A DNA stretch of 64,000 nucleotides, from assembly GCF_022846255.1 (NCBI RefSeq), contig NZ_AP025682.1; one strand, written 5' to 3'. Position numbers and translations under genes: made by a program. The DNA comes from Escherichia coli. GTDB taxonomy: Bacteria > Pseudomonadota > Gammaproteobacteria > Enterobacterales > Enterobacteriaceae. Under the pieces are notes generated by a model. The model ran no database searches. It saw only the letters and a list, made by a program, of their open reading frames with translations, and had not been told where the DNA came from. Within the stretch, counting starts at the first letter, position 1, and every line of letters starts with the position of its first letter. Positions 1 to 64,000 of this stretch are shown piece by piece.

Positions 1-651
1 GTTGTCCTGCAAGGTGCCAAGCCCATCTTCGCCCGGCACGCCTTCGGTCGGCTGACCGCTGGCGGCGGTTTCCAGATAGAGGTTGTCGCCCTCGGCGGAA
101 AGCCCCGCCGGGTTGGCGAAGTTCACCAGCGTCAGTTGCCCTAACTCGGTCACGTCGCTGTCGCCGGGTAAGATCGCCGTCACCGTACCGTCCTCACCAA
201 ACGCGACGTTGGTCGCCCCCGCCGGAACGTCGATTTCCGGCTGCAACGGCAAGCCCTGCGAGTTGGTCAGTACGCCGTCAGCGTTCACCTGCAAGTTGCC
301 GTCGCGGGTATAAGCGATATCGCCGTTGGCCTTTTGCACCTGCAAAAATCCCAGCCCCATAATGGCGACATTCATCGCGTTGTCGGTGGTTTCGACGTTG
401 CCTTCGGTGAAGGTTTTCTGAGTGCCGACAATGCGTACGCCGCTACCGAATTGCAGCCCGGTCGGCATAATGTTGTTCTGATCGAGCATCGCGCCCGGCG
501 CTTCCTGGGTCTGGTAAAACAGATCCTGAAACATCACCCGGTCGCGCTTAAAGCCTGTGGTGTTAACGTTGGCGATGTTGTTGGCAATCGCGCTCATTTC
601 AGCATCCTGCGCTGAGAGGCCGGTTTTGCTGATCCATAGTGCTGCGTTCAT
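1..651 (-). CDS. lfgG: Flagellar distal rod protein FlgG (Flag-2 lateral system), 3' end beyond window
   Basis: Reverse-strand ATG at 649-651 translates MNAALWISKTGLSAQDA..., a typical FlgG/rod N-terminus; open to window edge; not in ORF track because truncated. Confidence 0.8.
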   Translation of the reverse strand, partial: MNAALWISKTGLSAQDAEMSAIANNIANVNTTGFKRDRVMFQDLFYQTQEAPGAMLDQNNIMPTGLQFGSGVRIVGTQKTFTEGNVETTDNAMNVAIMGLGFLQVQKANGDIAYTRDGNLQVNADGVLTNSQGLPLQPEIDVPAGATNVAFGEDGTVTAILPGDSDVTELGQLTLVNFANPAGLSAEGDNLYLETAASGQPTEGVPGEDGLGTLQDN

Positions 652-686
652 GGTGGTAAATTCCGTGTTATTTTTTGGCCGCGGTT

Positions 687-721
<35 letters not shown>

Positions 722-729
722 ATGTGCGG

Positions 730-1467
730 TTACGAGCCGCGCAATAAGCGGTTGCCCGCGTCGCTGATATCTTCGGCGGTTTTCATCATCTTGATCTGCG
801 CTTCGAACTGGCGGTTCATGGCGATGGACGACATCATCTCACTCACCGCCGAGACGTTGCTGCCCTCGAGAAAACCGCCGCTGACTTTGATGTTTTCATC
901 GCGCTGGGCCGGAACGCCGTCGGCAGTCACCAGCATCCCTTCAGGATTTTTCGCCAGGTTAGCGACCGGAATATCCACCAGCTTCAGGCGGTCGATATCC
1001 ATCGTCGCGGTCACGTCGCCGTCATCGGGCGTCACCGACAGCGTGCCGTCGCTGCCAAAAGAGGCGATGGCGTTCGGCGGCAGAATAATCGGCCCGTTAT
1101 CCCCCAGCACCAGATTGCCGTCGATGGTCAGTTGCCCCTGGTCGTCCTGCTGAATGTTGCCGTTGCGGGTATAGACTTCGTTGCCGTTTTTATCCTGCAC
1201 CGCAATGTAACCCGCGCCCTGAATCGCCACGTCCAGCGGGCGTTCGGTTTTCTCCGCCACACCCGTGCTGTCGTTCACGCCGCTGGCCCCTTCCTGCGCC
1301 ATATAGCGAGTGTCGAAGCCGCCGCCTTTCACCTTGTCATTGGTCGCCATTGCCATATCGGCGCGAAAACCGTTGGTGTTGACGTTCGCCAGGTTGTTGG
1401 CGCTAATCTGCTGCTCATACAACGTCTGAGAAGCCCCGCTCAGGGCGGTATAAATCAAGCGATCCAT
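730..1467 (-). CDS. lfgF: Flagellar proximal rod protein FlgF
   Basis: 245 aa; MDRLIYTALSGASQTL...NNLANVNTNGFRAD rod N-terminal motif and conserved C-terminus; 1-nt overlap with upstream flgE stop. Confidence 0.85.
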   Translation of the reverse strand: MDRLIYTALSGASQTLYEQQISANNLANVNTNGFRADMAMATNDKVKGGGFDTRYMAQEGASGVNDSTGVAEKTERPLDVAIQGAGYIAVQDKNGNEVYTRNGNIQQDDQGQLTIDGNLVLGDNGPIILPPNAIASFGSDGTLSVTPDDGDVTATMDIDRLKLVDIPVANLAKNPEGMLVTADGVPAQRDENIKVSGGFLEGSNVSAVSEMMSSIAMNRQFEAQIKMMKTAEDISDAGNRLLRGS

Positions 1468-2669
1468 TACATTGCCTGGAACAGCGCGTCATCGAGCTGC
1501 GTGCTGGTGGCGATCACTTTGGTGTTGGCCTGATAGTTACGCTGGGCGGTCATCAGGTTAACCAGTTCGCTGGTAATATCGACGTTAGAGCTCTCAAGCG
1601 CTCCCGACGTGAGCGTGCCGCAGGTTCCGGAACCGGGAACACCAATCAGTGGCGTGCCGGATTCCCCGGTTTGTACCCACGCGGTACCGCTTACGGCTTG
1701 CAGGCCGTCGTCGTTAGGGAAAGTCGCCAGCACCACCTGGCCCTGCAACATGCGCTCGCCGTTGCTGTAGGTGGCGTAAACTTTGCCATCGTCATCGACC
1801 TGCACACCGTTCTGAGTCGCGGAGGCGTAGCCGTCGGCGGCGTTGGTGGTGACAGAAAATTCAGAACCGTATTGCGTACAGGTGGAGTAATCGACGGTCA
1901 AATCGATGGGCGCGGCGGCGTCGGTCTGAAACTCAATGGTCTGCGGCGTGGTTGGCGAAGTCAGCTTCCCGGTGTTCGGGTCGAAGGTTAACGTCGTCGC
2001 CGGAACGCCGGTCTGCTGCTGACCGTCGAAGGTGTACTGCACTTCCCAGGTGTTGTCGCTGGTTTTGGTGAAGTACTGGCATACCGAGTGTTCGTTACCT
2101 AATGAGTCGTACACCGTGGTGGTGTAGCTGTCGGTGTACGAGCTGCTGTTGGTCGCGTCGAACGGTACGGTAGTGCGGTCGATAGCGTCGTCGCTGGCAT
2201 CGAAGTTGGCGGTAAAGGTCAGGCTGCTACTGGCCTGCGCCGGAATATTGCCAGTTTTGATCTGGATATCGGTGACTGTACCGGTTTGCAGAGTGCCCGT
2301 GTCATCGACCGGATAGCCCTGCAAATAAGCGCCCGAGGCGTTGACGATATAGCCGTTTTTGTCGGTTTCAAACGATCCAGCGCGGGTATAAGAAATGTTG
2401 CCCGCGCTGTCGCAGGTAACAAAAAAACCGTCGTCGTTAATCGCCAGATCCAGCGCGTTACCAGTGGAGACCAGCGAACCGCCGCGCGAAATACTTTGCG
2501 CGGTGCCCGCCACGCTGACGCCCATCGCCTGGCTTCCGGCATACATGGCGGAAAACTGGGTGGTCATCGACTTATAGCCCACCGTTCCGGCGTTAGCGAT
2601 GTTGTTACTGATCCCGTCGAGCTGTTCGTTAACGGCATTCAGCCCCGTTGCGGCAATTTCATAACTCAT
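1467..2669 (-). CDS. lfgE: Flagellar hook protein FlgE
   Basis: 400 aa; N-terminus GLNAVNEQLDGISNNIANAGTVGYK and C-terminal NVDITSELVNLMTAQRNYQANTK hook/rod signature. Confidence 0.85.
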   Translation of the reverse strand: MSYEIAATGLNAVNEQLDGISNNIANAGTVGYKSMTTQFSAMYAGSQAMGVSVAGTAQSISRGGSLVSTGNALDLAINDDGFFVTCDSAGNISYTRAGSFETDKNGYIVNASGAYLQGYPVDDTGTLQTGTVTDIQIKTGNIPAQASSSLTFTANFDASDDAIDRTTVPFDATNSSSYTDSYTTTVYDSLGNEHSVCQYFTKTSDNTWEVQYTFDGQQQTGVPATTLTFDPNTGKLTSPTTPQTIEFQTDAAAPIDLTVDYSTCTQYGSEFSVTTNAADGYASATQNGVQVDDDGKVYATYSNGERMLQGQVVLATFPNDDGLQAVSGTAWVQTGESGTPLIGVPGSGTCGTLTSGALESSNVDITSELVNLMTAQRNYQANTKVIATSTQLDDALFQAM

Positions 2670-2692
2670 TGTTTCTTCCTGTTAATTGATTC

Positions 2693-3406
2693 TTACGCCA
2701 CATCACTGTCGGCATCGGGTACGCCAAACTGGCTAATCATGGTGAACGGCACTTCACCTACACCTGCAACGTTAAGTACCGGGGAGCTGCCGTCGAGCGG
2801 GATGCGCACATCTTCCACTTCGCCGGAGACTTCAATCGGTACCTCTTCTTCCCCGGTGTTGGTCACCACCGAGACGTCGTAATCGCCCGGCGGGATGCCG
2901 TAATCCGCCGGATTAATCGAGAAATCGACCTGGCCTGGCCCAACCGACGAACTCCCTTCCGGGATCAGCGAGACGGTGTAGTCATCGCCCGCAGCATCGG
3001 TAAAGTGGAGATCGGCGGTGGTACAGGCGTCATCCAGCGTGGCGCGACCGTTAATGGTCTGATCACTCACCTGCAAGGCGGTGGTCTGCACCATAATGTC
3101 GTCGCCCACCAGATTGCCGAGCGCCATCACCTGAATGTTGCTCATCAGCACCGCGTTGGTGTTGGCCTGCACGCTCATCTCTTCCATCATCGCCACCTGC
3201 GCCATCGAAGAAAGCTGGTCGATATATTCGGTGGCGTCAGTCGGGTCGGTCGGGTCCTGGTTTTGGATCTCAGCGACAAACAGCGTCAGGAAGGTATCGA
3301 CGGGCGAGCTATCGCTGCTACTTTGCGTGTCGCTGGCCGCCACGTTGTTGCTTTCCGCCGTGGCGGTCGGCTGCGGCGATTGCGCATTCAGCGCCAGGGT
3401 ATTCAT
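2693..3406 (-). CDS. lfgD: Hook capping/assembly protein FlgD
   Basis: 237 aa; FLTLFVAEIQNQDPTDPTD motif characteristic of FlgD. Confidence 0.8.
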   Translation of the reverse strand: MNTLALNAQSPQPTATAESNNVAASDTQSSSDSSPVDTFLTLFVAEIQNQDPTDPTDATEYIDQLSSMAQVAMMEEMSVQANTNAVLMSNIQVMALGNLVGDDIMVQTTALQVSDQTINGRATLDDACTTADLHFTDAAGDDYTVSLIPEGSSSVGPGQVDFSINPADYGIPPGDYDVSVVTNTGEEEVPIEVSGEVEDVRIPLDGSSPVLNVAGVGEVPFTMISQFGVPDADSDVA

Positions 3407-3837
3407 CAGGCTTCTCCCAGTTTCAGCAGGCTTTGCTGCATACTTTTCACGTTGTTGAGCACATCGACATTGGTTTCAAAATCGCGCGAGGCCGACATCA
3501 TGTCCGCCATCTGTTCCACCACGTTGACGTCGGGATACCAGACATCCCCGTTAGCATCGGCGAGCGGCGAATGTGGTTCATAGCGTTTCACCGCCCCGCC
3601 GGTTTGCAGCACGTCCTGCACCTGCACGCTGGCACCGTCAATGGCGTGGCGATGCGTTCCCGCCAGCAAGCTGTTGTGATACACCGCCGCAAACACCGGG
3701 CTGCGCGCTTTATACGCCTGCGCCTCGCTGCTGGCGGGCGCATTGGCATTCGCCAGGTTACTGGCAACGGTATTCAGACGCAGCGTTTGCGCCGTCATCG
3801 CCGAGCCGGAAATCTGATAGATATCAGTAAATGACAT
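3406..3837 (-). CDS. lfgC: Flagellar basal-body rod protein FlgC
   Basis: 143 aa; LRLNTVASNLANANAP rod motif; position between flgB and flgD. Confidence 0.85.
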   Translation of the reverse strand: MSFTDIYQISGSAMTAQTLRLNTVASNLANANAPASSEAQAYKARSPVFAAVYHNSLLAGTHRHAIDGASVQVQDVLQTGGAVKRYEPHSPLADANGDVWYPDVNVVEQMADMMSASRDFETNVDVLNNVKSMQQSLLKLGEA

Positions 3838-3839
3838 GC

Positions 3840-4205
3840 TTATTTCCCTTCAATGGCCTCTCTGATGCCGCTGATTTGCAGATTCAGAAAGGTCAGACTG
3901 CTTTGATAATCCATACTATTTTGTGAAAACCGCGCCTGTTCGCTGTTCAGTTCCACGGTGTTGCCATCTTCCGACGGCTGCATCGGCACGCGGTACTGGA
4001 CATCCACCGCCGCGTTATTTGCCCGTTGCATCTCCCTGGCAAAATCAATATCTTTAGCCTTGAAATTTGGCGTATCGACGTTCGCCAGATTCGCAGTCAG
4101 TAGCTCGGTCCTCTCAAGACGTAACTTCACTGCCTGCGGATGCACTCCCAATGCCTGTTGAAAACTGATCCCCATTTCTTGCGTCACTCCTGCTTCAATC
4201 CGCAT
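3840..4205 (-). CDS. lfgB: Flagellar basal-body rod protein FlgB (true start probably the internal ATG at 4175)
   Basis: ANLANVDTPNFKAKDIDF rod motif; the sigma-54 promoter at 4212-4227 leaves too little leader for the 4205 start; a GGAG RBS precedes the ATG at 4175. Confidence 0.8.
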   Translation of the reverse strand: MRIEAGVTQEMGISFQQALGVHPQAVKLRLERTELLTANLANVDTPNFKAKDIDFAREMQRANNAAVDVQYRVPMQPSEDGNTVELNSEQARFSQNSMDYQSSLTFLNLQISGIREAIEGK

Positions 4206-4211
4206 ACGCTA

Positions 4212-4227
4212 AGCAATCGCCGTGCCA
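4212..4227 (-). promoter_or_regulatory. Sigma-54 (RpoN) -24/-12 promoter for the lfgBCDEFG operon
   Basis: Reverse complement reads TGGCACggcgaTTGCT, a perfect TGGCAC-N5-TTGCW match; a sigma-54 activator (lafK) is encoded in the same locus. Confidence 0.6.
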
Positions 4228-4256
4228 TTTTTTAAGTGACTGATGAGAAAAGGTTT

Positions 4257-4994
4257 ATGAGTTTTCAATTTTGCAGGCGGAAGTTTTATTTCCTCCTGGC
4301 GCTGGCCTTACCGGGCTACGCCGCCGTCCATCCCGTGCAACATAGCGCGCGGGAACAAGTCAACGCCCAGGTGCTGAATGCCGCCAGCCAGCAGATTGAA
4401 TCGCTAGCGCAGCAGCGGCAGTGGCATGACTATCGCTACACCTTTAAGGTCTACATTCCCTCGCAGATTTCGACTGCCGCGCCCTGCGCTACGGCCCCCG
4501 GCGTCACGCTGACTTCGCCTGCGGAAATCGCTCTCAACCGGATGAACTTCACCGTCAGTTGCCCGCAAAGCTGGCAGATGAACGTCGCGGTGCGCCCGGA
4601 TGTTCTGGTACCGGTGGTGATGGCAAAGTCACTGGTTGCCCGCGATACGCCGCTCACGGCAAATGATGTGGAGCTGAAGCCCTACAACGTCAGCGCCCAG
4701 CGTCGCGATGTGTTGATGGAGCTTGATGACGCGATTGGTTTCAGCAGTAAACACGCGTTGCAGCCGGGCAGGCCAATCACCAAAGAAGAACTGATATCTC
4801 CGGTGCTGGTCGAGCGCGATCAACCGGTGATGATTGTTTACCAGAGCGCGGGGATCAGCGCCTCGCTGCCCGGCGTGGCGCTGAAAAATGGTCGTAAGGG
4901 CGAGATGGTGAAAGTGCGTAACGCCAGCAGCCAGCGGGTCATCAGCGCGATGGTGGCAGAAAGCGGCGTGGTGACGACGGTAAGCGCGGAGTAA
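4257..4994 (+). CDS. lfgA: Flagellar P-ring assembly chaperone FlgA
   Basis: ORF from 4236 (GTG) with likely ATG start at 4257; signal-peptide-like N-terminus; divergent from flgB as in flg loci; C-terminal SAF-like region. Confidence 0.75.
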   Translation: MSFQFCRRKFYFLLALALPGYAAVHPVQHSAREQVNAQVLNAASQQIESLAQQRQWHDYRYTFKVYIPSQISTAAPCATAPGVTLTSPAEIALNRMNFTVSCPQSWQMNVAVRPDVLVPVVMAKSLVARDTPLTANDVELKPYNVSAQRRDVLMELDDAIGFSSKHALQPGRPITKEELISPVLVERDQPVMIVYQSAGISASLPGVALKNGRKGEMVKVRNASSQRVISAMVAESGVVTTVSAE

Positions 4995-5074
4995 TTTGCG
5001 CAGGCGATTAAAGTTTTGCCGCCTGTTAACCGCTTTACTGGAGTAACCCACCTAAATACCGAGACGAGGTTGCG

Positions 5075-5353
5075 ATGAAAATCACCCCGACTATGCCAGG
5101 CAATCGCCCGACAGCCACAACGGCTGGCTCCAGCCAGCCACGCAAAAGCACGGCGACCACCACCACGACGCAGAGCGCAGACGACATTACCCAGGCGGGA
5201 TTGCAGTCTGCCCAGCAAACGCTGAACGACCAGCAAGAGAGCGATATCGACAGCGATAAAGTGGCGCAAATGCAGGCGATGCTGGCGTCCGGCAGCCTGC
5301 AAGTGGACACCGAACAGTTAGCCAGCGACATGCTGAGTTTTTTCCAGAACTAA
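5075..5353 (+). CDS. lfgM: Anti-sigma-28 factor FlgM
   Basis: 92 aa; C-terminal DSDKVAQMQAMLASGSLQVDTEQLASDML is the FlgM sigma-28 binding region. Confidence 0.8.
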   Translation: MKITPTMPGNRPTATTAGSSQPRKSTATTTTTQSADDITQAGLQSAQQTLNDQQESDIDSDKVAQMQAMLASGSLQVDTEQLASDMLSFFQN

Positions 5354-5365
5354 GAGGCCGATGAA

Positions 5366-5794
5366 GTGAGTATCCGGTTACAACAGGTGAAGGCGTTGTT
5401 GCAGGGCATTCGTGACGACGACGCACTGTACGATTCCCTGCGCGAACTTCTCCAGCGTCAGCGGATCTGCATGATTCGCCGCGCCAGCGAAGATCTGCTG
5501 GCGGTAAACGACGAGATAACGCAGCACTATGAACAGTTGCATGGGCATAGCCATCAGCGGCACAGCCTGCTGAAAATGCTTAATGTCAGTGTAAATCGTG
5601 ACGGTCTGGCGCAGGTTTTTGCCTGGCTTCCGGCTGTGCAAAAAGCAGCAGCACAACAGTTGTGGCAACGCCTTGAGCAAAAAGCGGAACGCTGCAAAGC
5701 CTACAACGACAAAAACGGCGAGCTGTTGATTCGCCAGTATGAATTTATTCAGTCTTTTTTAGGCGGCGAAACAGATTTTCTGTACCAGGAATAA
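5366..5794 (+). CDS. lfgN: Flagellar export chaperone FlgN (GTG start)
   Basis: 142 aa helical protein directly after flgM; size and position typical of FlgN. Confidence 0.65.
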   Translation: MSIRLQQVKALLQGIRDDDALYDSLRELLQRQRICMIRRASEDLLAVNDEITQHYEQLHGHSHQRHSLLKMLNVSVNRDGLAQVFAWLPAVQKAAAQQLWQRLEQKAERCKAYNDKNGELLIRQYEFIQSFLGGETDFLYQE

Positions 5795-5882
5795 CGACAA
5801 TTCCTTCCGCCATCGCGGAAACGGATTTTCCGCCTGATTCTCAATCCCTTGTTTTTGATTACAAAAATTCCCGGCACGCTTA

Positions 5883-6851
5883 TTGCACATTCCGCAAAGT
5901 AATAAAGACTGGAAGCCACCTATGAGTTTTATTGAATGTTACGAACCGGAATACGTGCGCAATTTTATGACGCAATATCCCGATTCGCCTTTGTACGTCC
6001 GCAAGGTCTGGAAGAATGAGATTCGCCAGAGCCTGGCATTGACCGATATTGAAAGTTGCAAAGCGGTGCTCAACGATGCCAGGGCCTTTGATTTACAGCT
6101 CACCTACCGCCCTGTGGAAGACAATGCCGCCGAGCTATCCGCGCGCGATGCGATAGTAAACCAGGCCATTTTGAGCACCCTTACGCTCCCCGATTTAACC
6201 CCGGAGCTTTCCCTGTATGCCGTCGGGATTTTGCTCTCCCGCGCCAGTAAAATGCCGGGCAGAGACGGAGATATTCTTGCCCGCTTGACGACGCTGCCAC
6301 AGGCGCTGGGGGATCATGCACAAAAAGGCACGCTACAGGCACAGTTCGCCCAACTCCCACCCGTGCCACAACTGGCGCGCCAACTGGTGACGCTGCTCGG
6401 GAGTTTTGCGTTTGACTGGTCGATTTTGCCGGAAAGCCCGCGCAAAGCCTCGCTACCGTTGCAGGTGACTTTGCTGACGTTGCATGACGCCAACAGCGAA
6501 GCTTTGTTGCAACAGCAGCTTAAGGTGCAGTGGCAAACCACCTGGCAACAGCATTTTGCCGCCGCGCCGTGGATGATGCGCAACTGGCTGATTTACCGAG
6601 TTTATCACGACGTGATTGGGCAGGCAGACGGAGCAGATTATTGCCCGCTGGTGTGTGATTTTTATCTCATCCGCACGTTAATCAGTTTATGGACGCTGGA
6701 TGGTTCTGCGCTGCGGCAGGAGGATATTTTCGCCCTCTTTGCCATGTTTGAACGCTGGCGGACCAGTGAAAATGCGCTGTTTATTCGCCAGCAAATTCAG
6801 TCGTTATGTGCCGCAGAGCCGCTGCTGTCAGCGTTTTCGCTGCTGACGTGA
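5883..6851 (+). CDS. Hypothetical protein in the Flag-2 variable region
   Basis: 322-aa ORF with no recognisable motif; located between lfgN and the glycosyltransferase gene. Confidence 0.5.
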   Translation: MHIPQSNKDWKPPMSFIECYEPEYVRNFMTQYPDSPLYVRKVWKNEIRQSLALTDIESCKAVLNDARAFDLQLTYRPVEDNAAELSARDAIVNQAILSTLTLPDLTPELSLYAVGILLSRASKMPGRDGDILARLTTLPQALGDHAQKGTLQAQFAQLPPVPQLARQLVTLLGSFAFDWSILPESPRKASLPLQVTLLTLHDANSEALLQQQLKVQWQTTWQQHFAAAPWMMRNWLIYRVYHDVIGQADGADYCPLVCDFYLIRTLISLWTLDGSALRQEDIFALFAMFERWRTSENALFIRQQIQSLCAAEPLLSAFSLLT

Positions 6852-6870
6852 GTCGCTCTGTGCGCGCTTT

Positions 6871-6980
6871 GCCCCTCACCCTAACCCTCTCCCCAAAGGG
6901 GCGAGGGGACCGATCGAGCACGGTGTTAAAATCGGCGCTGGTTTTCTCCCTCTCCCTGTGGGAGGGGGTCGGGGTGAGGG
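6871..6980. repeat. Intergenic palindromic repeat (CCCTCTCCC...GGGAGGGGG family), two inverted units
   Basis: gcccctcaccctaaccctctccccaaaggggcgagggg and ctccctctccctgtgggagggggtcggggtgaggg form nested inverted repeats; related copies at 23085-23140 and 25741-25824. Confidence 0.6.
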
Positions 6981-7029
6981 CATCAGCGCGCACATTCATC
7001 ACATTCACCCATTAACTCACCCAGACACC

Positions 7030-9474
7030 ATGCCAACACCGACCATCATCAAAACACTCGCCACCCACCGCGAAAAACCGTTCGTCAGCGTCGTCACGCC
7101 AACCTGGAACCGCGGCGCATTCCTGCCGTACCTGCTTTATATGTACCGCTATCAGGACTACCCGGCAGACCGCCGCGAACTGGTCATCCTCGACGATTCC
7201 CCGCAAAGCCATCAACACATCATCGACCGCCTGACCAATGGCACGCCGGAGTCCTTCAACATCCGCTACATCCATCACCCGGAAAAACTGCCGCTGGGCA
7301 AAAAACGCAACATGCTCAACGAACTGGCGCGCGGCGAATACATCCTCTGCATGGACGATGACGACTACTACCCGGCAGATAAAATCTCTTACACCATCGC
7401 TATGATGCAAAAAAACCGGGCGCTCATCTCCGGTTCCGACCAGATCCCCATCTGGTACAGCCACATCAATCGCATCTTTCAAAGCCGCAGCTTCGGCCCG
7501 CATAACATCCTCAACGGCACCTTTTGCTATCACCGTAACTACCTGAAAAAGCACCGCTACGATGACGATTGCAATTTAGGCGAAGAGAAAAGTTTCACCG
7601 ACAATTTCAGCGCTAACCCGCTACAACTGCCCGGCGAGCGCACGATTTTGTGTATCTCGCACAGCCACAACACCTTTGATAAAGACTTTATCCTCGGGGC
7701 CAGCACGCCTGTAAACGCGGCGCTTACGGATATCGTCAGCGATCCGCTGCTACGCAACGCTTATCTGGGTCTGCATAACGCCACTCATTATCAGGCGATC
7801 CAGCATCAGGCGATCGATCAGATCGTTCTGCTGAATCTGGATAAACGCCCGGATCGCTTACAGCAGATCCGTGAAGAACTGACATTGCTGCATATTCCGC
7901 CTGAGAAGATCACCCGCCTTGCCGCCAGTGAAAATGAAAACGGTCAACGGGGCCGCCAGCAATCACACTTGCAGGCGCTGCATCTGGCGCAACAGCACGG
8001 CTGGCAAAACTATCTGCTGCTGGAAGATGACGCGGTTATTCTCAAACAGGAGAAACATATTCAGGTGCTGAACGCGCTGCTGGCGAGCCTGGCGAAAATT
8101 CCCTGGCAGGTGATGATCCTCGGCGGCGAAATTTCGCAGGGAACGATGCTAAAAAGTTTGCCTGGGCTGGTGCACGCGCGGGACTGCCGCAAAGTGTGCG
8201 CTTATCTGGTGAACAGCCGCTACTACCTGCAGCTGGCGCAGCAGATGAACAACGATGAGCATTCGCTGGAAGGCGGCTGGCAGCCGCTGCTGCGCACCGA
8301 CAAATGGCTGGCCTGTTACCCGAGCCTTTGTTATCAGCGACCGGGCTTTAGTGATATCGAGAAAAAAGCGACTGATAACATTAACCACTACTTCAATAAG
8401 TTACCCGTAGCCACCAAGCCATCTACATTACCTATCGCCGATACCATCGGCTTTTTTATGGAAACCTCATTCCACTACGCGCTCTACCGCCCAATCATCA
8501 CTGCCCTACAGGCGCAAGGACAAAGCTGCACGCTGGTGATCAACGACCGCGTGTTTAAACCGTTTCTGGATGAAATGCTGAATACGTTAAAAAGCATCGA
8601 CGATCCACAGCTCAAAGGAATGCGCTTATCGGAAATGCAGGCACACGGTCAGCGAGTAAAATGCCTGGTCAGCCCCTATCACACGCCTGCGCTCAGTGGC
8701 CTTTCCCCCCTGAACATTCGCGCCATGTACGGCTTAGCCAAAGAAACGTGGAACCACGCCGACTGGAACCGTTTTTATCAGCGCATTTTGTGTTACAGCC
8801 ACTACAGTCAGCGGGCGCTGGCACATTTCGGCAGCGCAAAAGTGGTCGGCAACCCACGCTTCGACGCCTGGCATAACGGCACGTTCGACCGCGCTCTGCC
8901 GGAAAATATCCAACCCGATTCCCGTAAACCTACGGTGCTCTATGCCCCCACGTTTGGCGCATTAAGCTCCCTGCTCCACTGGGCAGAAAAATTGGGGCGT
9001 TTGAGCGGCGATGTGAACCTGATTTGCAAACTGCACCACGGCACCTGCTCGCGCCCGGAAGAAGCCGCATCGCTGGCACTGGCGCGCAGGCATTTAAAAC
9101 AGCGCACCGACTCTGCCCGCCACACGCTGGCGCTACTGGCAAAGGCCGATTACGTGCTCACCGATAACAGCGGGTTTATTTTCGATGCTATCCACGTTGA
9201 TAAACGGGTGATCCTGCTCGACTTTCCGGGCATGACGGAACTGCTCGACGGTGAGAAAAGCTACTCCACGGCAGAGAGCGCCGACCAGCGAATCCGCGAA
9301 ATATTGCCGGTGGCTCATGATGTTGCGGAACTGCGTTACTTATTGTCAGAGGTATTTGACTGGGGGGCGGTTCAGACGCGGCTTACGGAAATTCGCCATC
9401 ACTATTGCGATGCGTTTATGGATGGCAAGGCGGGAGAACGAGCGGCGTTGGTGATTGTGGAGGCGTTGGGGTAA
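7030..9474 (+). CDS. Multidomain glycosyltransferase: N-terminal GT2-like, central GT25-like, C-terminal CDP-glycerol glycerophosphotransferase (TagB/TagF)-like
   Basis: N-terminus VSVVTPTWNR...LDDS and ILCMDDDDYY (GT-A/GT2 signatures); C-terminus VLYAPTF and VLTDNSGFIFDAIHVDKRVILL resemble TagF-family motifs; ORF from 6958, likely ATG at 7030. Confidence 0.6.
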   Translation: MPTPTIIKTLATHREKPFVSVVTPTWNRGAFLPYLLYMYRYQDYPADRRELVILDDSPQSHQHIIDRLTNGTPESFNIRYIHHPEKLPLGKKRNMLNELARGEYILCMDDDDYYPADKISYTIAMMQKNRALISGSDQIPIWYSHINRIFQSRSFGPHNILNGTFCYHRNYLKKHRYDDDCNLGEEKSFTDNFSANPLQLPGERTILCISHSHNTFDKDFILGASTPVNAALTDIVSDPLLRNAYLGLHNATHYQAIQHQAIDQIVLLNLDKRPDRLQQIREELTLLHIPPEKITRLAASENENGQRGRQQSHLQALHLAQQHGWQNYLLLEDDAVILKQEKHIQVLNALLASLAKIPWQVMILGGEISQGTMLKSLPGLVHARDCRKVCAYLVNSRYYLQLAQQMNNDEHSLEGGWQPLLRTDKWLACYPSLCYQRPGFSDIEKKATDNINHYFNKLPVATKPSTLPIADTIGFFMETSFHYALYRPIITALQAQGQSCTLVINDRVFKPFLDEMLNTLKSIDDPQLKGMRLSEMQAHGQRVKCLVSPYHTPALSGLSPLNIRAMYGLAKETWNHADWNRFYQRILCYSHYSQRALAHFGSAKVVGNPRFDAWHNGTFDRALPENIQPDSRKPTVLYAPTFGALSSLLHWAEKLGRLSGDVNLICKLHHGTCSRPEEAASLALARRHLKQRTDSARHTLALLAKADYVLTDNSGFIFDAIHVDKRVILLDFPGMTELLDGEKSYSTAESADQRIREILPVAHDVAELRYLLSEVFDWGAVQTRLTEIRHHYCDAFMDGKAGERAALVIVEALG

Positions 9475-9484
9475 ACCGCGCAAG

Positions 9485-9561
9485 TGCCTGATGCGCTTCG
9501 CTTATCAGGCCTACGGATCGATCACGTCTTGTAGGCAGATAAGGCGTTTACGCCGCATCCG
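9485..9561. repeat. REP elements (two inverted units)
   Basis: tgcctgatgcgcttcgcttatcaggcctac and gtaggcagataaggcgtttacgccgcatccgg match the REP consensus. Confidence 0.7.
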
Positions 9562-9583
9562 GAAAGAAACAAACATCTCTGTG

Positions 9584-9988
9584 TTAGTACTTTATATAAT
9601 TCCCCCTAATCACCTCAATGATCCCCGTCGTCGATACCGACGGCGTACGGGGAAAATAGACCACCTCACAGATACACGAGAAATCGTCAAACTTCCCTGC
9701 CCAGTCATCACCCATCACCAAAATATCCGCACTGTACCCCCACAGATATTCCGCTTTCTGCGCCAGCGACTCCTCCAGAAATACGCCATCCACGCACGCC
9801 AGCCCGGCGATGATCGACATGCGGTCATCCTGATGGTAAACCGGTGCTCTGCCCTTTTTGGCGATATTTAAGGCGTCGGACGATACGCCGACCAGCAGCC
9901 GTTCGCCCAGCGTGCGGGCGCGTTGTAAAAGGCGCAGATGACCGACATGAAACACATCGAAGGTGCCGAAGGTGATGACCGTTTTCAT
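9584..9988 (-). CDS. Glycerol-3-phosphate cytidylyltransferase (TagD-like)
   Basis: MKTVITFGTFDVFHVGHLRLL contains the HxGH nucleotidyltransferase motif, ~135 aa like TagD; start overlaps the lfiJ stop (ORF track start 10021 is upstream of the likely ATG at 9988). Confidence 0.75.
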   Translation of the reverse strand: MKTVITFGTFDVFHVGHLRLLQRARTLGERLLVGVSSDALNIAKKGRAPVYHQDDRMSIIAGLACVDGVFLEESLAQKAEYLWGYSADILVMGDDWAGKFDDFSCICEVVYFPRTPSVSTTGIIEVIRGNYIKY

Positions 9989-9990
9989 GG

Positions 9991-10425
9991 CTACTCCGCT
10001 AATTTGTGCCGTAGCCAGCACTGAACGGCGATATCATCCACCGCTTTTTGCGCTTTCGCCGTGGCACTTTCATGCTGCTCGCGGCGTTTGTCATCCAGCG
10101 TCAGGGCCACCACTTTCTCTTCGCACGCCGCCGCCGTCAGGTTTTTCTGCATTCGCGTAGCCTTGATGTTAGCCAGCGTTTTTTCCTGCTCCTGCCAGGC
10201 GATCACCTTGCGTAAGGTGCCTTTGTAGCCGCTGACGTTTTTCAGCGATTCCACCGACGCCGCCGCGTCCGCAGACGTTTTCTCCACCAGGTAGCCTAAC
10301 GCTTTGATATTGTTGTCATAGCCCGCGCAGATCTGTTTTTGCTTTGCCAGTTCGACGGTTTTGTCTTTGACCGATTTATCCCGCAGGCGCTGCAACTGCG
10401 CCAGAGTGTCGATGATTTGTCGCAT
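9991..10425 (-). CDS. lfiJ: Flagellar export chaperone FliJ
   Basis: 144-aa coiled-coil-type protein immediately downstream of fliI. Confidence 0.7.
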   Translation of the reverse strand: MRQIIDTLAQLQRLRDKSVKDKTVELAKQKQICAGYDNNIKALGYLVEKTSADAAASVESLKNVSGYKGTLRKVIAWQEQEKTLANIKATRMQKNLTAAACEEKVVALTLDDKRREQHESATAKAQKAVDDIAVQCWLRHKLAE

Positions 10426-10427
10426 GG

Positions 10428-11768
10428 TTATTGCCCTTCTGCCTTTTTGCCGTTGGGAAAGAGGATTTGCAGGCGGCTTTGCACCAGTTCGAGGGAAGCG
10501 GGTTCGTGCATCTCCTGGCGCAAAAATCGCTCGATAGCCGGGAACATTTTCACCGCTTTGTCGACGCTGGCGTCGGCACCTGCCACGTAGCCCCCGAGCG
10601 GGATCAGCGGTTTGATCTCCATATAGGCGGCGTAGTTTTGTTTCATCGCACGGGCGGATTGCTGATGTTCCGGGCTGGTGACCTGGTTCATGCAGCGGCT
10701 GATCGACTGGCCGATATCAATAGCCGGATAGTGCCCCGCTTCCGCCAGTTTGCGGGTTAATACGATATGTCCGTCCAGCACTGCGCGGGCGCAGTCGACT
10801 ATTGGATCTTGCTGGTCGTCGCCTTCCGCCAGCACGGTGTAGATGGCGGTCATCGATCCTGCGCTTTCGCTGTTGCCTGCGCTCTCGACCAGTTTGGGGA
10901 TCATGCCGAATGCCGATGGCGGATAGCCTTTGGTGGCGGGCGGTTCGCCGAGTGAAAGAGCAATTTCCCGCTGAGCCATGGCGTAGCGGGTCAGGGAATC
11001 CACCAGCAGTAAAACGTGATGCCCGCGGTCGCGAAACCAGGCGGCGATGGAGTGGCACAGTTCGGTGGCTTTCAGGCGCATCAGCGGCGATTCATCGGCA
11101 GGCGCGACAACAACGATAGACTTTGCCAGCCCGTCCGCGCCCAGCGAATGGTCAATAAACTCTTTCACTTCGCGCCCGCGTTCGCCAATCAACCCGACCA
11201 CCACAATGTCGGCTTTGGTCTGGCGGGTGATCATCCCCAGCAGCACGCTTTTCCCGACGCCGCTGCCCGCCATCAGCCCGACACGCTGGCCTTTGCCGAT
11301 GGTCAGCAGGCCGTTAATCGCTTTCACGCCCACGTCCAGCGGTTCGTCCACTGAACGGCGGGTTAAGGGATTGACCGAGGGTGGCAGCGGCGGCAGAAGG
11401 TCGTTGCCGTTCAGGCGGCCTTTGCCATCCAGCGGTTCGCCGAGACCGTTAACCACGCGGCCTAACCAGCTTTCGCCAATCAGGATGTCGTGGGCTTTTT
11501 CTTCCGGGAAGACGCGTGCGCCTGCCATCAGGCCGACCGGCTGTTTAAACGGCATTAAGTAGGTGATGTCGCGATTAAAGCCCACGGCCTGCGCGTCGAT
11601 CAGCGTGTGATTGGCGCTTTCGATGCGGCACAGTTGCCCGGTCATTAGCGGGCAGCCGACGCTCTCCAGCAGAATGCCGTTCAGGCGCACCAGCCGCCCG
11701 GCGACGCGGGCCAGCGGGATCGACTCCAGCGAGCGCAGGGCGTTATCGAAAGCAGAAAAATCACTCAC
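10428..11768 (-). CDS. lfiI: Flagellum-specific ATPase FliI
   Basis: 446 aa; Walker A GSGVGKS, F1/T3SS ATPase layout. Confidence 0.9.
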   Translation of the reverse strand: MSDFSAFDNALRSLESIPLARVAGRLVRLNGILLESVGCPLMTGQLCRIESANHTLIDAQAVGFNRDITYLMPFKQPVGLMAGARVFPEEKAHDILIGESWLGRVVNGLGEPLDGKGRLNGNDLLPPLPPSVNPLTRRSVDEPLDVGVKAINGLLTIGKGQRVGLMAGSGVGKSVLLGMITRQTKADIVVVGLIGERGREVKEFIDHSLGADGLAKSIVVVAPADESPLMRLKATELCHSIAAWFRDRGHHVLLLVDSLTRYAMAQREIALSLGEPPATKGYPPSAFGMIPKLVESAGNSESAGSMTAIYTVLAEGDDQQDPIVDCARAVLDGHIVLTRKLAEAGHYPAIDIGQSISRCMNQVTSPEHQQSARAMKQNYAAYMEIKPLIPLGGYVAGADASVDKAVKMFPAIERFLRQEMHEPASLELVQSRLQILFPNGKKAEGQ

Positions 11769-12471
11769 CCTGTGACTCCGGCGTCAGCGTCTCTTGCAGC
11801 GCGGTCATGCATTGTTCAAGGCGATGCTCACAGCCGATATCCAGTTCAGATTTGTCGGTAATCACTCGGCATTCGCCTGGCGGCAGATCCGGCGAAGGCG
11901 TCAGCCCCCATTCGCTGACTTTTTCCGGCACCGCGTCGCGCAGGCGGTTAAACTCTTCTGTACTCAGCATCACTTGCAGGGTCTCCGGCATCGCCGGGAA
12001 GGCCGCCAGCGCCTCTTCCACCAGCGCCAGTAACTGCGTCGGTTGCAGCGCCAGTTCGCAGCGGATCACCTGGCGGGTGACTTTTTCCACCAGTTGCAGC
12101 AAATCTTCCCGCTGTTTGCGTTCGATATGGGCGAGAAAGTCGTTCACTTTTCCGCTGATGGCTTCCAGCGGCTGCGCCGCCTCAACAAACTGTTTGCGTC
12201 CTTCCTGCTGCCCGGCGAGGCTGCCTTCGGTGTAGCCCTGACGTCGCCCCTCGACAAAACCTTGTTGATGACCTTCGCTAAAGCCCTGCTCCTGACCTTC
12301 GGTCATTCCCTGAGCAAACCCTTTTTGCAGCCCTTCCTGAAAACCGTCCATCAACTGACGCTGGTAATCGGCGGCGCTGATACTGGCAGTAAGCGGTTCT
12401 CCGGTCACCGCACGCTGGCGCGGCGGGAAGCGGTGCAGGCGATAGCGCCCGCGCAGTGTTTCAATGGTCAT
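11761..12471 (-). CDS. lfiH: Flagellar assembly protein FliH
   Basis: 236 aa; position between fliG and fliI; Gly/Glu-rich repeat region typical of FliH. Confidence 0.75.
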   Translation of the reverse strand: MTIETLRGRYRLHRFPPRQRAVTGEPLTASISAADYQRQLMDGFQEGLQKGFAQGMTEGQEQGFSEGHQQGFVEGRRQGYTEGSLAGQQEGRKQFVEAAQPLEAISGKVNDFLAHIERKQREDLLQLVEKVTRQVIRCELALQPTQLLALVEEALAAFPAMPETLQVMLSTEEFNRLRDAVPEKVSEWGLTPSPDLPPGECRVITDKSELDIGCEHRLEQCMTALQETLTPESQGE

Positions 12472-12474
12472 GGG

Positions 12475-13485
12475 TTACTCCGCCGTCTGTTCCGCAAAGA
12501 GCTGTAGCTGAATTTCGCCCGCTTCTTCCAGCTCACGGGCGATGCCCATGATTTCGCGGCGGATCTGTTCGATACGGCTAACCGGCACCGGACCCAGACG
12601 CGCGGTGATCGCTTCCAGTTGCTGCGCCTGACGTTTTGGCATTACCGCGTAAATCGAGCGGCGCAGCAGGGCTTCGGTGCCTTTCAGCGCCACCGCCCAG
12701 TCTTCCATCGGCACTTCGTCAAGCAGACGCCGACGCACTTCTTCGTTCTGGCGGCTGAGGATAAAGAAGTCGTACATCTCATCCTGGATCTGCCCCAACA
12801 CCTCTTCGTCGCGTTCGCGCATCTGGTCGAGGATCACCTGCTGATTGCCCTGGAAGCGGTTGACGATATCCGCCGCCTGTTTGATGCCTTTTACCTTCGA
12901 GCCATGTTCCGAAAGTACCGACAGGCCACGTTCAATCAGGCGGTCCAGCTCATCCACCACGTCGCGGTTGACGTCGTTGAGTTTCGCCACCCGATAGAGT
13001 ATTTCGTTTTGCACCGATTCGTTGAGATAAGAGAGCACCGCTGCCGAGATTTCCGGCGTCAGAAACGCGAGGAACACCGCCTGCAATTGCAGATGTTCTT
13101 CGGAAATCAGCATCGCCAGCTGGCGTGGTTCTACCCATTGCAGGCGCGCCATCCGCGAGCGGATCTCATCGCCATAGATGCCGTTGATCACGCTGCTGGC
13201 GATCTCGGTGCCCAGCGCCTTGTTAAGAATGCCCTGCAACATGGAGCGCGATGCGCCGTTGATCCCGCTCTGTTCGCGGAACTCATCAAAGAAGTTATTG
13301 ATCACCTTGCGCGCCATGCTGGTTTTGACGCCGGAAAGCCGCGCCATGTTTTCGCTCAGGCGCACCACTTCTTCGCGGCTGAGTTTTTGCATCACCGTCG
13401 CCGCCGCCTCTTCGCCCAGACACAGCAACAGGATCGCCGCCTGTTCCAGGTAGCTGTTGCTCTTATTTGTTGTCAATTCGCTCAT
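12475..13485 (-). CDS. lfiG: Flagellar motor switch protein FliG
   Basis: 336 aa; size, helical composition and position between fliF and fliH. Confidence 0.85.
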   Translation of the reverse strand: MSELTTNKSNSYLEQAAILLLCLGEEAAATVMQKLSREEVVRLSENMARLSGVKTSMARKVINNFFDEFREQSGINGASRSMLQGILNKALGTEIASSVINGIYGDEIRSRMARLQWVEPRQLAMLISEEHLQLQAVFLAFLTPEISAAVLSYLNESVQNEILYRVAKLNDVNRDVVDELDRLIERGLSVLSEHGSKVKGIKQAADIVNRFQGNQQVILDQMRERDEEVLGQIQDEMYDFFILSRQNEEVRRRLLDEVPMEDWAVALKGTEALLRRSIYAVMPKRQAQQLEAITARLGPVPVSRIEQIRREIMGIARELEEAGEIQLQLFAEQTAE

Positions 13486-15109
13486 TGCTGGTGATCCATT
13501 GTCTGAGAACTTCGGCTACGCGATCGGTGTCGCTCATGGCCAGTTTTTGCAGGAACTCGAGTTTCACTTCGAGGCCAGAACTTTGTGACGGCAGGCTGTC
13601 ATCGCCGGGTAGCGACGGCAGGTCGACGTTTTTGCGCTCTTCTTCCGGCATGGCAATCCACGGTTCGCTGACGGCTTCCGGTTCTGGTGTGATAACCGGC
13701 GCACGTACCGCCGTCAGCCGTTTCATCAACGGACGCACCACGAAAAACAGCAGCAACAGCGCCAGCAGGCCGCAGCCAATCAGCCGCACCCAGGCCAGTA
13801 CGCTGTCATCTTTCCACAGTGGAATAACCGGTCCGACAGGCACCGCCTGCGGTACAAAGTTGAGTAACGATAAGGAGAGATTGTCACCACGCTGGGCGTC
13901 GATCCCGGCGGCATTGTTCAGCAGTGCGGTCAGTTGCGCAGTCTGCTCCGGCTTCCAGTTTTTCAGCACCGGGGCGTTTTGATTGAGCACCACCGCCACG
14001 TTGAGGCGTTTCACCGCAAAACCAGGATGCTGAATATGCTGGACGCTGCGGTCGTAAGAGTAATCGCGCTTGCTTTCGCTGTGTTTGGATAACGCTTCCG
14101 GCGAGCGATTTTCTTCCGTACCGTTGGTCATCTGATTCGCCGCAACCGGCGGGCGGTTGCTGAGCGAACCGGGCACGCCCATCGCCACCTGATTGGTGTC
14201 GCTGTCCAGCACGCTCTCTTCGCGGTTGATTTTCGGCGAGTCGCCGTAGTGTTCCTGGGTTTCGTCAATGGTGCTGAGATCGAGATCCGGCATCACGCTG
14301 ACGCGGTAATTCCCGCTGCCGACCAGCGAATCCAGCACGTTCGCCACGCTGGCGCGGGTTTTGTCCTGGATGTCTTTAAGGATCTGATCGCGTTTACGCG
14401 TTGCGGCAGAAACCGCCTCGCCCGCGCCGATGTCGTCGGTCAGCAGATTTCCCGCCTGATCGACGACGCTGACTTTGCTGGCGTGCAGCCCCGGAATACT
14501 ACCGGAAACCAGATGCACGATGGCGTTCACCTGGTCCATATTCAGCTTCGCGCCGTAGTGCAGGCGCACCACCACCGAGGCGCTGTTTTGCGGCTCATCG
14601 CTGACCACAAACGAACTTTCTTCGTTAAGCGCCAGATGCACCCGCGCACTCTCCACCGCGTCCAGCGACATAATGCTCTGCGCCAGCTCCCCTTCGAGGC
14701 TGCGTTTGTAGCGCACGTTCTGCACGAACTGGCTGCTGCCGAGCACTTCGTCTTTGTCCATCAGCTCGTAGCCGCTGGGCAATATCGCCTGCACGCCTTT
14801 GGCGGCAAGGGTCATGCGCGTTTTCGACAGTTCATCTTCCGGCACCAGTATCTGCCCGCTTTGCGGGTCGATGCGGTAGCTGAGCTTTTCGCCATCCAGC
14901 ACGGTGACAATCTGCGACACGGGCAGATTTTCCTGGCGTCCGTAGAGCGAAACGTAGCCGCGATTACCGGTCCACAGCACGCTGACGATAATCGCCGTCA
15001 CCGCCACGGCAAGCCCCACTCCCGCCATCAACGCCCAGCGTTTGTTATCTACGAGACGCAGTCGAAACGCCGGAAACGCCTGGGTTAACTTCTTTATTTG
15101 TGCATTCAT
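13463..15109 (-). CDS. lfiF: Flagellar MS-ring protein FliF
   Basis: 548 aa; N-terminal TM helix and overall FliF/YscJ layout. Confidence 0.85.
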   Translation of the reverse strand: MNAQIKKLTQAFPAFRLRLVDNKRWALMAGVGLAVAVTAIIVSVLWTGNRGYVSLYGRQENLPVSQIVTVLDGEKLSYRIDPQSGQILVPEDELSKTRMTLAAKGVQAILPSGYELMDKDEVLGSSQFVQNVRYKRSLEGELAQSIMSLDAVESARVHLALNEESSFVVSDEPQNSASVVVRLHYGAKLNMDQVNAIVHLVSGSIPGLHASKVSVVDQAGNLLTDDIGAGEAVSAATRKRDQILKDIQDKTRASVANVLDSLVGSGNYRVSVMPDLDLSTIDETQEHYGDSPKINREESVLDSDTNQVAMGVPGSLSNRPPVAANQMTNGTEENRSPEALSKHSESKRDYSYDRSVQHIQHPGFAVKRLNVAVVLNQNAPVLKNWKPEQTAQLTALLNNAAGIDAQRGDNLSLSLLNFVPQAVPVGPVIPLWKDDSVLAWVRLIGCGLLALLLLFFVVRPLMKRLTAVRAPVITPEPEAVSEPWIAMPEEERKNVDLPSLPGDDSLPSQSSGLEVKLEFLQKLAMSDTDRVAEVLRQWITSNERIDNK

Positions 15110-15113
15110 AGGG

Positions 15114-15455
15114 TTATATCGACATACTCATCAGGTCGTTAAACCCGGTGGCGATTTTATTGCGCACCTGCACCAGCGCGGAGAAAGAGAGCGACGCCTG
15201 CTGGCTGGCGATCATCGCACCTGCTAAATCATCACTTTTGCCCGTGTCGATAGCTGTTTGCTGCTGCTCCGCCACCTGCTGGAACTGGTCAACGTGACCG
15301 AGCGCGCCGGACATAATGCGGTTAAACGAAACGTCCGGGTCGGTGGAACTGAAGGTCATGGCGGGCAGCACCGGTGCCTGGGCGTTGGCCTGCATCCGCT
15401 GCACGTCCTGCATGATTTGCGCCTGCATGGTGCTGTTGATTGTGGTAATGCTCAT
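15114..15455 (-). CDS. lfiE: Flagellar hook-basal body protein FliE
   Basis: 113 aa; position upstream of fliF; C-terminal FNDLMSMSI-type ending. Confidence 0.75.
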   Translation of the reverse strand: MSITTINSTMQAQIMQDVQRMQANAQAPVLPAMTFSSTDPDVSFNRIMSGALGHVDQFQQVAEQQQTAIDTGKSDDLAGAMIASQQASLSFSALVQVRNKIATGFNDLMSMSI

Positions 15456-15469
15456 TTTTAACTTCCGGG

Positions 15470-16456
15470 TCAGGAGAAAACTTCGATACCGTGCTTGCGC
15501 ATGGAGGCCAGTCGATAGCGCAGTGCGCGCGGGGTAATGCCTAACAGGTCGGCAATTTTGCTGCGGTTGCCCTGATATTTACGCATCAGGTCGGCGATAT
15601 ATTGATACTGCGCACTTCGTCCGGCCTGGCCTAAATCGCTGGTTTCCGCAACAGATACGGAGGGCTGAACAGGCCATTGCAGTTCACTGTGATCGGCAAC
15701 GTCTATTTCCGGCAGGCCTAAGGCATCCGGGAAAATCACGCCGTCGCGGTTTAAAATCATTCCCCGCTGAATGGCGTTCTCCAGCTGACGCACGTTGCCG
15801 GGCCAGCGGTAATTGAGCAGCGCCCGGCGGGTAGATTCTGAAAGGGTGATATTTTTCACCAGCACCGTGGAGTATTTTTTAATAAATGACTCTGCCAATG
15901 GAATAATATCGTTCAGACGTTCACGCAGCGGCGGCATGGTAATAGGAATTACCGCCAGACGATAATAGAGATCTTCACGAAAACGCCCGGCGGCAACTTC
16001 CTGTTCAAGGTTTTTATTGGTACAGGCAATCAGGCGAAAATTGAGTTTAATTTGTCGGTTGCTGCCTAATCGCTCAACCTGTTGTTCCTGCAACACGCGT
16101 AATATTTTGGCCTGAAGCGCCAGCGGCATATCGCCAATTTCATCGAGTAATAAGGTGCCGTTATTCGCCAGTTCCATTTTTCCTGGCACGCTGGCAATTG
16201 CGCCGGTAAATGCACCTTTGTCGTAGCCAAATAAGGTAGATTCCAGCATATTTTCCGGGATCGCCGCGCAGTTCACGCCGACATAGGGTGCGCTTTCATT
16301 TTCACCAAAGGCTACGGTGTGAATATATTTTGCCACGCACTCTTTGCCCGCGCCGGTTTCGCCCTGAATGAGCACCGGCACGTTAAATGCGGCGACACGC
16401 TTTGCCAGAGTAAAAGCGTTAATGCTGGAAGCGGCAGTTGCAATAAGTTCAGACAT
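15470..16456 (-). CDS. lafK: Sigma-54-dependent transcriptional activator (LafK-like), AAA+ plus HTH only, no receiver domain
   Basis: Walker A GETGAGKE, GAFTGA sigma-54 contact motif, C-terminal HTH; only 328 aa and begins directly at the AAA+ domain. Confidence 0.8.
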   Translation of the reverse strand: MSELIATAASSINAFTLAKRVAAFNVPVLIQGETGAGKECVAKYIHTVAFGENESAPYVGVNCAAIPENMLESTLFGYDKGAFTGAIASVPGKMELANNGTLLLDEIGDMPLALQAKILRVLQEQQVERLGSNRQIKLNFRLIACTNKNLEQEVAAGRFREDLYYRLAVIPITMPPLRERLNDIIPLAESFIKKYSTVLVKNITLSESTRRALLNYRWPGNVRQLENAIQRGMILNRDGVIFPDALGLPEIDVADHSELQWPVQPSVSVAETSDLGQAGRSAQYQYIADLMRKYQGNRSKIADLLGITPRALRYRLASMRKHGIEVFS

Positions 16457-16584
16457 AGGGTGAACGATATAAGTAGCGACATTAATCAGGATGTTCTGAA
16501 GCGTATCACCGGTGGGATTAACAAGTTCGAATTAAACGATAATAAAAATATTATTTGTTTATAAACAATGAGTTATAACCGCAG

Positions 16585-16663
16585 GCCGGATAAAGCGTTT
16601 ACGCCGCATCCGGCAATCGTGCACCGGTGCCTGATGCGACGCTGCGCGTCTTATCAGGCCTAC
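16585..16663. repeat. REP elements (two units)
   Basis: gccggataaagcgtttacgccgcatccggc and gtgcctgatgcgacgctgcgcgtcttatcaggcctac. Confidence 0.7.
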
Positions 16664-16842
16664 AGTTCGTGCAATGTTTTATGACGATGCCCTATATCTC
16701 GCCCGTTAATAATTTAATTATTTTTTCACCCTATTAATAATTTGCCCCTTTCACTCCCCCTCTATTTAATACCTCACCTTGTGTCACTGCCGGATTTGCG
16801 TGCACAAAATCGCCCATACCATTACAGCAGAGAAAGTAAGCC

Positions 16843-17694
16843 ATGCTGAAGTACAGTAAAACGCCAGGCATCTTTAAATTAGAAGGTAATCGGCTCGGAC
16901 GCCCCTACCATCGCCTGCCGACCCTGTTTACGGGGAATTTTGACGTGATTGATTCGCATCTGGGCAGCTACTTTCTCAAAAAGCATCGCAGCAATATCAC
17001 CTTAAAAAAGATTGGCTGCGAAATGGATATTATTAATAAAAACGCCGAACTGATGGTTTCCCAGGTCGGGCATCTGGCGTTTGATATTGATCGCTCCTTA
17101 TTGTTAATGCTGCTGGGCAATTTTTATGGTCTGGAGTCCTCTCTCGAAGAGGCGAAAGACCATAATGGCCTGCCGACCAAAACCGAAACGCGGTTAAAAA
17201 ACCGCCTCGCGCTGGATATCTGCACGCTGATTTTTAATCTGCAAACCTCCGGTATTGCGCTGAAATTAAAGATGGACAGCAGCACGGTAATTACCCACTG
17301 GGCGTATCAATTAACCTTTACCCTTGCGGGCGATGAAGAGAGCAGCTTTCGTATTTTGCTCGACGACGCCCACACCGATTTTATTTTAAATCTGATCCGC
17401 CACAGCGAGCACAGTAAACCGCAGCAGGTGGCGAAATCGGTCAATAAACCGGCCCTGATTAAAGAAATCATCCGCTCCCTGCCGTTGACTCTGAACGTCA
17501 AAATCGCCGAGCTATCGATGAATGTCGCCGATCTGGCGCAGATAAAAGCCGGGGATATTTTACCCATTTCGCTGGGAGAAACGTTCCCGGTGGCGATTGG
17601 GCAATCTGAATTATTTAGCGCCCTGATTGTGGAAGACAAAGACAAACTGTTTTTGTCGGAGCTGGCGGGCAAGAATGAGAATAGCCATGAGTAA
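16843..17694 (+). CDS. lfiM: Flagellar motor switch protein FliM-like
   Basis: 283 aa; C-terminal SpoA-like segment GDILPISLGETFPVAIG; precedes fliN. Confidence 0.7.
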   Translation: MLKYSKTPGIFKLEGNRLGRPYHRLPTLFTGNFDVIDSHLGSYFLKKHRSNITLKKIGCEMDIINKNAELMVSQVGHLAFDIDRSLLLMLLGNFYGLESSLEEAKDHNGLPTKTETRLKNRLALDICTLIFNLQTSGIALKLKMDSSTVITHWAYQLTFTLAGDEESSFRILLDDAHTDFILNLIRHSEHSKPQQVAKSVNKPALIKEIIRSLPLTLNVKIAELSMNVADLAQIKAGDILPISLGETFPVAIGQSELFSALIVEDKDKLFLSELAGKNENSHE

Positions 17695-18058
17695 GCAAGA
17701 AGATATTTTAGCCGGGGATTTTGGCCTCACCGATGAAGTTGCGCCTGTCGCCAAATCCGCCGACGCCGAAACGCTGGTCACCCGCCTGGAAGACCGATTT
17801 TCCGACTCGATGACGCTACTGAAACGCATTCCGGTGACCTTAACGCTGGAAGTGTCGTCGGTGGAAATCATGTTAGCCGACCTGCTTAACATCGACGACG
17901 ACACGGTGATTGAACTGGATAAACTCGCCGGGGAGCCGCTGGATATTAAAGTGAACAATATCCTGCTGGGCAAAGCGGAAGTGGTGGTGGTCAACGAGAA
18001 GTACGGCCTGCGCGTGCTGGAATTTAACACCCGCGATATCAACGACCTGGCACCATGA
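17687..18058 (+). CDS. lfiN: Flagellar motor switch protein FliN
   Basis: SpoA domain (DIKVNNILLGKAEVVVVNEKYGLRVLEF); ATG at 17687 overlaps the fliM stop (ORF track starts at 17627). Confidence 0.8.
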   Translation: MSKQEDILAGDFGLTDEVAPVAKSADAETLVTRLEDRFSDSMTLLKRIPVTLTLEVSSVEIMLADLLNIDDDTVIELDKLAGEPLDIKVNNILLGKAEVVVVNEKYGLRVLEFNTRDINDLAP

Positions 18059-18807
18059 AACGCCGTACTCAACTGACGCTGGGCCTGGCGCTGCTGGCGC
18101 TCGCCCCGCTGGCGCTCGCCCAGGGCGGCGATATCGCGCTGCTTAACGTGGTGACCCACGGCAACACTCAGGAGTACAGCGTCAAAATTCAGGTACTGAT
18201 TCTGATGACCCTCGTCGGTTTGCTGCCGACGATGGTGCTGATGATGACCTGCTTTACGCGCTTTATTATCGTGCTGTCGCTGCTGCGCCAGGCGCTGGGG
18301 CTGCAACAAACGCCGCCGAACCGCATTCTGATTGGTATTGCGCTCTCACTCACCCTGCTGGTAATGCGCCCCATCTGGCTCAATATTTACGACCACGCGG
18401 TAGTGCCGTTTGAAAACGATCAGATTACCCTGACAGATGCGTTAAGCACCGCCGCGACGCCGCTGAAACGCTTTATGCTGGCGCAGACCGACAAAAAAGC
18501 GATGGCGCAAATCATGACCATCGGCGGCGCGAAGGGCAATGCCGCCGACCAGGATCTCTCCATCGTGGTGCCCGCCTATGTACTGAGCGAGCTGAAAACC
18601 GCCTTCCAGATTGGCTTTATGATTTACATCCCGTTTCTGGTTATCGACCTGATTGTCGCCAGCGTATTGATGGCGATGGGGATGATGATGCTGTCGCCGC
18701 TGATTGTTTCGCTACCCTTTAAACTGATGCTGTTTGTGCTGATTGACGGCTGGTCGCTGACCATCGGCACGCTCACCACCAGCATTCGCGGGCTGGGGCT
18801 GGGCTGA
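18055..18807 (+). CDS. lfiP: Flagellar export apparatus protein FliP
   Basis: 250 aa; signal peptide plus polytopic membrane profile of FliP. Confidence 0.85.
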   Translation: MKRRTQLTLGLALLALAPLALAQGGDIALLNVVTHGNTQEYSVKIQVLILMTLVGLLPTMVLMMTCFTRFIIVLSLLRQALGLQQTPPNRILIGIALSLTLLVMRPIWLNIYDHAVVPFENDQITLTDALSTAATPLKRFMLAQTDKKAMAQIMTIGGAKGNAADQDLSIVVPAYVLSELKTAFQIGFMIYIPFLVIDLIVASVLMAMGMMMLSPLIVSLPFKLMLFVLIDGWSLTIGTLTTSIRGLGLG

Positions 18808-18809
18808 TT

Positions 18810-19082
18810 ATGTTGACCGTAGACGTAGCCGCCGACATTGTCGCCAGCGGCATTAAAGTAGTGATTTTGCTGGTTTCGGTACTGGTGGTGCCAAGCCTGC
18901 TGGTCGGCCTGCTGGTGAGCGTGTTCCAGGCGGTGACGCAGATTAACGAACAGACCCTGAGCTTTTTGCCAAGGCTGATTGTCACGCTGGTGGTGCTGGG
19001 CATGTGCGGCAAATGGATGATTATCCAGTTGCATGATCTCTGCATTCACCTGTTTACCCAGGCCGCGTTGCTGGTTCATTGA
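18810..19082 (+). CDS. lfiQ: Flagellar export apparatus protein FliQ
   Basis: 90-aa two-helix membrane protein between fliP and fliR. Confidence 0.85.
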   Translation: MLTVDVAADIVASGIKVVILLVSVLVVPSLLVGLLVSVFQAVTQINEQTLSFLPRLIVTLVVLGMCGKWMIIQLHDLCIHLFTQAALLVH

Positions 19083-19083
19083 G

Positions 19084-19866
19084 ATGCGCACAAGCGACGT
19101 TACGCAACTGATGGATCTGGCGCTGGGGCTGTGGTTTCCCTTCGTGCGCATTATGGCGTTTCTGCGCTATATGCCGGTGCTGGATAACAGCGCCCTGACC
19201 GCGCGCGTGCGGATTATTTTGTCGCTGGCGCTGGCGATCATCATCACGCCGTTGATCCCCCATCCCATTCCCCACGACCTGCTTTCGCTCAATAGCCTGA
19301 TCCTGACGGTAGAGCAAATTTTATGGGGCATGTTGTTCGGGCTGATGTTTCAGTTTCTGTTTCTGGCGCTGCAACTGGCCGGGCAAATTCTCTCGTTCAA
19401 TATGGGGATGAGCATGGCGGTGATGAACGACCCGAGCAGCGGCGCATCGACCACTGTGCTGGCAGAGTTAATTAACGTTTACGCGATCCTGCTGTTTTTT
19501 GCCATGGACGGGCATCTGCTGCTGGTAAGCGTGCTGTATAAGGGTTTCACCTACTGGCCGATTGGCAACGCCCTGCATCCGCAAACCCTGCGCACCATCG
19601 CGCTGGCCTTTAGCTGGGTGCTGGCGTCGGCATCGCTGCTGGCGCTGCCGACCACTTTTATCATGCTGATTGTGCAGGGCTGCTTTGGCCTGCTCAACCG
19701 CATTGCGCCGCCGCTGAACCTTTTTTCTCTTGGCTTTCCTATCAACATGCTGGCGGGGCTGGTCTGCTTCGCCACCCTGCTCTACAACCTGCCGGATCAC
19801 TATCTGCATCTGGCGAATTTTGTGTTGCAGCAACTCGACGCGCTGAAAGGTCACTATGGCGGATAG
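19084..19866 (+). CDS. lfiR: Flagellar export apparatus protein FliR
   Basis: Polytopic membrane protein; likely ATG at 19084 immediately after the fliQ stop (ORF track starts at 19033). Confidence 0.8.
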   Translation: MRTSDVTQLMDLALGLWFPFVRIMAFLRYMPVLDNSALTARVRIILSLALAIIITPLIPHPIPHDLLSLNSLILTVEQILWGMLFGLMFQFLFLALQLAGQILSFNMGMSMAVMNDPSSGASTTVLAELINVYAILLFFAMDGHLLLVSVLYKGFTYWPIGNALHPQTLRTIALAFSWVLASASLLALPTTFIMLIVQGCFGLLNRIAPPLNLFSLGFPINMLAGLVCFATLLYNLPDHYLHLANFVLQQLDALKGHYGG

Positions 19867-20995
19867 CAGCAGCGAAGAAAAAACAGAGAAACCCTCGGCG
19901 CAAAAGCTGCGTAAAGCGCGTGAAGAGGGGCAGCTACCGCGCTCGAAGGATATGGGGCTGGCGGCGAGCCTGTTTGCAGCGTTTGTGGTGATCTCCAGTA
20001 GTTTTCCGTGGTATGCCGATTTTGTGCGCGAGAGTTTTATCAGCGTGCATCAGTACGCACAGGAGATTAATAACCCGCAGGTGATCGGTCAGTTTCTGCG
20101 CCATCACCTGTTAATTCTCGGCAAGTTTATCCTTACGTTGCTGCCGATGCCCGCCGCCGCACTGCTCTCCTCACTGGTGCCCGGCGGCTGGCTGTTTCTG
20201 CCGAAAAAAATCCTCCCGGATTTCAGCAAAATCAGCCCGTTAAAAGGCATTGGGCGACTGTTTTCCAGCGAACATCTGGCGGAAACGGGGAAGATGACAG
20301 TGAAGTCGGTGGTGGTGCTGGTAATGCTGTGGGTAAGCCTGCGCAATAACTTTGCCGCCTTTCTCGGCCTGCAGGCGCTGCCGTTCAAACTGGCGATGAA
20401 TGATGGATTATCGCTCTACGCCAGCGTGATGCGCAACTTTGTCATCCTGTTTATCTTCTTTGCGTTAATCGACGTGCCGCTGGCGAAAGCCCTGTTCACC
20501 AAAGGGCTGAAGATGACCAAGCAGGAGCTGAAAGAAGAGTACAAAAATCAGGAAGGCAAGCCGGAAGTGAAGGCGCGCGTGCGGCGGCTGCAACGGCAAC
20601 TGGCGATGGGGCAAATTCGCAAAGTGGTGCCGAAAGCCAACGTGGTGATCACCAACCCGACCCACTACGCCGTGGCGTTACAGTATGACTCATCACGTGC
20701 CGCCGCACCGTTTGTGGTGGCGAAAGGCACCGATGAAATCGCCCTCTATATTCGCCAGGTCGCCACTGAAAATCAGGTGGAAGTGGTGGAGTTCCCGCGA
20801 CTCGCGCGCTCGGTTTACTACACCACCCAGGTGAACCAGCAAATTCCGTTTCAGCTTTACCGGGCCATCGCCCACGTTCTGACCTACATCCTGCAAATGA
20901 AACACTGGCGCGAGGGCGCACAGCCGCGCCCGGCCCTGAACAGACATATTTCCATTCCCAAAGAGGTACTTAAACTGGATGGCGAAAACAACTAA
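19856..20995 (+). CDS. lfhB: Flagellar export switch protein FlhB
   Basis: 379 aa; N-terminus EKTEKPSAQKLRKAREEGQLPRSKD and the NPTH autocleavage motif (VVITNPTHYAVAL). Confidence 0.9.
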   Translation: MADSSSEEKTEKPSAQKLRKAREEGQLPRSKDMGLAASLFAAFVVISSSFPWYADFVRESFISVHQYAQEINNPQVIGQFLRHHLLILGKFILTLLPMPAAALLSSLVPGGWLFLPKKILPDFSKISPLKGIGRLFSSEHLAETGKMTVKSVVVLVMLWVSLRNNFAAFLGLQALPFKLAMNDGLSLYASVMRNFVILFIFFALIDVPLAKALFTKGLKMTKQELKEEYKNQEGKPEVKARVRRLQRQLAMGQIRKVVPKANVVITNPTHYAVALQYDSSRAAAPFVVAKGTDEIALYIRQVATENQVEVVEFPRLARSVYYTTQVNQQIPFQLYRAIAHVLTYILQMKHWREGAQPRPALNRHISIPKEVLKLDGENN

Positions 20996-23072
20996 ATCGT
21001 TCCTCGCGCCGCTGCGCGGCGGCAATCTCGGCGTGCCGTTGGTGATCCTGTGTATTCTGGCGATGGTTATTCTGCCGCTGCCGCCTGCGCTGCTGGATAT
21101 TCTGTTCACCTTCAACATTGTGCTGGCGGTGATGGTGCTGCTGGTGGCCGTGTCGGCGAAAAGGCCGCTGGAATTCAGCCTGTTCCCGACCATTTTGCTG
21201 ATCACCACCTTAATGCGTCTGACGCTTAACGTTGCTTCTACGCGCGTGGTGCTGCTACACGGGCATCTCGGCGCGGGCGCGGCGGGTAAGGTGATTGAGT
21301 CGTTTGGTCAGGTGGTGATTGGCGGCAACTTTGTCGTCGGTTTCGTGGTATTTATCATCCTGATGATCATCAACTTTATCGTCGTAACCAAGGGGGCCGA
21401 GCGTATTTCCGAGGTTTCTGCCCGCTTTACCCTGGACGCGATGCCCGGCAAACAGATGGCGATTGACGCCGATCTTAACGCCGGGTTGATCAACCAGACG
21501 CAGGCGCAAACCCGGCGTAAAGATGTCGCCAGCGAGGCCGATTTCTACGGCGCAATGGACGGGGCATCAAAATTTGTGCGCGGGGACGCCATCGCCGGGA
21601 TGATGATTCTGGCGATCAACCTGATCGGCGGCGTCTGTATCGGCATCTTCAAATACAACCTGAGCGCCGACGCCGCCTTCCAGCAATATGTGCTGATGAC
21701 TATCGGCGATGGGCTGGTGGCGCAAATCCCTTCCCTGCTGCTCTCCACCGCGGCGGCGATTATCGTCACCCGCGTCAGCGATAACGGTGATATCGCCCAT
21801 GACGTGCGTAATCAGTTGCTGGCAAGCCCGTCGGTTCTCTACACCGCCACTGGAATTATGTTCGTGCTGGCGGTGGTGCCGGGAATGCCGCATTTCCCGT
21901 TCCTGATGTTCAGCGCCCTGCTTGGTTTTACCGGCTGGCGGATGAGCAAGCGCCCGCAAGCGGCGGAGGCGGAAGAGAAAAGCCTCGAAACGCTAACCCG
22001 TACGATGACAGAAACCAGCGAGCAACAGGTCAGTTGGGAAACTATTCCGCTGATCGAACCTATCAGTTTAAGCCTCGGCTACAAACTGGTGGCGCTGGTG
22101 GATAAAGCGCAGGGCAACCCGCTCACCCAGCGTATTCGCGGCGTACGTCAGGTGATTTCCGACGGCAACGGCGTGCTGCTGCCGGAGATCCGTATTCGGG
22201 AAAACTTCCGTCTCAAGCCCAGCCAGTACGCCATTTTCATCAACGGCATTAAGGCTGATGAAGCGGATATTCCGGCGGATAAACTGATGGCCCTGCCCTC
22301 CAGCGAAACCTACGGCGAGATTGACGGCGTACTGGGGAATGACCCGGCATATGGGATGCCGGTCACCTGGATTCAGCCTGCGCAGAAAGCGAAGGCGCTG
22401 AATATGGGGTATCAGGTGATCGACAGCGCCAGCGTGATTGCCACCCATGTGAACAAGATTGTGCGCAGCTATATTCCTGACCTCTTTAACTATGACGATA
22501 TTACGCAGTTGCATAACCGCCTGTCGTCGATGGCACCGCGACTGGCGGAAGATTTGAGCGCGGCACTCAATTACAGCCAATTGCTGAAAGTGTACCGGGC
22601 GCTGCTGACCGAAGGCGTTTCCCTGCGCGATATCGTCACCATCGCCACCGTGCTGGTCGCCAGTAGTGCGGTGACCAAAGATCATATTCTGCTGGCGGCA
22701 GATGTGCGCCTGGCGCTGCGGCGCAGCATTACCCATCCGTTCGTTCGCAAGCAGGAGCTGACGGTGTATACGCTGAATAATGAGCTGGAAAATCTGCTGA
22801 CCAACGTGGTGAATCAGGCGCAACAGGCCGGCAAAGTGATGCTCGACAGCGTGCCAGTGGACCCGAATATGCTCAACCAGTTCCAGAGTACGATGCCGCA
22901 GGTAAAAGAGCAGATGAAAGCGGCGGGGAAAGATCCGGTGCTGCTGGTGCCTCCGCAGCTGCGCCCTTTGCTGGCGCGCTATGCAAGGTTGTTTGCGCCG
23001 GGGCTGCATGTGCTGTCGTATAACGAAGTGCCGGATGAGTTGGAGTTGAAGATAATGGGGGCGTTGAGTTGA
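20979..23072 (+). CDS. lfhA: Flagellar export gate protein FlhA
   Basis: 697 aa; FHxxK-type N-terminal TM region and large cytoplasmic domain. Confidence 0.9.
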   Translation: MAKTTKSFLAPLRGGNLGVPLVILCILAMVILPLPPALLDILFTFNIVLAVMVLLVAVSAKRPLEFSLFPTILLITTLMRLTLNVASTRVVLLHGHLGAGAAGKVIESFGQVVIGGNFVVGFVVFIILMIINFIVVTKGAERISEVSARFTLDAMPGKQMAIDADLNAGLINQTQAQTRRKDVASEADFYGAMDGASKFVRGDAIAGMMILAINLIGGVCIGIFKYNLSADAAFQQYVLMTIGDGLVAQIPSLLLSTAAAIIVTRVSDNGDIAHDVRNQLLASPSVLYTATGIMFVLAVVPGMPHFPFLMFSALLGFTGWRMSKRPQAAEAEEKSLETLTRTMTETSEQQVSWETIPLIEPISLSLGYKLVALVDKAQGNPLTQRIRGVRQVISDGNGVLLPEIRIRENFRLKPSQYAIFINGIKADEADIPADKLMALPSSETYGEIDGVLGNDPAYGMPVTWIQPAQKAKALNMGYQVIDSASVIATHVNKIVRSYIPDLFNYDDITQLHNRLSSMAPRLAEDLSAALNYSQLLKVYRALLTEGVSLRDIVTIATVLVASSAVTKDHILLAADVRLALRRSITHPFVRKQELTVYTLNNELENLLTNVVNQAQQAGKVMLDSVPVDPNMLNQFQSTMPQVKEQMKAAGKDPVLLVPPQLRPLLARYARLFAPGLHVLSYNEVPDELELKIMGALS

Positions 23073-23084
23073 TGGGGGAGACTA

Positions 23085-23140
23085 TATAAGGTCTCGGACT
23101 GTCCCCTCGCCCCTTTGGGGCGAGGGAGAAAAACGTGTAC
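23085..23140. repeat. Palindromic repeat (CCCCTCGCCCC...GGGGCGAGGG)
   Basis: gtcccctcgcccctttggggcgagggag perfect hairpin between convergent lfhA and yafL; same family as 6871-6980; could also act as a terminator. Confidence 0.6.
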
Positions 23141-23169
23141 GACTTTAACTTTTTCGCAGTATTGCCGTC

Positions 23170-23928
23170 CTACAAAATCGTCTCTTCCGTCAAAATCCGC
23201 CGCGCGCCTAAAAAATGATCCTGCCAGAAAGGTTCAGCTAACCGGCTTATCCGAATGGTTTCGCCGGTACGTGGTGACTCGATAAACTGACCGTCTCCCA
23301 GATACACCCCCATATGATCGGCTATCTCGCGGCTGTGAATATGGAAAAACAGCAAATCTCCCCGGCGCAGGTCGTTATTCGCCACAATCGTTGCCCGACG
23401 GTAGTGGTACATCTCATTGGCCGTGCGCGGGAGCTTAGCCTCAAGGATCTTGTTGTAGGCATAAAAAACCAACCCGCTACAGTCGAAGCCTTTATCAGGC
23501 CGCGTGCCCCCCCAGATATAAGGCTTACCTAGCTGCTGCTCCAGGCGGTGAATCGCCACTTCGGTGATGTTATGTAGATGGTCGCTGCTTAAGAAATGAT
23601 TATTCTCCACCAACGCCTGCCAGCGTCTGTCACTCGCCTTGAGCGGCGCAGGAAACCATTCTGGATGCTGTTTTATCTGCTCCCGATTATGCTGGCGCAG
23701 CGCCCTTCTGCTTTTGGCATTGCCTTCCACAATATAGCTGGCCTGCTTTTTCAGATGGGTTTGGTACTGTTTTAATAAACGCGCACGGTTTTGCATCCGC
23801 TGGCGGGCGGCGTAGCTAAAAGAGATATGTGATGTGGTGGCGCTGGCGAGTAAAGGGAGCAAAACGCATAACGAAAACACGCCTGGATGCAGAAATCTGC
23901 CGTGCAAGAACGAAGACATGAAGGACAT
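23170..23928 (-). CDS. yafL: NlpC/P60-family lipoprotein peptidase YafL
   Basis: DCSGLVFYAYN catalytic Cys motif and later His; signal peptide. Confidence 0.8.
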   Translation of the reverse strand: MSFMSSFLHGRFLHPGVFSLCVLLPLLASATTSHISFSYAARQRMQNRARLLKQYQTHLKKQASYIVEGNAKSRRALRQHNREQIKQHPEWFPAPLKASDRRWQALVENNHFLSSDHLHNITEVAIHRLEQQLGKPYIWGGTRPDKGFDCSGLVFYAYNKILEAKLPRTANEMYHYRRATIVANNDLRRGDLLFFHIHSREIADHMGVYLGDGQFIESPRTGETIRISRLAEPFWQDHFLGARRILTEETIL

Positions 23929-24230
23929 AAACCAGCTGAATGAAGGTGAGAATTTTAAAAGACCGGAGGAGTAAACGGGATTATTAATTGCTTATTTGCA
24001 TATTACTATTGCGGTTTCATAATCTTAGGAAATAAGAAATAAATCTACAATCCATGCGCTTTTCGGACTCTTGAAAACTGCCCCTGTGCTAAATTTGTAA
24101 ACCCTGCGCCGACAGGCTTGCGTAAAACTCTTTTGGTGATAATGTGAGCCTTCCAAATCCAGACTATTCCGATTTGGGATTCATTTTGCCGTCCTGGCGT
24201 GTGTAACCGTTTTATCAAGGAATAAGCAGT

Positions 24231-24971
24231 ATGCGTAAAATCGCATTAATTCTTGCGATGTTGTTGATCCCGTGCGTTTCGTTTGCCGGTTTGCTGGGCA
24301 GCAGTAGCTCGACCACGCCAGTGAGCAAAGAGTATAAGCAGCAGTTGATGGGATCCCCTGTCTACATCCAGATCTTCAAGGAAGAACATACGCTCGATCT
24401 CTACGTCAAAATGGGCGAGCAATATCAACTGCTCGACAGCTATAAAATCTGTAAATATTCCGGCGGCTTAGGGCCAAAACAGCGTCAGGGCGATTTCAAA
24501 AGCCCGGAAGGGTTTTATAGCGTCCAGCGTAATCAGTTAAAACCAGACAGCCGTTACTACAAAGCGATTAATATTGGATTCCCAAACGCCTATGACCGTG
24601 CGCATGGTTATGAAGGGAAATACCTGATGATTCACGGCGATTGTGTTTCCATCGGCTGCTACGCGATGACCAATCAGGGTATTGATGAGATCTTCCAGTT
24701 CGTTACTGGTGCGCTGGTGTTTGGTCAGCCGAGCGTGCAAGTGAGTATTTATCCGTTCCGCATGACCGACGCCAATATGAAGCGCCATAAATATTCCAAC
24801 TTTAAGGACTTCTGGGAGCAACTGAAGCCGGGCTACGACTACTTTGAGCAAACCCGTAAGCCACCGACCGTTTCTGTGGTCAATGGCCGTTACGTGGTCA
24901 GCAAGCCGTTAAGCCACGAAGTTGTGCAGCCACAACTGGCATCAAACTACACGCTCCCCGAGGCAAAATAA
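24231..24971 (+). CDS. yafK: L,D-transpeptidase-like protein YafK
   Basis: YkuD-like [12 protein letters not shown] motif; signal peptide. Confidence 0.8.
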
Positions 24972-25709
24972 GCGCCATTCACCTGGCATAATCTTTTGCC
25001 AGGTTTCATTGCCCGTCAGCGGCTGTGTCGCAATCACCGTGACCACATCATTCGGTGTGGTCTGCGAGCTGAAGTCGATTTCCACATCCTGATCCAGCAA
25101 CGTTGCCACGCCAAACGGCGCGCGGCGGGTGATCCAGTGTAAATTAGTCGAGCAATACGCCATTACATAGCGCCCATCCGAAAGTAGCATGTTGAAAACG
25201 CCCTTCTGCCGCAGTTCATCCGCCAGTGAGGCGATATATTTAAACACTGCCGCCATGTTGCCCGGTGTGCGCGGGTAACGCTGCGTTAATTTATGCAGGA
25301 GCCAGCAAAAGGCTTTTTCGCTATCGGTTTCACCGACCGGGCGGAAGTTGCCGGTTTCCAGTGATTTGTAGCCCGTCAGTTGTCCATTATGGGCATAAGT
25401 CCAGTTACGCCCCCATAACTCGCGGGTAAACGGGTGAGTATTTTCCAGCGCCACCTCGCCCCGATTAGCCTGGCGAATATGAGCCACCACCGAACAGGAT
25501 TTTATCGGGTAGTCCTGGACAAGTTTGGCGATGGGGGAATTAAAGCTGGGTTGCGGATCTTTAAATGTGCGACAGCCTTTACCTTCGTAAAAGGTAATGC
25601 CCCAGCCATCTTTATGTGGCCCGGTTCCACCACCACGCTGTACAAGTCCGGTGAAACTAAAGCAGATATCGGTAGGGACATTGGCGCTCATCCCGAGCAA
25701 TTCGCACAT
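24942..25709 (-). CDS. yafJ: Class II glutamine amidotransferase-like protein YafJ
   Basis: [11 protein letters not shown]-terminal nucleophile Cys right after Met; ORF track starts 15 nt upstream at 25724. Confidence 0.8.
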
Positions 25710-25740
25710 GGGTAACCTCCACAACAGCGGGAGCGCATGG

Positions 25741-25824
25741 CCCCCGGCGAAGATTGATTAAAAAGTAAAAAGGTGCAGGCTGTTACCCTCACCCCGGCCC
25801 TCTCCCTGAAAGGGAGAAAAGACC
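25741..25824. repeat. Palindromic repeat (CCCTCTCCCtgaaaGGGAGAAAAG)
   Basis: ccctcaccccggccctctccctgaaagggag; same repeat family as 6871-6980. Confidence 0.55.
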
Positions 25825-26403
25825 TTACTTAACCATCTCTTTTTCAATTAACTGGATCAGGATATGGATCACTTTAATGTGGATCTCCTGAATGCGGTCG
25901 GCATAACCAAAGTGCGGAACGCGAATTTCAATATCCGCCGTGCCAGCCATTTTGCCGCCGTCTTTACCGGTCAGGGTGATCACTTTCATCCCCTTCTCAC
26001 GCGCCGCCGCGATCGCTTTGATCACGTTTGCAGAGTTACCGGAAGTGGAGATCCCCAGCAGTACATCGCCTTCGCGACCTACCGCTTCAACGTAACGGGA
26101 GAAAATATCATTGAAACCAAAATCATTACCGACGCAGGAAATATGGCTGACGTCAGAAATGGCAATCGCCGGGTAGCCCGGACGGTTTTCACGGTAGCGA
26201 CCGGTCAACTCTTCGGCAAAGTGCATGGCGTCGCAATGGGAGCCGCCGTTGCCACAGGAAAGCACTTTGCCACCGGCTTTAAAGCTGTCTGCTAACAGGA
26301 CCGCCGCGCGCTGAATGGCGTGAATATTGGCGTCATCTTTTAAAAAGTTAGCCAGCGTTTCCGCCGCTTCGTTCAGTTCATTACGAATAAGATCCTGGTA
26401 CAT
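25825..26403 (-). CDS. gmhA: Phosphoheptose isomerase GmhA
   Basis: [17 protein letters not shown]... SIS domain, 192 aa; the ORF track's extended start at 26565 is upstream of the real ATG. Confidence 0.9.
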
Positions 26404-26642
26404 GAGGATATCCTTCAGCATAAATGTAATAGACAAAATGCAGTGTACCGGATACCGCCAAAAGCGAGAAGTACGGGCAGGTGCTATGACCAGGACTTTT
26501 TGACCTGAAGTGCGGATAAAAACAGCAACAATGTGAGCTTTGTTGTAATTATATTGTAAACACATTGCTAAATATTTTCACATCCACTACAACCATATCA
26601 TCACAAGTGGTCAGACCTCCTACAAGTAAGGGGCTTTTCGTT

Positions 26643-29087
26643 ATGATGATTTTGAGTATTCTCGCTACGGTTGTCCTGCTCGGCGCATTGTTCTATCACC
26701 GCGTGAGCTTATTTATCAGCAGTCTGATTTTGCTCGCCTGGACAGCCGTCCTCGGCGTTGCTGGTCTGTGGTCGGCGTGGGTACTAGTGCCTCTGGCCAT
26801 TATCCTCGTGCCATTTAACTTTGCGCCTATGCGTAAGTCGATGATTTCCGCACCGGTATTTCGCGGTTTCCGTAAGGTGATGCCGCCGATGTCGCGCACT
26901 GAGAAAGAAGCGATTGATGCGGGCACCACCTGGTGGGAGGGCGACTTGTTCCAGGGCAAGCCGGACTGGAAAAAGCTGCATAACTATCCGCAGCCGCGCC
27001 TGACCGCTGAAGAACAAGCGTTTCTCGACGGCCCGGTAGAAGAAGCCTGCCGGATGGCGAATGATTTCCAGATTACTCATGAGCTGGCGGACCTGCCGCC
27101 GGAGTTGTGGGCGTACCTTAAAGAGCATCGTTTCTTCGCGATGATCATCAAAAAAGAGTACGGTGGGCTGGAGTTCTCGGCTTATGCCCAATCTCGTGTG
27201 CTGCAAAAACTCTCCGGCGTGAGCGGGATCCTGGCAATTACCGTCGGCGTGCCGAACTCATTAGGCCCGGGCGAGCTGCTGCAACATTACGGCACTGACG
27301 AGCAGAAAAATCACTATCTGCCGCGTCTGGCGCGTGGTCAGGAGATCCCTTGCTTTGCACTGACCAGCCCCGAAGCGGGTTCCGATGCGGGCGCGATTCC
27401 GGATACCGGGATTGTCTGCATGGGCGAATGGCAGGGCCAGCAGGTGCTGGGGATGCGTCTGACCTGGAACAAACGCTACATTACGCTGGCACCGATTGCG
27501 ACCGTGCTTGGTCTGGCGTTTAAACTCTCCGACCCGGAGAAATTACTCGGCGGTGCAGAAGATTTAGGTATTACCTGTGCGCTGATCCCGACCACCACGC
27601 CGGGCGTGGAAATTGGTCGTCGCCACTTCCCGCTGAACGTACCGTTCCAGAACGGACCGACGCGCGGTAAAGATGTGTTCGTGCCGATCGATTACATCAT
27701 CGGCGGGCCGAAAATGGCCGGGCAAGGCTGGCGGATGCTGGTGGAGTGCCTCTCGGTAGGCCGCGGCATCACCCTGCCTTCCAACTCAACCGGCGGCGTG
27801 AAATCGGTAGCGCTGGCAACGGGTGCGTATGCGCACATTCGCCGTCAGTTCAAAATTTCTATTGGTAAGATGGAAGGGATTGAAGAGCCGCTGGCGCGTA
27901 TTGCCGGTAATGCCTATGTAATGGATGCTGCGGCATCGCTGATTACCTACGGCATTATGCTCGGTGAAAAACCCGCCGTGCTGTCGGCTATCGTTAAGTA
28001 TCACTGTACCCACCGCGGGCAGCAGTCGATTATTGATGCGATGGATATCACTGGTGGCAAAGGCATTATGCTCGGGCAGAGCAACTTCCTGGCCCGTGCT
28101 TACCAGGGGGCACCGATTGCCATCACCGTTGAAGGGGCAAATATTCTGACCCGTAGCATGATGATCTTCGGTCAGGGGGCGATTCGTTGCCATCCGTACG
28201 TGCTGGAAGAGATGGAAGCGGCGAAGAACAATGACGTTAACGCGTTCGATAAACTGCTGTTCAAACATATCGGTCACGTCGGTAGCAACAAAGTTCGCAG
28301 CTTCTGGCTGGGCCTGACGCGCGGTTTAACCAGCAGCACGCCAACCGGCGACGCCACTAAACGCTACTATCAGCATCTGAACCGCCTGAGTGCCAACCTC
28401 GCCCTGCTTTCTGATGTCTCGATGGCGGTGCTGGGCGGCAGCCTGAAACGTCGTGAGCGCATCTCGGCCCGTCTGGGGGATATTTTAAGCCAGCTTTACC
28501 TCGCCTCTGCCGTTCTGAAGCGTTATGACGACGAAGGCCGTAATGAAGCCGATCTGCCGCTGGTGCACTGGGGCGTACAGGATGCGCTGTATCAGGCAGA
28601 ACAGGCGATGGACGATTTACTGCAAAACTTCCCGAACCGTGTGGTTGCCGGGCTGCTGAATGTGGTGATCTTCCCGACCGGACGTCATTACCTGGCACCG
28701 TCTGACAAGCTGGATCATAAAGTGGCGAAGATTTTACAAGTACCGAACGCCACTCGTTCACGTATTGGTCGCGGTCAGTACCTGACGCCGAGCGAGCATA
28801 ACCCGGTTGGTTTACTGGAAGAGGCGCTGGTGGATGTGATTGCCGCCGACCCGATTCATCAGCGGATCTGTAAAGAGTTGGGTAAAAACCTGCCGTTTAC
28901 CCGTCTGGATGAACTGGCGCACAACGCGCTGGCGAAGGGGCTGATTGATAAAGATGAAGCCGCTATTCTGGTGAAAGCTGAAGAAAGCCGTCTGCGTAGT
29001 ATTAACGTTGATGACTTTGATCCAGAAGAGCTGGCGACGAAGCCGGTAAAGTTGCCGGAGAAAGTGCGGAAAGTTGAAGCCGCGTAA
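26643..29087 (+). CDS. fadE: Acyl-CoA dehydrogenase FadE
   Basis: 814 aa from [11 protein letters not shown]; N-terminal membrane segment plus acyl-CoA dehydrogenase domains. Confidence 0.9.
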
Positions 29088-29095
29088 TTGAATAA

Positions 29096-29120
29096 CGGAG
29101 CCTTTCGGCTCCGTTTTTTT
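29096..29120 (+). terminator. Rho-independent terminator between convergent fadE and ivy
   Basis: cggagcc-tttc-ggctccg stem-loop followed by TTTTTTT. Confidence 0.7.
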
Positions 29121-29129
29121 ATCGGCTAA

Positions 29130-29603
29130 TTATTTAAAATTAAAGCCATCCGGATGGTTTTCCAGGCTGCCGGTCAACGCCGCGAACAGCACCGTTTTAC
29201 CATCAATAGAAAGCGCATCGTTCACATTCAACCAGGTGAGTTTCTCTTGCGACGTTTTCTCATCAATGGTCGAGAACAGCCCCGTCATCTGATTAGATTT
29301 CTCGGACCACATCACAGCGATACGTTGCGAGCCACAGTCATGCGGTTTGCACGCGCTCATCACCTGATACGTCTCATCTCCCAACGTTACGGTTTGTGCA
29401 GGGGTATAAGTACCGCCTTTCATCACCCAGGCCGGCAGCTTATGCCCTTGCACCATCTGATTAAACGCCGCTTTGGTGGTTTCGCCCTTTGCAAGACTGC
29501 TAATGGTTAAATCATCCTGCGCCATTGCACTGGTGGCGATGACCAGAGCGGCGACTGTCGTTATTGCCTTAAACATCATTCCTCCCGGGCTTATCCTGCC
29601 CAT
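29130..29603 (-). CDS. ivy: Inhibitor of vertebrate lysozyme Ivy
   Basis: 157-aa periplasmic protein with the CKPHDCG motif typical of Ivy. Confidence 0.85.
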   Translation of the reverse strand: MGRISPGGMMFKAITTVAALVIATSAMAQDDLTISSLAKGETTKAAFNQMVQGHKLPAWVMKGGTYTPAQTVTLGDETYQVMSACKPHDCGSQRIAVMWSEKSNQMTGLFSTIDEKTSQEKLTWLNVNDALSIDGKTVLFAALTGSLENHPDGFNFK

Positions 29604-29756
29604 GTGATTAACTCCCTAAAGCCTGGCGATAACACGATAATTTGCAAATCAGATATTTCCAATATCAGCATTTGTTATCAATTTATTCTGCGCTAAGGCA
29701 ACTGCCTGATAAGGTGTTAGAGTTATAAAACCCTTCGCATAAAGGAGTTGTACACC

Positions 29757-30527
29757 GTGCCTGGTTTGAAGATTACGCTTTTGCAGCAACCACTGGTGTG
29801 GATGGATGGTCCTGCCAACCTGCGCCATTTTGATCGTCAACTGGAAGGTATTACCGGGCGCGATGTGATCGTTCTACCGGAGATGTTTACCAGCGGCTTT
29901 GCCATGGAAGCGGCAGCTTCGTCGCTAGCACAAGATGACGTAGTGAACTGGATGACAGTCAAAGCGCAGCAGTGCAATGCGCTGATTGCAGGCAGTGTTG
30001 CATTACAAACGGAGTCTGGTTCGGTTAACCGCTTTTTGCTGGTTGAGCCGGGCGGCACGGTACATTTTTATGATAAGCGTCATCTGTTCCGCATGGCAGA
30101 TGAGCATCTACATTATAAAGCGGGCAATGCGCGAGTGATTGTGGAATGGCGCGGCTGGCGTATTTTGCCGCTGGTGTGCTACGACTTACGTTTTCCGGTG
30201 TGGTCGCGCAATCTCAACGATTATGACCTCGCCCTGTACGTCGCCAACTGGCCTGCTCCGCGCTCTCTACACTGGCAGGCATTGCTGACAGCCCGCGCGA
30301 TTGAGAATCAGGCGTATGTGGCGGGATGCAATCGCGTCGGCAGCGATGGCAACGGCTGCCATTATCGTGGTGACAGCCGGGTGATTAATCCGCAAGGCGA
30401 GATTATCGCTACTGCCGACGCGCATCAGGCAACGCGCATTGATGCGGAGCTGTCGATGATGGCATTGCGGGAATATAGAGAAAAGTTTCCGGCATGGCGG
30501 GATGCGGATGAGTTTAGGTTGTGGTGA
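29757..30527 (+). CDS. yafV: Nitrilase-family omega-amidase YafV
   Basis: CN-hydrolase family (LPEMF, CYDLRFP motifs); GTG start at 29757. Confidence 0.85.
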   Translation: MPGLKITLLQQPLVWMDGPANLRHFDRQLEGITGRDVIVLPEMFTSGFAMEAAASSLAQDDVVNWMTVKAQQCNALIAGSVALQTESGSVNRFLLVEPGGTVHFYDKRHLFRMADEHLHYKAGNARVIVEWRGWRILPLVCYDLRFPVWSRNLNDYDLALYVANWPAPRSLHWQALLTARAIENQAYVAGCNRVGSDGNGCHYRGDSRVINPQGEIIATADAHQATRIDAELSMMALREYREKFPAWRDADEFRLW

Positions 30528-30552
30528 GTGGGTGTTGTGTTTAGGGCCGGGG

Positions 30553-31770
30553 AGAGTCAGGGTAAGACTACGAAAGCCCGCTCCCAGCAAGGACTGACGC
30601 CAGGTAGTTTCTGTCCATGGCTGCTTTTCGCATCTTACGTCTTAACCCTGCCTTGAATACATTATCATTCGTTAAAATATTAATAGCGATGTGCCGTATC
30701 CCTGAAAATAATTCTGCTGCATTTCCTCTTCTTATTTTGCAGTCGTCTTCATTCATTACCACGTCCAGACGCCAGTGCAGCTTATTCTCCACGTGCCAGT
30801 GGTTTCGGATTGCTGTGGCGAACTTCTCTGCGGTTAAATCAGCAGAACTGATATAATATCTGACCGTCATTTCTGGCTCTTTCTTTTGTTCTGCTATTAT
30901 TGACCGAAAGGAGACTGCCACGCATAATTTCTTCAGACCTTTCCATTCAAACATGAAATCAATAAGTTCATCAGGGACATCGCAAACAATGTGAAGACGG
31001 ATTTCTTCTCTGCCGTGACTTTTTTCACTAATTGCGTAACTGTCATGCTCTGGATTATTTAATTCTTTCAGTGGGAATTTTTCCTCAAAGGCTTTATTAA
31101 GCCGCCCCTGATTTCCTTTTACAGCGAATAAATAATCACCGCCCTGTTTTTGTATCTTCTCTGCGATATCTTTCTGGCAACCCATCGCATCAGTTGTGAT
31201 AATTTTTCCTTTAATATCCAACATGTTAAGAAGTTCATGGATAGCTGTGATCTCATTGGATTTCTCATCCGTCCTGATCTGTCCGATGACCAGACTGTGC
31301 ATTGTTGAGAACGCACTAATGACATGAATCGCTCCCCTGCGGCGACTCTTGTCATAAGAATGCCGGAGCGTTTTTCCATCAATTGCAATAACGTCTTTAT
31401 CATCTGAAGAATGGCAGTCACGCATCCAGTTAATAAAGCACTCGTGAAATTTTGCAGGACTGATACAGGATACAACTCTGGCAATGGTATCGTGAACAGG
31501 AATACCATTTTCAAAATCACCATATTGCTTCAAAAAATCGAGATGTGTTTCCCCAAAATCCTCTATATCTTCCCAGCCTTCTGCACCAGAAATAACGGCA
31601 CAAATAGTCAACAGTAGAATACCCGATAATTTATGTTCCACTTTCCAGGCTTGTCTGTAATCGGGGATAATAGAAATATGTTCCATCAATTTTTTAAGTT
31701 CCATTTTGTTCTACTTAATTATGTAAGGAGTATTTGATCATGTATACGCAATAAAAAACAGCTTCAGGTA
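30553..31770 (-). mobile_element. H-repeat (H-rpt) element, ISAs1-family, copy A (intact)
   Basis: 1214-bp unit directly repeated at 31767-32985; encodes a 378-aa DDE transposase-like H-repeat-associated protein. Confidence 0.8.
30568..31704 (-). CDS. H-repeat-associated protein / ISAs1-family transposase
   Basis: 378 aa, [27 protein letters not shown]..., resembles the YhhI/YdcC H-rpt protein family. Confidence 0.85.
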
Positions 31771-32985
31771 ACAGGGCAAGATTACGAAAGCCCGCTCCCC
31801 GCAAGGACTGACGCCAGATAGTTTCTGTCCATGGCTGCTTTTCGCATCTTACGTCTTAACCCTGCCTTGAATACCTTATCATTCGTCAAAATATTAATAG
31901 CGATGTGCCGTATCCCTGAAAATAATTCTGCTGCATTTCCTCTTCTTATTTTGCAGTCGTCTTCATTCATTACCACGTCCAGACGCCAGTGCAGCTTATT
32001 CTCCACGTGCCAGTGGTTTCGGATTGCTGTGGCGAACTTCTCTGCGGTTAAATCAGCAGAACTGATATAATATCTGACCGTCATTTCTGGCTATTTCTTT
32101 TGTTCTGCTATTATGGACCGAAAGGAGACTGCCACGCATAATTTCTTCAGTCCTTTCCATTCAAACGTGAAATCAATAAGTTCATCAGGGACATCGCAAA
32201 CAATATGAAGACGGATTTCTTCTCTGCCGTGACTTTTTTCACTAATTGCGTAACTGTCATGCTCTGGATTATTCAATTCTTTCAGCGGAAATTTTTCCTC
32301 GAAGGCTTTATTTAGCCGCCCCTGGTTTCCTTTTACAGCGAATAAATAATCACCTCCCTGTTTTTGTATCTTCTCTGCAATATCTTTCTGGCAACCCATC
32401 GCATCAGTTGTGATGATTTTTCCTTTAATATCCAGCATGTTAAGAAGTTCAGGGATAGCTGTAATTTCATTGGATTTCTCATCCGTCCTGATCTGTCCGA
32501 TGACCAGACTGTGCATTGTTGAGAACGCACTAATGACATGAATCGCTCCCCTGCGGCGACTCTTGTCATAAGAATGTCGGAGCGTTTTTCCATCAATTGC
32601 AATAACGTCTTTATCATCTGAAGAATGGCAGTCACGCATCCAGTTAATAAAGCACTCGTGAAATTTTGCAGGACTGATACAGGATACAACTCTGGCAATG
32701 GTATCGTGAACAGGAATACCATTTTCAAAATCACCATATTGCTTCAAAAAATCGAGATGTGTTTCCCCAAAATCCTCTATATCTTCCCAGCCTTCTGCAC
32801 CAGAAATAACGGCACAAATAGTCAACAGTAGAATATCCGATAATTTATGTTCCACTTTCCAGGCTTGTCTGTAATCGGGGATAATAGAAATATGTTCCAT
32901 CAATTTTTTAAGTACCATTTTGTTCTCCTTAATTATGTAAGGAGTATTTGATCATGTATAAGCAATAAAAAACAGCTTCAGGTAA
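31767..32985 (-). mobile_element. H-repeat element copy B (tandem direct repeat of copy A)
   Basis: Near-identical to copy A with a 1214-bp offset, flanking sequence included. Confidence 0.8.
31782..32918 (-). pseudogene. H-repeat-associated transposase gene disrupted by a nonsense mutation
   Basis: GAG to TAG change at 32091-32093 relative to copy A splits the ORF into 275-aa and 100-aa pieces. Confidence 0.8.
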
Positions 32986-33147
32986 TGAGGAATATCTCAA
33001 TTTTTAAACATAAAATGCGAATTATTTAGTACAAAAAAGCAGCGTTACGTGATCTTTCCCTGACTGTGTAGGAAAACAGGTTTCCAAGCCCTTCCGAACC
33101 ATTCATGCCTGCAAACAAAAGCAGCTGCGGCGGCACCGCACTACCAC

Positions 33148-33468
33148 TTACTGTGACGTTATGCGCCCCGGACCACCGGCAGCAAGCGACGCCGCCGCAT
33201 CCTGAACTGCACCAGCCATATCCGAGATCCCTGCTGCTGCAGCGGCAGCCTGCGCAGCAGCTACTGCTGCTTTAACCAGACCTGACGGTTCCGGCAACGC
33301 ACCAAACAGGTCCGCCGCTGCCTGTTCTGCCATCTCCTCGGCGGCACCAGATACATCGGTTACGGCTGAACCTGTGCTCATACCGCCACTTTCGCCAGCT
33401 ATTGGTGGTGTGGTGATGACGGGTCCACCGTTTCCAGCTGGTTTGTTACCCGTAGATACAAAACTCAT
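33148..33468 (-). CDS. Hypothetical Ala/Gly-rich small protein
   Basis: 106-aa ORF, low-complexity composition; coding status uncertain. Confidence 0.3.
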
Positions 33469-33492
33469 GATATTTATTCCTTTAATATCGGA

Positions 33493-33864
33493 TTAGAATT
33501 TAGCGCCCGGCTGCCAGAAAAAATAAGAAATAACCCGCCACTGTCCATCTTTATAATGAAAAAAACATGTCAGATTTAAATCCCCCCGCAAATGCCAAAA
33601 CATTTCTTTGATGGGAATATTTCTGAATTCAGTATTCGTTGAGCGATAGGTGTTTTCAATTTCTATATAATACTCACCGACAAATTTATAACGAGGCTTT
33701 ATAAATTCATACGCTGGCTGACCATAGTTATTTAATAGAACATTCTCTTCAACTCCATTATACACACCACTCGCATTCAGATAAGCATGCCCAGGAATAT
33801 CAGACATGCTATTTTTCGCCCCACCCACTATCAAAAAAATTATCACAGCGTATATTAGTTTCAT
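33493..33864 (-). CDS. Small secreted protein, candidate immunity protein for the upstream zincin-like protein
   Basis: N-terminal signal peptide (MKLIYAVIIFLIVGGA); 4-nt overlap with the upstream gene. Confidence 0.5.
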   Translation of the reverse strand: MKLIYAVIIFLIVGGAKNSMSDIPGHAYLNASGVYNGVEENVLLNNYGQPAYEFIKPRYKFVGEYYIEIENTYRSTNTEFRNIPIKEMFWHLRGDLNLTCFFHYKDGQWRVISYFFWQPGAKF

Positions 33865-34601
33865 TTTTTTACGCTTTTCACAAAAAAATTAGAACCCGGA
33901 ACCATTCTATTTAACCGCTCAATGACATTTCTCATATAACGAGAGCGCAGTTCCATACCAATATTCATTAACGCACTGGCGTCCCCGGAGAATGGTGTAG
34001 TTGCTTTATCTGCATCATCACTATAGTATTCATCAGCAAGATATCCAATAATATGCCCAAGCTCGTGAGACAGCCCTATTTGCTCATGGCAAACTTTTGA
34101 TGAGCCAAGACATTTAGCTGCTGCAACTATATCTTTAGAGTCAAGTTCAACGTATCGACTATTCCAGACAATGGAACTCTGTCGAAAACTATTTGGATCA
34201 TCATTATCAATTTTAAACACCACCACATCCCAATACCCATGACGATCAGTCTGAATTATTTCTATTGAGAAAGATAAATCCTTACCATTAAACTTACTGG
34301 CAAACTCAGACTTCCCAGAAACGGATAAAAAAATCTTATTATTCCATGTTTGATTAATGACAAAAATAACTTTCCCATGAAAGGCATTTTTCTCCAAATC
34401 TGTCCAGTCAGTTTTTGCATCCCATCTTTTTATCCAATTATATTTCCATCTCAGCAACAATGAGATTGCACCATTTTCACGGTCAATTCTTAAATCTCCC
34501 CAGGCATCATTGTCCCTGATATATCGTTTATCCAGCATTAAGTCGTCATAAGCATCGTATGCCTGCTGAATAGCTTCATCATGAGAGTCACCCATGTTCA
34601 C
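33861..34601 (-). CDS. Putative zinc metallopeptidase (HExxH zincin), candidate T6SS effector
   Basis: HELGHIIGYLADEY motif; located in the T6SS effector array and paired with a signal-peptide protein. Confidence 0.5.
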   Translation of the reverse strand: MNMGDSHDEAIQQAYDAYDDLMLDKRYIRDNDAWGDLRIDRENGAISLLLRWKYNWIKRWDAKTDWTDLEKNAFHGKVIFVINQTWNNKIFLSVSGKSEFASKFNGKDLSFSIEIIQTDRHGYWDVVVFKIDNDDPNSFRQSSIVWNSRYVELDSKDIVAAAKCLGSSKVCHEQIGLSHELGHIIGYLADEYYSDDADKATTPFSGDASALMNIGMELRSRYMRNVIERLNRMVPGSNFFVKSVKK

Positions 34602-34802
34602 CTCCTTATATTGCTATATATCCAATAAACCTGAAGATGCTTGCTTACCCACCAACGCAGACGGGACCAAGGGTAGCCTGAAGTCAACAGATAGCAGTCA
34701 ACTTGAAGTTCATGGGGATATTTGTTTCCCCATCTACACGTTTATCGTCATATTTTTGTATAGCTATTCTCAGCATTCGTGGGTAGATTATTTTTTTCCA
34801 AC

Positions 34803-34915
34803 CGCAGCGCATCCACATACCGCCCCTCGCTGTTCTGCTGCCACAACCAGCCCTGCCCCTGCTGCGCCTGCGTTAACATTTTTGCTAGCCAGCACGGTCA
34901 CGGCAGGCAATTCCA
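34803..34915 (-). repeat. Degenerate duplicate of the 3' end of tagF
   Basis: ~76 bp near-identical to 35897-35972, then a diverged related stretch; direct orientation. Confidence 0.75.
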
Positions 34916-34924
34916 TGACAGGTA

Positions 34925-35398
34925 CTACTCATCCGTACAACCCAGCCCCCGGCGCTGAACCACTTCACTGGCAAACGTAGCTCCGGTTTTTTTCATTATT
35001 CCTTTTTGTATTTTTTGCAGCGCGGGAAATGAGATTCTCCTGCATGAATCCTCTTCCCATATATCACCAGTTACAGGACTAACTGAAAATAGTCCCCACA
35101 CATCTGTCGCTCCGGCGGAAGGAGAATCATAACCTACCCCAAAACTAAAATACCCAGGATGATACAGGTTACCTTTTTTATCTTTCAGAGAACCGTCAAG
35201 AAAAAACCCAGACAATTCCACATTATATTTTTCATTTTTTAGTGAAAAAACCAATAATGCCTGCGCCTGTATTTCAGTAAGACCTGACTGGTTAACAGTC
35301 GTTAGATCAAACCGCGGCACATTCCTGATAAGAATTTCAGCACAACAATTCACGGACACGACCATGAAAAGCAATACTGATATTAATTTACAGGACAT
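34925..35398 (-). CDS. Secreted protein, candidate immunity protein for the GH73-like effector
   Basis: Signal peptide (MSCKLISVLLFMVVSVNC); overlaps the upstream effector-like gene. Confidence 0.5.
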   Translation of the reverse strand: MSCKLISVLLFMVVSVNCCAEILIRNVPRFDLTTVNQSGLTEIQAQALLVFSLKNEKYNVELSGFFLDGSLKDKKGNLYHPGYFSFGVGYDSPSAGATDVWGLFSVSPVTGDIWEEDSCRRISFPALQKIQKGIMKKTGATFASEVVQRRGLGCTDE

Positions 35399-35853
35399 GT
35401 TATTCTCCGCTTAACCATATTAATCACCCACACTAACTCACTAGCATAACCGGTATGGCCGCCATTACTGTTTTTACCTGAATTAAAACCAGAATCAATC
35501 AATGCCTGCGCAAATTGCTCCGGAGATTTTTTATTTCTGACCGCATTACCAAATCGGATTGCAAAGGACTTTCCGCTAGTTGAAAAAAAGGTATAAGTGG
35601 CAACCCACACTTGATTACTCCCCAGCGGGTGAACCTGTCCTGACTGTAAAGGTGCCGGACCATGCATGGAAAAGTAGTTATTGTATTCTGTCGCGATTCT
35701 ACCCTGCCCGTAAAAGGACTCCTTTGCAGCAAGCCCCAGGATATTTTCCACAGGCACATCAAGTTGCTTAGCGATTAATTCACATTCTTTCAGATATTGC
35801 TGTACAAACCTGACTGCACCAGTGTTATTACAGGCTTTATCATAAGACCCCAT
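35383..35853 (-). CDS. Glucosaminidase (GH73/FlgJ-like) domain protein, candidate T6SS peptidoglycan glycoside hydrolase effector
   Basis: LGLAAKESFYGQGRIATEYNNYFSMHG resembles the FlgJ/GH73 catalytic region; no signal peptide; small (156 aa). Confidence 0.55.
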   Translation of the reverse strand: MGSYDKACNNTGAVRFVQQYLKECELIAKQLDVPVENILGLAAKESFYGQGRIATEYNNYFSMHGPAPLQSGQVHPLGSNQVWVATYTFFSTSGKSFAIRFGNAVRNKKSPEQFAQALIDSGFNSGKNSNGGHTGYASELVWVINMVKRRITCPVN

Positions 35854-35880
35854 GATTCACTACTCCTTGTCTGATTATTT

Positions 35881-36651
35881 TTAATGCGGCCGGATATCCA
35901 GCCGCAACGCATCCACATACCGCCCCTCGCTGTTCTGCTGCCAGAACCAGCCCTGCCCCTGCTGCGCCTGCGTCAGCATTTTGTCCGGCCAGCCCGGCCA
36001 CGGCAGGTGGCGCACACCGGGCAGTTCCACTACCGGCACGTCCGGCAGGCCGGTGAGTTCCCGGCTACGCTGCGGTACACGTCGTAAGCCGCGTAGCCAC
36101 TGCGCCCAGCGCGGCCCCGGTCGCCACATCGCCCAGAGCTGGTCTGTCTGCTCCGCCAGTCGACCGCAGCGTTCTGTCTGTGGTGAGACATGAGCTGCCG
36201 TCAACTGCGCCAGCCAGTACAGCCAGCCCTGTGTGTCATCCAGGCTCTCTTCCAGCCATTCCCGCCCGACACGCTGGTAAATCACCAGTGGCCACGGCCT
36301 GCCCGTACTGTCACGCGAGGCGGTCAGGACCCCGGTCAGCCACTCATCGCGCCCGCCAATGGGGAGAAATCCCGGCGACAGCACAAAACTCCACGGCAAT
36401 GGGTGGTGCTCCGGTAGTGCCGTTTTCTCACGTGGTGACAGGTGCATCCAGCCGTCATTTGTTCCGGCCTTCGCAGCATCCGTTCCTTCCGGCAGAACAA
36501 TATGCCGTCCCTGTCCCAGCCACGTTTGCTGGTTCAGCCACGCCTGCCACACCTGCCCTTCGTTCGCGCTCACTCGCCAGCGCACATAGTCCCGCTGGTC
36601 CGGCAGTCTGCCGAACATCGCCGGGGCCGATATCTCTGCCCGGCGCATCAC
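35881..36651 (-). CDS. tagF: T6SS-associated protein TagF (DUF2094 family)
   Basis: N-terminal FGRLPDQRDYVRWR resembles the TagF GKLPxxGDFVxR signature; Trp-rich; follows tssM as in SPI-6-type clusters. Confidence 0.6.
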   Translation of the reverse strand: MMRRAEISAPAMFGRLPDQRDYVRWRVSANEGQVWQAWLNQQTWLGQGRHIVLPEGTDAAKAGTNDGWMHLSPREKTALPEHHPLPWSFVLSPGFLPIGGRDEWLTGVLTASRDSTGRPWPLVIYQRVGREWLEESLDDTQGWLYWLAQLTAAHVSPQTERCGRLAEQTDQLWAMWRPGPRWAQWLRGLRRVPQRSRELTGLPDVPVVELPGVRHLPWPGWPDKMLTQAQQGQGWFWQQNSEGRYVDALRLDIRPH

Positions 36652-36836
36652 AACGTCCTTACCGGACAGGTGAAGTTTTTCAGCAATTCCCGGTAATACA
36701 GAACATAATTCTTCATTTCAATAATAAAGTCAGATATCAGGATTAATTTTCTTCCACAGGAATCAGAGCATTTATAATAAAATCGCTCAGGCATCCCCCC
36801 AACAAAGAGAACAGGAATCAGCTTCCAATAAAATTG

Positions 36837-37313
36837 TTAATTCAGTTCCCAGAACCAGATTTCCTTGCAGCTAAAATAGCAATGTGAATGACATATAGCA
36901 CCTGTGGTAGAAGGCTCAATAAGATCTATATGACCGCCACCGTAACCCGTAATTTTCCAGAAAAAGACCACTCCTCTTTTATTACTGGTGTCTGTTTTAA
37001 ATTTTTCTGAGTCACACCAGATAACTGGTCTTCCAAAAACATCAGCTCGGGAAAGCTGATCTGCCAGTAATTTCGCACCGGTTTCTATTTTCTTCCCTTT
37101 CCAGTCACCACTTTTGATCGTCAGTCGCCCGTTAAAGCTGACGCCTGATTTAATCAGCGCCAGACTCATACGTGTGGCACAGGTATTTACATAACCAGCA
37201 TTTTGCTGTTGCAGTGCTTCATAGTTATAACCCACTTCACTGTACAAAACATCACCATCAATCTGAACTGATGAGTAATGGTTTTTTTTAAGTGTGAAAA
37301 ATGAAGGTTTCAT
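36837..37313 (-). CDS. Tae4-like type VI amidase effector (papain-like Cys/His peptidoglycan amidase)
   Basis: AGYVNTCATRMSLAL (Cys) and GGGHIDLIEP (His) resemble the Tae4 catalytic motifs as I recall them; 158 aa, no signal peptide. Confidence 0.55.
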   Translation of the reverse strand: MKPSFFTLKKNHYSSVQIDGDVLYSEVGYNYEALQQQNAGYVNTCATRMSLALIKSGVSFNGRLTIKSGDWKGKKIETGAKLLADQLSRADVFGRPVIWCDSEKFKTDTSNKRGVVFFWKITGYGGGHIDLIEPSTTGAICHSHCYFSCKEIWFWELN

Positions 37314-38005
37314 TTATTATTTCCTTTATCACAGGAGTGTTTACTTAGTGCCTCAATAATAATATTTGCAGCCCGTTCATTCAGTTTATCTGACGTTTTT
37401 TTTCTGAAATACCAGTAAATAATCTCATCCAGTGTAACTGTTTTAATCGTTTTATAATCGCACCATGTTTTTCTTTCCGTGGCATCTTCTATACCCAAAA
37501 GATAGATTTTCGCATTAAGCCTATCCTGCCTGTTATCTGACTGCCAGAAGCGGAAAAAATCATCTCCGTTCAGATCGAACGCGCCAGAGGTCAGGTGTGA
37601 AACAGATGAATGCCGGGGAGATTTTTTTTCCGGTGATGCCATATCCGGGCAGGGAAACAGCCTGACCATCGCTTGTTCAATCAGAGTTGAAGCTCGCATA
37701 TTCATATCGTTAACCGACTGCTGATTAAGATATGTCAGTACCGATGAATAAAGTTCTATTTCATTAATCTTATTATATCCACACCAGGTTTTACTTTCTG
37801 TCGCATCACTCACACCAAGGACATACATCAGAACATTTTCTTTTTCCTGTGACGTTCCACGAGCATAAAATGACAAAAATTCCTGCGCACTGAGATTAAT
37901 ATAATCGGGGTCAATAGTTCCTGTGTTTTTTCTGATATCAGCAAAAACATTTCCTGACATGGCATATAACAAAAAAATAATAAAAAAACGCGTATATTGT
38001 TGCAT
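37310..38005 (-). CDS. Secreted tandem-repeat protein, candidate immunity protein (two ~100-aa repeats each with paired Cys)
   Basis: Signal peptide; internal duplication (VLGVSDATESKTWCGYNKI... / LLGIEDATERKTWCDYKTI...). Confidence 0.5.
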   Translation of the reverse strand: MQQYTRFFIIFLLYAMSGNVFADIRKNTGTIDPDYINLSAQEFLSFYARGTSQEKENVLMYVLGVSDATESKTWCGYNKINEIELYSSVLTYLNQQSVNDMNMRASTLIEQAMVRLFPCPDMASPEKKSPRHSSVSHLTSGAFDLNGDDFFRFWQSDNRQDRLNAKIYLLGIEDATERKTWCDYKTIKTVTLDEIIYWYFRKKTSDKLNERAANIIIEALSKHSCDKGNNK

Positions 38006-38251
38006 ATCATGCTTCCTGAATCACGGTAGTAGGATGGTCGCTATAACGTCGGTTTAAGAAAGTTTATAGTTTTGTTGCGTCGTTGCCCTGCCATCTCAGT
38101 ATATAAGTGACATTAATGGTGCCTTTTTGCTCACCTGGTGTAACGGCCTGTTTTAGCATACAACTCCACGTCAAGACATCCGTGAATGCAGCCTTTAGCA
38201 TAGTCACATGGGTCCGGTAGTCTGCCAACGATACTGCCGCCGCCCGGCGTA

Positions 38252-41200
38252 TCACAGCGCTCGCTCCGGGCAGGCGAAGCGTTGTAATAGTCCGCGATCC
38301 ACTGGGTCAAAATCCCGTCCGGCGGTGATTTCCAGTATCACCCGCCGCCCGTCAAAGCTGTACTCCACCTGCTGTGTTCCCCGTACCGCCGTTTCTTGCG
38401 CTTTTCCCGCATCCAGCAGGTGAAACAGCGCCCACGGTCCATTAGTCAGCAGCGTCGAGGTGTCCTGGCGGATGCGCGGGCTGGCGGTTATTTCCGCCAT
38501 TGAGCCGTTGCGCGGACCCGGCCAGTTCACTTTCAGCGGCCTGACCGGGCCGTGAGCGTAACGCAGTACCTGGCCGTCAATGTCAATCACCAGTTCGGTG
38601 ATGGCCGGGTCCATATCCACGACGCGGACCTGCATCGCCCATGAGAACTTTTTCCCTCCGTCGCCGTTAAAAAACACGCTGCGGATCTGTTTCGCCTCCT
38701 GAAACGGCGTCAGGTCTGGACCCTGTAAGGTCATGTTGCCTTCGGTCGGTTTGTAGCGCCACGGGTTGCTGGCGGTATCCGCCAGTGGGGCCAGTTGCTT
38801 CGTCCAGAAGGCATCCAGCACGCCGCCGCTGGCAAAGATACGGTTAAAATCGTCCGCGCTGACCTCCTGCGGGCTGTCGGTGAAGGGGTAGCGCCCGTCG
38901 ATGGCGTCGCGGCACTCATCACCGATCACCGCCTCCATCTGCGCGTTCAGCACTTCACCGGTGCCGGCGTTGATTTTTCGCGTTCCCTGCTGCGTGAGAT
39001 CCAGCAGAATATTTTTCAGCGGCGCGGGCAGTTTTGCCGCCTCCAGTTGCAGTTTATCCGCCGCAGAAATGCGCCCCGGCAGAGTGCTCGCAGCCAGCGC
39101 ACTGTCGGCAATGGTGAGCTGGGTGTAGTACTCATTGAGCATCGTCAGCAGCGAATTTAATTGCGGCACGCCGCCGCCCTGCCCGCTGTCCGTCTGCCCG
39201 GAAACCACTTCCCGCAGGGCGGCGAAACGGTCATCCACCAGTGATTTTTCCAGCCGCTCTTCCGGGTGAATGTCCTGCAACAGCTTCGCCGTCTGCACCG
39301 CTTTTCCCGCATTGCCGGAGAGCCGGTCCTGCGCGCGCTGGGCCATCTGCTTTTGTCTGGCCTGCGCATTCAGCGGCGGCACCAGCGTGGTCTGCTCCAC
39401 CACCGCTTTACTCAGGCGCATCAGCGGGGAATCCGGCGAGGCCAGAGTACGCAGCACCTGAAGGTCATACGCTAGTCCAGGGCTACCGTCCTCCCCGGCG
39501 CTGTTGATGCTGTGAATGCTTGCCAGAAAATCCTGCCATCGGCGAGCATATTCAGCCAGGTACAGACGACGTACCTCACGGGTAACCGGGAGTTCCTGCC
39601 CCGGCAACTGGCTCATCACAATATCAGTCGTTTTTTTTTGCGCACTTTCCCGGCCCATCACCCAGGCGTCGTCCGCTGATGCGGCGGCGACAAACTCCGA
39701 CAGCCGTTTGTCGAACAGTTCCCGGTAGCCTTCGCGGGTGAAGATGCCGGGCACGCCCCTGTCCAGCGGCGCGCCATCCGTGCGGACAAAAACTGTTCCC
39801 GCATCCGCGCCCACAGCGCGAACCAGCGAAAACTCCTGCGGTGCTTCGCTCTCCATGGAAGCCAGGGCTCGAGTGTAGATACGCTCAGTGCTGGTATGGC
39901 CGTCAAGGAAGGCCCGCGCCTGGCGGATCAGCCCCTCATCTTTTTCCCAGGGCGAATGCACCACGCGGCTGCCGTCAAACAGGGCGTCAATATGCTCCAG
40001 CACGGCTGCGCGACCGCCAAACTCCGCTACGCTGTCGCGGTTGTCCAGATCGTTCAGCACCCAGGCGTGGATCTCCGCCGCGTTGTATTTGTCCTCGTGG
40101 TCCTTATCGAGGTTCAGCAGCAGATAAACATGCAGGGCGTCATAGGCGGCTTTGCTGTCCTGACGCGCAATCGCATCTGAAAGCACGTATTCCATTCGTT
40201 TCACCAGCGGAGGGAGCAGTAGCTGGTCCAGCAGGCGGTCATACAGGGATGCGACACTCTCCATCACCGGCGGGACGCTGTAAAGACCATAACGCCAGGC
40301 CAGCGGCGGCGAGTCCGGGTCCAGCCCCGGCCAGGCAGAGAGCGCCCGCGCCTGGTTCAGCAGGGCCGGAACAGGCTGCATAGCAGGTTTTCCGGTATAG
40401 GCTTTGACATCACCATCCAGTTGGGTCGTCCGGCTGGCGATTTCATTCAGATAACCGCTGTTACCCTGCTGGCTACCCTGCATTCCCTGCCACAACCAGA
40501 AAGCCAGCGCCAATACCAGCAGATGCCCGCCGGTACGCAGCAGGCGATAACGCCAGGCCCATTGAAGATTCGGCTCCACCAGGTGCGCTTCGCGGAAGAT
40601 AAACTGCGTCAGTAGATCGTGCAGGAAATAGCTGCGGTTGCCGTCCGGCAGGGTATGGGATGGGGAATCCGCCTTCCCTTTGATCGCCCGGACAAAACGC
40701 TGCCAGATGCCCGTCTGATCGGCCACCGCGTCTGCCTGCGCCTGCGCGGCACTGGTGAAAAATACGCCGCGCAGGGTGTTGTTAAGCTGGGTAGCATCAA
40801 ATTTTGAATCGAGGAAAATCTGTTCAATAGCTTCCAGCAGCGGCGCACCCAGCGCGGCAAATTCACGCGGGAAGCGGTAGAGCCGCTGACGGCTTTTAAG
40901 GTCATATTCTTCCTGCAACCGGGTATCCAGCCCCTGATCCAGCCGCTGTGTCAGGTTTGCCAGTTCCCGGCCACAGAGCGCATGCAGCGACTGCGGATCG
41001 CTGGCGTGACGCCTGCGGCTGTAAGGCAGGGTGAAGCCCCAGACCTGGGCTCGCAGGTGACTGGTCAACCCACGGAAATACTCCGTAAAGCCCGGCAGCA
41101 GATCCATCTTGGTGACAACCAGATAGACCGGAAAACGAATGCCCAGCGTCTCCCGCAGTTCCGCCAGCCGCGCACGCAGAGCTGCACAGGCAGCCAGCCG

Positions 41201-42118
41201 TTCCGCCGGGGACTGCGCGGTCAGATCCGCCACGTTCAGCGTCAGGATCACGCCGTTGAGCGGTGCGCCGGGGCGGTGTTTACGCAGCAGTCCCAGAAAC
41301 CCCTGCCACTCCCCGGCGTTGCGCTGGGTCGCGCTGATTTCGCCACCGTCATCGTGGCGAGCATAGCGCCCGGCGGTGTCAATAAGCACTGCTTCGTTGG
41401 TAAACCACCAGTCGCAGTGCAGCGTGCCGCCGCCCGGCACGGTGAGAATATGCGCGGTTTGCTCCATCTGCTCCGCCAGCGGAAACTGTAGCCCGGTGTT
41501 AAGCAGCGCGGTGGTTTTACCATCGCCGGGGCTGCCGATAACCATAAACCACGGCAGCTCGTACAGAAAACGCTTTCCTTCCAGGACTTTTCGCCAGCCA
41601 GGAAGATCCACACGCAGTTGTTTCAGTTGCCGGATGGCGCGGTTGACAATATGGCTGACGGTACGCAGGTCGGCTTTAATTTCCCCCTCCACCGGTACGT
41701 CTTCCCCACGCGGATGCAGGAAACGGCGCAGCAGTTGTTCATCCAGACGCAGCGCCCGCCACAGCCGGTACAGGCCATACAGCGCATAAGTCAGCAGGAT
41801 CAGACCGATAAGCGTCAGACGCAGCCACAGCGGCGCAAATGGATGAACATCACCGAGGGACAGCAGGGGTGAAACAAAACCGATGACCAGGCACAGAACC
41901 GTCACGCCAATGATGCTCATCGACCAGTTAACCAGCCACAGTGCGAGGAACATCAGTAACAGAACGATGGTGACTACCCGACTTCCCACAGACGCGAGCG
42001 GATGCACGGTGTCAAACGCCACCAGCGGCCCGATAAACCAGACCAGCAGCGCCAGTACCGCCACGCCGACAACAGCCAGCGCGCGGCGGGAAAACAGCAG
42101 ACTGAGAAATTTTTGCAT
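38252..42118 (-). CDS. tssM: T6SS membrane complex protein TssM (IcmF family)
   Basis: 1288 aa; three N-terminal TM helices, Walker A GSPGDGKTT, IcmF-like periplasmic region. Confidence 0.9.
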   Translation of the reverse strand: MQKFLSLLFSRRALAVVGVAVLALLVWFIGPLVAFDTVHPLASVGSRVVTIVLLLMFLALWLVNWSMSIIGVTVLCLVIGFVSPLLSLGDVHPFAPLWLRLTLIGLILLTYALYGLYRLWRALRLDEQLLRRFLHPRGEDVPVEGEIKADLRTVSHIVNRAIRQLKQLRVDLPGWRKVLEGKRFLYELPWFMVIGSPGDGKTTALLNTGLQFPLAEQMEQTAHILTVPGGGTLHCDWWFTNEAVLIDTAGRYARHDDGGEISATQRNAGEWQGFLGLLRKHRPGAPLNGVILTLNVADLTAQSPAERLAACAALRARLAELRETLGIRFPVYLVVTKMDLLPGFTEYFRGLTSHLRAQVWGFTLPYSRRRHASDPQSLHALCGRELANLTQRLDQGLDTRLQEEYDLKSRQRLYRFPREFAALGAPLLEAIEQIFLDSKFDATQLNNTLRGVFFTSAAQAQADAVADQTGIWQRFVRAIKGKADSPSHTLPDGNRSYFLHDLLTQFIFREAHLVEPNLQWAWRYRLLRTGGHLLVLALAFWLWQGMQGSQQGNSGYLNEIASRTTQLDGDVKAYTGKPAMQPVPALLNQARALSAWPGLDPDSPPLAWRYGLYSVPPVMESVASLYDRLLDQLLLPPLVKRMEYVLSDAIARQDSKAAYDALHVYLLLNLDKDHEDKYNAAEIHAWVLNDLDNRDSVAEFGGRAAVLEHIDALFDGSRVVHSPWEKDEGLIRQARAFLDGHTSTERIYTRALASMESEAPQEFSLVRAVGADAGTVFVRTDGAPLDRGVPGIFTREGYRELFDKRLSEFVAAASADDAWVMGRESAQKKTTDIVMSQLPGQELPVTREVRRLYLAEYARRWQDFLASIHSINSAGEDGSPGLAYDLQVLRTLASPDSPLMRLSKAVVEQTTLVPPLNAQARQKQMAQRAQDRLSGNAGKAVQTAKLLQDIHPEERLEKSLVDDRFAALREVVSGQTDSGQGGGVPQLNSLLTMLNEYYTQLTIADSALAASTLPGRISAADKLQLEAAKLPAPLKNILLDLTQQGTRKINAGTGEVLNAQMEAVIGDECRDAIDGRYPFTDSPQEVSADDFNRIFASGGVLDAFWTKQLAPLADTASNPWRYKPTEGNMTLQGPDLTPFQEAKQIRSVFFNGDGGKKFSWAMQVRVVDMDPAITELVIDIDGQVLRYAHGPVRPLKVNWPGPRNGSMAEITASPRIRQDTSTLLTNGPWALFHLLDAGKAQETAVRGTQQVEYSFDGRRVILEITAGRDFDPVDRGLLQRFACPERAL

Positions 42119-42445
42119 TATTGTTCAGAACTCCACATTGTAATCATCAACAATAAAAGGCCACAAGCTGAAAATGTTTTCCCGATTCAGCACAAAAAAA
42201 TAGATGGCGATCCGAAACATCACTAAACCTGAAAAATAAAATTTCGCAGCATCATTTTATTTACATCATCACGCAACAACGTTGTCATTATAAGGTTTAT
42301 GCTCAATATTTTAATTTATATACAAAATCATTCGAGTTGCATCAAGGCGGCAAGCGAGAGGATCCCGAATCATTTATTCCGGTAAGTGACTCGGGTGAAC
42401 GAGTGCAGTCAACGCAGAGGCAACCTGAAGGATAAGGTGTATACA

Positions 42446-42901
42446 TCAAAATTCTCTGGATAGAATAATATAGCCATTGAATCTTACGGAACACTCATTT
42501 TCATTAATAAGGCCGGATGCAATAAAAACATCTTTCCCTCTGTCATTGTTAATATAGGTATATTTTGCCACAATAGACTTGGCATGATTTTCATAGTAGC
42601 TATCAAAATACGATTTTTCATCTAACATTGCCTTCTTATTTCTGGCTTTGTCCTTCTCATAATCAATCTTAGCCAGAGACTCTGCATAAAACTTAGACAC
42701 AGGAGAAACATCAAGAACTTCTACCCTTGTTTTATCTCTTAAAATAGTAGAAGAATTTATATTCAAATCACTTTTCATTGCATCAAATAACGACAACTCT
42801 ATTGAGGCTCCAACCGTAGCGCAACCATCATTTTGTGCATATGAAATTGCAGGTATGCCAGCTAACAGGCAGATTATTACCTTGAACATATTAGTCCTCA
42901 A
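42446..42901 (-). CDS. Secreted protein, candidate immunity protein for the L,D-transpeptidase-like effector
   Basis: Signal peptide (MFKVIICLLAGIPAISYA); overlaps the upstream effector gene. Confidence 0.5.
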   Translation of the reverse strand: MRTNMFKVIICLLAGIPAISYAQNDGCATVGASIELSLFDAMKSDLNINSSTILRDKTRVEVLDVSPVSKFYAESLAKIDYEKDKARNKKAMLDEKSYFDSYYENHAKSIVAKYTYINNDRGKDVFIASGLINENECSVRFNGYIILSREF

Positions 42902-43259
42902 CCACTAATATTTTATCAGTACTGGCAGCAATAACCTTGCGATAAGGTAAATCCAGAATTATACAGCCATCAGAGGCTTCTCCTGGATGGGCTGAACTCT
43001 CTCCGTGTATCATGAAACCGTCACGCCCGCACATTTGATTTTCGGGGTAAGGCGTGAGCCTCATCGTCCATGCTCTTGTTCTGGCATGAAAAAATGCAAG
43101 TCCAATTGTATATGTACCTCTTGGCAATGGTCCCTTATCTCTTACACACTCATTAACAGAGTCATCTTTAAAACCCGGTCTGCCAGAATATCTGGCATTG
43201 AACTGATAGCTACCATTTAAATAAAATGAACGTGCATTAATTTTGTATACCCAAGGCAT
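42891..43259 (-). CDS. YkuD/L,D-transpeptidase-fold protein, Tlde1-like candidate T6SS effector
   Basis: FMIHGESSAHPGEASDGCIIL matches the YkuD catalytic H...SxGC motif; between tssL and tssM. Confidence 0.6.
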   Translation of the reverse strand: MPWVYKINARSFYLNGSYQFNARYSGRPGFKDDSVNECVRDKGPLPRGTYTIGLAFFHARTRAWTMRLTPYPENQMCGRDGFMIHGESSAHPGEASDGCIILDLPYRKVIAASTDKILVVED

Positions 43260-43350
43260 TACACAATCTCCTTTTTGTTAAAAAATAATAGTCAGATCAG
43301 AACACCATATTTTATTGTTAGTTTTCTGACCTAACCATAGTCATATTAAT

Positions 43351-44667
43351 TCACTCCACCACCAGAATTTCCACCCGACGGTTCTGCGCCCGTCCGGTTT
43401 TAGTGCGGTTATCGGTCACCGGTACGGTATCTCCTTTCCCGACAACCCGGATCCGGCGGGCCGGAATACCATCGGACGTCAGCAGTGAAGCCACTTCCGC
43501 CGCCCGTTTTTCCGACAATACCTGGTTGGACGGGAATTCAGCGGAGTGGATCGGCTGGCTGTCCGTGTGGCCGGTCACCGTCACCGCGCCCCCCACACGC
43601 GCAATCTCACGCGCGGCCTTGTCAATCACCGGGCGCAGCGCATCATTCACGGTTTTCTGCCCCGGTATAAACATCGTATCGCCACGAAAAATTACACGGC
43701 TGTGATGGTCATCTTCCTCCACCGTCAGCAGGCCACGGGCGATTTCGTTCGCCAGCAGGATTTTCAACCGCAGTTTATGCACCGGAACGGGTGGCGGAGG
43801 AAGATTTTTACCAATGGCGTCGATACGCTGTTGTACGGTTTCGGTGGCGAGGTTCATCCGGTGGCTGTAAAGGCCAAACAGCGTCAGCATCACCAGCAGG
43901 GCGATTCCGGCGCTCAGCCAGACCGGCACCCGGCGCATCCGCCGCATTCGCCCACTGACGGCACCGGCAAAACCCGGCGAGAGCGTCGGCGTGATCGGAT
44001 CGCGACGCTGGACCAGTTGAGTCAGCAGTTGCTGGCGGATATCGTCCAGTTGTTTACGCCCGTCAGGCCGTACACTGTAGCGGCCTTCAAAACCCAGTCC
44101 CAGAATGTGGTAAATGATTTCCAGTACATCGCTGTGCTCCTGGAAGCTGGCGGCCAGACGCCCGATTATCTGAAACAGCTTGATGCCGCCTTCACTTTCG
44201 CCATGAAAAGTCACCAGCAGGCTCTTCCCGGCCCAGACACCGCGTCGCCCCCAGACGGTGTTGTTGGCAGCTTCATCCAGCGCCGTGCACACGCAGTAAC
44301 GTACCGCCAGCACATGTTCGCGGCGCAGGTTTGCCTGGTCGCACAGCGTCTGATACCGGCGGACTTCACGCTCCAGTAGGGCGCGATAATGTTCGACAAA
44401 ACCAGGGGAAAGTTCACGGGGCATTTGCGCCAGCGCGCATAACAGAGGGCTGGCCGCCGCCAGAAGAGGATTCACAGCAGCAGTGATCTCAGCCAAGCGG
44501 AGCTTCAAATCTGGCCCGTCTTCAACCACCATTTTTATATCTTCCCTGCGAAGGCTGTCCTGGACGAGCGTATCGTAACCGTCATTATCAGGCGACCTTG
44601 TTCCCCTCATTGAAGGCTGTAATTGCAGGGTATTCACCGCAGGTTGCGTCAGAATATCGTCGGTCAT
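43351..44667 (-). CDS. tssL: T6SS membrane complex protein TssL (DotU) with C-terminal OmpA-like peptidoglycan-binding domain
   Basis: 438 aa; DotU-like N-terminal domain, TM helix, OmpA-like C-terminus (TDSQP...NRRVEI). Confidence 0.85.
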   Translation of the reverse strand: MTDDILTQPAVNTLQLQPSMRGTRSPDNDGYDTLVQDSLRREDIKMVVEDGPDLKLRLAEITAAVNPLLAAASPLLCALAQMPRELSPGFVEHYRALLEREVRRYQTLCDQANLRREHVLAVRYCVCTALDEAANNTVWGRRGVWAGKSLLVTFHGESEGGIKLFQIIGRLAASFQEHSDVLEIIYHILGLGFEGRYSVRPDGRKQLDDIRQQLLTQLVQRRDPITPTLSPGFAGAVSGRMRRMRRVPVWLSAGIALLVMLTLFGLYSHRMNLATETVQQRIDAIGKNLPPPPVPVHKLRLKILLANEIARGLLTVEEDDHHSRVIFRGDTMFIPGQKTVNDALRPVIDKAAREIARVGGAVTVTGHTDSQPIHSAEFPSNQVLSEKRAAEVASLLTSDGIPARRIRVVGKGDTVPVTDNRTKTGRAQNRRVEILVVE

Positions 44668-46007
44668 TTATCGCGAACTCCCCACAGCTCCAGCTCCAGC
44701 CCTGGAAACTCTCCGGCGGTATGCATTGCCATGCCACCATAGCGGGCGATATGTTCCCACAACACGCCGTCGCGGCGGATGTCGTAATAGATGTAACCGG
44801 ACTGGAACGGGATCTGACGCGGTGGCACTGGCAGCACCTGTAGAACAAGACCAGGAAGGTGCGAGCGAATCAGTTCCGGCAGGCGTTCTGATGGCCCTAT
44901 TTTGGTCTGAGCCGAAAAATGTTGTAGTAAGGTGTCGGCGGACATCTGTGCCTTCACCGCCAATACTAACGAGCTGAAATCTGACAGTTCGGTAGGTTCA
45001 ACCACCGCATTGAGAATACCGTAAGTTCCCTCTTCCAGAGGGATTCGCTGCGCCCCACGTATTAGCACAGCATTCAGCAGATACTGAACCTCGTCCACCA
45101 CCGATTTCAGCCCGGCATAGGGCGTCAGGTGCTTATATTCTTTATATTCTTCCGGACGACGTGTTTGCGGACGCACGTAGGTAGAGAGTTCTCCGGCCAG
45201 TGCGCAGAGGTTACGATAGAGTACTTCAGGCGATAGCGGCGTTTTCGACATATGGATCAATAAGGGGCCGAAACGATTAAGAACTTGCAGAAGCAGGTAA
45301 TCCGACACTTCCGCCGCTTCATGACCGTGTTTGTCGCTCCCCGTCAATCGTTCCGCCAGCGAATCTGCACGCATTTTTATCAGATCGTTAATCCACGACA
45401 GCCAGGTACATATCAGCGTACTGGCCTGGTAGTTCGCCACTGGCGGGATCAACTCTTTGTCTATATCGACCCGACCATCGGGATGCAGCGCCGTGATGCG
45501 CGTCAGCGGCAGGCCGATCCACGCGTCTGTCACCGCCTTTTCCGGTAACAGTCGCAAGCGCAGGTGGCTAAGTTGCAGCAGTTGCGCGCCTCGCCCCAGC
45601 GAATTGGCATCACGGATTTCACTTTCATGTACCGAAAAACGTGCCAGTGATTCAGGGTTATTGTCGAAACTGGTTTCTTCACTGTTCGGCGTACGTATTG
45701 GCACAGCCAGATAAATCAACTGGTTAAGATGTTCTGGAAGGATGGTCAGAGGCGGCGGGAGTGGTGTATGACCCGGCGCATTAAAAGGTGTACCGTCAGC
45801 AAATACCCCGGAAGCCTTCGTAAGTACCAGTTTTCCGATGTTCAGCGCCTCACTACCAATACCATACTCATTGAAGCCCCAGTAAAAAGGTGAAAGAGGC
45901 AAACTGCGATAATGAATGACATGTTCCAGATAGCGTTCCTGCTGCTGAAACATCTGTGGCAACAAAAATTGTCCTTCACTCCAGACCACCCGGTTATTCC
46001 AACTCAT
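44664..46007 (-). CDS. tssK: T6SS baseplate protein TssK
   Basis: 447 aa; N-terminus MSWNNRVVWSEGQFLLPQMFQQQERY typical of TssK. Confidence 0.9.
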   Translation of the reverse strand: MSWNNRVVWSEGQFLLPQMFQQQERYLEHVIHYRSLPLSPFYWGFNEYGIGSEALNIGKLVLTKASGVFADGTPFNAPGHTPLPPPLTILPEHLNQLIYLAVPIRTPNSEETSFDNNPESLARFSVHESEIRDANSLGRGAQLLQLSHLRLRLLPEKAVTDAWIGLPLTRITALHPDGRVDIDKELIPPVANYQASTLICTWLSWINDLIKMRADSLAERLTGSDKHGHEAAEVSDYLLLQVLNRFGPLLIHMSKTPLSPEVLYRNLCALAGELSTYVRPQTRRPEEYKEYKHLTPYAGLKSVVDEVQYLLNAVLIRGAQRIPLEEGTYGILNAVVEPTELSDFSSLVLAVKAQMSADTLLQHFSAQTKIGPSERLPELIRSHLPGLVLQVLPVPPRQIPFQSGYIYYDIRRDGVLWEHIARYGGMAMHTAGEFPGLELELWGVRDK

Positions 46008-46010
46008 AAT

Positions 46011-46565
46011 TTACTCATCCCGTTCTTTAATCACTATGGCGCTTTGCTCTATGCCAGCATCCAGTTCGACTTTTTTCTTTGGCATAAAGCGGCTGTACCA
46101 ACTTTTTTCCGGTGGATCAGGAATTTTATATGTAGCCCGCCAGACCGATTTTCCCAGATTGCGGTATCCGGCGAGGATCCCCAGCGTGGTAGTTTCCTTA
46201 TTGAGGGCGCGGCGTAATTTTTTCTCCTCGCCCGGACGCAGGATAAAGCTGTCGCGGTGGAGTAAATCATCGGCAAGAACAGCCTTGTCATTGTCCTGAA
46301 GGGACCACCAGTCCGCCGCCGTGAAAGCTGCATCAATTTTCAGTTCATAAACGCGTATCTCTATGGGCGCGGCTTTTTTCTGATTGTCAGGATTCACCTT
46401 ATCGGAAGCCTTAATCACCAGATCGAGTCTTTGTGACATCAGGTCCGGCACGTCGTCGCTGTCAATGCTGCACCCGGAAAGCAGGAAGACAAAAGACAAA
46501 GCTACCGCACATAACCACCCACCGGGGTTACGCCATTTATTCACTGTAATTTCCTTTAAAATCAA
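46011..46565 (-). CDS. tssJ: T6SS outer-membrane lipoprotein TssJ
   Basis: Lipobox LLSGC; size and position between hcp and tssK. Confidence 0.8.
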   Translation of the reverse strand: MILKEITVNKWRNPGGWLCAVALSFVFLLSGCSIDSDDVPDLMSQRLDLVIKASDKVNPDNQKKAAPIEIRVYELKIDAAFTAADWWSLQDNDKAVLADDLLHRDSFILRPGEEKKLRRALNKETTTLGILAGYRNLGKSVWRATYKIPDPPEKSWYSRFMPKKKVELDAGIEQSAIVIKERDE

Positions 46566-46611
46566 ATAATAAAAACCGGCCAGGCTATATACCTGGCCGG
46601 GAAAATGTTGC

Positions 46612-47103
46612 TTAAATTTCTTTGTTAGCTTTGAAATCGTAACCTGCCGTGATAGTGCCGCCGCTGCCGCCCTGCTGGTTCTGCACCACGTATTCCTGCT
46701 TCACGGTGCTGAAAGATAGTTCGACTCTCTCGCGGGAGGCGATCTCACCCTCCTTACTACCACTGGGGGAAACAACAGCCACAATCAGGTCAGTGAAGGT
46801 ATATTTGAGGTATTCCAGCGGATTGCCGCCTGCTTTGCGCATGACAAGGATGGACTTCGGAATATGCTTACCAGAGGCGCAGTATTTGAACAGGTTCGGG
46901 CTAGCGCGATCGATGTAATGTTCAAACTCCAGGTTAGTCACGGAGACTTTGCCGGATCCCAGACCGCTACCTGCGTGCATGGTGGACTCCTGGTGGATAT
47001 TCCAGCGCCAGCTCAGCACCTCAATTTCATTTTTATGTTTGTCATCCATTGACTCGCCGTCAATGCCGTCAATTTTCAGAAAAATGTCATAAGCCATTTT
47101 CAT
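46612..47103 (-). CDS. hcp: T6SS tube protein Hcp (TssD)
   Basis: 163 aa; N-terminus MAYDIFLKIDGIDGES... and overall Hcp pattern. Confidence 0.9.
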   Translation of the reverse strand: MKMAYDIFLKIDGIDGESMDDKHKNEIEVLSWRWNIHQESTMHAGSGLGSGKVSVTNLEFEHYIDRASPNLFKYCASGKHIPKSILVMRKAGGNPLEYLKYTFTDLIVAVVSPSGSKEGEIASRERVELSFSTVKQEYVVQNQQGGSGGTITAGYDFKANKEI

Positions 47104-47276
47104 TTCCTTATTAAGAATTACTTAAAATAATCCCTGGTTTATCTTCGCATATGAATTCAGGTAAACCATGGCCGTACAGAACCCCCTCTCCTTAATTTCA
47201 GAAGAATAGAAGGCTGTATAATTTCCGGTAATGAGATACCGGCACGTCATTAATTCACAAAATGAATGTATTACCT

Positions 47277-47729
47277 CTATTTACATGTCACAGATACCGA
47301 TGACTCTCCTGGTACCCGCTGCCCCGGCAAAGAAGATGCCTGGCACTGTGTCGCCAATGCAGGGACCGGTTGTGATAACCAAACCTGTCCATGGTTATAA
47401 ATACAGGAAACCCAGTAACGTTCACTATTCTGATTACTGGCCATTGTGGTATCCCATATTTGCCTGGTTTCACCCTTTATTGTCTCTGTCTCTGGTTTTA
47501 GATCCACCCGATTTTCAGGTTTTCCCTGCGACATCCCTACCCCGTCCAACCACAGACGGGGTTCATAGCGGGAAGATCTCTGCCACGATGCAGATATATC
47601 TGGCTCCAGTACTGTTGTTGAGGATTTTATATTGATAAACACGGGGCAACTGACTTCCCACGCAGTAACAAATTGTGAATAAAACAACATAAAACCCAAC
47701 AACAGAGAAAAAATAAAACGTGTCCCCAT
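47277..47729 (-). CDS. Secreted Cys-containing protein, candidate immunity protein
   Basis: Signal peptide (MGTRFIFSLLLGFMLFYSQFVTA); follows a small effector-like ORF. Confidence 0.45.
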   Translation of the reverse strand: MGTRFIFSLLLGFMLFYSQFVTAWEVSCPVFINIKSSTTVLEPDISASWQRSSRYEPRLWLDGVGMSQGKPENRVDLKPETETIKGETRQIWDTTMASNQNSERYWVSCIYNHGQVWLSQPVPALATQCQASSLPGQRVPGESSVSVTCK

Positions 47730-47741
47730 TGAATCTATCCT

Positions 47742-48149
47742 CTACTCAATAATATAAAAAGCTTCCGCATTATTACTGGCATCAGGATATGTTCCATCGC
47801 TGCGCATTCCACCTTTTCGGGAAATAGGGCGTGCAGAGACTTTCGTGGTTTTACCTGTCCACTGGTCCATAACATAAATATACTGACTATCCTGTTCCAG
47901 ATAGAAAGCGGCATGCTTATGCTCATTCTGCCTCGAGGGATACTTTCCGTTAACAAAAGTGGCAATTGCTGTTCCTCTGGGGATCGATTTATCCCCAAAA
48001 ACCTTTCGCCCCTGCTTCCAGGCTCCAGTATTCCCCACATGTGCATATACCTGAACTAAGAACACACATTCCTTTCTGTCTCCTGCCCCCGCCATTCCCA
48101 CCATGTCAGTGCCCTGCAATGAATCTACCAGTCCATAAACATATGCCAT
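47742..48149 (-). CDS. Small putative T6SS effector (unassigned family) between tssC and hcp
   Basis: 135 aa, no signal peptide, single Cys (ECVFLV) and His cluster (NEHKH); sits where SPI-6-type clusters carry tae/tai cassettes. Confidence 0.4.
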   Translation of the reverse strand: MAYVYGLVDSLQGTDMVGMAGAGDRKECVFLVQVYAHVGNTGAWKQGRKVFGDKSIPRGTAIATFVNGKYPSRQNEHKHAAFYLEQDSQYIYVMDQWTGKTTKVSARPISRKGGMRSDGTYPDASNNAEAFYIIE

Positions 48150-48199
48150 ATATCCCCCAGAGTATTACCCGGCATCATTCATTAAAATATTCATAAAAA

Positions 48200-49714
48200 T
48201 CAGGCATTACCCTGTTTTACTGACGGCAGTTTTGTCACCAGACGCAGTGATCCTGTTAACCCTTCAAGCTGAAAATGCGGGCGCAGGAAGAATTTGGCGT
48301 CGTAATAGCCCGGATTCCCCTCCACCTCTTCCACCACCACTTCAGCAGCTGCCAGCGGGCGACGAGCTTTGGTTTCCTGTGAGGAGTTCACCGGATCGGC
48401 ATCGACGTAGTTCATGATCCACTCATTGAGCCAGCGCTGCATATCTTCGCGCTCTTTGAACGAGCCGATCTTGTCGCGCACGATACATTTGAGGAAGTGC
48501 GCAAACCGTGAGCAGGCGAAAAGATATGGCAAACGAGCTGAGAGATTGGCGTTGGCCGTAGCATCCGGATCGTAATACTCCTGCGGTTTTTGTAGAGACT
48601 GCGCGCCAATAAAGGCGGCGTAATCAGAGTTTTTGCGGTGGATAAGTGGGATAAAACCATTTTTCGCCAGTTCAGCTTCACGACGGTCAGAGATGGCAAT
48701 TTCTGTCGGGCATTTCATATCCACGCCGCCGTCATCGGTCGGGAAGGTATGACAGGGCAGATTTTCCACCGCGCCACCAGATTCAACACCGCGGATCAAC
48801 GTACACCAACCGTAATGTTTGAAAGAGCGGTTGATATTTACACCCATTGCATAGGCGGCATTGCTCCAGACATATTTGCTGTGATCTGCGCCATCCGCAT
48901 CTTCTTCAAAATCAAACTCATCGACAGGGTTTGTTTTCGCACCATAAGGCAAACGGGAGAGAAAACGTGGCATCGTCAGGCCAATGTAGCGAGAATCCTC
49001 ACTTTTTCGCAGCGAGTTCCACGGTGCGTATTCGAGGTTTTGGGTCACAATTTTGGTCAGATCACGCGGGTTAGCCAGTTCCTGCCAGGAATCCATCTGC
49101 AACACTGATGGAGAGGCCCCAGCAATAAACGGCGCATGGGCTGAGGCTGCCACTTTGGCAATGGAGCCGAGCAGATCCACATCCGGTGGCGTGTGATCAA
49201 AATAATAATCCGCAATAATACAACCGTAAGGTTCTCCGCCTAACTGCCCATATTCGGCTTCATACAGCTTTTTGAACATGGGGCTTTGATCCCACGCGAT
49301 CCCTTTGTAACGCTTCATATTTTTCCGCAATTCATCCTTCGAAAGGTTCATAAAGCGGATTTTTAATTTTTCATCGGTTTCGGTGTTGTAAACCAAATGT
49401 TCCATCCCACGCCAGGAGGACTCCAGTTTCTGAAATTCCGGATGATTCAGGATTAGTTTGATCTGCTCAGTTAATTTGAAATCGATCTGCTCAATAATTG
49501 CAGCAATACTTTTATAAGCATCATCACTAACAGTGATCGTATTTGTCAGAGCCTGTTGGGCCAGCGTCTGAACTGCCGCCTCAACAGCCTTTGCAGCCTG
49601 AGGAGTCTTGGGACGGAAAGCTTTATCCAGCAGCGAATCAAATTCCGTTTCCTGATAGGCAGTGGTTTGCGCAGCAGAGAGGTCGCCAGTCGCCAGAAGA
49701 GTATCGTTTACCAT
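48200..49714 (-). CDS. tssC: T6SS contractile sheath large subunit TssC (VipB)
   Basis: 504 aa; conserved TssC layout downstream of tssB. Confidence 0.9.
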   Translation of the reverse strand: MVNDTLLATGDLSAAQTTAYQETEFDSLLDKAFRPKTPQAAKAVEAAVQTLAQQALTNTITVSDDAYKSIAAIIEQIDFKLTEQIKLILNHPEFQKLESSWRGMEHLVYNTETDEKLKIRFMNLSKDELRKNMKRYKGIAWDQSPMFKKLYEAEYGQLGGEPYGCIIADYYFDHTPPDVDLLGSIAKVAASAHAPFIAGASPSVLQMDSWQELANPRDLTKIVTQNLEYAPWNSLRKSEDSRYIGLTMPRFLSRLPYGAKTNPVDEFDFEEDADGADHSKYVWSNAAYAMGVNINRSFKHYGWCTLIRGVESGGAVENLPCHTFPTDDGGVDMKCPTEIAISDRREAELAKNGFIPLIHRKNSDYAAFIGAQSLQKPQEYYDPDATANANLSARLPYLFACSRFAHFLKCIVRDKIGSFKEREDMQRWLNEWIMNYVDADPVNSSQETKARRPLAAAEVVVEEVEGNPGYYDAKFFLRPHFQLEGLTGSLRLVTKLPSVKQGNA

Positions 49715-49738
49715 GAAAGTTCCTTAATAAAATCGCAG

Positions 49739-50284
49739 TTAGTCTGCTGTTCCCGTTTCACCTGATAAGACACTTTCCTGTTGAGCGACAGGTTTTGGCG
49801 CGCTGGCCAGAGCTTTCAGTAACGTCGGGTCTTGTAATAGTTTGTTGATCAGATTTTCTGCTCCCGCTTTACCATCCATGTAGGTTTGCAGGTTGGCAAG
49901 CTGAGTACGTGCTTCCAGCAGCTGGTTCAGGGCATCCACCTTACGGGCAATCTGCGCAGGCGAGAAATCGTCCATATTCTCCAGCGTGATATCGACCATC
50001 AACTGCCCTTCGCCCGTCAGCGTATTGGGGACAGCAAACGCCACGCGCGGCGCAATGGCTTTCATCCTCTCGTTGAAGTTATCGATATCAATATCAAGGA
50101 ATTTACGATCGGTGACCGGCGGCAGCTCTTCACGCGGTTTACCCGCCAGGTCGGCCAGCACCGCCATGACAAACGGCAGTTCGATTTTTTTCTCGGAGCC
50201 GTAAATCTCAACGTCATACTCAATCTGCACGCGGGGCGCGCGGTTGCGGGCAATAAACTTCTGCGCGCTGTTGTTGATAGCCAT
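49739..50284 (-). CDS. tssB: T6SS contractile sheath small subunit TssB (VipA)
   Basis: 181 aa; PRVQIEYDVEIYGSEKKIELPFVMAVLADL is the canonical TssB core. Confidence 0.9.
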   Translation of the reverse strand: MAINNSAQKFIARNRAPRVQIEYDVEIYGSEKKIELPFVMAVLADLAGKPREELPPVTDRKFLDIDIDNFNERMKAIAPRVAFAVPNTLTGEGQLMVDITLENMDDFSPAQIARKVDALNQLLEARTQLANLQTYMDGKAGAENLINKLLQDPTLLKALASAPKPVAQQESVLSGETGTAD

Positions 50285-50345
50285 AATCCTTCATTTCCTT
50301 ATCAGTGAGCCGACGACCACCAGGGGAGCGGTTCGACGGTACAGT

Positions 50346-50636
50346 TTAAAAATCATACGCAGAGAGTATTTTTATAATCTCTTTGTTTTCTTTGTACTTT
50401 TCCCGCAGCACAGGGAGTGATTTCTTTGCCGGAGGACACCAGGTATCAACCCCCTTTTCGATGTCTCTTTTATCCTTCTCTGGTAAAGAACTGTCCCATT
50501 CACCAGCAAGATGCTGGCACATTTCCGCATTACTCAGAAAATGCTGCACATCCTGTGGTAAAGGCGGTTCCCCCTGAACACAGAAAGCGAAAATCATTAA
50601 CAGGAATGTCAACAACATCGGATAACGAAATGCCAT
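50346..50636 (-). CDS. Small secreted protein, candidate immunity protein for the M15-like peptidase
   Basis: Signal peptide (MAFRYPMLLTFLLMIFAFCVQG); directly follows the peptidase gene. Confidence 0.5.
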   Translation of the reverse strand: MAFRYPMLLTFLLMIFAFCVQGEPPLPQDVQHFLSNAEMCQHLAGEWDSSLPEKDKRDIEKGVDTWCPPAKKSLPVLREKYKENKEIIKILSAYDF

Positions 50637-50638
50637 AC

Positions 50639-51202
50639 TTAATGTCCATCAATTGACCAGTGAGGTATATCTGTATTGCCGCCAACAAATTTTCTGACGC
50701 CGTAACCCAGACCTACCGCCTGAAGCTGGGCATTCATTCCGGTTCGAGGTAGTGTATTAATTGCAACATTCTGACCATTGCTCCCCGCAATTGTTAATGT
50801 TCCGCTCCAACTGATATTCATATCTATCGCAGTACCGCGTGTATGGTTGGAGCTCAGTGCAGGCGCGACATTCAGATTATTCATACCATAGGCCGTAACC
50901 ATAGCCTGCGCCGCTTCAAGCGAGGCTTGCTCAGTCGGGTGAACCCACTCAATATCCACCCCCTCCATCGCCGGGACGTTTTTTGCCTGAACGATTTCAT
51001 GAGCAATCAACCATGACCAGTGCATGAGATATGCTCTGGCGGGAGGGCGATATGTTGCAGAAATACTGACCCTTGCGCGTGCATTACCAAGCGCTCGCAA
51101 AAAATTATCTACCGATGCACGAAAAGTCCCCTGCAAATCATTAGTGGAAGAACTTCCAGGAAAGCGACTGACCCACAGTGCGCCACTTAATTCTTTTGCC
51201 AT
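50639..51202 (-). CDS. Zinc peptidase M15 (VanY/hedgehog-type) fold protein, candidate peptidoglycan-peptidase T6SS effector
   Basis: SNHTRGTAID matches SxHxxGxAxD and a terminal His (DIPHWSIDGH) is present; no signal peptide; between clpV and tssB. Confidence 0.55.
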   Translation of the reverse strand: MAKELSGALWVSRFPGSSSTNDLQGTFRASVDNFLRALGNARARVSISATYRPPARAYLMHWSWLIAHEIVQAKNVPAMEGVDIEWVHPTEQASLEAAQAMVTAYGMNNLNVAPALSSNHTRGTAIDMNISWSGTLTIAGSNGQNVAINTLPRTGMNAQLQAVGLGYGVRKFVGGNTDIPHWSIDGH

Positions 51203-51214
51203 AAGGATGCTCCA

Positions 51215-53848
51215 TTAATCCGTGTCAAAAATAATCTGTTCATCCTCATCAACACGAATGCGGATTTGCGTGATGGCCGTTTTCTCTGTCATCGCCTGCA
51301 GCCAATAACGGGACAGTTGTGGGAGGATATGTTGTTCGATATAGCCGATGAGCAAACGAGCGCCGGTTTCGTGCATCGGGCAGCGCGACACAATATGCGT
51401 AATCAGTTCATCGCCATACACCAGTGAAACGCCATGCTGCTCCGCCATCCGATCCATCAATCTGCCAAGATGCAGGCGGGCAATAACACCACGCGCGGTC
51501 TCATCCAGCGGTAAATAAGGAATAACCGTCACACGCCCCAGGAAAGCCGCCGGGAAGTGTTTACGTAACTCCGGCATTAACGCCTCTTTTAACCCTGCCG
51601 AATCGGGCATCAGCGCCGGATCCTCACAGAGCTGGCTGATAAGTTCCGCCCCCGCGTTAGTCGTCAACAACAGCGTGGTATTTTTGAAATCGATGTGGAC
51701 ACCTTCGCCATCTTCCATCGCCCCCTTATCAAACACCTGGAAGAACAGCTCGTGGACGTCGTGATGGGCTTTTTCAATTTCATCCAGCAATACCACGCTC
51801 CAGGGATGGCGGCGTACCGCTTCCGTCAACACGCCGCCTTCGCCATAGCCGACGTAGCCGGGCGGCGCGCCTTTCAGAGTGGAGACTGTGTGAGACTCTT
51901 GATACTCGCTCATGTTGATGGTGATCAGATTCTGTTCACCGCCATAGATTGCTTCTGCCAGTGCCAGCGCGGTCTCAGTCTTGCCTACTCCGGACGGCCC
52001 GGCCAGCAAAAAGACACCCACTGGCTTACGCGGGTCACCTAAACCCGCCCGCGCGGTCTGGATACGCTCGCCAATCTGCGCCAACGCATCCATCTGCCCG
52101 GTAACACGCTGCGCCAAACGGGTGGGCAATTCCAGTATCTGACTGGCTTCATCTTTCACCATCCGTCCGGCGGGAATACCGGTCCAGTCGGAGACAATCT
52201 CTGCCACCACGGTTGCACTGACTTCCGGGTACACGACGGGGTTTTCACCCTGCCAGCCTCTTAATGCCGTTTCTGCCTGTTGTAGAGTGATTTCGTCGCG
52301 CTCGCCAGGCGCTGCGCCGCGTTGCTCCTGTAAACTGCGAACCAACTCCAGTTCCTGCTGCCACCGCGCTTCGGTGTCAGAAAGATCGGCATTAAGCGAT
52401 ATAATCCGCGCCGTCAGTACATCGCCCCGCTCCGAGCGGATACCCATTTTTTCCTGCTTTAATAACAACTCCTGCTCCAGTTCGGCAGCGTTGAGCTGCT
52501 GGCGCAGATACTGGACTCTCGCAGGCGGGGTATGCAGCGACAGCGCTACACGGGCCGCCGCCGTATCCAGCAGGCTGATGGCCTTATCCGGTAGTTGCCG
52601 GGCCGGAATGTAACGGTGAGAAAGCTGTACAGCGGCGCGCACGGCCTCATCAAGAATCAGGACATCATGGTGTTCTTCAAGCGTGGTGACTAATCCGCGC
52701 ACCATCTCAACAGCCGCAACCTCTTCCGGCTCAGCAACCTGCAATACCTGAAAACGCCGGGTCAGCGCCGGATCCTTTTCGATATGGCGTTTGTACTCGC
52801 TCCAGGTGGTTGCGCCGATGGTGCGCAGAGTGCCACGCGCCAGCGCCGGTTTCAGCAGGTTGGCAGCATCCCCCGTACCGGATGTACCACCAGCGCCCAC
52901 CAGGGTGTGAACTTCATCAACAAAAAGTATCACCGGCTGCGCCGAGCGCGCGGCCTCTTCCAGCAAAGCTTTCAGGCGGGATTCAAATTCACCCTTCATG
53001 GACGCCCCAGCCAGCAGCGCTCCAACATCCAGTGACAGCAACCGCACGTTACGCAGTGAAGGCGGCACTTCCCCCCCGGCAATCGCCAGCGCGAATCCTT
53101 CCACCACTGCCGTTTTCCCGACCCCCGCCTCGCCGGTCAGCAGCGGATTGTTCTGGCGACGGCGCAGCAGAATATCCGTCATAGTACGGATCTCGTGTTC
53201 GCGTCCGGTGACCGGATCGATATTGCCTTCACGGGCCAGCGCAGTCATGTCCTGGCAGTATTTCGCCAGCGCGGATTTACTTCCGGTTGATTCGCCGGCA
53301 AAGACCTGGCTAGCTTCCCCCGGTACTGCAAAATTTAAATCCGAGCCGTCATAAGGTATTTCTGTTAATTCAGGAGATGAAGCGATTAAAGACGGAAGAA
53401 TATCTAATAGTTCATCTACCGGTAGCCCTGCCAATGGCGCACAGATATTTTTTAACACCCGATACAATTCTGGCGTGGTTAACCAGGCAAGTAATAACCA
53501 TCCACTACGAATTTTTTGATCACCAAAGCGGATACTTGCCAACATCCAGGCTTTTTCAACAGAAAGATCGATATGATGGGAAAAATCGTTAATTACACTC
53601 GCTCCGGCAGGCAATATATTCAATTGCTGAATTAACGCCTTCTCAACATCAGCAGATGTTATTTGATAATGTCGAAGCACATTGTGAATGTCATTCTCTG
53701 GTTGTTGTATTAACTGATGCAACCAATGCGTCAGTTCGACATAAGGATTAGCGCGTAATTTACAGAACGTCGTCGCAGATTCCAAAGATCTAAACAAAGA
53801 TTTGGTTAGCTTTCCATACAGTGCACTGCGCGAAACAGGAGTGTCCAT
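51215..53848 (-). CDS. clpV: T6SS AAA+ ATPase ClpV (TssH)
   Basis: 877 aa; two AAA+ modules with Walker A motifs GEAGVGKT and GPSGVGKT; ClpB-like without middle-domain expansion. Confidence 0.9.
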   Translation of the reverse strand: MDTPVSRSALYGKLTKSLFRSLESATTFCKLRANPYVELTHWLHQLIQQPENDIHNVLRHYQITSADVEKALIQQLNILPAGASVINDFSHHIDLSVEKAWMLASIRFGDQKIRSGWLLLAWLTTPELYRVLKNICAPLAGLPVDELLDILPSLIASSPELTEIPYDGSDLNFAVPGEASQVFAGESTGSKSALAKYCQDMTALAREGNIDPVTGREHEIRTMTDILLRRRQNNPLLTGEAGVGKTAVVEGFALAIAGGEVPPSLRNVRLLSLDVGALLAGASMKGEFESRLKALLEEAARSAQPVILFVDEVHTLVGAGGTSGTGDAANLLKPALARGTLRTIGATTWSEYKRHIEKDPALTRRFQVLQVAEPEEVAAVEMVRGLVTTLEEHHDVLILDEAVRAAVQLSHRYIPARQLPDKAISLLDTAAARVALSLHTPPARVQYLRQQLNAAELEQELLLKQEKMGIRSERGDVLTARIISLNADLSDTEARWQQELELVRSLQEQRGAAPGERDEITLQQAETALRGWQGENPVVYPEVSATVVAEIVSDWTGIPAGRMVKDEASQILELPTRLAQRVTGQMDALAQIGERIQTARAGLGDPRKPVGVFLLAGPSGVGKTETALALAEAIYGGEQNLITINMSEYQESHTVSTLKGAPPGYVGYGEGGVLTEAVRRHPWSVVLLDEIEKAHHDVHELFFQVFDKGAMEDGEGVHIDFKNTTLLLTTNAGAELISQLCEDPALMPDSAGLKEALMPELRKHFPAAFLGRVTVIPYLPLDETARGVIARLHLGRLMDRMAEQHGVSLVYGDELITHIVSRCPMHETGARLLIGYIEQHILPQLSRYWLQAMTEKTAITQIRIRVDEDEQIIFDTD

Positions 53849-54180
53849 CTGTTACACCTAATGATGTAAGAACATATAAATGATACATAAACATAACTGT
53901 ACCGATTAAAACTTCTAATTAATAGAATTATCAAAAAGGCCGAATGAAACAATGATGCATATCACAGAACACAATGTAATATAGCAGGTAGTATCTTTTT
54001 CATGGTGATATTCAATAGAGCAAGCCAATTTCATACATACAATGAATATATTAAATTAAAAATCGCCACTATATATTTCCGCGAAAACTTATATTGATAA
54101 AGTAAATTGATCAGCATTGCTTATCTAAAAATTTAGAAAACTTATTCTTTTGAAATAAACATTCTACACAGTGATACACA
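53849..54180. promoter_or_regulatory. AT-rich divergent promoter region between clpV and fha operons
   Basis: ~330-bp intergenic region, strongly AT-rich relative to flanking coding sequence, between the two divergent T6SS operons. Confidence 0.5.
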
Positions 54181-55095
54181 ATGAAACCAAATATTACGTG
54201 GGGACTCCAAAAAATACAGGCGCACGGGATCGCCGATAACACAATTTACGCGACTGAAGGAACCCAAATTATCTTCACCGTTACCTCACCCTGGATTCCT
54301 GTTTTTGAGGTGAATGATGATGTAAAGATTGCCCTCAGTCTGACCCGCCACGAAGAAGCATGGTGGATTATCAATCAGTCTACCGAATATTGCTGTACGG
54401 TAAACGACCAGATTGTGGAACCTCATCACCGTATGCGTCTGAATGAAGGCGACCTGATAGAATGGGGGTTATCTTCATGGTGCCTTGTGCACGGCAATCC
54501 ATCATCTCCGGACCTGAGCGCAGTAAAAACGACATCGCAGACTGCCACCATGTCGGAAACAATAACCGAATATCTGGATCTGGATTGGTTCAGGCAGCAG
54601 CATCTGACATCACAAAATCCATTCGATATCATTCCTGTTCATGGAGCCTCCTCCACTGGAGAAGATGCTAAAAAAGAAAATGCCCTGACTCGACTTTATC
54701 AGGAATACCGCGAGGCGTTGTTATCTCCTGAACAAGATCTTCATCGCCATGCTGATCCTTTTCCTTTTAACGAAGAGCCCTCCTCACAGGATCTGGATTC
54801 ATTGCGTGATCTGGTCACTGAAGCCGAGACATTGCAGGATATGGTCACTGGCGGGTTAAGCATTGACGCTATTCTCGATGTCCTGGACGCCACCGGCGAA
54901 GGGGAAACCGCCTGGCCTGCCGAAAAGACACCCCCAGATATCCTGCACCTGCTATCCCCGGAATGCGCACCGGAAACAGCGCATAACACCGTTCTACCCG
55001 ACCTGACACGCAAAGAGCATCGCATCATTGGCATTGACAGCCATTATCGGATAAACCCGGCACAACACGGAGAGATATCTCATGACAAACAATAA
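54181..55095 (+). CDS. FHA-domain T6SS accessory protein (Fha/TagH-like)
   Basis: 304 aa; first gene of the + operon; N-terminal region consistent with an FHA fold; assignment by position and composition. Confidence 0.55.
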   Translation: MKPNITWGLQKIQAHGIADNTIYATEGTQIIFTVTSPWIPVFEVNDDVKIALSLTRHEEAWWIINQSTEYCCTVNDQIVEPHHRMRLNEGDLIEWGLSSWCLVHGNPSSPDLSAVKTTSQTATMSETITEYLDLDWFRQQHLTSQNPFDIIPVHGASSTGEDAKKENALTRLYQEYREALLSPEQDLHRHADPFPFNEEPSSQDLDSLRDLVTEAETLQDMVTGGLSIDAILDVLDATGEGETAWPAEKTPPDILHLLSPECAPETAHNTVLPDLTRKEHRIIGIDSHYRINPAQHGEISHDKQ

Positions 55096-55912
55096 CGAGC
55101 TACCGGCTACCCTGTCGGCGCTGCTGCGGGATTATTCCGTGGCGGAGGGCATTCAAATGGCAGAGCAGCAGGTCAGGATGTACCCGGCGCAGGCCTCCCG
55201 CCGCCACAGCCTATTTCAGTTATTGTGCGTGGCAGGCTACTGGTCGCGGGCACTGCAACAGATCCAGCTATGCGCCCGGATGGACGCAAATTATACCCGC
55301 GAAGCGCAGGTATTTGGCGAGCTGATACGCTGTGAGATATACCGCCACGCCTGCTTTCAGGGAGAACAGCGGCCCGATTTTATTCTCCCGCCGCCCGCCT
55401 GGATGGAGGATCTGCTGACCGCCCTCGCCTGTAACGCTCGTGGTGAAGCGCAGGAAGCTGACGCCCACCGCAGCCGCGCACTTGAGGCCATAACAGATAC
55501 TGCAGGGCAGTGGAATGGCGGCGCATTTGACTGGATTAGCGACAGCGACTCCCGTACCGGTCCGGTACTCGAACTCATCGCGGGCGGAGTATATATCTGG
55601 CTGCCGTTTTCACAAATCTGTTCGCTAAAATCGCCGCGGCCTGCGCATCTGACCGATTTGATCTGGAAACCCGTCAACGTCACACTGAATAATGGCGACA
55701 CACACAGTGCCTGGCTGTTTTCCCGCTACAGCGGCTCTGAAAAGGCTGCCGACTCCCTGCGTCTGTGCCGGGAAACGGTCTGGCAGGACGGGCCGGGAGA
55801 GACTCTGGTACAGGCGCTGGGTCAGAGGGTGTGGCTCACCGGTCACGGCGATATCAGCCTGCTGGATTTGTCCACCTGTACCTTTAACACCGCTGAAGGA
55901 AGCGACGCGTGA
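55082..55912 (+). CDS. tagJ: T6SS accessory protein TagJ (ImpE/SciE family)
   Basis: 276 aa, immediately upstream of tssE as sciE is in SPI-6-type clusters. Confidence 0.55.
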   Translation: MTNNNELPATLSALLRDYSVAEGIQMAEQQVRMYPAQASRRHSLFQLLCVAGYWSRALQQIQLCARMDANYTREAQVFGELIRCEIYRHACFQGEQRPDFILPPPAWMEDLLTALACNARGEAQEADAHRSRALEAITDTAGQWNGGAFDWISDSDSRTGPVLELIAGGVYIWLPFSQICSLKSPRPAHLTDLIWKPVNVTLNNGDTHSAWLFSRYSGSEKAADSLRLCRETVWQDGPGETLVQALGQRVWLTGHGDISLLDLSTCTFNTAEGSDA

Positions 55913-56403
55913 GCGCTTCCCGCCAGCGTCCGGGCAATCACCTGCTGCCCACGCTGTTTGACCGCCTGTGTGATGATGCCCCAAACCAGAAACGCGACCA
56001 CGATATCAGCGTCAGCCCGGTTCAGCTTAAGGAGATCATTCGCCGGGATTTGTCATTTCTGCTCAACACCGTCAGCCATGAAGATGATATTGATGCTGCA
56101 CGTTATCCGGACGCGGCAGCGTCCGTACTGAACTACGGCCTGCCGCCACTGGCGGGCAGCTTTCTGTATGAACACAAGTGGGACGATATTCGCAGGGCCA
56201 TTTTGCGTACCATCATCCGGTTTGAACCCCGGCTGAAAGCGTCCACCCTGCAAATCATCCCACTTCAGGATGAGCGCCACCAGAGCGGCCATAACACATT
56301 ACAGTTTGAAATTCGCGGCGAGATCCTCACGCAGCCCTACCCGATGGCATTCCGGGTACGCAGCGCGCTGGATATGGAACAGAGCCGCATTACGTTTTTT
56401 TAA
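55909..56403 (+). CDS. tssE: T6SS baseplate protein TssE (gp25-like)
   Basis: 164 aa; LFDRLCDD... gp25-like signature. Confidence 0.85.
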   Translation: MSASRQRPGNHLLPTLFDRLCDDAPNQKRDHDISVSPVQLKEIIRRDLSFLLNTVSHEDDIDAARYPDAAASVLNYGLPPLAGSFLYEHKWDDIRRAILRTIIRFEPRLKASTLQIIPLQDERHQSGHNTLQFEIRGEILTQPYPMAFRVRSALDMEQSRITFF

Positions 56404-56418
56404 TTCAGAGAGAAACCG

Positions 56419-58302
56419 ATGGATCCACGGCTACTGGAATACTACAACCGCGAACTGAGCTATCTGCGGGAAACGGGAGCCGAATTTGCCGCCCGTCATC
56501 CTAAAGTCGCCGCCCGACTGGGTATGCAGGGAACGGATATTGCCGATCCGTATGTGGAGCGAATGGTCGAGGCCTTCAGCTTCCTGACCGCCCGCACGCA
56601 GCTAAAAATTGACGCTGAATTCCCCCGTTTCACCCAGCGTCTGCTGGAAGTGGTCAGCCCCAATTACGTCACACCCACGCCCTCAATGAGCGTGGCGCAG
56701 CTTCATCCCGATCCGGAAGAAGGCGATCTGGCGAAGGGATTCACCGTCCCGCGCAACACGGCCTTTTTTTCCGCCATTCCGGAAGGCGAAAGTACCGCCT
56801 GCCAGTTTCGTAGCAGCCAGAATGTGACGCTGTGGCCGCTTGCCATCGAAGAGGTGCGGCTGACCGCCGCGCCGCCGGATATGCCTGCCCTGCACCGCTA
56901 CCTGCCAGCCAACATTCACGTCGCTGGTGCGCTGCGTATTACCCTGCGCACCTTTGGTGAACTGACGTTCAGTCAGCTTGCAGGGCTGAACAAGCTGCCA
57001 TTTTATCTCTGCGGCGAGGAGCGCACGGCCTCACACCTGTTCGAACTACTGCATACCAGCGCCATCGCGAGCCTGGCTGGCATTCCGGGGCATTTTGACG
57101 GCGCACTGGATGTGAATCTGAAACAGCCCGTTATGTACGAAGGCCTGGATCCGGATCAGGGACTGTTGCCGCTGGCGTGGAATGTGTTTCACGGCCATAA
57201 CCTGCTACATGAATATTTTACCTGTCCGGAACGCTTCTTTTTTTTCACCCCGACAGGCCTGTCTGACGGGTTACAGAAAATTAACGGCGGCGTGGCGGAG
57301 ATTGTTATCCTGCTGAACCGCCTGCCGCCGGACTGGCTGATCCACCAGACAAACGCGGCACAGTTCAGCCTGTTCTGTACCCCGGTTATCAACCTGTTTC
57401 CCCGCGTCGCCGCCCGGATCGATGTCACGCACAGCACGACGGAACAGCATCTGGTGGTGGACAGAACCCATCCGCTGGATTATGAGGTGTTCTCGGTCCA
57501 AGAAGTGGAAGGGCTGGAAACTGACACCACACGGAAGATGGCCTTTCGCCCGCTCTACCACACCCGCAATAATGATGAAGGCAATCACGGACGTTATTTT
57601 TCCCTGCGCCGGGAGCCGCGCCGGTTGTCGGAAAATGCCCGCCGCTATGGCACCCGCACCTCCTATACAGGATCAGAAGTGTTCCTGTCGCTGGTTGACC
57701 AGTATGAAGCGCCGTACCCGGAAAATCTGCGCCATATCACCATCACGGCTATGGTCACCAACCGCGATCTGCCCTGTCTTATTGCCCGCAATGGACGGGA
57801 CGATCTGACCGTGGATGCGGCCATCCCGGTGGCGGGTGTGGGGCTTATCCGTCCGCCGCGTCCGCCGCAGCCTCCGCTGGCTGAACGTGAAATGGCCTGG
57901 CGGTTGATCCGCCAGTTATCCTTTAACTATCTGCCGCTGGCCGATCTGGATCACCGTACCGGTGGTCAGGCGCTGCGCGATCTGCTTAACCTGTTTATTC
58001 CGGCGCATGACAGTCCGCAGTCGCGCCAGGTGCGCAGCCTGATTGGCTGCAACACCACCCCGGTCACCCGCCGTCTGCCCGGTTCCGGGCTGCTGGTCTA
58101 TGGGCGCGGCGTCAGTTGTGAACTGACCGTGGATGAGGAGGGGTTCTCCGGTATCAGTCCGTATCTGTTCGGTCTGGTGTTGGAGCACTATATCGCCCGT
58201 CATGTTTCCATTAATACCTTCTCGCAGATGACGCTGCACAGCATGCAGCGCGGCAAAATTATGACCTGGCCTGCCAGGACGGGACAGCGGGGAAGCGTAT
58301 GA
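56419..58302 (+). CDS. tssF: T6SS baseplate protein TssF
   Basis: 627 aa; N-terminus MDPRLLEYYNRELSYLRETGAEFAARHPKVAARL typical of TssF. Confidence 0.9.
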   Translation: MDPRLLEYYNRELSYLRETGAEFAARHPKVAARLGMQGTDIADPYVERMVEAFSFLTARTQLKIDAEFPRFTQRLLEVVSPNYVTPTPSMSVAQLHPDPEEGDLAKGFTVPRNTAFFSAIPEGESTACQFRSSQNVTLWPLAIEEVRLTAAPPDMPALHRYLPANIHVAGALRITLRTFGELTFSQLAGLNKLPFYLCGEERTASHLFELLHTSAIASLAGIPGHFDGALDVNLKQPVMYEGLDPDQGLLPLAWNVFHGHNLLHEYFTCPERFFFFTPTGLSDGLQKINGGVAEIVILLNRLPPDWLIHQTNAAQFSLFCTPVINLFPRVAARIDVTHSTTEQHLVVDRTHPLDYEVFSVQEVEGLETDTTRKMAFRPLYHTRNNDEGNHGRYFSLRREPRRLSENARRYGTRTSYTGSEVFLSLVDQYEAPYPENLRHITITAMVTNRDLPCLIARNGRDDLTVDAAIPVAGVGLIRPPRPPQPPLAEREMAWRLIRQLSFNYLPLADLDHRTGGQALRDLLNLFIPAHDSPQSRQVRSLIGCNTTPVTRRLPGSGLLVYGRGVSCELTVDEEGFSGISPYLFGLVLEHYIARHVSINTFSQMTLHSMQRGKIMTWPARTGQRGSV

Positions 58303-59294
58303 GCGACGATTTCACTCAGGCGCAGGAACCCCCCTGGCGTTACGGTTTTCTGAACCTGATGCGCCGCGTGGATGTGCAGTTGTGTACTGTTCCGGCAGGC
58401 AACACCTGGCAACCACGGATGGAAAAATTTCGCCTCGGACAAACTCCCGCGCTGACCTTTGCGCCACGGGAAATCGCCAGTGTGAGCTGGCAGGAAGAGC
58501 GGCTGCACATCAGTTTGTACAGTCTCGGGCTGTGGGGGCCGAACGGTCCACTGCCGCTGCACTACACCGAACTGGCGCGCAACCGGACTGAAAGCCGAAG
58601 AGACCCGACGCTAACCCGTTTTTCTGATCTTTTTCATCACCGCTGGCTGACGCAGTTTTACCAGGCATGGCGCAGCGCCCAGTCCGCTGGGGGCGGTCTG
58701 GATAAACCACAACATGACCGTTTTGCCTTTTATATCGCCAGCCTCAGCGGGCAGGATTTGCGGGAGAGCGCCGACAGCCCGTTGCCGGATCACGCTCGCC
58801 TGGCGGCATCGGCCCATCTGGTGCGTGAGTCCCGCAATCCGGACGGTCTGGCCACCACGCTGGCGCACTATTTCGGTGTACCTTTCCGGATACAGGAGTA
58901 TGTCCTGCACTGGATAGCCGTGGCGGACGATGAGATCACCCGGCTGGGGATGCCAGCCCCCTCTTCCGTTATTGGCAACGGTGCACTCATCGGCCAGGCC
59001 GTGCCGGACATGCAGTATAAGTTCCGGCTGGTTATCGGCCCGCTGACGCTGGAGGATTACCGACGTTTTCTGCCTGGCGGCAATAACCTGCCAGTCCTGA
59101 CAGAACTGGTCCGCGCCTTTAGCGGTTTTGAATACTGCTGGGAAATTGAGCTACAGCTAAAGCCCCACGCCGCCCCTCCGGCTGTTACCGGTGGTTCGTA
59201 CCAACTGGGCTGGACCGCATGGGCGGGTAAAGCCATGCACGAAAACCCGGTGACGGGCATGATTTTCGAACCAGAACACTACCTGGCGCACTGA
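58299..59294 (+). CDS. tssG: T6SS baseplate protein TssG
   Basis: 331 aa; overlaps the tssF stop; TssG-like N-terminus. Confidence 0.85.
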   Translation: MSDDFTQAQEPPWRYGFLNLMRRVDVQLCTVPAGNTWQPRMEKFRLGQTPALTFAPREIASVSWQEERLHISLYSLGLWGPNGPLPLHYTELARNRTESRRDPTLTRFSDLFHHRWLTQFYQAWRSAQSAGGGLDKPQHDRFAFYIASLSGQDLRESADSPLPDHARLAASAHLVRESRNPDGLATTLAHYFGVPFRIQEYVLHWIAVADDEITRLGMPAPSSVIGNGALIGQAVPDMQYKFRLVIGPLTLEDYRRFLPGGNNLPVLTELVRAFSGFEYCWEIELQLKPHAAPPAVTGGSYQLGWTAWAGKAMHENPVTGMIFEPEHYLAH

Positions 59295-59304
59295 GGATAA
59301 TTTA

Positions 59305-60351
59305 ATGGATACATCCCTGTCTGACCCAATTTCGGAAGAATGCCCCTGCGGCCCGGATCTGGAGTACGATCCGGAATACCTGCTACTGTTCACGCGCGCC
59401 GCACAGCGTGAAGAAGCGCAATACGGCGATTTTGTCAGTACGCCGGAAACCATTAACTGGGCGGAGCTTGAGCGGGATGCCTGCCGCCTACTGACGCGCA
59501 GCAAAGATATCCGCATTCTGGTTGTCCTGCTGCGCTGCCGTATCCAGCAGGCCGGTGTCAGGGGACTGGCGGAGGCGCTCGCGCTGCTGGAAACGTTGTG
59601 CGCTACGTACCCGAACGCCATCCACCCGCAACTGCTCGCGACTGAAGATATCACCGCCGAAGAGGCGGCAGTGGCACGTAGTAACGCCCTGGCGGCGTTG
59701 CTGGACCATGAAGGCGTAATAGCGGATATTCGTGGCATTACACTGTCAAACAATGCTGCCATACGCCTTCAGGTACGGGATGTGGAGCGTTCGCTGTCTG
59801 CATCACGCCCGGCGGATGCGCTGGCACCAGAATCGGTACGCCAGCAACTGGCCGACCTGGAGGCGCGCGGCACACTGCCGCTGGATGCCTTTCGCCAGGC
59901 CGCAGAGACCACTGAGCGGCTGCAACGCCATGCGCGTGAAACGCTGAATGACCAGGCACCGAACCTATCCCGTCTGACACAATTGCTGGCCCTGTTGCCG
60001 GGAGCGATACGGACCACCACGCCGGAGATCCTGCCACAACCAGTGGCTGAACAGGCGGAGAGCACCACCATCGTTCATACTGAACAGATATCATCAGAGC
60101 AGATTGCGCTACCGGTGCATATCGCGGAGGAAATATCACCGATGTCCGGCGCAGAACCCCGGCAGATCCGCGACCGGAACGACGCGCTGGAACGCCTGCG
60201 TGTCATCCGTCGCTGGTTTGAGCACAGCGAACCGAGCAGCCCGACCATTCCTTTGCTGCGCCAGGCAGAACGCCTGGTCGGAAAACGCTTCTCGGAGGTA
60301 ATAAATGAAATTCCAGTAGAACTGCTGGAAAAATGGGATGCGCTGGAGTAA
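59305..60351 (+). CDS. tssA: T6SS protein TssA (ImpA N-terminal domain)
   Basis: 348 aa; ImpA_N-like N-terminus (CPCGPDLEYDPEY...). Confidence 0.85.
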   Translation: MDTSLSDPISEECPCGPDLEYDPEYLLLFTRAAQREEAQYGDFVSTPETINWAELERDACRLLTRSKDIRILVVLLRCRIQQAGVRGLAEALALLETLCATYPNAIHPQLLATEDITAEEAAVARSNALAALLDHEGVIADIRGITLSNNAAIRLQVRDVERSLSASRPADALAPESVRQQLADLEARGTLPLDAFRQAAETTERLQRHARETLNDQAPNLSRLTQLLALLPGAIRTTTPEILPQPVAEQAESTTIVHTEQISSEQIALPVHIAEEISPMSGAEPRQIRDRNDALERLRVIRRWFEHSEPSSPTIPLLRQAERLVGKRFSEVINEIPVELLEKWDALE

Positions 60352-60357
60352 CAGAAG

Positions 60358-60389
60358 TGGCCAGAATTTATATTATCTGGCCATTTTTT
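60358..60389 (+). terminator. Rho-independent terminator after tssA
   Basis: tggccaga...tctggcca stem-loop followed by TTTTTT. Confidence 0.65.
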
Positions 60390-60435
60390 AAATCATATTC
60401 GTTTTACTTGCGGAGTGAAAAATTCTCGCTTCACC

Positions 60436-60468
60436 AAAACGACGAAAGCCCGAATCAGTAATGATTCG
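60436..60468 (-). terminator. Hairpin downstream of aspV (tRNA terminator)
   Basis: aaagcccgaatc-agtaat-gattcgggcttt perfect stem-loop just 3' of the tRNA on the minus strand. Confidence 0.6.
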
Positions 60469-60482
60469 GGCTTTCTGAATAT

Positions 60483-60559
60483 TGGCGGAACGGACGGGAC
60501 TCGAACCCGCGACCCCCTGCGTGACAGGCAGGTATTCTAACCGACTGAACTACCGCTCC
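60483..60559 (-). tRNA. aspV: tRNA-Asp (GUC anticodon)
   Basis: Reverse complement is GGAGCGGTAGTTCAGTCGGTTAGAATACCTGCCTGTCACGCAGGGGGTCGCGGGTTCGAGTCCCGTCCGTTCCGCCA, the E. coli tRNA-Asp sequence with CCA end. Confidence 0.95.
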
Positions 60560-60691
60560 GCGTTGTGTTCCGTTGGGAACGAGGCGAATATTACGGATTG
60601 CCTCACCCTTCGTCAACGGTTTTTCTCATCTTTTGAATCGTTTGCTGCAAAAATCGCCCAAGTCGCTAATTTTAGCGCCTTTTACAGGTAT

Positions 60692-61423
60692 TTATGCCCG
60701 CCAGAGGCAGCTTCCGCCCTTTTTCTGCACCAGATCGAGACGGGCTTCATGTGCTGCAAGCTCTTCATCTGTCGCAAAAACAACGCGTAACTTACTTGCC
60801 TGACGCACAATGCGCTGAATTGTTGTTTCACCTTGTTGCTGTTGTGTCTCTCCTTCCATCGCAAAAGCCATCGACGTTTGACCACCGGTCATCGCCAGAT
60901 AAACTTCCGCAAGGATCTGGGCATCGAGTAATGCCCCATGCAGCGTTCGTTTACTGTTATCTATTTCGTAGCGGGCACATAACGCATCGAGGCTGTTGCG
61001 TTTACCGGGAAACATTTTCCTCGCCACCGCAAGGCTATCGGTGACCTTACAGAAGGTATTGGTCTTCGGAATATCGCGCTTAAGCAACGAAAACTCGTAG
61101 TCCATAAAGCCGATATCGAACGTTGCGTTATGGATCACCAGCTCCGCGCCGCGGATATAGTCCATGAACTCATCGGCGACCTCGGCAAACGTGGGCTTAT
61201 CGAGCAAAAATTCATCGGCAATACCATGTACGCCAAAGGCTTCCGGATCCACCAGCCGATCGGGTTTGAGATAAACATGGAAGTTATTGCCCGTCAGGCG
61301 ACGGTTCACCACTTCAACGGCACCAATCTCAATGATCTTGTGGCCTTCATAGTGCGCACCAATCTGGTTCATACCGGTGGTTTCGGTATCGAGAACGATC
61401 TGGCGTGTAATTGCAGTGCTCAT
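60692..61423 (-). CDS. dnaQ: DNA polymerase III epsilon subunit (proofreading exonuclease)
   Basis: [17 protein letters not shown]... DEDDh exonuclease motifs; ORF track start at 61432 is 9 nt upstream. Confidence 0.9.
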
Positions 61424-61487
61424 AGCGGTCATTTATGTCAGACTTGTCGTTTTACAGTTCGATTCAATTACAGGAAGTCTACCAGAG

Positions 61488-61955
61488 ATGCTTAAACAGG
61501 TAGAAATTTTCACCGATGGTTCGTGTCTGGGTAATCCTGGACCTGGGGGTTACGGCGCTATTTTACGCTATCGCGGACACGAGAAAACCTTTAGCGCTGG
61601 CTACACCCGCACCACCAACAACCGTATGGAGTTGATGGCCGCTATTGTCGCGCTGGAGGCGTTAAAAGAACATTGCGAAGTCATTTTGAGTACCGACAGC
61701 CAGTATGTCCGCCAGGGTATCACCCAGTGGATCCATAACTGGAAAAAACGTGGCTGGAAAACAGCAGACAAAAAACCAGTAAAAAATGTCGATCTCTGGC
61801 AACGTCTTGATGCTGCGCTGGGGCAGCATCAAATCAAATGGGAATGGGTTAAAGGCCATGCCGGTCATCCAGAAAACGAACGTTGCGATGAACTGGCTCG
61901 TGCCGCAGCGATGAATCCCACACTGGAAGATACGGGCTATCAAGTCGAAGTTTAA
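61488..61955 (+). CDS. rnhA: Ribonuclease HI
   Basis: [23 protein letters not shown]... 155 aa; divergent from dnaQ; ORF track start at 61377 is upstream of the real ATG. Confidence 0.9.
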
Positions 61956-62674
61956 GCCTGTGGTTTACGACATTGCCGGGTGGCTCCAACCGCCTGGCGA
62001 ATTCGTGGCTTGTTTTTACTCTGTTTCATCGGATTTAGCGTTAAAGGAATAGTCCGTTTCCGGGCGACAATAAGTTGTAAGCAACCAAGCGCAGGAATAT
62101 GCGCATTCAATAGTTTTCCACCGTGTTTGTTCCACGGGAGAACGTGGAAACGGCTGGCGTGTAGCACTTCAAAATTCAACAAAGAGAGCCAGTCCAGCTG
62201 CCGCATCAGAGTAAACATCCGGCTGTTATAGGGCGATGTTTTGCGCAATACCGGCACAAGTTTGCGTAATCCCATTAAACTGATGGGATTGAAGCCACTA
62301 ATCACCAGCCAACCATCATCAATCAGTACCCGATCGGCTTCACGCAATAAACGATGCGGATCAGTGCACCACGGCAATGTATGTGCCAGTAGACAAACAT
62401 CAACGGATTTATCGGCAAAAGGAAGATGAAGTGGGTCCGCCTGCACCTGGACGGGCATTCCTTGCGCAGAAACATTCACTTGATGAGAAACCGCGCACGC
62501 TTCGCAATTGATTTCTGCGCTTAAATTGCCAATCTTAAGCAGATGAAAACCATACATTTTAGTGAACCACGGGTTGAGCTGACGCTCCAGCGCCTTGCGA
62601 TAAAGCTCTCCCCAGGGCAAATCGCCCCAGCAATCAGGAGCCACGACAGTTTGAGGGACTCTTGCCGGTTTCAT
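61952..62674 (-). CDS. yafS: SAM-dependent methyltransferase YafS
   Basis: 240 aa from [10 protein letters not shown]; class I methyltransferase-like. Confidence 0.8.
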
Positions 62675-62704
62675 CACAACCTTCCGTTTCACACTGAGAG
62701 GTAA

Positions 62705-63463
<759 letters not shown>

Positions 63464-63534
63464 TAAAACTTTCTTGTCATCGGCTCCGTTCGCCGTTATG
63501 ATCGGTCGTCTTTTAAGCAACTATTGACACACAC

Positions 63535-64000
63535 ATGAAGGCAAAAGCGATATTACTCGCCTCTGTCCTGCTCGTGGGTTGCCAGAGCACCGGCAACGTT
63601 CAACAGCACGCACAGAGCCTTTCTGCAGCTGGTCAAGGGGAAGCAGCAAAGTTTACAAGTCAGGCACGATGGATGGACGATGGGACGTCTATCGCGCCAG
63701 ATGGTGACTTGTGGGCTTTCATTGGCGACGAGCTAAAGATGGGAATTCCGGAAAACGACCGGATTCGCGAACAGAAACAGAAATATTTACGCAATAAGAG
63801 CTATCTCCACGATGTAACTTTACGGGCAGAGCCGTATATGTACTGGATAGCCGGGCAAGTTAAAAAACGTAACATGCCTATGGAACTGGTACTACTACCC
63901 ATAGTGGAGAGCGCTTTTGATCCTCACGCAACGTCTGGCGCCAATGCCGCAGGCATCTGGCAGATCATTCCGAGCACGGGGCGCAATTATGGTTTGAAAC
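63535..64000 (+). CDS. mltD: Membrane-bound lytic murein transglycosylase D, 3' end beyond window
   Basis: Lipoprotein signal LLVGCQS, followed by lytic transglycosylase N-terminal region; open to window end. Confidence 0.8.
   Translation, partial: MKAKAILLASVLLVGCQSTGNVQQHAQSLSAAGQGEAAKFTSQARWMDDGTSIAPDGDLWAFIGDELKMGIPENDRIREQKQKYLRNKSYLHDVTLRAEPYMYWIAGQVKKRNMPMELVLLPIVESAFDPHATSGANAAGIWQIIPSTGRNYGLK

Follow-up and report, generated by a model that had tools for sequence, protein, structure and literature searches.

Two adjacent genes between tssL and tssM in the T6SS-1 island of Escherichia coli very probably form a T6SS effector-immunity module of the Tlde1 family, within its capless subfamily Tlde1b/Tldi1b. 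The pair was analyzed in a 64,000-nucleotide stretch of DNA, called the window here. We infer the enzyme activity and secretion of the effector, and the immunity function of its partner.

Gene organization between tssL and tssM

Both genes lie on the minus strand. The effector gene (42891..43259) is an open reading frame for 122 amino acids, and an exact-sequence look-up returned WP_244331572.1. The immunity gene (42446..42889) encodes 147 amino acids when read from an ATG; its product is a predicted periplasmic, SciR/Tldi1b-like protein with the exact sequence of WP_244331571.1. The upstream flank is tssL (43351..44667, minus strand), a long form with DotU and OmpA-like parts, and the downstream flank is tssM (38252..42118, minus strand), which encodes the IcmF-like membrane subunit. 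Both flanks were identified from their open reading frames and from RefSeq annotation, the names being those given to a locus 99.5% identical to the window locus. A minus-strand spacer of 91 bp and 26% GC (43260..43350) extends from the tssL stop codon to the effector ATG and holds a ribosome-binding site, read from the sequence as the Shine-Dalgarno AAGGAG at 43268-43273, 8 nt ahead of the ATG.

The effector and partner genes have GC contents of 42% and 34% compared to 59-61% for tssL and tssM, and such a difference (34-42% within flanks of about 60%) is typical of acquired cargo. A promoter/terminator scan of 41900-43600 gave counts near the shuffled expectation (7 versus 4.1 and 3 versus 1.5). 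The T6SS core genes around the pair are intact, and the same cluster within the window also holds a Tae4 plus double-Rap1a pair (36837-38005). Tae4/Rap1a follows a like logic, a small cytoplasmic enzyme with a periplasmic immunity protein encoded as low-GC cargo amid T6SS core genes, but the fold of Tae4 and the bond it attacks differ from those of the effector. Tae4 is a papain-like D,L-endopeptidase (literature quoted in preprint 10.1101/2020.02.18.954545).

Predicted fold of the effector

The effector has a molecular weight of 13.8 kDa and a pI of 8.5. Its N-terminus has no hydrophobic stretch (maximum Kyte-Doolittle 11-residue mean of 0.16), and it is therefore judged to be without a signal peptide. 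These properties and the coordinates of the open reading frame agree with a sequence-only reading of the DNA, which had described a 122-residue protein lacking a signal peptide between tssL and tssM. The Pfam model Tlde1_dom (PF10908), formerly DUF2778, matches effector residues 23-104 with E = 2.3e-12 and 47.8 bits. The match to the YkuD model PF03734 is weak (E = 0.012, 16.6 bits), and the NCBIfam search with the effector found no matching model. In RefSeq, the product of a near-identical gene is labelled "tlde1 domain-containing protein". Homologs of the effector at E ≤ 1e-3 number 93, nearly all with PF10908 in precomputed annotation, and an exhaustive HMM search with the effector family collected 3307 cluster representatives. 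The family assignment is far beyond chance.

The AlphaFold model of the effector has a mean pLDDT of 95 and a pTM of 0.88. Foldseek searches of the PDB with this model gave 44 matches at E ≤ 1e-3, all 44 of them L,D-transpeptidases, L,D-carboxypeptidases, or Tlde1a, and the top 50 were L,D-transpeptidases/L,D-carboxypeptidases throughout. The highest TMq obtained with the predicted structure was to Tlde1a (7UO8; 0.68, E = 3e-4). These data predict that the effector adopts an L,D-transpeptidase (YkuD-like) fold, as the sequence-only reading had anticipated. Its catalytic beta-sandwich and His/Cys dyad are common to canonical YkuD enzymes (LdtMt2, YcbB, Csd6, Pgp2). The canonical enzymes carry extra domains and do housekeeping work after export, whereas the effector appears to be T6SS cargo. 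A canonical YkuD L,D-transpeptidase would give a significant PF03734 match and be exported to the producer periplasm, and neither holds for the effector.

Active-site motif and its conservation

The active-site segment FMIHGESSAHPGEASDGCIIL (42954..43016, minus strand) covers effector residues 82-102 and contains the motif H-x10-S-D-G-C. His85 (43005-43007) and Cys99 (42963-42965) are proposed as the catalytic residues. The His-Cys spacing is shorter than in the YkuD motif, H-x16-19-[ST]HGC (motif per PMC9638812). Among 35 homologs, G98 and C99 are present in every sequence, H85 and S96 in 34, and R79 is invariant. The YkuD H...SxGC signature that had been proposed from the letters alone thus stands, with H85, S96, G98, and C99 conserved and aligned with Tlde1a. 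The canonical [S/T]-H-G-C is replaced by S96-D97-G98-C99. Asp predominates at position 97 (23 of the 35 homologs), with Asn (6), Glu (2), and His (2) among the other residues. Judged from these sequences, the change at position 97 runs through the whole subfamily; it genuinely breaks the quoted motif but does not rule out family membership. C38 and C77 behave as a pair; both are present in 17 of the 35 homologs and both are absent in the other 18.

The proposed immunity partner carries a predicted Sec signal peptide

The partner open reading frame can be read as 151 amino acids from a TTG at 42901, which gives an 11-nt overlap with the effector gene. It can also be read from the ATG at 42889, which lies 1 nt past the effector TAA and has a GAGGA Shine-Dalgarno (42895-42899) 5 nt upstream. 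Near-identical RefSeq genomes start the partner at this ATG, and most homologs are 147 residues long from the equivalent start. Because the ATG has a Shine-Dalgarno and agrees with the RefSeq start choice and with homolog lengths, the partner is probably a 147-residue product, and the two genes would abut without overlap. Of the overlapping 151-residue signal-peptide protein in the sequence-only reading, the signal peptide is retained as a prediction, while the overlap and the 151-residue length depend on a TTG that is probably unused.

The N-terminus, MFKVIICLLAGIPAISYA followed by QN (residues 1-18; 42836..42889, minus strand; cleavage before Gln19), combines a Lys with a hydrophobic core of 12 residues (Kyte-Doolittle value of 2.70) and with Ser/Ala at -3/-1. 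AlphaFold assigns a pLDDT below 50 to residues 1-25. The partner is predicted on this basis to carry a Sec signal peptide. A Pfam search with the partner gave no match, and its model is a small cystatin/NTF2-like alpha+beta domain. The protein is 73-76% identical to Salmonella SciR, with 75% identity to the SciR of one Salmonella locus (L007).

Comparison with Salmonella Tlde1a/Tldi1a

The reference proteins are Tlde1a/Tldi1a of S. Typhimurium (STM14_0336/STM14_0335; PDB 7UMA, 7UO3, and 7UO8). Periplasmic toxicity, neutralization, T6SS-dependent delivery, and L,D-carboxypeptidase/exchange activity have been published solely for Tlde1a, whose toxicity is abolished by H121A and C131A (preprint 10.1101/2020.02.18.954545). 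Searching the PDB by phmmer with the effector alone missed Tlde1a (7UMA). The 35-sequence family profile missed it as well, and its top match was the YkuD protein 4LPQ (E = 0.21), in which H...SHGC is paired with H...SDGC of the effector. Tlde1a is thus out of reach of direct sequence search, and homology was shown via Pfam, the fold search, and profile-profile alignment. The effector profile was aligned by hhalign with a 24-sequence Tlde1a alignment at 90% probability (E = 1.6e-6). A simple global pairwise alignment of the two proteins was wrong, and hhalign against the single Tlde1a sequence paired the IPRG motif wrongly, at a probability of just 49.5%; both were discarded, leaving the 24-sequence alignment as the sole credible one.

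This alignment pairs the catalytic His and Cys of the two proteins (H85 with H121 and C99 with C131), along with S96 and S128, G98 and G130, R79 and R115, and R67 and R99, and it places D97 opposite H129. The C38-C77 pair aligns with the C37-C111 disulfide of Tlde1a. The L,D-transpeptidase core fold is common to the effector model and Tlde1a. Both proteins have no recognizable signal peptide, belong to an i3-type T6SS cluster, and have a periplasmic immunity partner, predicted as such for the pair studied here. Both are PF10908 members, the effector by a measured match and Tlde1a as stated by preprint 10.1101/2020.02.18.954545; the annotated collection records no Pfam match for the Tlde1a protein itself. 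The suspected kinship with Salmonella Tlde1 is borne out by the PF10908 match and the profile-profile alignment, and together with the predicted fold these results support a Tlde1-related peptidoglycan effector with a secreted partner, the function being assigned by homology.

The two proteins also differ. The effector has 122 residues compared to 173 for Tlde1a, and a 32-column gap in the hhalign alignment lies opposite Tlde1a residues ~59-92, the capping subdomain. The Tlde1a cap (beta6-7, alpha1, and eta2) carries the C66-C86 disulfide and W90, all of which are absent from the effector. SDGC replaces SHGC, the His-Cys loop of the effector is 4 residues longer, and identity in the structural alignment is about 16%. 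The partner appears unrelated to Tldi1a, a DUF2195 protein; it has no Pfam match, and BLASTP gave a trivial 39-residue match (E = 0.013). The immunity gene is downstream of the effector here and upstream of it in the Tlde1a pair. The aligned sequences place the effector outside the Tlde1a subfamily. The sequence-only reading had equated this location with that of Tlde1/Tldi1 in SPI-6-type clusters, which is incorrect. Tlde1a/Tldi1a follow tssM-tagF in Salmonella (locus L007), in variable region 2 (PMC10469887), and the Salmonella tssL-tssM slot holds either a Tlde1b ortholog or an orphan immunity gene, SciR, by itself, the latter in S. Typhimurium-like strains.

Probable assignment to the Tlde1b/Tldi1b subfamily

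Tlde1b/Tldi1b are the proteins named Tae6/Tai6 in a preprint (Sibinelli-Sousa et al. 2020, 10.1101/2020.02.18.954545), and Tlde1b and Tlde1c are without the capping insert (PMC9638812). The preprint describes Tae6SF (WP_058115706.1) and Tai6SF in S. enterica Fresno, an orphan Tai6STM (STM14_0332) in S. Typhimurium, and Tai6 proteins that carry a Sec signal and match no Pfam domain (10.1101/2020.02.18.954545). The pair in the window has the same properties, a capless effector and a domainless immunity protein with a predicted Sec signal. The Salmonella Tlde1b ortholog in the same tssL-tssM slot, which may not be WP_058115706.1, is 87% identical to the 122-residue effector, and the immunity partner is 73-79% identical to the Salmonella proteins. 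A further trait common to the E. coli pair and Tlde1b/Tldi1b is linkage to T6SS clusters and to orphan hcp genes. The genera of the homologs match the preprint list for Tae6 (Citrobacter, Cronobacter, Gibbsiella, Nissabacter, Rahnella, Pantoea, Erwinia, and Escherichia), and a published Tlde1-family alignment includes close relatives with ASDGC, such as WP_138370965.1.

The SciR gene of Salmonella locus L007 lies between tssL and tssM and follows a Rap1a-like gene. The preprint layout has the Rap1a-like STM14_0331 next to STM14_0332, the orphan Tai6STM (10.1101/2020.02.18.954545). We infer that SciR is the published Tai6STM/STM14_0332 because its Rap1a-adjacent tssL-tssM position matches that description. 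The sequence evidence thus fits membership in the capless Tlde1b/Tldi1b subfamily, with Tlde1b chosen over Tlde1c by immunity orthology and synteny. Nothing substantive separates the window pair, as the E. coli ortholog, from published Tlde1b/Tldi1b. More distant homologs (40-48% identity, Burkholderiaceae, without the Cys pair) may belong to Tlde1c.

Distribution and T6SS linkage

The pair is present in 14 of 5426 complete E. coli genomes. The tssL-tssM slot is variable; where the flanks match, E. coli T6SS-1 clusters mostly hold unrelated genes there. Three-gene hcp-effector-immunity cassettes occur away from T6SS clusters in Gibbsiella, Escherichia sp., and Erwinia. A homologous signal-peptide partner is directly downstream of the effector in 5 of 5 enterobacterial contexts (the window, Salmonella, and the three hcp cassettes). 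In a Paraburkholderia locus, the gene downstream of the effector homolog encodes 81 residues with no obvious signal peptide.

Proposed mechanism and alternatives

The orientation and spacing of the genes suggest that the pair is co-transcribed with tssJKL and tssM. The effector would remain in the producer cytoplasm, be loaded onto the T6SS, and be injected into a Gram-negative neighbour. Loading would most likely occur inside the Hcp hexamer lumen, as suggested by the size of the effector and by the orphan hcp cassettes elsewhere; the loading mechanism of Tlde1a is undefined (bioRxiv 10.1101/2024.12.20.629533). In the target periplasm, homology predicts an attack on peptidoglycan peptide stems by the YkuD-type active site, in which Cys99 would be the nucleophile and His85 the base. 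The pocket that binds D-amino acids in Tlde1a includes Arg115 and Gly130, whose counterparts would be Arg79 and Gly98. By analogy with Tlde1a, tetrapeptide stems would lose D-Ala4 (L,D-carboxypeptidase activity) and/or have it swapped for another D-amino acid, and a wall starved of cross-link substrates would, again by homology, lead to division defects and lysis. The 147-residue partner would be exported by Sec, would probably form a Cys23-Cys133 disulfide, and would bind and block effector arriving from sister cells. This immunity role is proposed because the partner has a signal peptide, is strictly paired with the effector gene, and is kept as orphan copies in Salmonella.

The effector may nevertheless be a Tlde1-family toxin whose chemistry is unlike that of Tlde1a, acting, in place of D-amino-acid exchange, as a simple L,D-carboxypeptidase, as an L,D-endopeptidase that cuts 3-3 cross-links, or on lipoprotein-peptidoglycan links. 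The missing cap, the His-to-Asp change, and the longer loop mean that bond specificity and the balance of carboxypeptidase and transpeptidase activity may differ from Tlde1a. The cap has been tied to exchange activity, and capless subfamilies are predicted to be more general transpeptidases (PMC9638812). Moreover, 31 of the 35 homologs have Asp, Asn, or Glu at position 97. Against this, Arg79 and Gly98 are invariant, and exchange activity has been suggested to be common to Tlde1 orthologs on the basis of the conserved R115/G130 pocket (PMC9638812). The data favour no particular alternative bond, and we consider a different chemistry unlikely, though worth keeping in mind. A speculative extension, which we hold to be similarly doubtful, is that capless Tlde1b proteins (SDGC, longer loop) attack another bond or substrate than Tlde1a and that their immunity proteins are a new cystatin-fold family plugging the catalytic cysteine cleft as cystatins do with papain.

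Readings that deny the pair a role as effector and immunity protein fare worse. The rarity of the pair in E. coli, IS1-mediated loss of the whole T6SS island in many genomes, and a dispersed repeat in the 327-bp gap preceding tssM could point to a decaying remnant whose genes have lost function or expression in this strain. This is highly improbable, as both open reading frames are intact with good ribosome-binding sites, all conserved residues are retained, the neighbouring core genes are intact, and the locus is 99.2-99.5% identical over the 14 genomes. Even less credible is a role in local remodelling of the producer's own peptidoglycan to make way for the membrane complex, whether as a housekeeping L,D-transpeptidase-like enzyme or as a T6SS assembly factor. 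A YkuD fold and a position between two membrane-complex genes, one of which (tssL) encodes an OmpA-like peptidoglycan-binding domain, would suit such a role, but without a signal peptide the protein cannot reach the producer periplasm through Sec. The variable contents of the slot, the scarcity of the pair among complete genomes, its travel with orphan hcp genes outside T6SS clusters, the retention of the partner alone in Salmonella, and the low GC that marks cargo also argue against an assembly role. Many NCBI and UniRef records name the partner "Shiga toxin A subunit" or "Shiga-like toxin A subunit SciR", and weak NCBIfam matches to the Stx2 A-subunit N-terminus exist (E = 0.0025). That the partner is a toxin subunit and not an immunity protein is nonetheless next to impossible. 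The 17 bits of those matches compare to curated cut-offs of 600-736 bits, the partner has 147 residues compared to about 319 for the Stx A models, and its predicted cystatin/NTF2-like fold gave no ribosome-inactivating-protein match. The partner family profile found no Shiga toxin in the PDB and nothing else significant there.

Significance

The effector-immunity pair is already described and annotated and is in this sense ordinary. It adds little, as the family, its three subfamilies, the Escherichia presence, the links to T6SS and orphan hcp genes, and the Salmonella orphan immunity gene were all described in 2020-2022. The searchable literature contains no published enzymology, structure, or experiment on Tlde1b, which makes Tlde1b a reasonable target for determining how L,D-carboxypeptidase and exchange activity respond to cap loss and to the replacement of His by Asp. 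The pair also documents that E. coli T6SS-1 has a swappable cargo slot between tssL and tssM. The widespread "Shiga toxin A subunit" label on the partner family could mislead pathogen-typing pipelines.

Other arrangements of the Tlde1 domain

The Hcp of the window cluster (46612-47097) was considered as a carrier resembling the orphan-cassette Hcp proteins; the two are only 23% identical over 86 residues, which cannot name the carrier. Two homologs, the 204-residue Hcp-plus-Tlde1 protein P0054 and P0049, join only Hcp N-terminal fragments to the effector. They were set aside as evolved-Hcp fusions and judged more likely to have arisen by frameshift or recombination where hcp and effector genes abut. 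The exhaustive HMM search also located the Tlde1 domain at the C terminus of 1287- and 1815-residue proteins, and Rhs-DUF2778 fusions have been reported (preprint 10.1101/2020.02.18.954545).

Organization of the gene pair

As the sequence-only reading had proposed, two genes lie at 42446–43259 between tssL (43351–44667, upstream) and tssM (38252–42118, downstream), and both are on the minus strand. The effector ORF (42891–43259) encodes a 122-residue protein of 13.8 kDa with a pI of 8.5, and AAGGAG is located 8 nt upstream of its ATG. Inspection of the effector amino terminus found no hydrophobic stretch, in keeping with the earlier description of a 122-residue effector that lacks a signal peptide. 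The effector TAA is followed by one base and then by the ATG of the partner ORF (42889 to 42446, minus strand; 147 residues), which has GAGGA 5 nt upstream. The partner begins MFKVIICLLAGIPAISYA followed by QN, which reads as a textbook Sec signal. The secreted partner proposed earlier is retained, but probably not its overlap with the effector gene or its length of 151 residues. These derive from a TTG start at 42901; in near-identical genomes the RefSeq gene model begins at the ATG, and the equivalent Met is the start in most homologs. The GC content is 42% for the effector gene, 34% for the partner gene, and 59–61% for the neighbors.

The effector has a Tlde1 domain and a predicted L,D-transpeptidase fold

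The Pfam search matched the effector to Tlde1_dom (PF10908, formerly DUF2778; E = 2.3e-12) and to YkuD (E = 0.012). A word-indexed search returned 93 homologs, most of 121–122 residues, from Citrobacter, Salmonella, Cronobacter, Gibbsiella, Nissabacter, Pantoea, Erwinia, and Rahnella, along with Burkholderiaceae homologs at 40–48% identity. An exhaustive profile search expanded the family to 3307 cluster representatives at E ≤ 1e-3 and placed the domain at the carboxy terminus of a few proteins of 1287–1815 residues. Residues R79, G98, C99, and R107 are invariant in a 35-sequence alignment, and H58, R67, H85, and S96 are nearly so. The AlphaFold model (pLDDT 95, pTM 0.88) was compared to the PDB using Foldseek. 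Every match was an L,D-transpeptidase or an L,D-carboxypeptidase (LdtMt2, Pgp2, Bd1075, and others), in support of the YkuD fold suggested earlier, and the highest query TM-score (0.68) was to Salmonella Tlde1a (7UO8).

Sequence searches of the PDB with the effector did not reach Tlde1a; therefore, its sequence was recovered from a Salmonella locus (L007), and it reproduced every residue number in PMC9638812. A profile of 24 aligned Tlde1a homologs matched the effector family profile with 90% probability and E = 1.6e-6, which supports the relationship to Salmonella Tlde1 expected from sequence alone. The proposed catalytic residues H85 and C99 align with Tlde1a H121 and C131, R79 and G98 with the D-amino-acid pocket residues R115 and G130, C38 and C77 with the disulfide partners C37 and C111, and R67 and S96 with R99 and S128. 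In contrast, D97 replaces H129, a 32-column gap lies opposite the Tlde1a capping subdomain, and the effector motif is H-x10-SDGC compared to H-x6-SHGC in Tlde1a; the canonical YkuD spacing is longer. C38 and C77 are both present in 17 of the 35 homologs and both lost in the other 18, as would be expected of a disulfide conserved among the enterobacterial members.

Synteny and subfamily assignment

A Salmonella ortholog (87% identity) has the same gene order: tssL, a 122-residue Tlde1_dom gene, a 143-residue partner, and tssM. In S. Typhimurium-like loci, the tssL–tssM slot holds a Rap1a-like gene and SciR alone, and Tldi1a (DUF2195) and Tlde1a are positioned after tssM–tagF. The same placement of Tlde1, downstream of tssM and within variable region 2, has been published (PMC10469887); the sequence-only reading had taken the tssL–tssM slot for the Tlde1/Tldi1 site. 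The Tae6 family is abundant in Enterobacteriaceae, including Escherichia, and its immunity proteins bear Sec signals but lack any annotated domain; the orphan Tai6STM (STM14_0332) adjoins a Rap1a homolog and is orthologous to the Tai6 of S. Fresno, which occupies the same site (10.1101/2020.02.18.954545). Layout and orthology suggest that SciR is Tai6STM. The families were renamed Tlde1a, b, and c, with the capping insert in Tlde1a only, and the supplementary alignment contains sequences very close to the effector (PMC9638812). The shared Salmonella slot, the Tae6/Tai6 layout, the cap rule, and these close sequences point to an E. coli Tlde1b/Tldi1b module, with the b-versus-c call drawn from layout and orthology. 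The module is not new, being already in the literature and already annotated.

In one Salmonella assembly (L003, 7412–8001), the Tlde1b gene directly follows hcp with no tssJ, tssK, or tssL called between them, which suggests an SPI-6 deletion variant. A 45%-identical Paraburkholderia homolog (L010, 5001–5719) has no T6SS gene within 5 kb and is followed by an 81-residue protein in which neither a signal peptide nor a membrane segment is obvious. Members of the Burkholderiaceae branch are without the Cys38/Cys77 pair, and the branch and may be Tlde1c.

The partner protein

The Pfam search assigned no family to the partner, and sequence comparison detected no relationship to Tldi1a/DUF2195. Of 631 homologs at E ≤ 1e-3, Salmonella proteins (72–81% identical) under the names "SciR" or "Shiga toxin A subunit" make up most of the 120 listed. 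Two cysteines, C23 and C133, are invariant. Across the immunity family (42446–42889; homologs P0094–P0213), NCBI and UniRef widely apply the label "Shiga toxin A subunit" or "Shiga-like toxin A subunit SciR". The NCBIfam Stx2A matches score 17 bits compared to cut-offs of 600–736, and the family profile found nothing in the PDB; neither score, sequence, nor fold supports the name.

Proposed delivery and mechanism

Orphan three-gene cassettes encoding Hcp (163 residues), Tlde1b (121–122 residues), and an immunity protein (144–146 residues) occur in Gibbsiella, Escherichia sp. ESNIH1, and Erwinia (L008, L009, and L011, about 4510–5810 in each), far from any T6SS cluster, and in them the effector ATG immediately adjoins the stop codon of hcp. 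The same arrangement led to the proposal of an Hcp cargo (10.1101/2020.02.18.954545), and the effector's size is compatible with this route. The Hcp of the window cluster shares only 23% identity over 86 residues with the cassette Hcp, and the Tlde1a loading route is itself reported as undefined (bioRxiv 10.1101/2024.12.20.629533); Hcp is therefore a putative carrier in this cluster. Two homologs (P0054 and P0049) have Hcp amino-terminal fragments joined to the effector domain and probably derive from the orphan cassettes.

The computations show the effector's family, fold, conserved catalytic residues, and missing cap, the partner's signal peptide, the T6SS context, and the conserved synteny. 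The effector would be delivered by the T6SS, probably by Hcp, and attack tetrapeptide stems as an L,D-carboxypeptidase and/or by D-amino-acid exchange, and the periplasmic partner would neutralize it. A housekeeping role for the effector is unlikely, as is a gene pair that is a relic; despite its database name, the partner is unlikely to be a toxin subunit. With no cap and with Asp in place of His, the effector could have a specificity that differs from Tlde1a within the same effector–immunity family, although we regard this as rather improbable. The sequence-only reading is confirmed overall and its Tlde1-related peptidoglycan effector supported, with strand, start codon, and location corrected.

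Distribution in E. coli and neighboring cargo

Among 5426 complete E. coli genomes, 14 carry the region at 99.2–99.5% identity; there, the island is T6SS-1 and adjoins tRNA-Asp, with yafV on one side and dnaQ on the other. RefSeq names the effector "tlde1 domain-containing protein" and the partner "hypothetical protein" in near-identical genomes; accessions WP_244331572.1 and WP_244331571.1, respectively, match the two proteins exactly. The 327-bp gap from the immunity stop to the tssM ATG (42119–42445) contains a dispersed intergenic repeat found by blastn in 5424 of the 5426 genomes (median 6 copies per genome, 60–90% identity). It resembles an ERIC/IRU element. The Salmonella ortholog locus has just 33 bp at this position.

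A 49-bp scrap of the immunity gene (42611–42659; L013, 3001–3049) is kept at 100% identity in at least two E. coli genomes (H44 and H45) from which the whole T6SS-1 island is absent. There are a further 100-odd near-identical partial matches, and possibly many more genomes keep the scrap. In the one genome inspected, the scrap lies in the yafV–tRNA-Asp interval beside a copy of IS1A, and it resembles the scar left where a Tlde1b-bearing island was lost through IS1-mediated deletion.

The tssL–tssM gap (42119–43350) serves as a slot for variable cargo: in about 100 complete E. coli genomes, flanks ~92% identical enclose a different two-gene insert. The one inspected, in M23314 (L012, 1719–2689), encodes a 224-residue protein with no match in Pfam or NCBIfam and a 95-residue DUF2645 protein, which may be an uncharacterized effector–immunity pair. 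Just downstream of tssM, a second low-GC (about 38–40%) peptidoglycan effector–immunity pair (36837–38005, minus strand) encodes a 158-residue Tae4-family amidase and a 231-residue protein that contains two Rap1a immunity domains; in strain E04, the Rap1a part is divided between two annotated genes. Between tssC and hcp (47277–48149, minus strand), genes for a BPSL0067-family protein (135 residues) and an STY0301-family protein (150 residues) are probably a third small effector–immunity pair in the cluster.

Follow-up and report, generated by a model that had tools for sequence, protein, structure and literature searches.

Between tssH (clpV) and tssB, in a SPI-6-like T6SS island of Escherichia coli, lie two small genes, here called ORF187 and ORF96, and the question raised by this locus is what such a pair does in the middle of a core T6SS operon. 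The initial annotation had proposed an M15-type zinc peptidase followed by a secreted partner, with the peptide stems of peptidoglycan as the target. In the analysis reported here, ORF187 and ORF96 emerge as a likely antibacterial T6SS effector-immunity pair, in which the effector is predicted to cleave the stem peptides of peptidoglycan. The effector-immunity reading is supported by the conserved synteny of the two genes, by their linkage to PAAR genes, and by orphan immunity genes that have been kept in Salmonella.

Genomic setting of the gene pair

The window (the whole stretch of DNA that was analysed, 64 kb) is E. coli chromosome, since positions 50300-51250 were 99.9% identical to strain 2014C-3338 and to six further complete genomes; in the annotated record the SPI-6-like T6SS island adjoins tRNA-Asp (aspV). 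On the minus strand the T6SS genes start with Rhs, an EagR-like gene, VgrG and TagF, followed by Tae4/Tai4 and tssM, then by a tlde1-domain gene with its downstream partner, tssL, tssK, tssJ and hcp, and finally by a STY0301-family gene, a BPSL0067-family gene, tssC, tssB, two "hypothetical proteins" (ORF96 and ORF187) and tssH. Beyond tssH, tagK-tagJ-tssEFGA is divergent. Besides ORF187 and ORF96, the window thus carries Tae4/Tai4, the tlde1-domain gene and the partner that follows it, and BPSL0067/STY0301, a Tae2-like pair.

Both ORFs were found between clpV and tssB as first described, on the minus strand (Table 1). The spacing is 12 bp from clpV to ORF187, 2 bp from ORF187 to ORF96 and 61 bp from ORF96 to tssB, and a GGAG sequence stands 7 nt ahead of the ORF187 ATG. 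A scan for promoter- and terminator-like sites between clpV, ORF187, ORF96 and tssB gave counts equal to those of shuffled controls, with none above chance. The GC content of the pair is 43-52%, against 55-60% for clpV; low GC is typical of cargo genes. A tssB of this type was carried by 116 of 5,426 complete E. coli genomes, all 116 of which matched the pair region (107 at ≥80% coverage), and in other enterobacterial clusters the interval between clpV and tssB holds orthologues with 80% and 74% identity.

Table 1. Features of the clpV-tssB interval and of the two predicted proteins
Feature	Position	Strand	Remark
clpV/tssH	51215..53848	minus	upstream neighbour of ORF187, codirectional
ORF187	50639..51202	minus	187 aa; predicted T6SS effector, LAS/M15-fold zinc peptidase
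R52 in T-x-R-P	51047..51049	minus	invariant Arg; proposed VanX R71 / ChiX R47 counterpart
S118-N-H120-T-R-G-T-A-I-D127	50822..50851	minus	first two predicted zinc ligands, H120 and D127
D178-I-P-H181	50660..50671	minus	predicted catalytic acid/base (D178) and third zinc ligand (H181)
ORF96	50346..50636	minus	96 aa; predicted periplasmic immunity protein
ORF96 signal peptide, residues 1-22	50571..50636	minus	Cys of this position is the canonical lipobox Cys in several homologues
C40-Q-H-L-A-G-E46 (CxHxxGE signature)	50499..50519	minus	immunity-family motif
ORF96 C67	50436-50438	minus	second invariant Cys
tssB	49739..50284	minus	downstream neighbour of ORF96
tssC	48200-49714		beyond tssB

Predicted active site and fold of ORF187

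ORF187 is a 20.1 kDa protein with a pI of 8.2 and zero cysteines. It lacks a signal peptide, as the initial annotation had stated, and has no hydrophobic segment at the N-terminus or elsewhere. The sequence SNHTRGTAID (residues 118-127) fits the M15 pattern SxHxxGxAxD and is its sole match in the six-frame translation of the window, for which the chance expectation is ~0.06 over the whole translation and 8e-5 per one 187-aa protein. Among 34 diverse homologues, S6, W10, R52, W86, H88, H120, D127, D178, H181, W182 and S183 were invariant, S118 and A125 were conserved in ≥90%, and G123 was variable. A C-terminal His had also been noted at the outset; the functional one is the invariant H181, within the block D178-x-P-H181-W-S, and the last residue, H187, was not conserved in these homologues. 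The catalytic positions, including H120, D127 and H181, were likewise invariant in 48 multidomain relatives, so that the zinc triad (H-x6-D and a conserved C-terminal His) is found in both sets of sequences. An acidic general base of the E/D-x-x-H type (D178-x-P-H181) and an Arg suited to substrate binding (R52) accompany it. From the order of the motifs, R52 is proposed as the counterpart of VanX R71 and ChiX R47, with a role in binding of the substrate or transition state. In ChiX, D120 and H123 take the catalytic acid/base and zinc-ligand roles (PMC5778951).

Three catalytic blocks are arranged in ORF187 in the canonical order, as comparison with Ply500 illustrates: T-Y-R52-P against G-Y-R50-S, S-N-H120-x-x-G-x-A-x-D127 against S-N-H80-x-x-G-x-A-x-D87, and D178-I-P-H181-W against D130-Y-P-H133-F. 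Compared with Ply500-type enzymes, ORF187 has an extra ~38 residues separating the Arg (R52) from the first His (H120).

Profile searches did not place ORF187 in a known family. Nothing significant was returned by Pfam (best, Peptidase_M15_4, E = 0.12 over 16 residues) or NCBIfam (best, the D-Ala-D-Ala dipeptidase DdpX, E = 0.024, 14 bits against a cutoff of 176), the M15 models PF02557, PF13539 etc. included. PDB sequence searches gave nothing relevant with ORF187 alone or with the family profile, and PHROGs and PADLOC gave nothing significant for either ORF. Searched by tblastn against 50,697 phage records, ORF187 found zero matches, and it is thus not a recent phage endolysin. An hhalign comparison of the ORF187 family with Ply500 alone or with a Ply500-family profile aligned only the S-x-H...D block, placing H120/D127 on Ply500 H80/D87 (S78-N-H80...D87) at a non-significant probability of 2-4% (E = 0.009 and 4% for the family profile); the template profile was shallow, as its homologue search gave close relatives only (≥70% identity).

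The structural model, on the other hand, shows the hedgehog/DD-peptidase fold (LAS; MEROPS clan MD). In the table of known proteins for ORF187 the figures were 7.5 for VanYB, 7.4 for the L-Ala-D-Glu peptidase Ply500, 7.3 for LysB4, 6.7 each for LdcB and VanXYc, 6.4 for VanXYg, 6.3 for VanX, 5.6-5.9 for Sonic hedgehog/hedgehog, 5.7 for DacB, 5.1 for the T5 endolysin, and 5.0 each for the RB49 endolysin and the S. albus DD-peptidase. The initial annotation had named the lack of an M15 profile match as the outcome that would count against it and, read literally, the searches come close to this outcome; we hold the structural evidence to override them. On the basis of its structure and canonical catalytic blocks, ORF187 is predicted to be a LAS-fold zinc peptidase, which by sequence forms a family of its own.

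Ply500, ChiX, the T5 endolysin and CwlK are L-alanyl-D-glutamate endopeptidases of the MEROPS M15C type with the LAS fold. ORF187 differs from them in having no significant profile relationship and in carrying the insertion described above; moreover, these enzymes are found in a holin or phage context, whereas ORF187 is linked to T6SS and PAAR genes and comes with an immunity protein of its own.

A word search placed the ORF187 family in 405 clusters at 90% identity, and an exhaustive HMMER search gave 926 representatives at 50% identity, 273 of them with E <1e-30. One alphaproteobacterial clade (~181 aa) has neither a signal peptide nor a partner gene, and its neighbours are housekeeping genes (RarA, an RluA-type synthase and propionyl-CoA carboxylase), which indicates that the fold family has non-toxin members as well.

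The partner gene, linkage to delivery genes and domain fusions

The N-terminus of ORF96 is a signal peptide (MAFRYPMLLTFLLMIFAFCVQG), as had been predicted, which leaves a mature protein of ~74 aa and 8.6 kDa. It was initially called a secreted partner; a more fitting description is that of an immunity protein of the periplasm, possibly lipidated. Examples of a lipobox among its homologues are LLLSGC in Pectobacterium and FLLSC in Intestinirhabdus. No Pfam family was found for ORF96, and a word-based search matched it in Escherichia, Salmonella and Citrobacter only. In 30 paired sequences, C40 and C67 were invariant and G45 and E46 were conserved in ≥90%, and all ORF96-type partners had in common the N-terminal signal peptide, the motif P-x-D-V-x-x-F...C-x-H-x-x-G-E and the second invariant Cys. 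The presence of two invariant Cys residues suggests a periplasmic disulphide, probably formed by C40 and C67.

Two other identities were considered for ORF96. Weak matches to StoA, ResA and thioredoxin (NCBIfam E = 1e-6, 28 bits against a cutoff of 210; PDB E = 0.003-0.01) raised a thioredoxin-like protein, which was rejected because the similarity is centred on TWCPPAKK, a stretch specific to E. coli, because a CxxC motif is missing and the family does not conserve the W and PP residues, and because the mature 74 aa are predicted to be all-helical. A spanin or holin was rejected on the grounds that ORF96 has no transmembrane segment, either internal or at the C-terminus, and that it is linked to PAAR and T6SS genes.

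The conservation of the pair was surveyed by running the effector profile against one genome per species, which gave 80 loci, over which a partner HMM trained on the first 25 partners was then run. An ORF96 homologue was located immediately 3' of the ORF187 homologue in 36 of these 80 species loci, which span Enterobacterales, Pseudomonas, Oxalobacteraceae, Rhodocyclales, Comamonadaceae, Neisseriales-like taxa and Xanthomonadales. In Pectobacterium and Intestinirhabdus the pair stands by itself amid unrelated genes, outside T6SS clusters, and it therefore moves as a unit. Ralstonia, Janthinobacterium, Rugamonas and Fulvimonas have a different signal-peptide protein, of 173-189 aa, in the downstream position of ORF96. 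The partner of ORF187 is thus encoded directly downstream of it (2 bp), and its signal peptide or lipobox targets it to the compartment in which the toxin would act.

The effector gene is also linked to T6SS genes. Outside Enterobacteriaceae, a PAAR gene stands immediately 5' of it in about 19 of the 80 species loci, and PAAR was adjacent or fused, or T6SS genes were nearby, in at least 22 (a lower bound from BLAST only). The gene order in Pseudomonas is VgrG-PAAR-effector-immunity, while in Rhodanobacter and Fulvimonas PAAR is fused to the ORF187-type domain through a Gly-rich linker, within T6SS clusters (AFDB A0A1I4GB70). The PAAR-adjacent relatives have an N-terminal leader of ~20 residues (M-T-T-x-x-L-T-P-T...Q-T-P-A-V), which is absent from the E. 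coli protein.

Pfam analysis of 48 longer relatives identified PG_binding_1 (4), eCIS_core (3), SH3_3 (2), and PAAR, Amidase_2, Phage_lysozyme and VanY (1 each), as well as lipase and trypsin domains; in AFDB, the ORF187-type domain was further fused to pesticin-C, SLT, PGRP and chitinase-like domains. Paenibacillus proteins of the ORF187 type have a Sec signal peptide. The long homologues were also considered as Rhs, VgrG or CdiA toxins, which was rejected as NCBIfam gave subtilisin-like, trypsin-like or no domains. This repeated joining to contractile-injection delivery modules and to wall-degrading or wall-binding modules argues for peptidoglycan as an extracytoplasmic substrate.

The same fusions bear on two other readings of ORF187. 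It could be a cytoplasmic dipeptidase like VanX or DdpX, or an enzyme of murein-peptide recycling or editing, with precursors in the producer as its substrates; it might, for example, change the stem peptides of the producer and thereby confer resistance to cell-wall effectors. To this we attach only a very slight chance, as the relatives fused to PAAR, eCIS_core, PG_binding_1, lysozyme or amidase, or preceded by a Sec signal in Paenibacillus, are extracytoplasmic, the conserved partner is periplasmic, and the orphan partners of Salmonella described below fit immunity. Alternatively, ORF187 could be a delivered LAS-fold T6SS effector with a substrate other than the stem peptide, which might be the link between Lpp and peptidoglycan, lipid II or some other peptide of the periplasm, or it could be a hedgehog-like non-catalytic binder. 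We consider this improbable: across hundreds of clusters none of the four catalytic positions varies, and the recurrent fusion with peptidoglycan-binding domains and with those of other peptidoglycan hydrolases speaks for peptidoglycan itself.

The two proteins, taken as effector and immunity protein, were also modelled together with AF2, by fusing the effector through a (GGGGS)6 linker to the mature partner and predicting the E. coli sequence from a paired alignment of 30 loci. The model reached a pTM of 0.82 over 291 residues, as a single fused chain in which the linker can force packing and without a non-cognate control. Its linker was disordered (pLDDT <50), and the ORF96 part consisted of three helices with pLDDT 91-97. 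A lone 187-residue domain gives a pTM of at most ~0.6 in a chain of 291 residues, so that 0.82 implies a confidently placed partner; the fused-chain model is in this way indirectly suggestive of binding between ORF187 and ORF96.

Salmonella remnants and the proposed role of the pair

In Salmonella SPI-6, Blondel et al. 2023 described within VR1, between tssH and tssB, a 32-aa L-Ala-D-Glu endopeptidase ORF followed by a signal-peptide ORF, which by bioinformatic annotation only were treated as a new candidate effector-immunity module (PMC10469887); a later survey repeats the 32-aa candidate effector (PMC11669294). The locus and the gene family are the same as those of the E. coli pair, in which the effector has its full length of 187 aa. 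In two of the Salmonella loci sampled here the effector was cut to an ORF of exactly 32 aa, aligning with residues 156-187 of ORF187, and in a third it was cut to residues 1-63 and 181-187, a remnant of roughly 70 aa. The published "32-aa effector" is, in the sampled loci, a deletion remnant of an ORF187-type gene and not an enzyme. The partner gene was intact in the sampled contigs, at 81-93% identity to ORF96 (77-93% when the word-search matches in Salmonella are included), and all core genes of the sampled SPI-6 clusters were kept despite the effector deletion. Full-length orthologues of ORF187 are present in some Salmonella-like contigs (AFDB A0A5I5V8H3). In S. salamae, the partner gene was also found distant from T6SS genes, beside a transposase gene (islet L003-L005). 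The antidote was thus kept and the effector lost at Salmonella loci L006, L007 and L008 and in the S. salamae islet. Loss of a toxin with retention of its antidote is the classic mark of an immunity gene.

This pattern argues against ORF187 being required by the T6SS machine, and it bears on a third alternative, namely that ORF187 remodels peptidoglycan of the producer for its own T6SS, like TagX, or serves in holin/endopeptidase release, like ChiX, with ORF96 as an accessory or regulator. TagX, an M15-type (PF13539) L-Ala-D-Glu endopeptidase from T6SS core clusters, is essential for Hcp export (PMC5061870), and ORF187 likewise sits in the middle of a core operon. TagX of Acinetobacter resembles ORF187 as a LAS/M15-type peptidase of a T6SS cluster with a D-x-x-H general base; it is, however, anchored in the membrane through two transmembrane segments, has the wall of the producer as its target and is essential for the machine (PMC5061870), whereas ORF187 is soluble, has no N-terminal or other transmembrane segment, and has an immunity partner. 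No holin-like gene is adjacent to ORF187, and ORF96 carries no more than an N-terminal signal peptide, which is cleavable. Copies of the two-gene module are also found at a distance from any T6SS cluster, and behind or fused to PAAR. Furthermore, Salmonella reduces the enzyme gene to remnants in otherwise complete SPI-6 clusters while keeping the core genes and the partner, which shows it to be dispensable for cluster integrity and is the opposite of what an assembly factor would lead one to expect. Taken together, a function in self-remodelling or release is highly improbable.

As an effector-immunity pair, the two proteins would work as follows. ORF187 would be produced in the cytoplasm without a signal peptide and would in all likelihood travel inside the Hcp tube, as cargo of 20 kDa; this route is suggested by E. 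coli ORF187 lacking both an adjacent PAAR gene and the N-terminal leader of the PAAR-linked relatives. On firing, the SPI-6-like T6SS would deliver it to the periplasm of a nearby Gram-negative cell. There the LAS-fold active site, in which Zn is predicted to be bound by H120, D127 and H181 while D178 serves as the general base and R52 binds the substrate, would break an amide bond in the stem peptide of peptidoglycan, so that the sacculus is weakened. ORF96 would be exported by Sec into the periplasm of the producer, perhaps lipid-anchored, and would fold as a disulphide-stabilised three-helix protein that binds ORF187 arriving from sister cells and blocks its cleft. The literature searched held no report on secretion, toxicity or muropeptides for any member of the ORF187 family.

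As to the bond cleaved, the general base is Asp in the L-Ala-D-Glu endopeptidases Ply500, ChiX and TagX, and Glu in VanX and VanY (PMC5778951, PMC5061870). The D-x-P-H block of ORF187 matches the former group, not the E-x-x-H of the latter, and we therefore tentatively favour L-Ala-D-Glu, at somewhat less than an even chance; a D-Ala-directed carboxy- or endopeptidase is a possible alternative.

The kind of system is ordinary and well known, and in Salmonella attention had already been drawn to the locus, in the form of a stump. A small leaderless effector followed by a periplasmic immunity gene, in a neighbourhood of the SPI-6 type, is an arrangement shared with Tae/Tai, Tlde1/Tldi1 and Tge/Tgi. 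Tae proteins are NlpC/P60 Cys-His amidases, Tlde1 has the YkuD fold, and Tge proteins are glycoside hydrolases. ORF187, a predicted zinc metallopeptidase, differs from all three in fold and chemistry, and without a cysteine it cannot supply the Cys-His pair of Tae1-4 (NlpC/P60 or CHAP). Predicted M15-like or MepA-like domains have been described in WHIX subclass II effectors (PMC12135965) and in A. baumannii Tpe14 (PMC6833914), in which, as in ORF187, an LAS/M15 peptidase fold serves as a T6SS toxin domain; those domains are recognised as M15 by CDD/Pfam and lie within larger multidomain effectors, whereas the ORF187 family is unrecognised by Pfam and usually stand-alone or PAAR-linked. No paper characterising a full-length ORF187-type protein, its family or the immunity family was found in the literature searched.

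A bolder view, to which we give even weight for and against, is that ORF187 and ORF96 may each found a new protein family, the one of a predicted LAS-fold toxin domain, the other of a disulphide-bonded helical immunity protein. On this balance, the toxin domain, unrecognised by Pfam and comprising about 930 clusters at 50% identity, might be delivered as Hcp/PAAR-linked T6SS cargo, as a PAAR fusion, as eCIS cargo or by Gram-positive Sec secretion; its ~38-residue insertion with the invariant W86 and H88 might mean a bond specificity different from that of known M15 enzymes, and the CxHxxGE of the ORF96 family might cap the catalytic zinc.

To our knowledge, the characterised peptidoglycan-targeting T6SS effectors of Enterobacteriaceae have so far been Cys amidases, YkuD-type enzymes and glycosidases. 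If the activity of ORF187 is confirmed, a zinc-metallopeptidase class would join these few, and a new immunity family would be gained. For Salmonella, the annotation in the literature is corrected: the "32-aa effector" is a gene stump, and the immunity gene is what the sampled Salmonella keep. A further gain from the pair may be a compact lytic enzyme and the inhibitor that goes with it. Since the family is large and is associated with many delivery modules, a single biochemical characterisation would annotate hundreds of proteins now called "hypothetical" or "peptidoglycan-binding domain-containing".

Remnants of a predicted effector and retained putative immunity genes

Remnants of orthologues of ORF187, the 187-aa predicted LAS/M15-fold zinc peptidase effector, were identified in three Salmonella SPI-6 loci (L006, L007 and L008), and the downstream immunity gene was intact in all three. 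On sequence comparison, the 32-aa candidate effector described between tssH and tssB in Salmonella SPI-6 VR1 (PMC10469887) is the C-terminal stump (residues 156-187) of such an orthologue. The annotation of E. coli 06-00048 (NZ_CP015229.1) gives the orthologue as a pseudogene with a frameshift, next to an intact immunity gene, which indicates effector decay within E. coli too. Homologues of ORF96, the 96-aa signal-peptide protein predicted to be the periplasmic immunity protein, were also located outside any T6SS cluster in S. enterica subsp. salamae, one of them called as 140 aa with its start placed upstream. Neighbouring genes encode a DDE transposase, an OMP beta-barrel protein and an autotransporter, and several small ORFs of unknown function also lie there; this locus may be an orphan-immunity islet resembling SAIDI-1 of S. 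Typhi (PMC7400221).

Coordinates of the features analysed (L-numbers are loci or contigs of other genomes, with local coordinates)
Feature	Location	Strand	Remarks
ORF187/ORF96 pair	window 50346-51202	-	
clpV	window 51250-53350		stretch of clpV used in the GC comparison; clpV adjoins the pair
ORF96 thioredoxin-like segment	window 50436-50456	-	residues 61-67 and following
Small effector-immunity-like pair	window 47277-48149	-	between tssC and hcp
Tae4 and Rap1a/Tai-family immunity protein	window 36837-38005	-	cell-wall effector module
tlde1-domain protein and downstream 147-151-aa ORF	window 42446-43259	-	cell-wall effector module
ORF187-orthologue remnant	L006, L007 4900-4998		Salmonella SPI-6 contigs; residues 156-187
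ORF187-orthologue remnant	L008 4794-4995		Salmonella SPI-6 contig, another serovar; residues 1-63 and 181-187
ORF187-orthologue pseudogene	L002 4340-4904		E. coli 06-00048
ORF96 homologue	L003 3870-4292 (also L004, L005)		S. enterica subsp. salamae
Tandem ORF96-type genes	L052 8485-8889, 8868-9251		Rubrivivax gelatinosus
Second partner type	L010 8617-9138		also downstream of effector in L014, L016, L029, L083, L081
N-terminal leader	L016 7574-7660, L030 4707-4772, L010 8001-8060		examples; also in other PAAR-adjacent homologues
Homologues of ~181 aa	L070-L092, e.g. L084 7968-8540, L072 7995-8555		Alphaproteobacteria

Variation among homologues and their partners

The immunity position is filled in Ralstonia, Janthinobacterium, Rugamonas and Fulvimonas by a second partner type, unrelated to ORF96, of 173-189 aa with a signal peptide or lipobox, and in Rubrivivax gelatinosus a single effector gene is followed by two tandem ORF96-type genes. 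ORF96 itself gave weak matches to thioredoxin, StoA and ResA; at the core of the similarity is TWCPPAKK, a sequence like that of the WCxxC helix. The second Cys is absent from this segment and the W and PP residues vary across the family; the likeness was judged to be local and due to chance.

ORF187 homologues encoded directly 3' of a PAAR gene share an N-terminal leader of ~20 residues (M-T/A-T-x-x-L-T-P-T...Q-T-P-A-V), absent from E. coli ORF187, which may act as a docking peptide for PAAR or an adaptor. The alphaproteobacterial clade was found to have no signal peptide, leader or downstream signal-peptide ORF, and is surrounded by housekeeping genes (RarA, an RluA-type pseudouridine synthase and a propionyl-CoA carboxylase subunit); these proteins may form a family branch that does not act as toxins, for instance a cytoplasmic one.

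Probable cargo modules of the island

The pair between tssC and hcp comprises a 135-aa BPSL0067-family protein (NCBIfam E = 8e-50) and a 150-aa STY0301-family protein with a signal peptide, and its location matches the Tae2/Tai2 slot of SPI-6 VR1. With the Tae4 and tlde1 modules in the same island, at least four peptidoglycan-directed pairs and a Rhs toxin are predicted there. GC content of the ORF187/ORF96 pair (about 43-52%) is lower than that of clpV (55-60%), and the BPSL0067/STY0301 pair is also low (41-48%), consistent with both being cargo modules gained apart from the core genes.

Follow-up and report, generated by a model that had tools for sequence, protein, structure and literature searches.

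An AT-rich tssH-tagK control region with a conserved operator-like block in a SPI-6-type T6SS island of Escherichia coli

Introduction

The closest known counterpart of the locus analyzed here is the gap between tssH (clpV/sciG) and tagK (sciF) in Salmonella SPI-6. In S. Typhimurium 14028s, this gap corresponds to the ChIP-exo interval H-NS_Region_036 (311285-312094, 810 bp), and H-NS occupancy at the tagKJ-tssEFGA/tssH promoter region falls ~8-fold inside macrophages (log2 fold change of -3.2) (PMC11770342). In that study, both genes are poorly expressed, with tagK at 0.5/0.7 TPM outside macrophages versus 10.4/3.0 inside, and tssH at 7.4/7.6 versus 25.5/18.1; the rise in expression accompanying H-NS loss is modest and non-significant (q = 0.088 and 0.19) (PMC11770342). 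Also in Salmonella, H-NS shifts the clpV promoter in EMSA, deletion of hns increases expression of clpV, hcp1, tae4, and vgrG, and bile salts and L-arginine induce T6SS genes by a c-di-GMP- and H-NS-dependent route (PMC10657408). Reviews concur that SPI-6 is silenced by H-NS. In EHEC O157:H7, T6SS genes including clpV z0254 are derepressed in a Δhns background (PMC5363993), and repression of the EAEC T6SS by Fur is listed in a review.

Here, we describe a 64,000-nt stretch of the genome of an Escherichia coli strain (contig NZ_AP025682.1, assembly GCF_022846255.1; hereafter, the window), in which two T6SS gene sets diverge from a short gap at 53849-54180. This gap shares with its SPI-6 counterpart the same flanking gene order, the divergent layout, and an aspV-type neighborhood, and the two are close in composition and length (27% GC and 332 bp in E. 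coli versus 26-27% GC and 367-368 bp in Salmonella). Both carry AAACAATGAT-N4-ATCA, a TAnnAT hexamer 36 nt later, and a tssH leader, within gaps that are 53% identical (172 of 327 aligned positions) and next to TagK proteins that are 55-57% identical. They differ in the right half-site of the shared block, which reads ATCAGG in Salmonella and ATCACA here, and in the 5′ coding part of tssH, which is 56% GC in Salmonella and makes the AT-rich patch narrower there than in E. coli. H-NS binding has been demonstrated at the Salmonella gap and is predicted for the E. coli gap.

Two other E. coli systems invite comparison. The T6SS of EHEC O157:H7 occupies the same slot (dnaQ-aspV ... yafV-ivy-fadE) and also contains an AT-rich divergent gap (tssB-hcp, 696 bp, 32.8% GC), but it is of another T6SS type with a different gene order, its clpV being placed inside a single long operon and the region having no annotated tagK. 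We considered whether the O157 aspV T6SS was the same cluster and rejected this identification, as the gene order differs and no nucleotide homology was detectable, a distant search matching just the 120 E. coli genomes that carry the present cluster (see below). The EAEC sci-1 promoter resembles the gap in being an AT-rich E. coli T6SS promoter under conditional repression. At sci-1, Fur sites overlap GATC sequences, producing a switch that combines Fur with Dam methylation. The gap differs in that it has no Fur box above chance, its only GATC (at 54109) lies away from the conserved block, and the gene organization is not that of sci-1.

Results

The gap at 53849-54180, defined by ORF boundaries and composition and assigned to neither strand, is a divergent intergenic control region of 332 bp, and the interval first proposed for it is precisely the space between tssH/clpV on the minus strand and the next ORF on the plus strand. 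tssH (51215-53848; 877 aa; Pfam AAA_2, AAA_lid_9, and ClpB_D2-small) heads the leftward T6SS gene set, and conservation of the TssH start, MDTPVSRSALYGKL, in every orthologue places the left boundary of the gap at 53849. The right-hand neighbor had been named fha in the original prediction. It is instead full-length TagK (54181-55095, plus strand; 304 aa), which matches the NCBIfam TagK equivalog NF033418 with E = 1.4e-166, and it is not Fha/TagH. Its N-terminus may be remotely FHA-like: the match to Pfam FHA over residues 54-96 is sub-threshold (E = 0.0013; 19.6 bits, where 20.7 are required), and profile matches to FHA proteins in the PDB are marginal (E = 0.16-0.7). tagK is the first gene of a tagK-tagJ(ImpE)-tssE-tssF-tssG-tssA operon that extends to 60351, with ORF ends that overlap or nearly abut. 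A 1.2-kb query across the gap (window 53400-54600) is 100% identical in six complete E. coli genomes, and the RefSeq annotation of a strain identical over this query names the flanking genes tssH and tagK. Nowhere else in the T6SS cluster do genes diverge: those on the minus strand run outward from tssH, and this layout demands two opposed promoters within the gap.

The composition of the gap is extreme for its surroundings. At 27.1% GC, it is indeed far more AT-rich than coding sequence, as had been claimed, the flanking T6SS core genes being 58-61% GC; a GC-content scan, proposed as a check on the original prediction, put the window as a whole at 52.8%. Segments of 332 nt as GC-poor as the gap make up only 0.04% of those in the window, and the window-wide minimum for this length (26.2%) is at 53864-54195, almost on the gap itself. 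We took as reference the 40 annotated intergenic regions measuring 60 bp or more in ~76 kb of a strain that matches the T6SS part of the window at 99.7% identity; among these, the gap ranks second lowest in GC and lowest among those longer than 100 bp, ~2 sd under the local intergenic mean of 42.1% (sd 7.4). Runs of A/T tracts, by contrast, did not hold up as a feature in their own right: the gap has eight tracts of at least 4 nt versus a shuffle mean of 8.0, which is what composition alone gives. There is no A-tract excess over shuffles of the same composition, no 10-11 bp phasing of AA/TT in the gap, and no curvature signal beyond base composition. A repeat search returned short imperfect AT-rich repeats, none of them compelling.

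The AT-rich patch does include the gap, as originally described, but it is wider than stated, as ~550 bp of the 5′ coding part of tssH (53300-53848, minus strand) is ~40% GC, with a 100-nt GC profile of 0.37-0.45. This segment likely extends the H-NS-prone patch. In the Escherichia lineage, tssH codons 1-200 (53249-53848) have a GC3 of 0.32-0.42, after which there is a sharp shift to 0.54-0.70, the rest of tssH lying at 0.5-0.7. The same 200 codons in Salmonella have a GC3 of 0.54-0.70 and encode protein that is 60-84% identical, and the step in Escherichia suggests either a recombination breakpoint or a lineage-specific AT enrichment that widened the H-NS-prone patch.

The cluster in which the gap is embedded is an accessory, SPI-6-type T6SS island, as seen from its place beside tRNA-Asp, its presence in 120 of 5,426 complete E. 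coli genomes, and its atypical composition. It adjoins tRNA-Asp between yafV/ivy/fadE and dnaQ, is chromosomal in each of the 120 genomes, and matches Salmonella SPI-6 in gene order and in its Tae4/Tai4, Tlde1, and STY0301-family cargo. The T6SS core genes are GC-rich, and the low-GC pattern of foreign DNA is limited to the control region and the cargo genes. Within the GC-rich cluster, AT-rich pockets of ~39-43% GC lie at 36837-38005, 42446-43300, and 47100-48200, where they coincide with the Tae4/Tai4 amidase-immunity pair, a protein with a Tlde1 domain, and STY0301/BPSL0067-family genes together with short adjacent gaps. By analogy to the eight H-NS regions mapped in Salmonella SPI-6, these pockets are likely to be further H-NS targets.

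Elsewhere, the window differs from strain 2014C-3338. Two directly abutting copies of ISEc1 (ISAs1 family) occupy 30558-31771 and 31772-33063, the first with an intact 378-aa transposase ORF and the second with a 275-aa ORF only, and they stand where strain 2014C-3338 has the bulk of vgrG followed by Rhs/DcrB cargo. A further ~1 kb at 34908-35896, bordered by a duplicated segment of ~110 bp, is missing from that strain; its two ORFs (34925-35398 and 35383-35853; 157 and 156 aa), which overlap, have no NCBIfam match and may encode an additional effector with its immunity protein. The arrangement of the window at 29.5-37 kb has no match among the complete E. coli genomes of the collection. At the far end (1-23072), the window carries genes of a second flagellar system of the lateral, Flag-2 type, including FliI (10428-11768), FliF (13463-15109), and FlhA (20979-23072), with an 838-aa glycosyltransferase-like ORF among them (6958-9474); the equivalent region of 2014C-3338 is reduced to lafU and a partial flhA remnant.

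The insertion sequences bear on whether the composition of the gap has any regulatory meaning in this strain. They leave a vgrG remnant of ~137 N-terminal codons (33060-33470), and with vgrG so truncated the T6SS may be decaying or non-functional here, in which case its regulation could be moot. One could then attribute the AT-richness to mutation under relaxed constraint in a long non-coding spacer of an island that is decaying, in keeping with the A-tract content being as composition predicts and with the poor conservation and many indels of the 185 bp nearest tagK. We consider this explanation very unlikely. The other 12 core T6SS genes are intact ORFs in the window, an 851-bp query comprising the gap and coding flanks is 96.6-100% identical across the 120 E. 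coli genomes, and low GC and short conserved elements persist in the gaps of other genera, as described next.

We compared the gap with those of 14 related loci, six of which came from a scan of the collection with TagK patterns and the rest from exact-protein look-ups. TagK homologues are 75-95% identical within Escherichia and 55-58% identical in Citrobacter, Enterobacter, and Salmonella, and all four genera share the synteny tssB...tssH <-> tagK-ImpE(TagJ)-tssE-tssF-tssG. In 14 of 14 loci, a gap of 330-423 bp and 23-30% GC precedes tagK, between flanks of 52-61% GC except in one distant low-GC lineage (L016; 41-42%). Its sequence is poorly conserved, with a mean column identity of 52%. That the gaps remain at 23-30% GC in every genus at this level of identity indicates that low GC was maintained while the sequence turned over, which, together with a GC content well under the intergenic mean, runs against composition set by decay.

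Three islands of conservation stand out from this background: the tssH leader, a 22-bp block, and a TAnnAT hexamer. All three are shared in the 11 aligned gaps and are missing only in L016, the most distant lineage (TagK 30% identical). The tssH leader (53849-53893, minus strand), as read from the sequence, includes a Shine-Dalgarno AGGTG (53855-53859) 6 nt before the ATG; the leader is 0.69 identical between genera, with columns T2, T4-A6, and C9-C10 invariant. The tagK-proximal spacer (53995-54180, plus strand) is ~23-31% GC, indel-rich, and only 0.41-0.55 identical, and is a putative long tagK leader and/or H-NS platform. At one related locus (L015; metagenome contig ENA ERZ17914490, 1-3000), an Rhs-repeat protein lies upstream of the gap where tssH is expected, while the gap keeps its first ~106 bp and the conserved block, suggesting a rearrangement on the tssH side.

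The best-conserved element is the block at 53947-53968 (22 bp, assigned to neither strand), AAACAATGATGCATATCACAGA, a candidate regulator site with the pattern AAACAATGAT-N4-ATCA. It contains a palindrome, TGAT-N4-ATCA, at 53953-53964 with its center at 53958.5. In 11 orthologues, nine consecutive columns (AAACAATGA) and the ATCA are invariant, and the between-genus identity of the block is 0.90 versus 0.41-0.63 around it. Conservation of this kind suggests that the block binds a regulator, and, like that of the hexamer (0.86), is hard to reconcile with a spacer drifting under decay. In 12 of 13 loci, 104-108 nt separate the block from the tssH ATG, the exception being Citrobacter koseri, in which 30 nt are inserted nearer to tssH; the distance of the block to the tagK ATG, in comparison, varies from 226 to 315 nt. 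The fixed distance to tssH raises the possibility that the block serves both promoters. The extended pattern is found once in the whole window, and nothing points to a regulon inside the cluster. The Enterobacter, Citrobacter, and Salmonella versions of the block contain GATC (ACAGATCAC), a potential Dam methylation site in the putative operator, whereas all Escherichia versions read GCATATCAC at 53957-53962 and are without GATC.

An ATG at 53953, within the block, opens a 10-codon ORF (MMHITEHNVI), and the orthologous ORFs begin MIQIT..., which allows the idea that the gap conceals a small gene, such as a leader peptide, or a structured RNA, such as an sRNA. This is the least probable of the explanations that we considered. 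The ORF ranges from 6 to more than 40 codons between genera, has no Shine-Dalgarno sequence, and ceases to be conserved after ~6 codons, and we rejected it as a gene because it is not conserved as coding sequence. With regard to RNA, a search of Rfam over 53300-54700 at E ≤ 1 found no match in the gap, the sole hit being a chance snoRNA inside tssH; a terminator scan of the gap found no terminator-like site; and the putative tagK leader folds no better than shuffles (z = -0.05).

Downstream of the block lies a -10-like hexamer, TAGTAT (53989-53994, plus strand), which reads TAATAT or TAGGAT in other genera. Each of the 13 orthologues with the block has a TAnnAT exactly 36 nt after the TGAT and zero indels between the two, and columns T141, A142, A145, and T146 of the hexamer are invariant in the 11 aligned gaps. 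There is no TTGACA-like sequence at the -35 position upstream of the hexamer. Scans for sigma-70 promoters returned nothing inside the gap with a consensus and only weak, non-conserved candidates with a weight matrix (the best at ~7 bits), and the lack of a good sigma-70 promoter suggests activator dependence. At class II promoters, the activator site is canonically centered at -41.5, and 29.5 nt separate its center from the hexamer. In the gap, the palindrome center precedes the hexamer by 30.5 nt, and this spacing, within 1 bp of class II geometry, predicts a tagK start at ~54000-54001 and an unstructured leader of ~180 nt. For tssH, weak start candidates lie near 53898 or 53873. The block and hexamer, with no -35, thus look like an activator-dependent, class II-like promoter facing tagK, an assignment we infer from a hexamer of a kind that turns up often in DNA as AT-rich as this.

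The gap shares with class II CRP/FNR promoters the TGAT-N4-ATCA core, a -10-like hexamer at fixed distance, and the lack of a recognizable -35, but the flanks of its half-sites fit neither CRP nor FNR cleanly. We asked how well the block would serve as a CRP- or FNR-family site, through which the baseplate operon would respond to carbon source or oxygen and the bound protein would act as an anti-silencer against H-NS. The core is common to the FNR (TTGAT-N4-ATCAA, 8/10) and CRP (TGTGAT-N4-ATCACA) consensus sequences, the Escherichia, Enterobacter, and C. koseri blocks match CRP at 10 of 12 positions and are the best CRP-core matches in their gaps (P = 0.005-0.045 versus shuffles), and the nearly canonical -41.5 geometry is what such a site would have. 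Against this, CRP cores with two mismatches occur across the window at chance (20 found, 24 expected), the Salmonella block (CTGAT) is a poor CRP fit at 8 of 12, and the FNR core in the gap scores as shuffled sequence does. At the discriminating flank position, the left side has A and the right side G or C, the T preferred by FNR never occurring, and the invariant run AAACAATGA reaches past the CRP/FNR half-site. We found no literature linking CRP or FNR to a SPI-6-type T6SS, and a search for SsrB or sciF/sciG promoter data returned nothing usable. We regard a CRP- or FNR-family site as rather unlikely.

Iron presents a different candidate signal. Reviews state that Fur directly binds the S. 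Typhimurium clpV promoter and that fur deletion raises clpV, and the block includes AATGATA, the core of the Fur consensus, with 10-11 of 19 positions matching. Iron could then be the dominant signal, with Fur binding the gap to repress tssH, possibly at the block itself, and with H-NS secondary or indirect. The sequences of the gaps speak against such a site, as the 19-bp Fur consensus is matched at no more than 11-14 of 19 positions, a level that is shuffle-like in most orthologues (P = 0.05-0.99), and where these matches fall is not conserved; the best match to the Fur box GATAATGATAATCATTATC in the window gap is 13 of 19 at 53914-53932 (P = 0.34 versus shuffles). In Salmonella, moreover, c-di-GMP induction survives in Δfur and is lost in Δhns (PMC10657408). 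Dominance of Fur at this gap therefore seems to us rather unlikely.

The original prediction that the gap is an H-NS-silenced, horizontally acquired promoter is supported by orthology. In its favor are the low GC, the accessory nature of the island, and the binding of H-NS to the Salmonella orthologue; what the gap does not offer is an H-NS motif beyond composition, the best match to the high-affinity motif TCGATAAATT being 8 of 10, the same as in shuffles (P = 0.69).

Discussion

The 53849-54180 gap is probably the shared control region of a SPI-6-type island, silenced by H-NS and containing the promoters of tssH and of the tagK operon together with an embedded block of the activator type. 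Silencing by H-NS is well supported because the Salmonella orthologue is both bound and silenced by H-NS, and we infer from this analogy that the E. coli gap would likewise be bound and that its genes would be derepressed as in Salmonella. In this respect, the gap represents in E. coli a T6SS control region already known from Salmonella to be silenced by H-NS, and it is real but largely ordinary.

How such a region might operate can be outlined from its architecture. The extreme AT-richness of the gap and of the first ~550 bp of tssH would provide a favored loading site for H-NS, and H-NS filaments across the gap could occlude or trap RNA polymerase, leaving both operons near-silent in standard growth. 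Expression would then depend on signals able either to loosen the hold of H-NS or to bring in an activator. The gap would carry a leftward promoter for the tssH unit and a rightward promoter for the tagK-tagJ-tssEFGA operon, the latter predicted to depend on an activator bound to the TGAT-N4-ATCA block ~42 bp upstream of the predicted start, and the same block-binding protein could also affect the tssH promoter. We speculate that AAACAATGAT-N4-ATCA may be the operator of a so far unreported activator, of the CRP/FNR family or another global regulator, positioned near -42 relative to the tagK promoter and near -60 relative to a tssH promoter, and serving as a conserved anti-silencing switch by which a gut cue, for instance oxygen or carbon status, frees all SPI-6-type T6SSs of the Enterobacteriaceae from H-NS; as a complete proposal, we hold this to be unlikely.

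Much of what we describe is otherwise textbook xenogeneic silencing and conceptually adds little, the conserved operator-like block and its fixed-distance hexamer being a modest and testable addition. Silencing by H-NS would explain why this rare E. coli T6SS would be silent in the laboratory, and switching it on would call for relieving H-NS or supplying whatever binds the conserved block. More broadly, the block-hexamer footprint offers a handle on the unmapped promoters of SPI-6-type systems in Salmonella, Enterobacter, Citrobacter, and some Escherichia.
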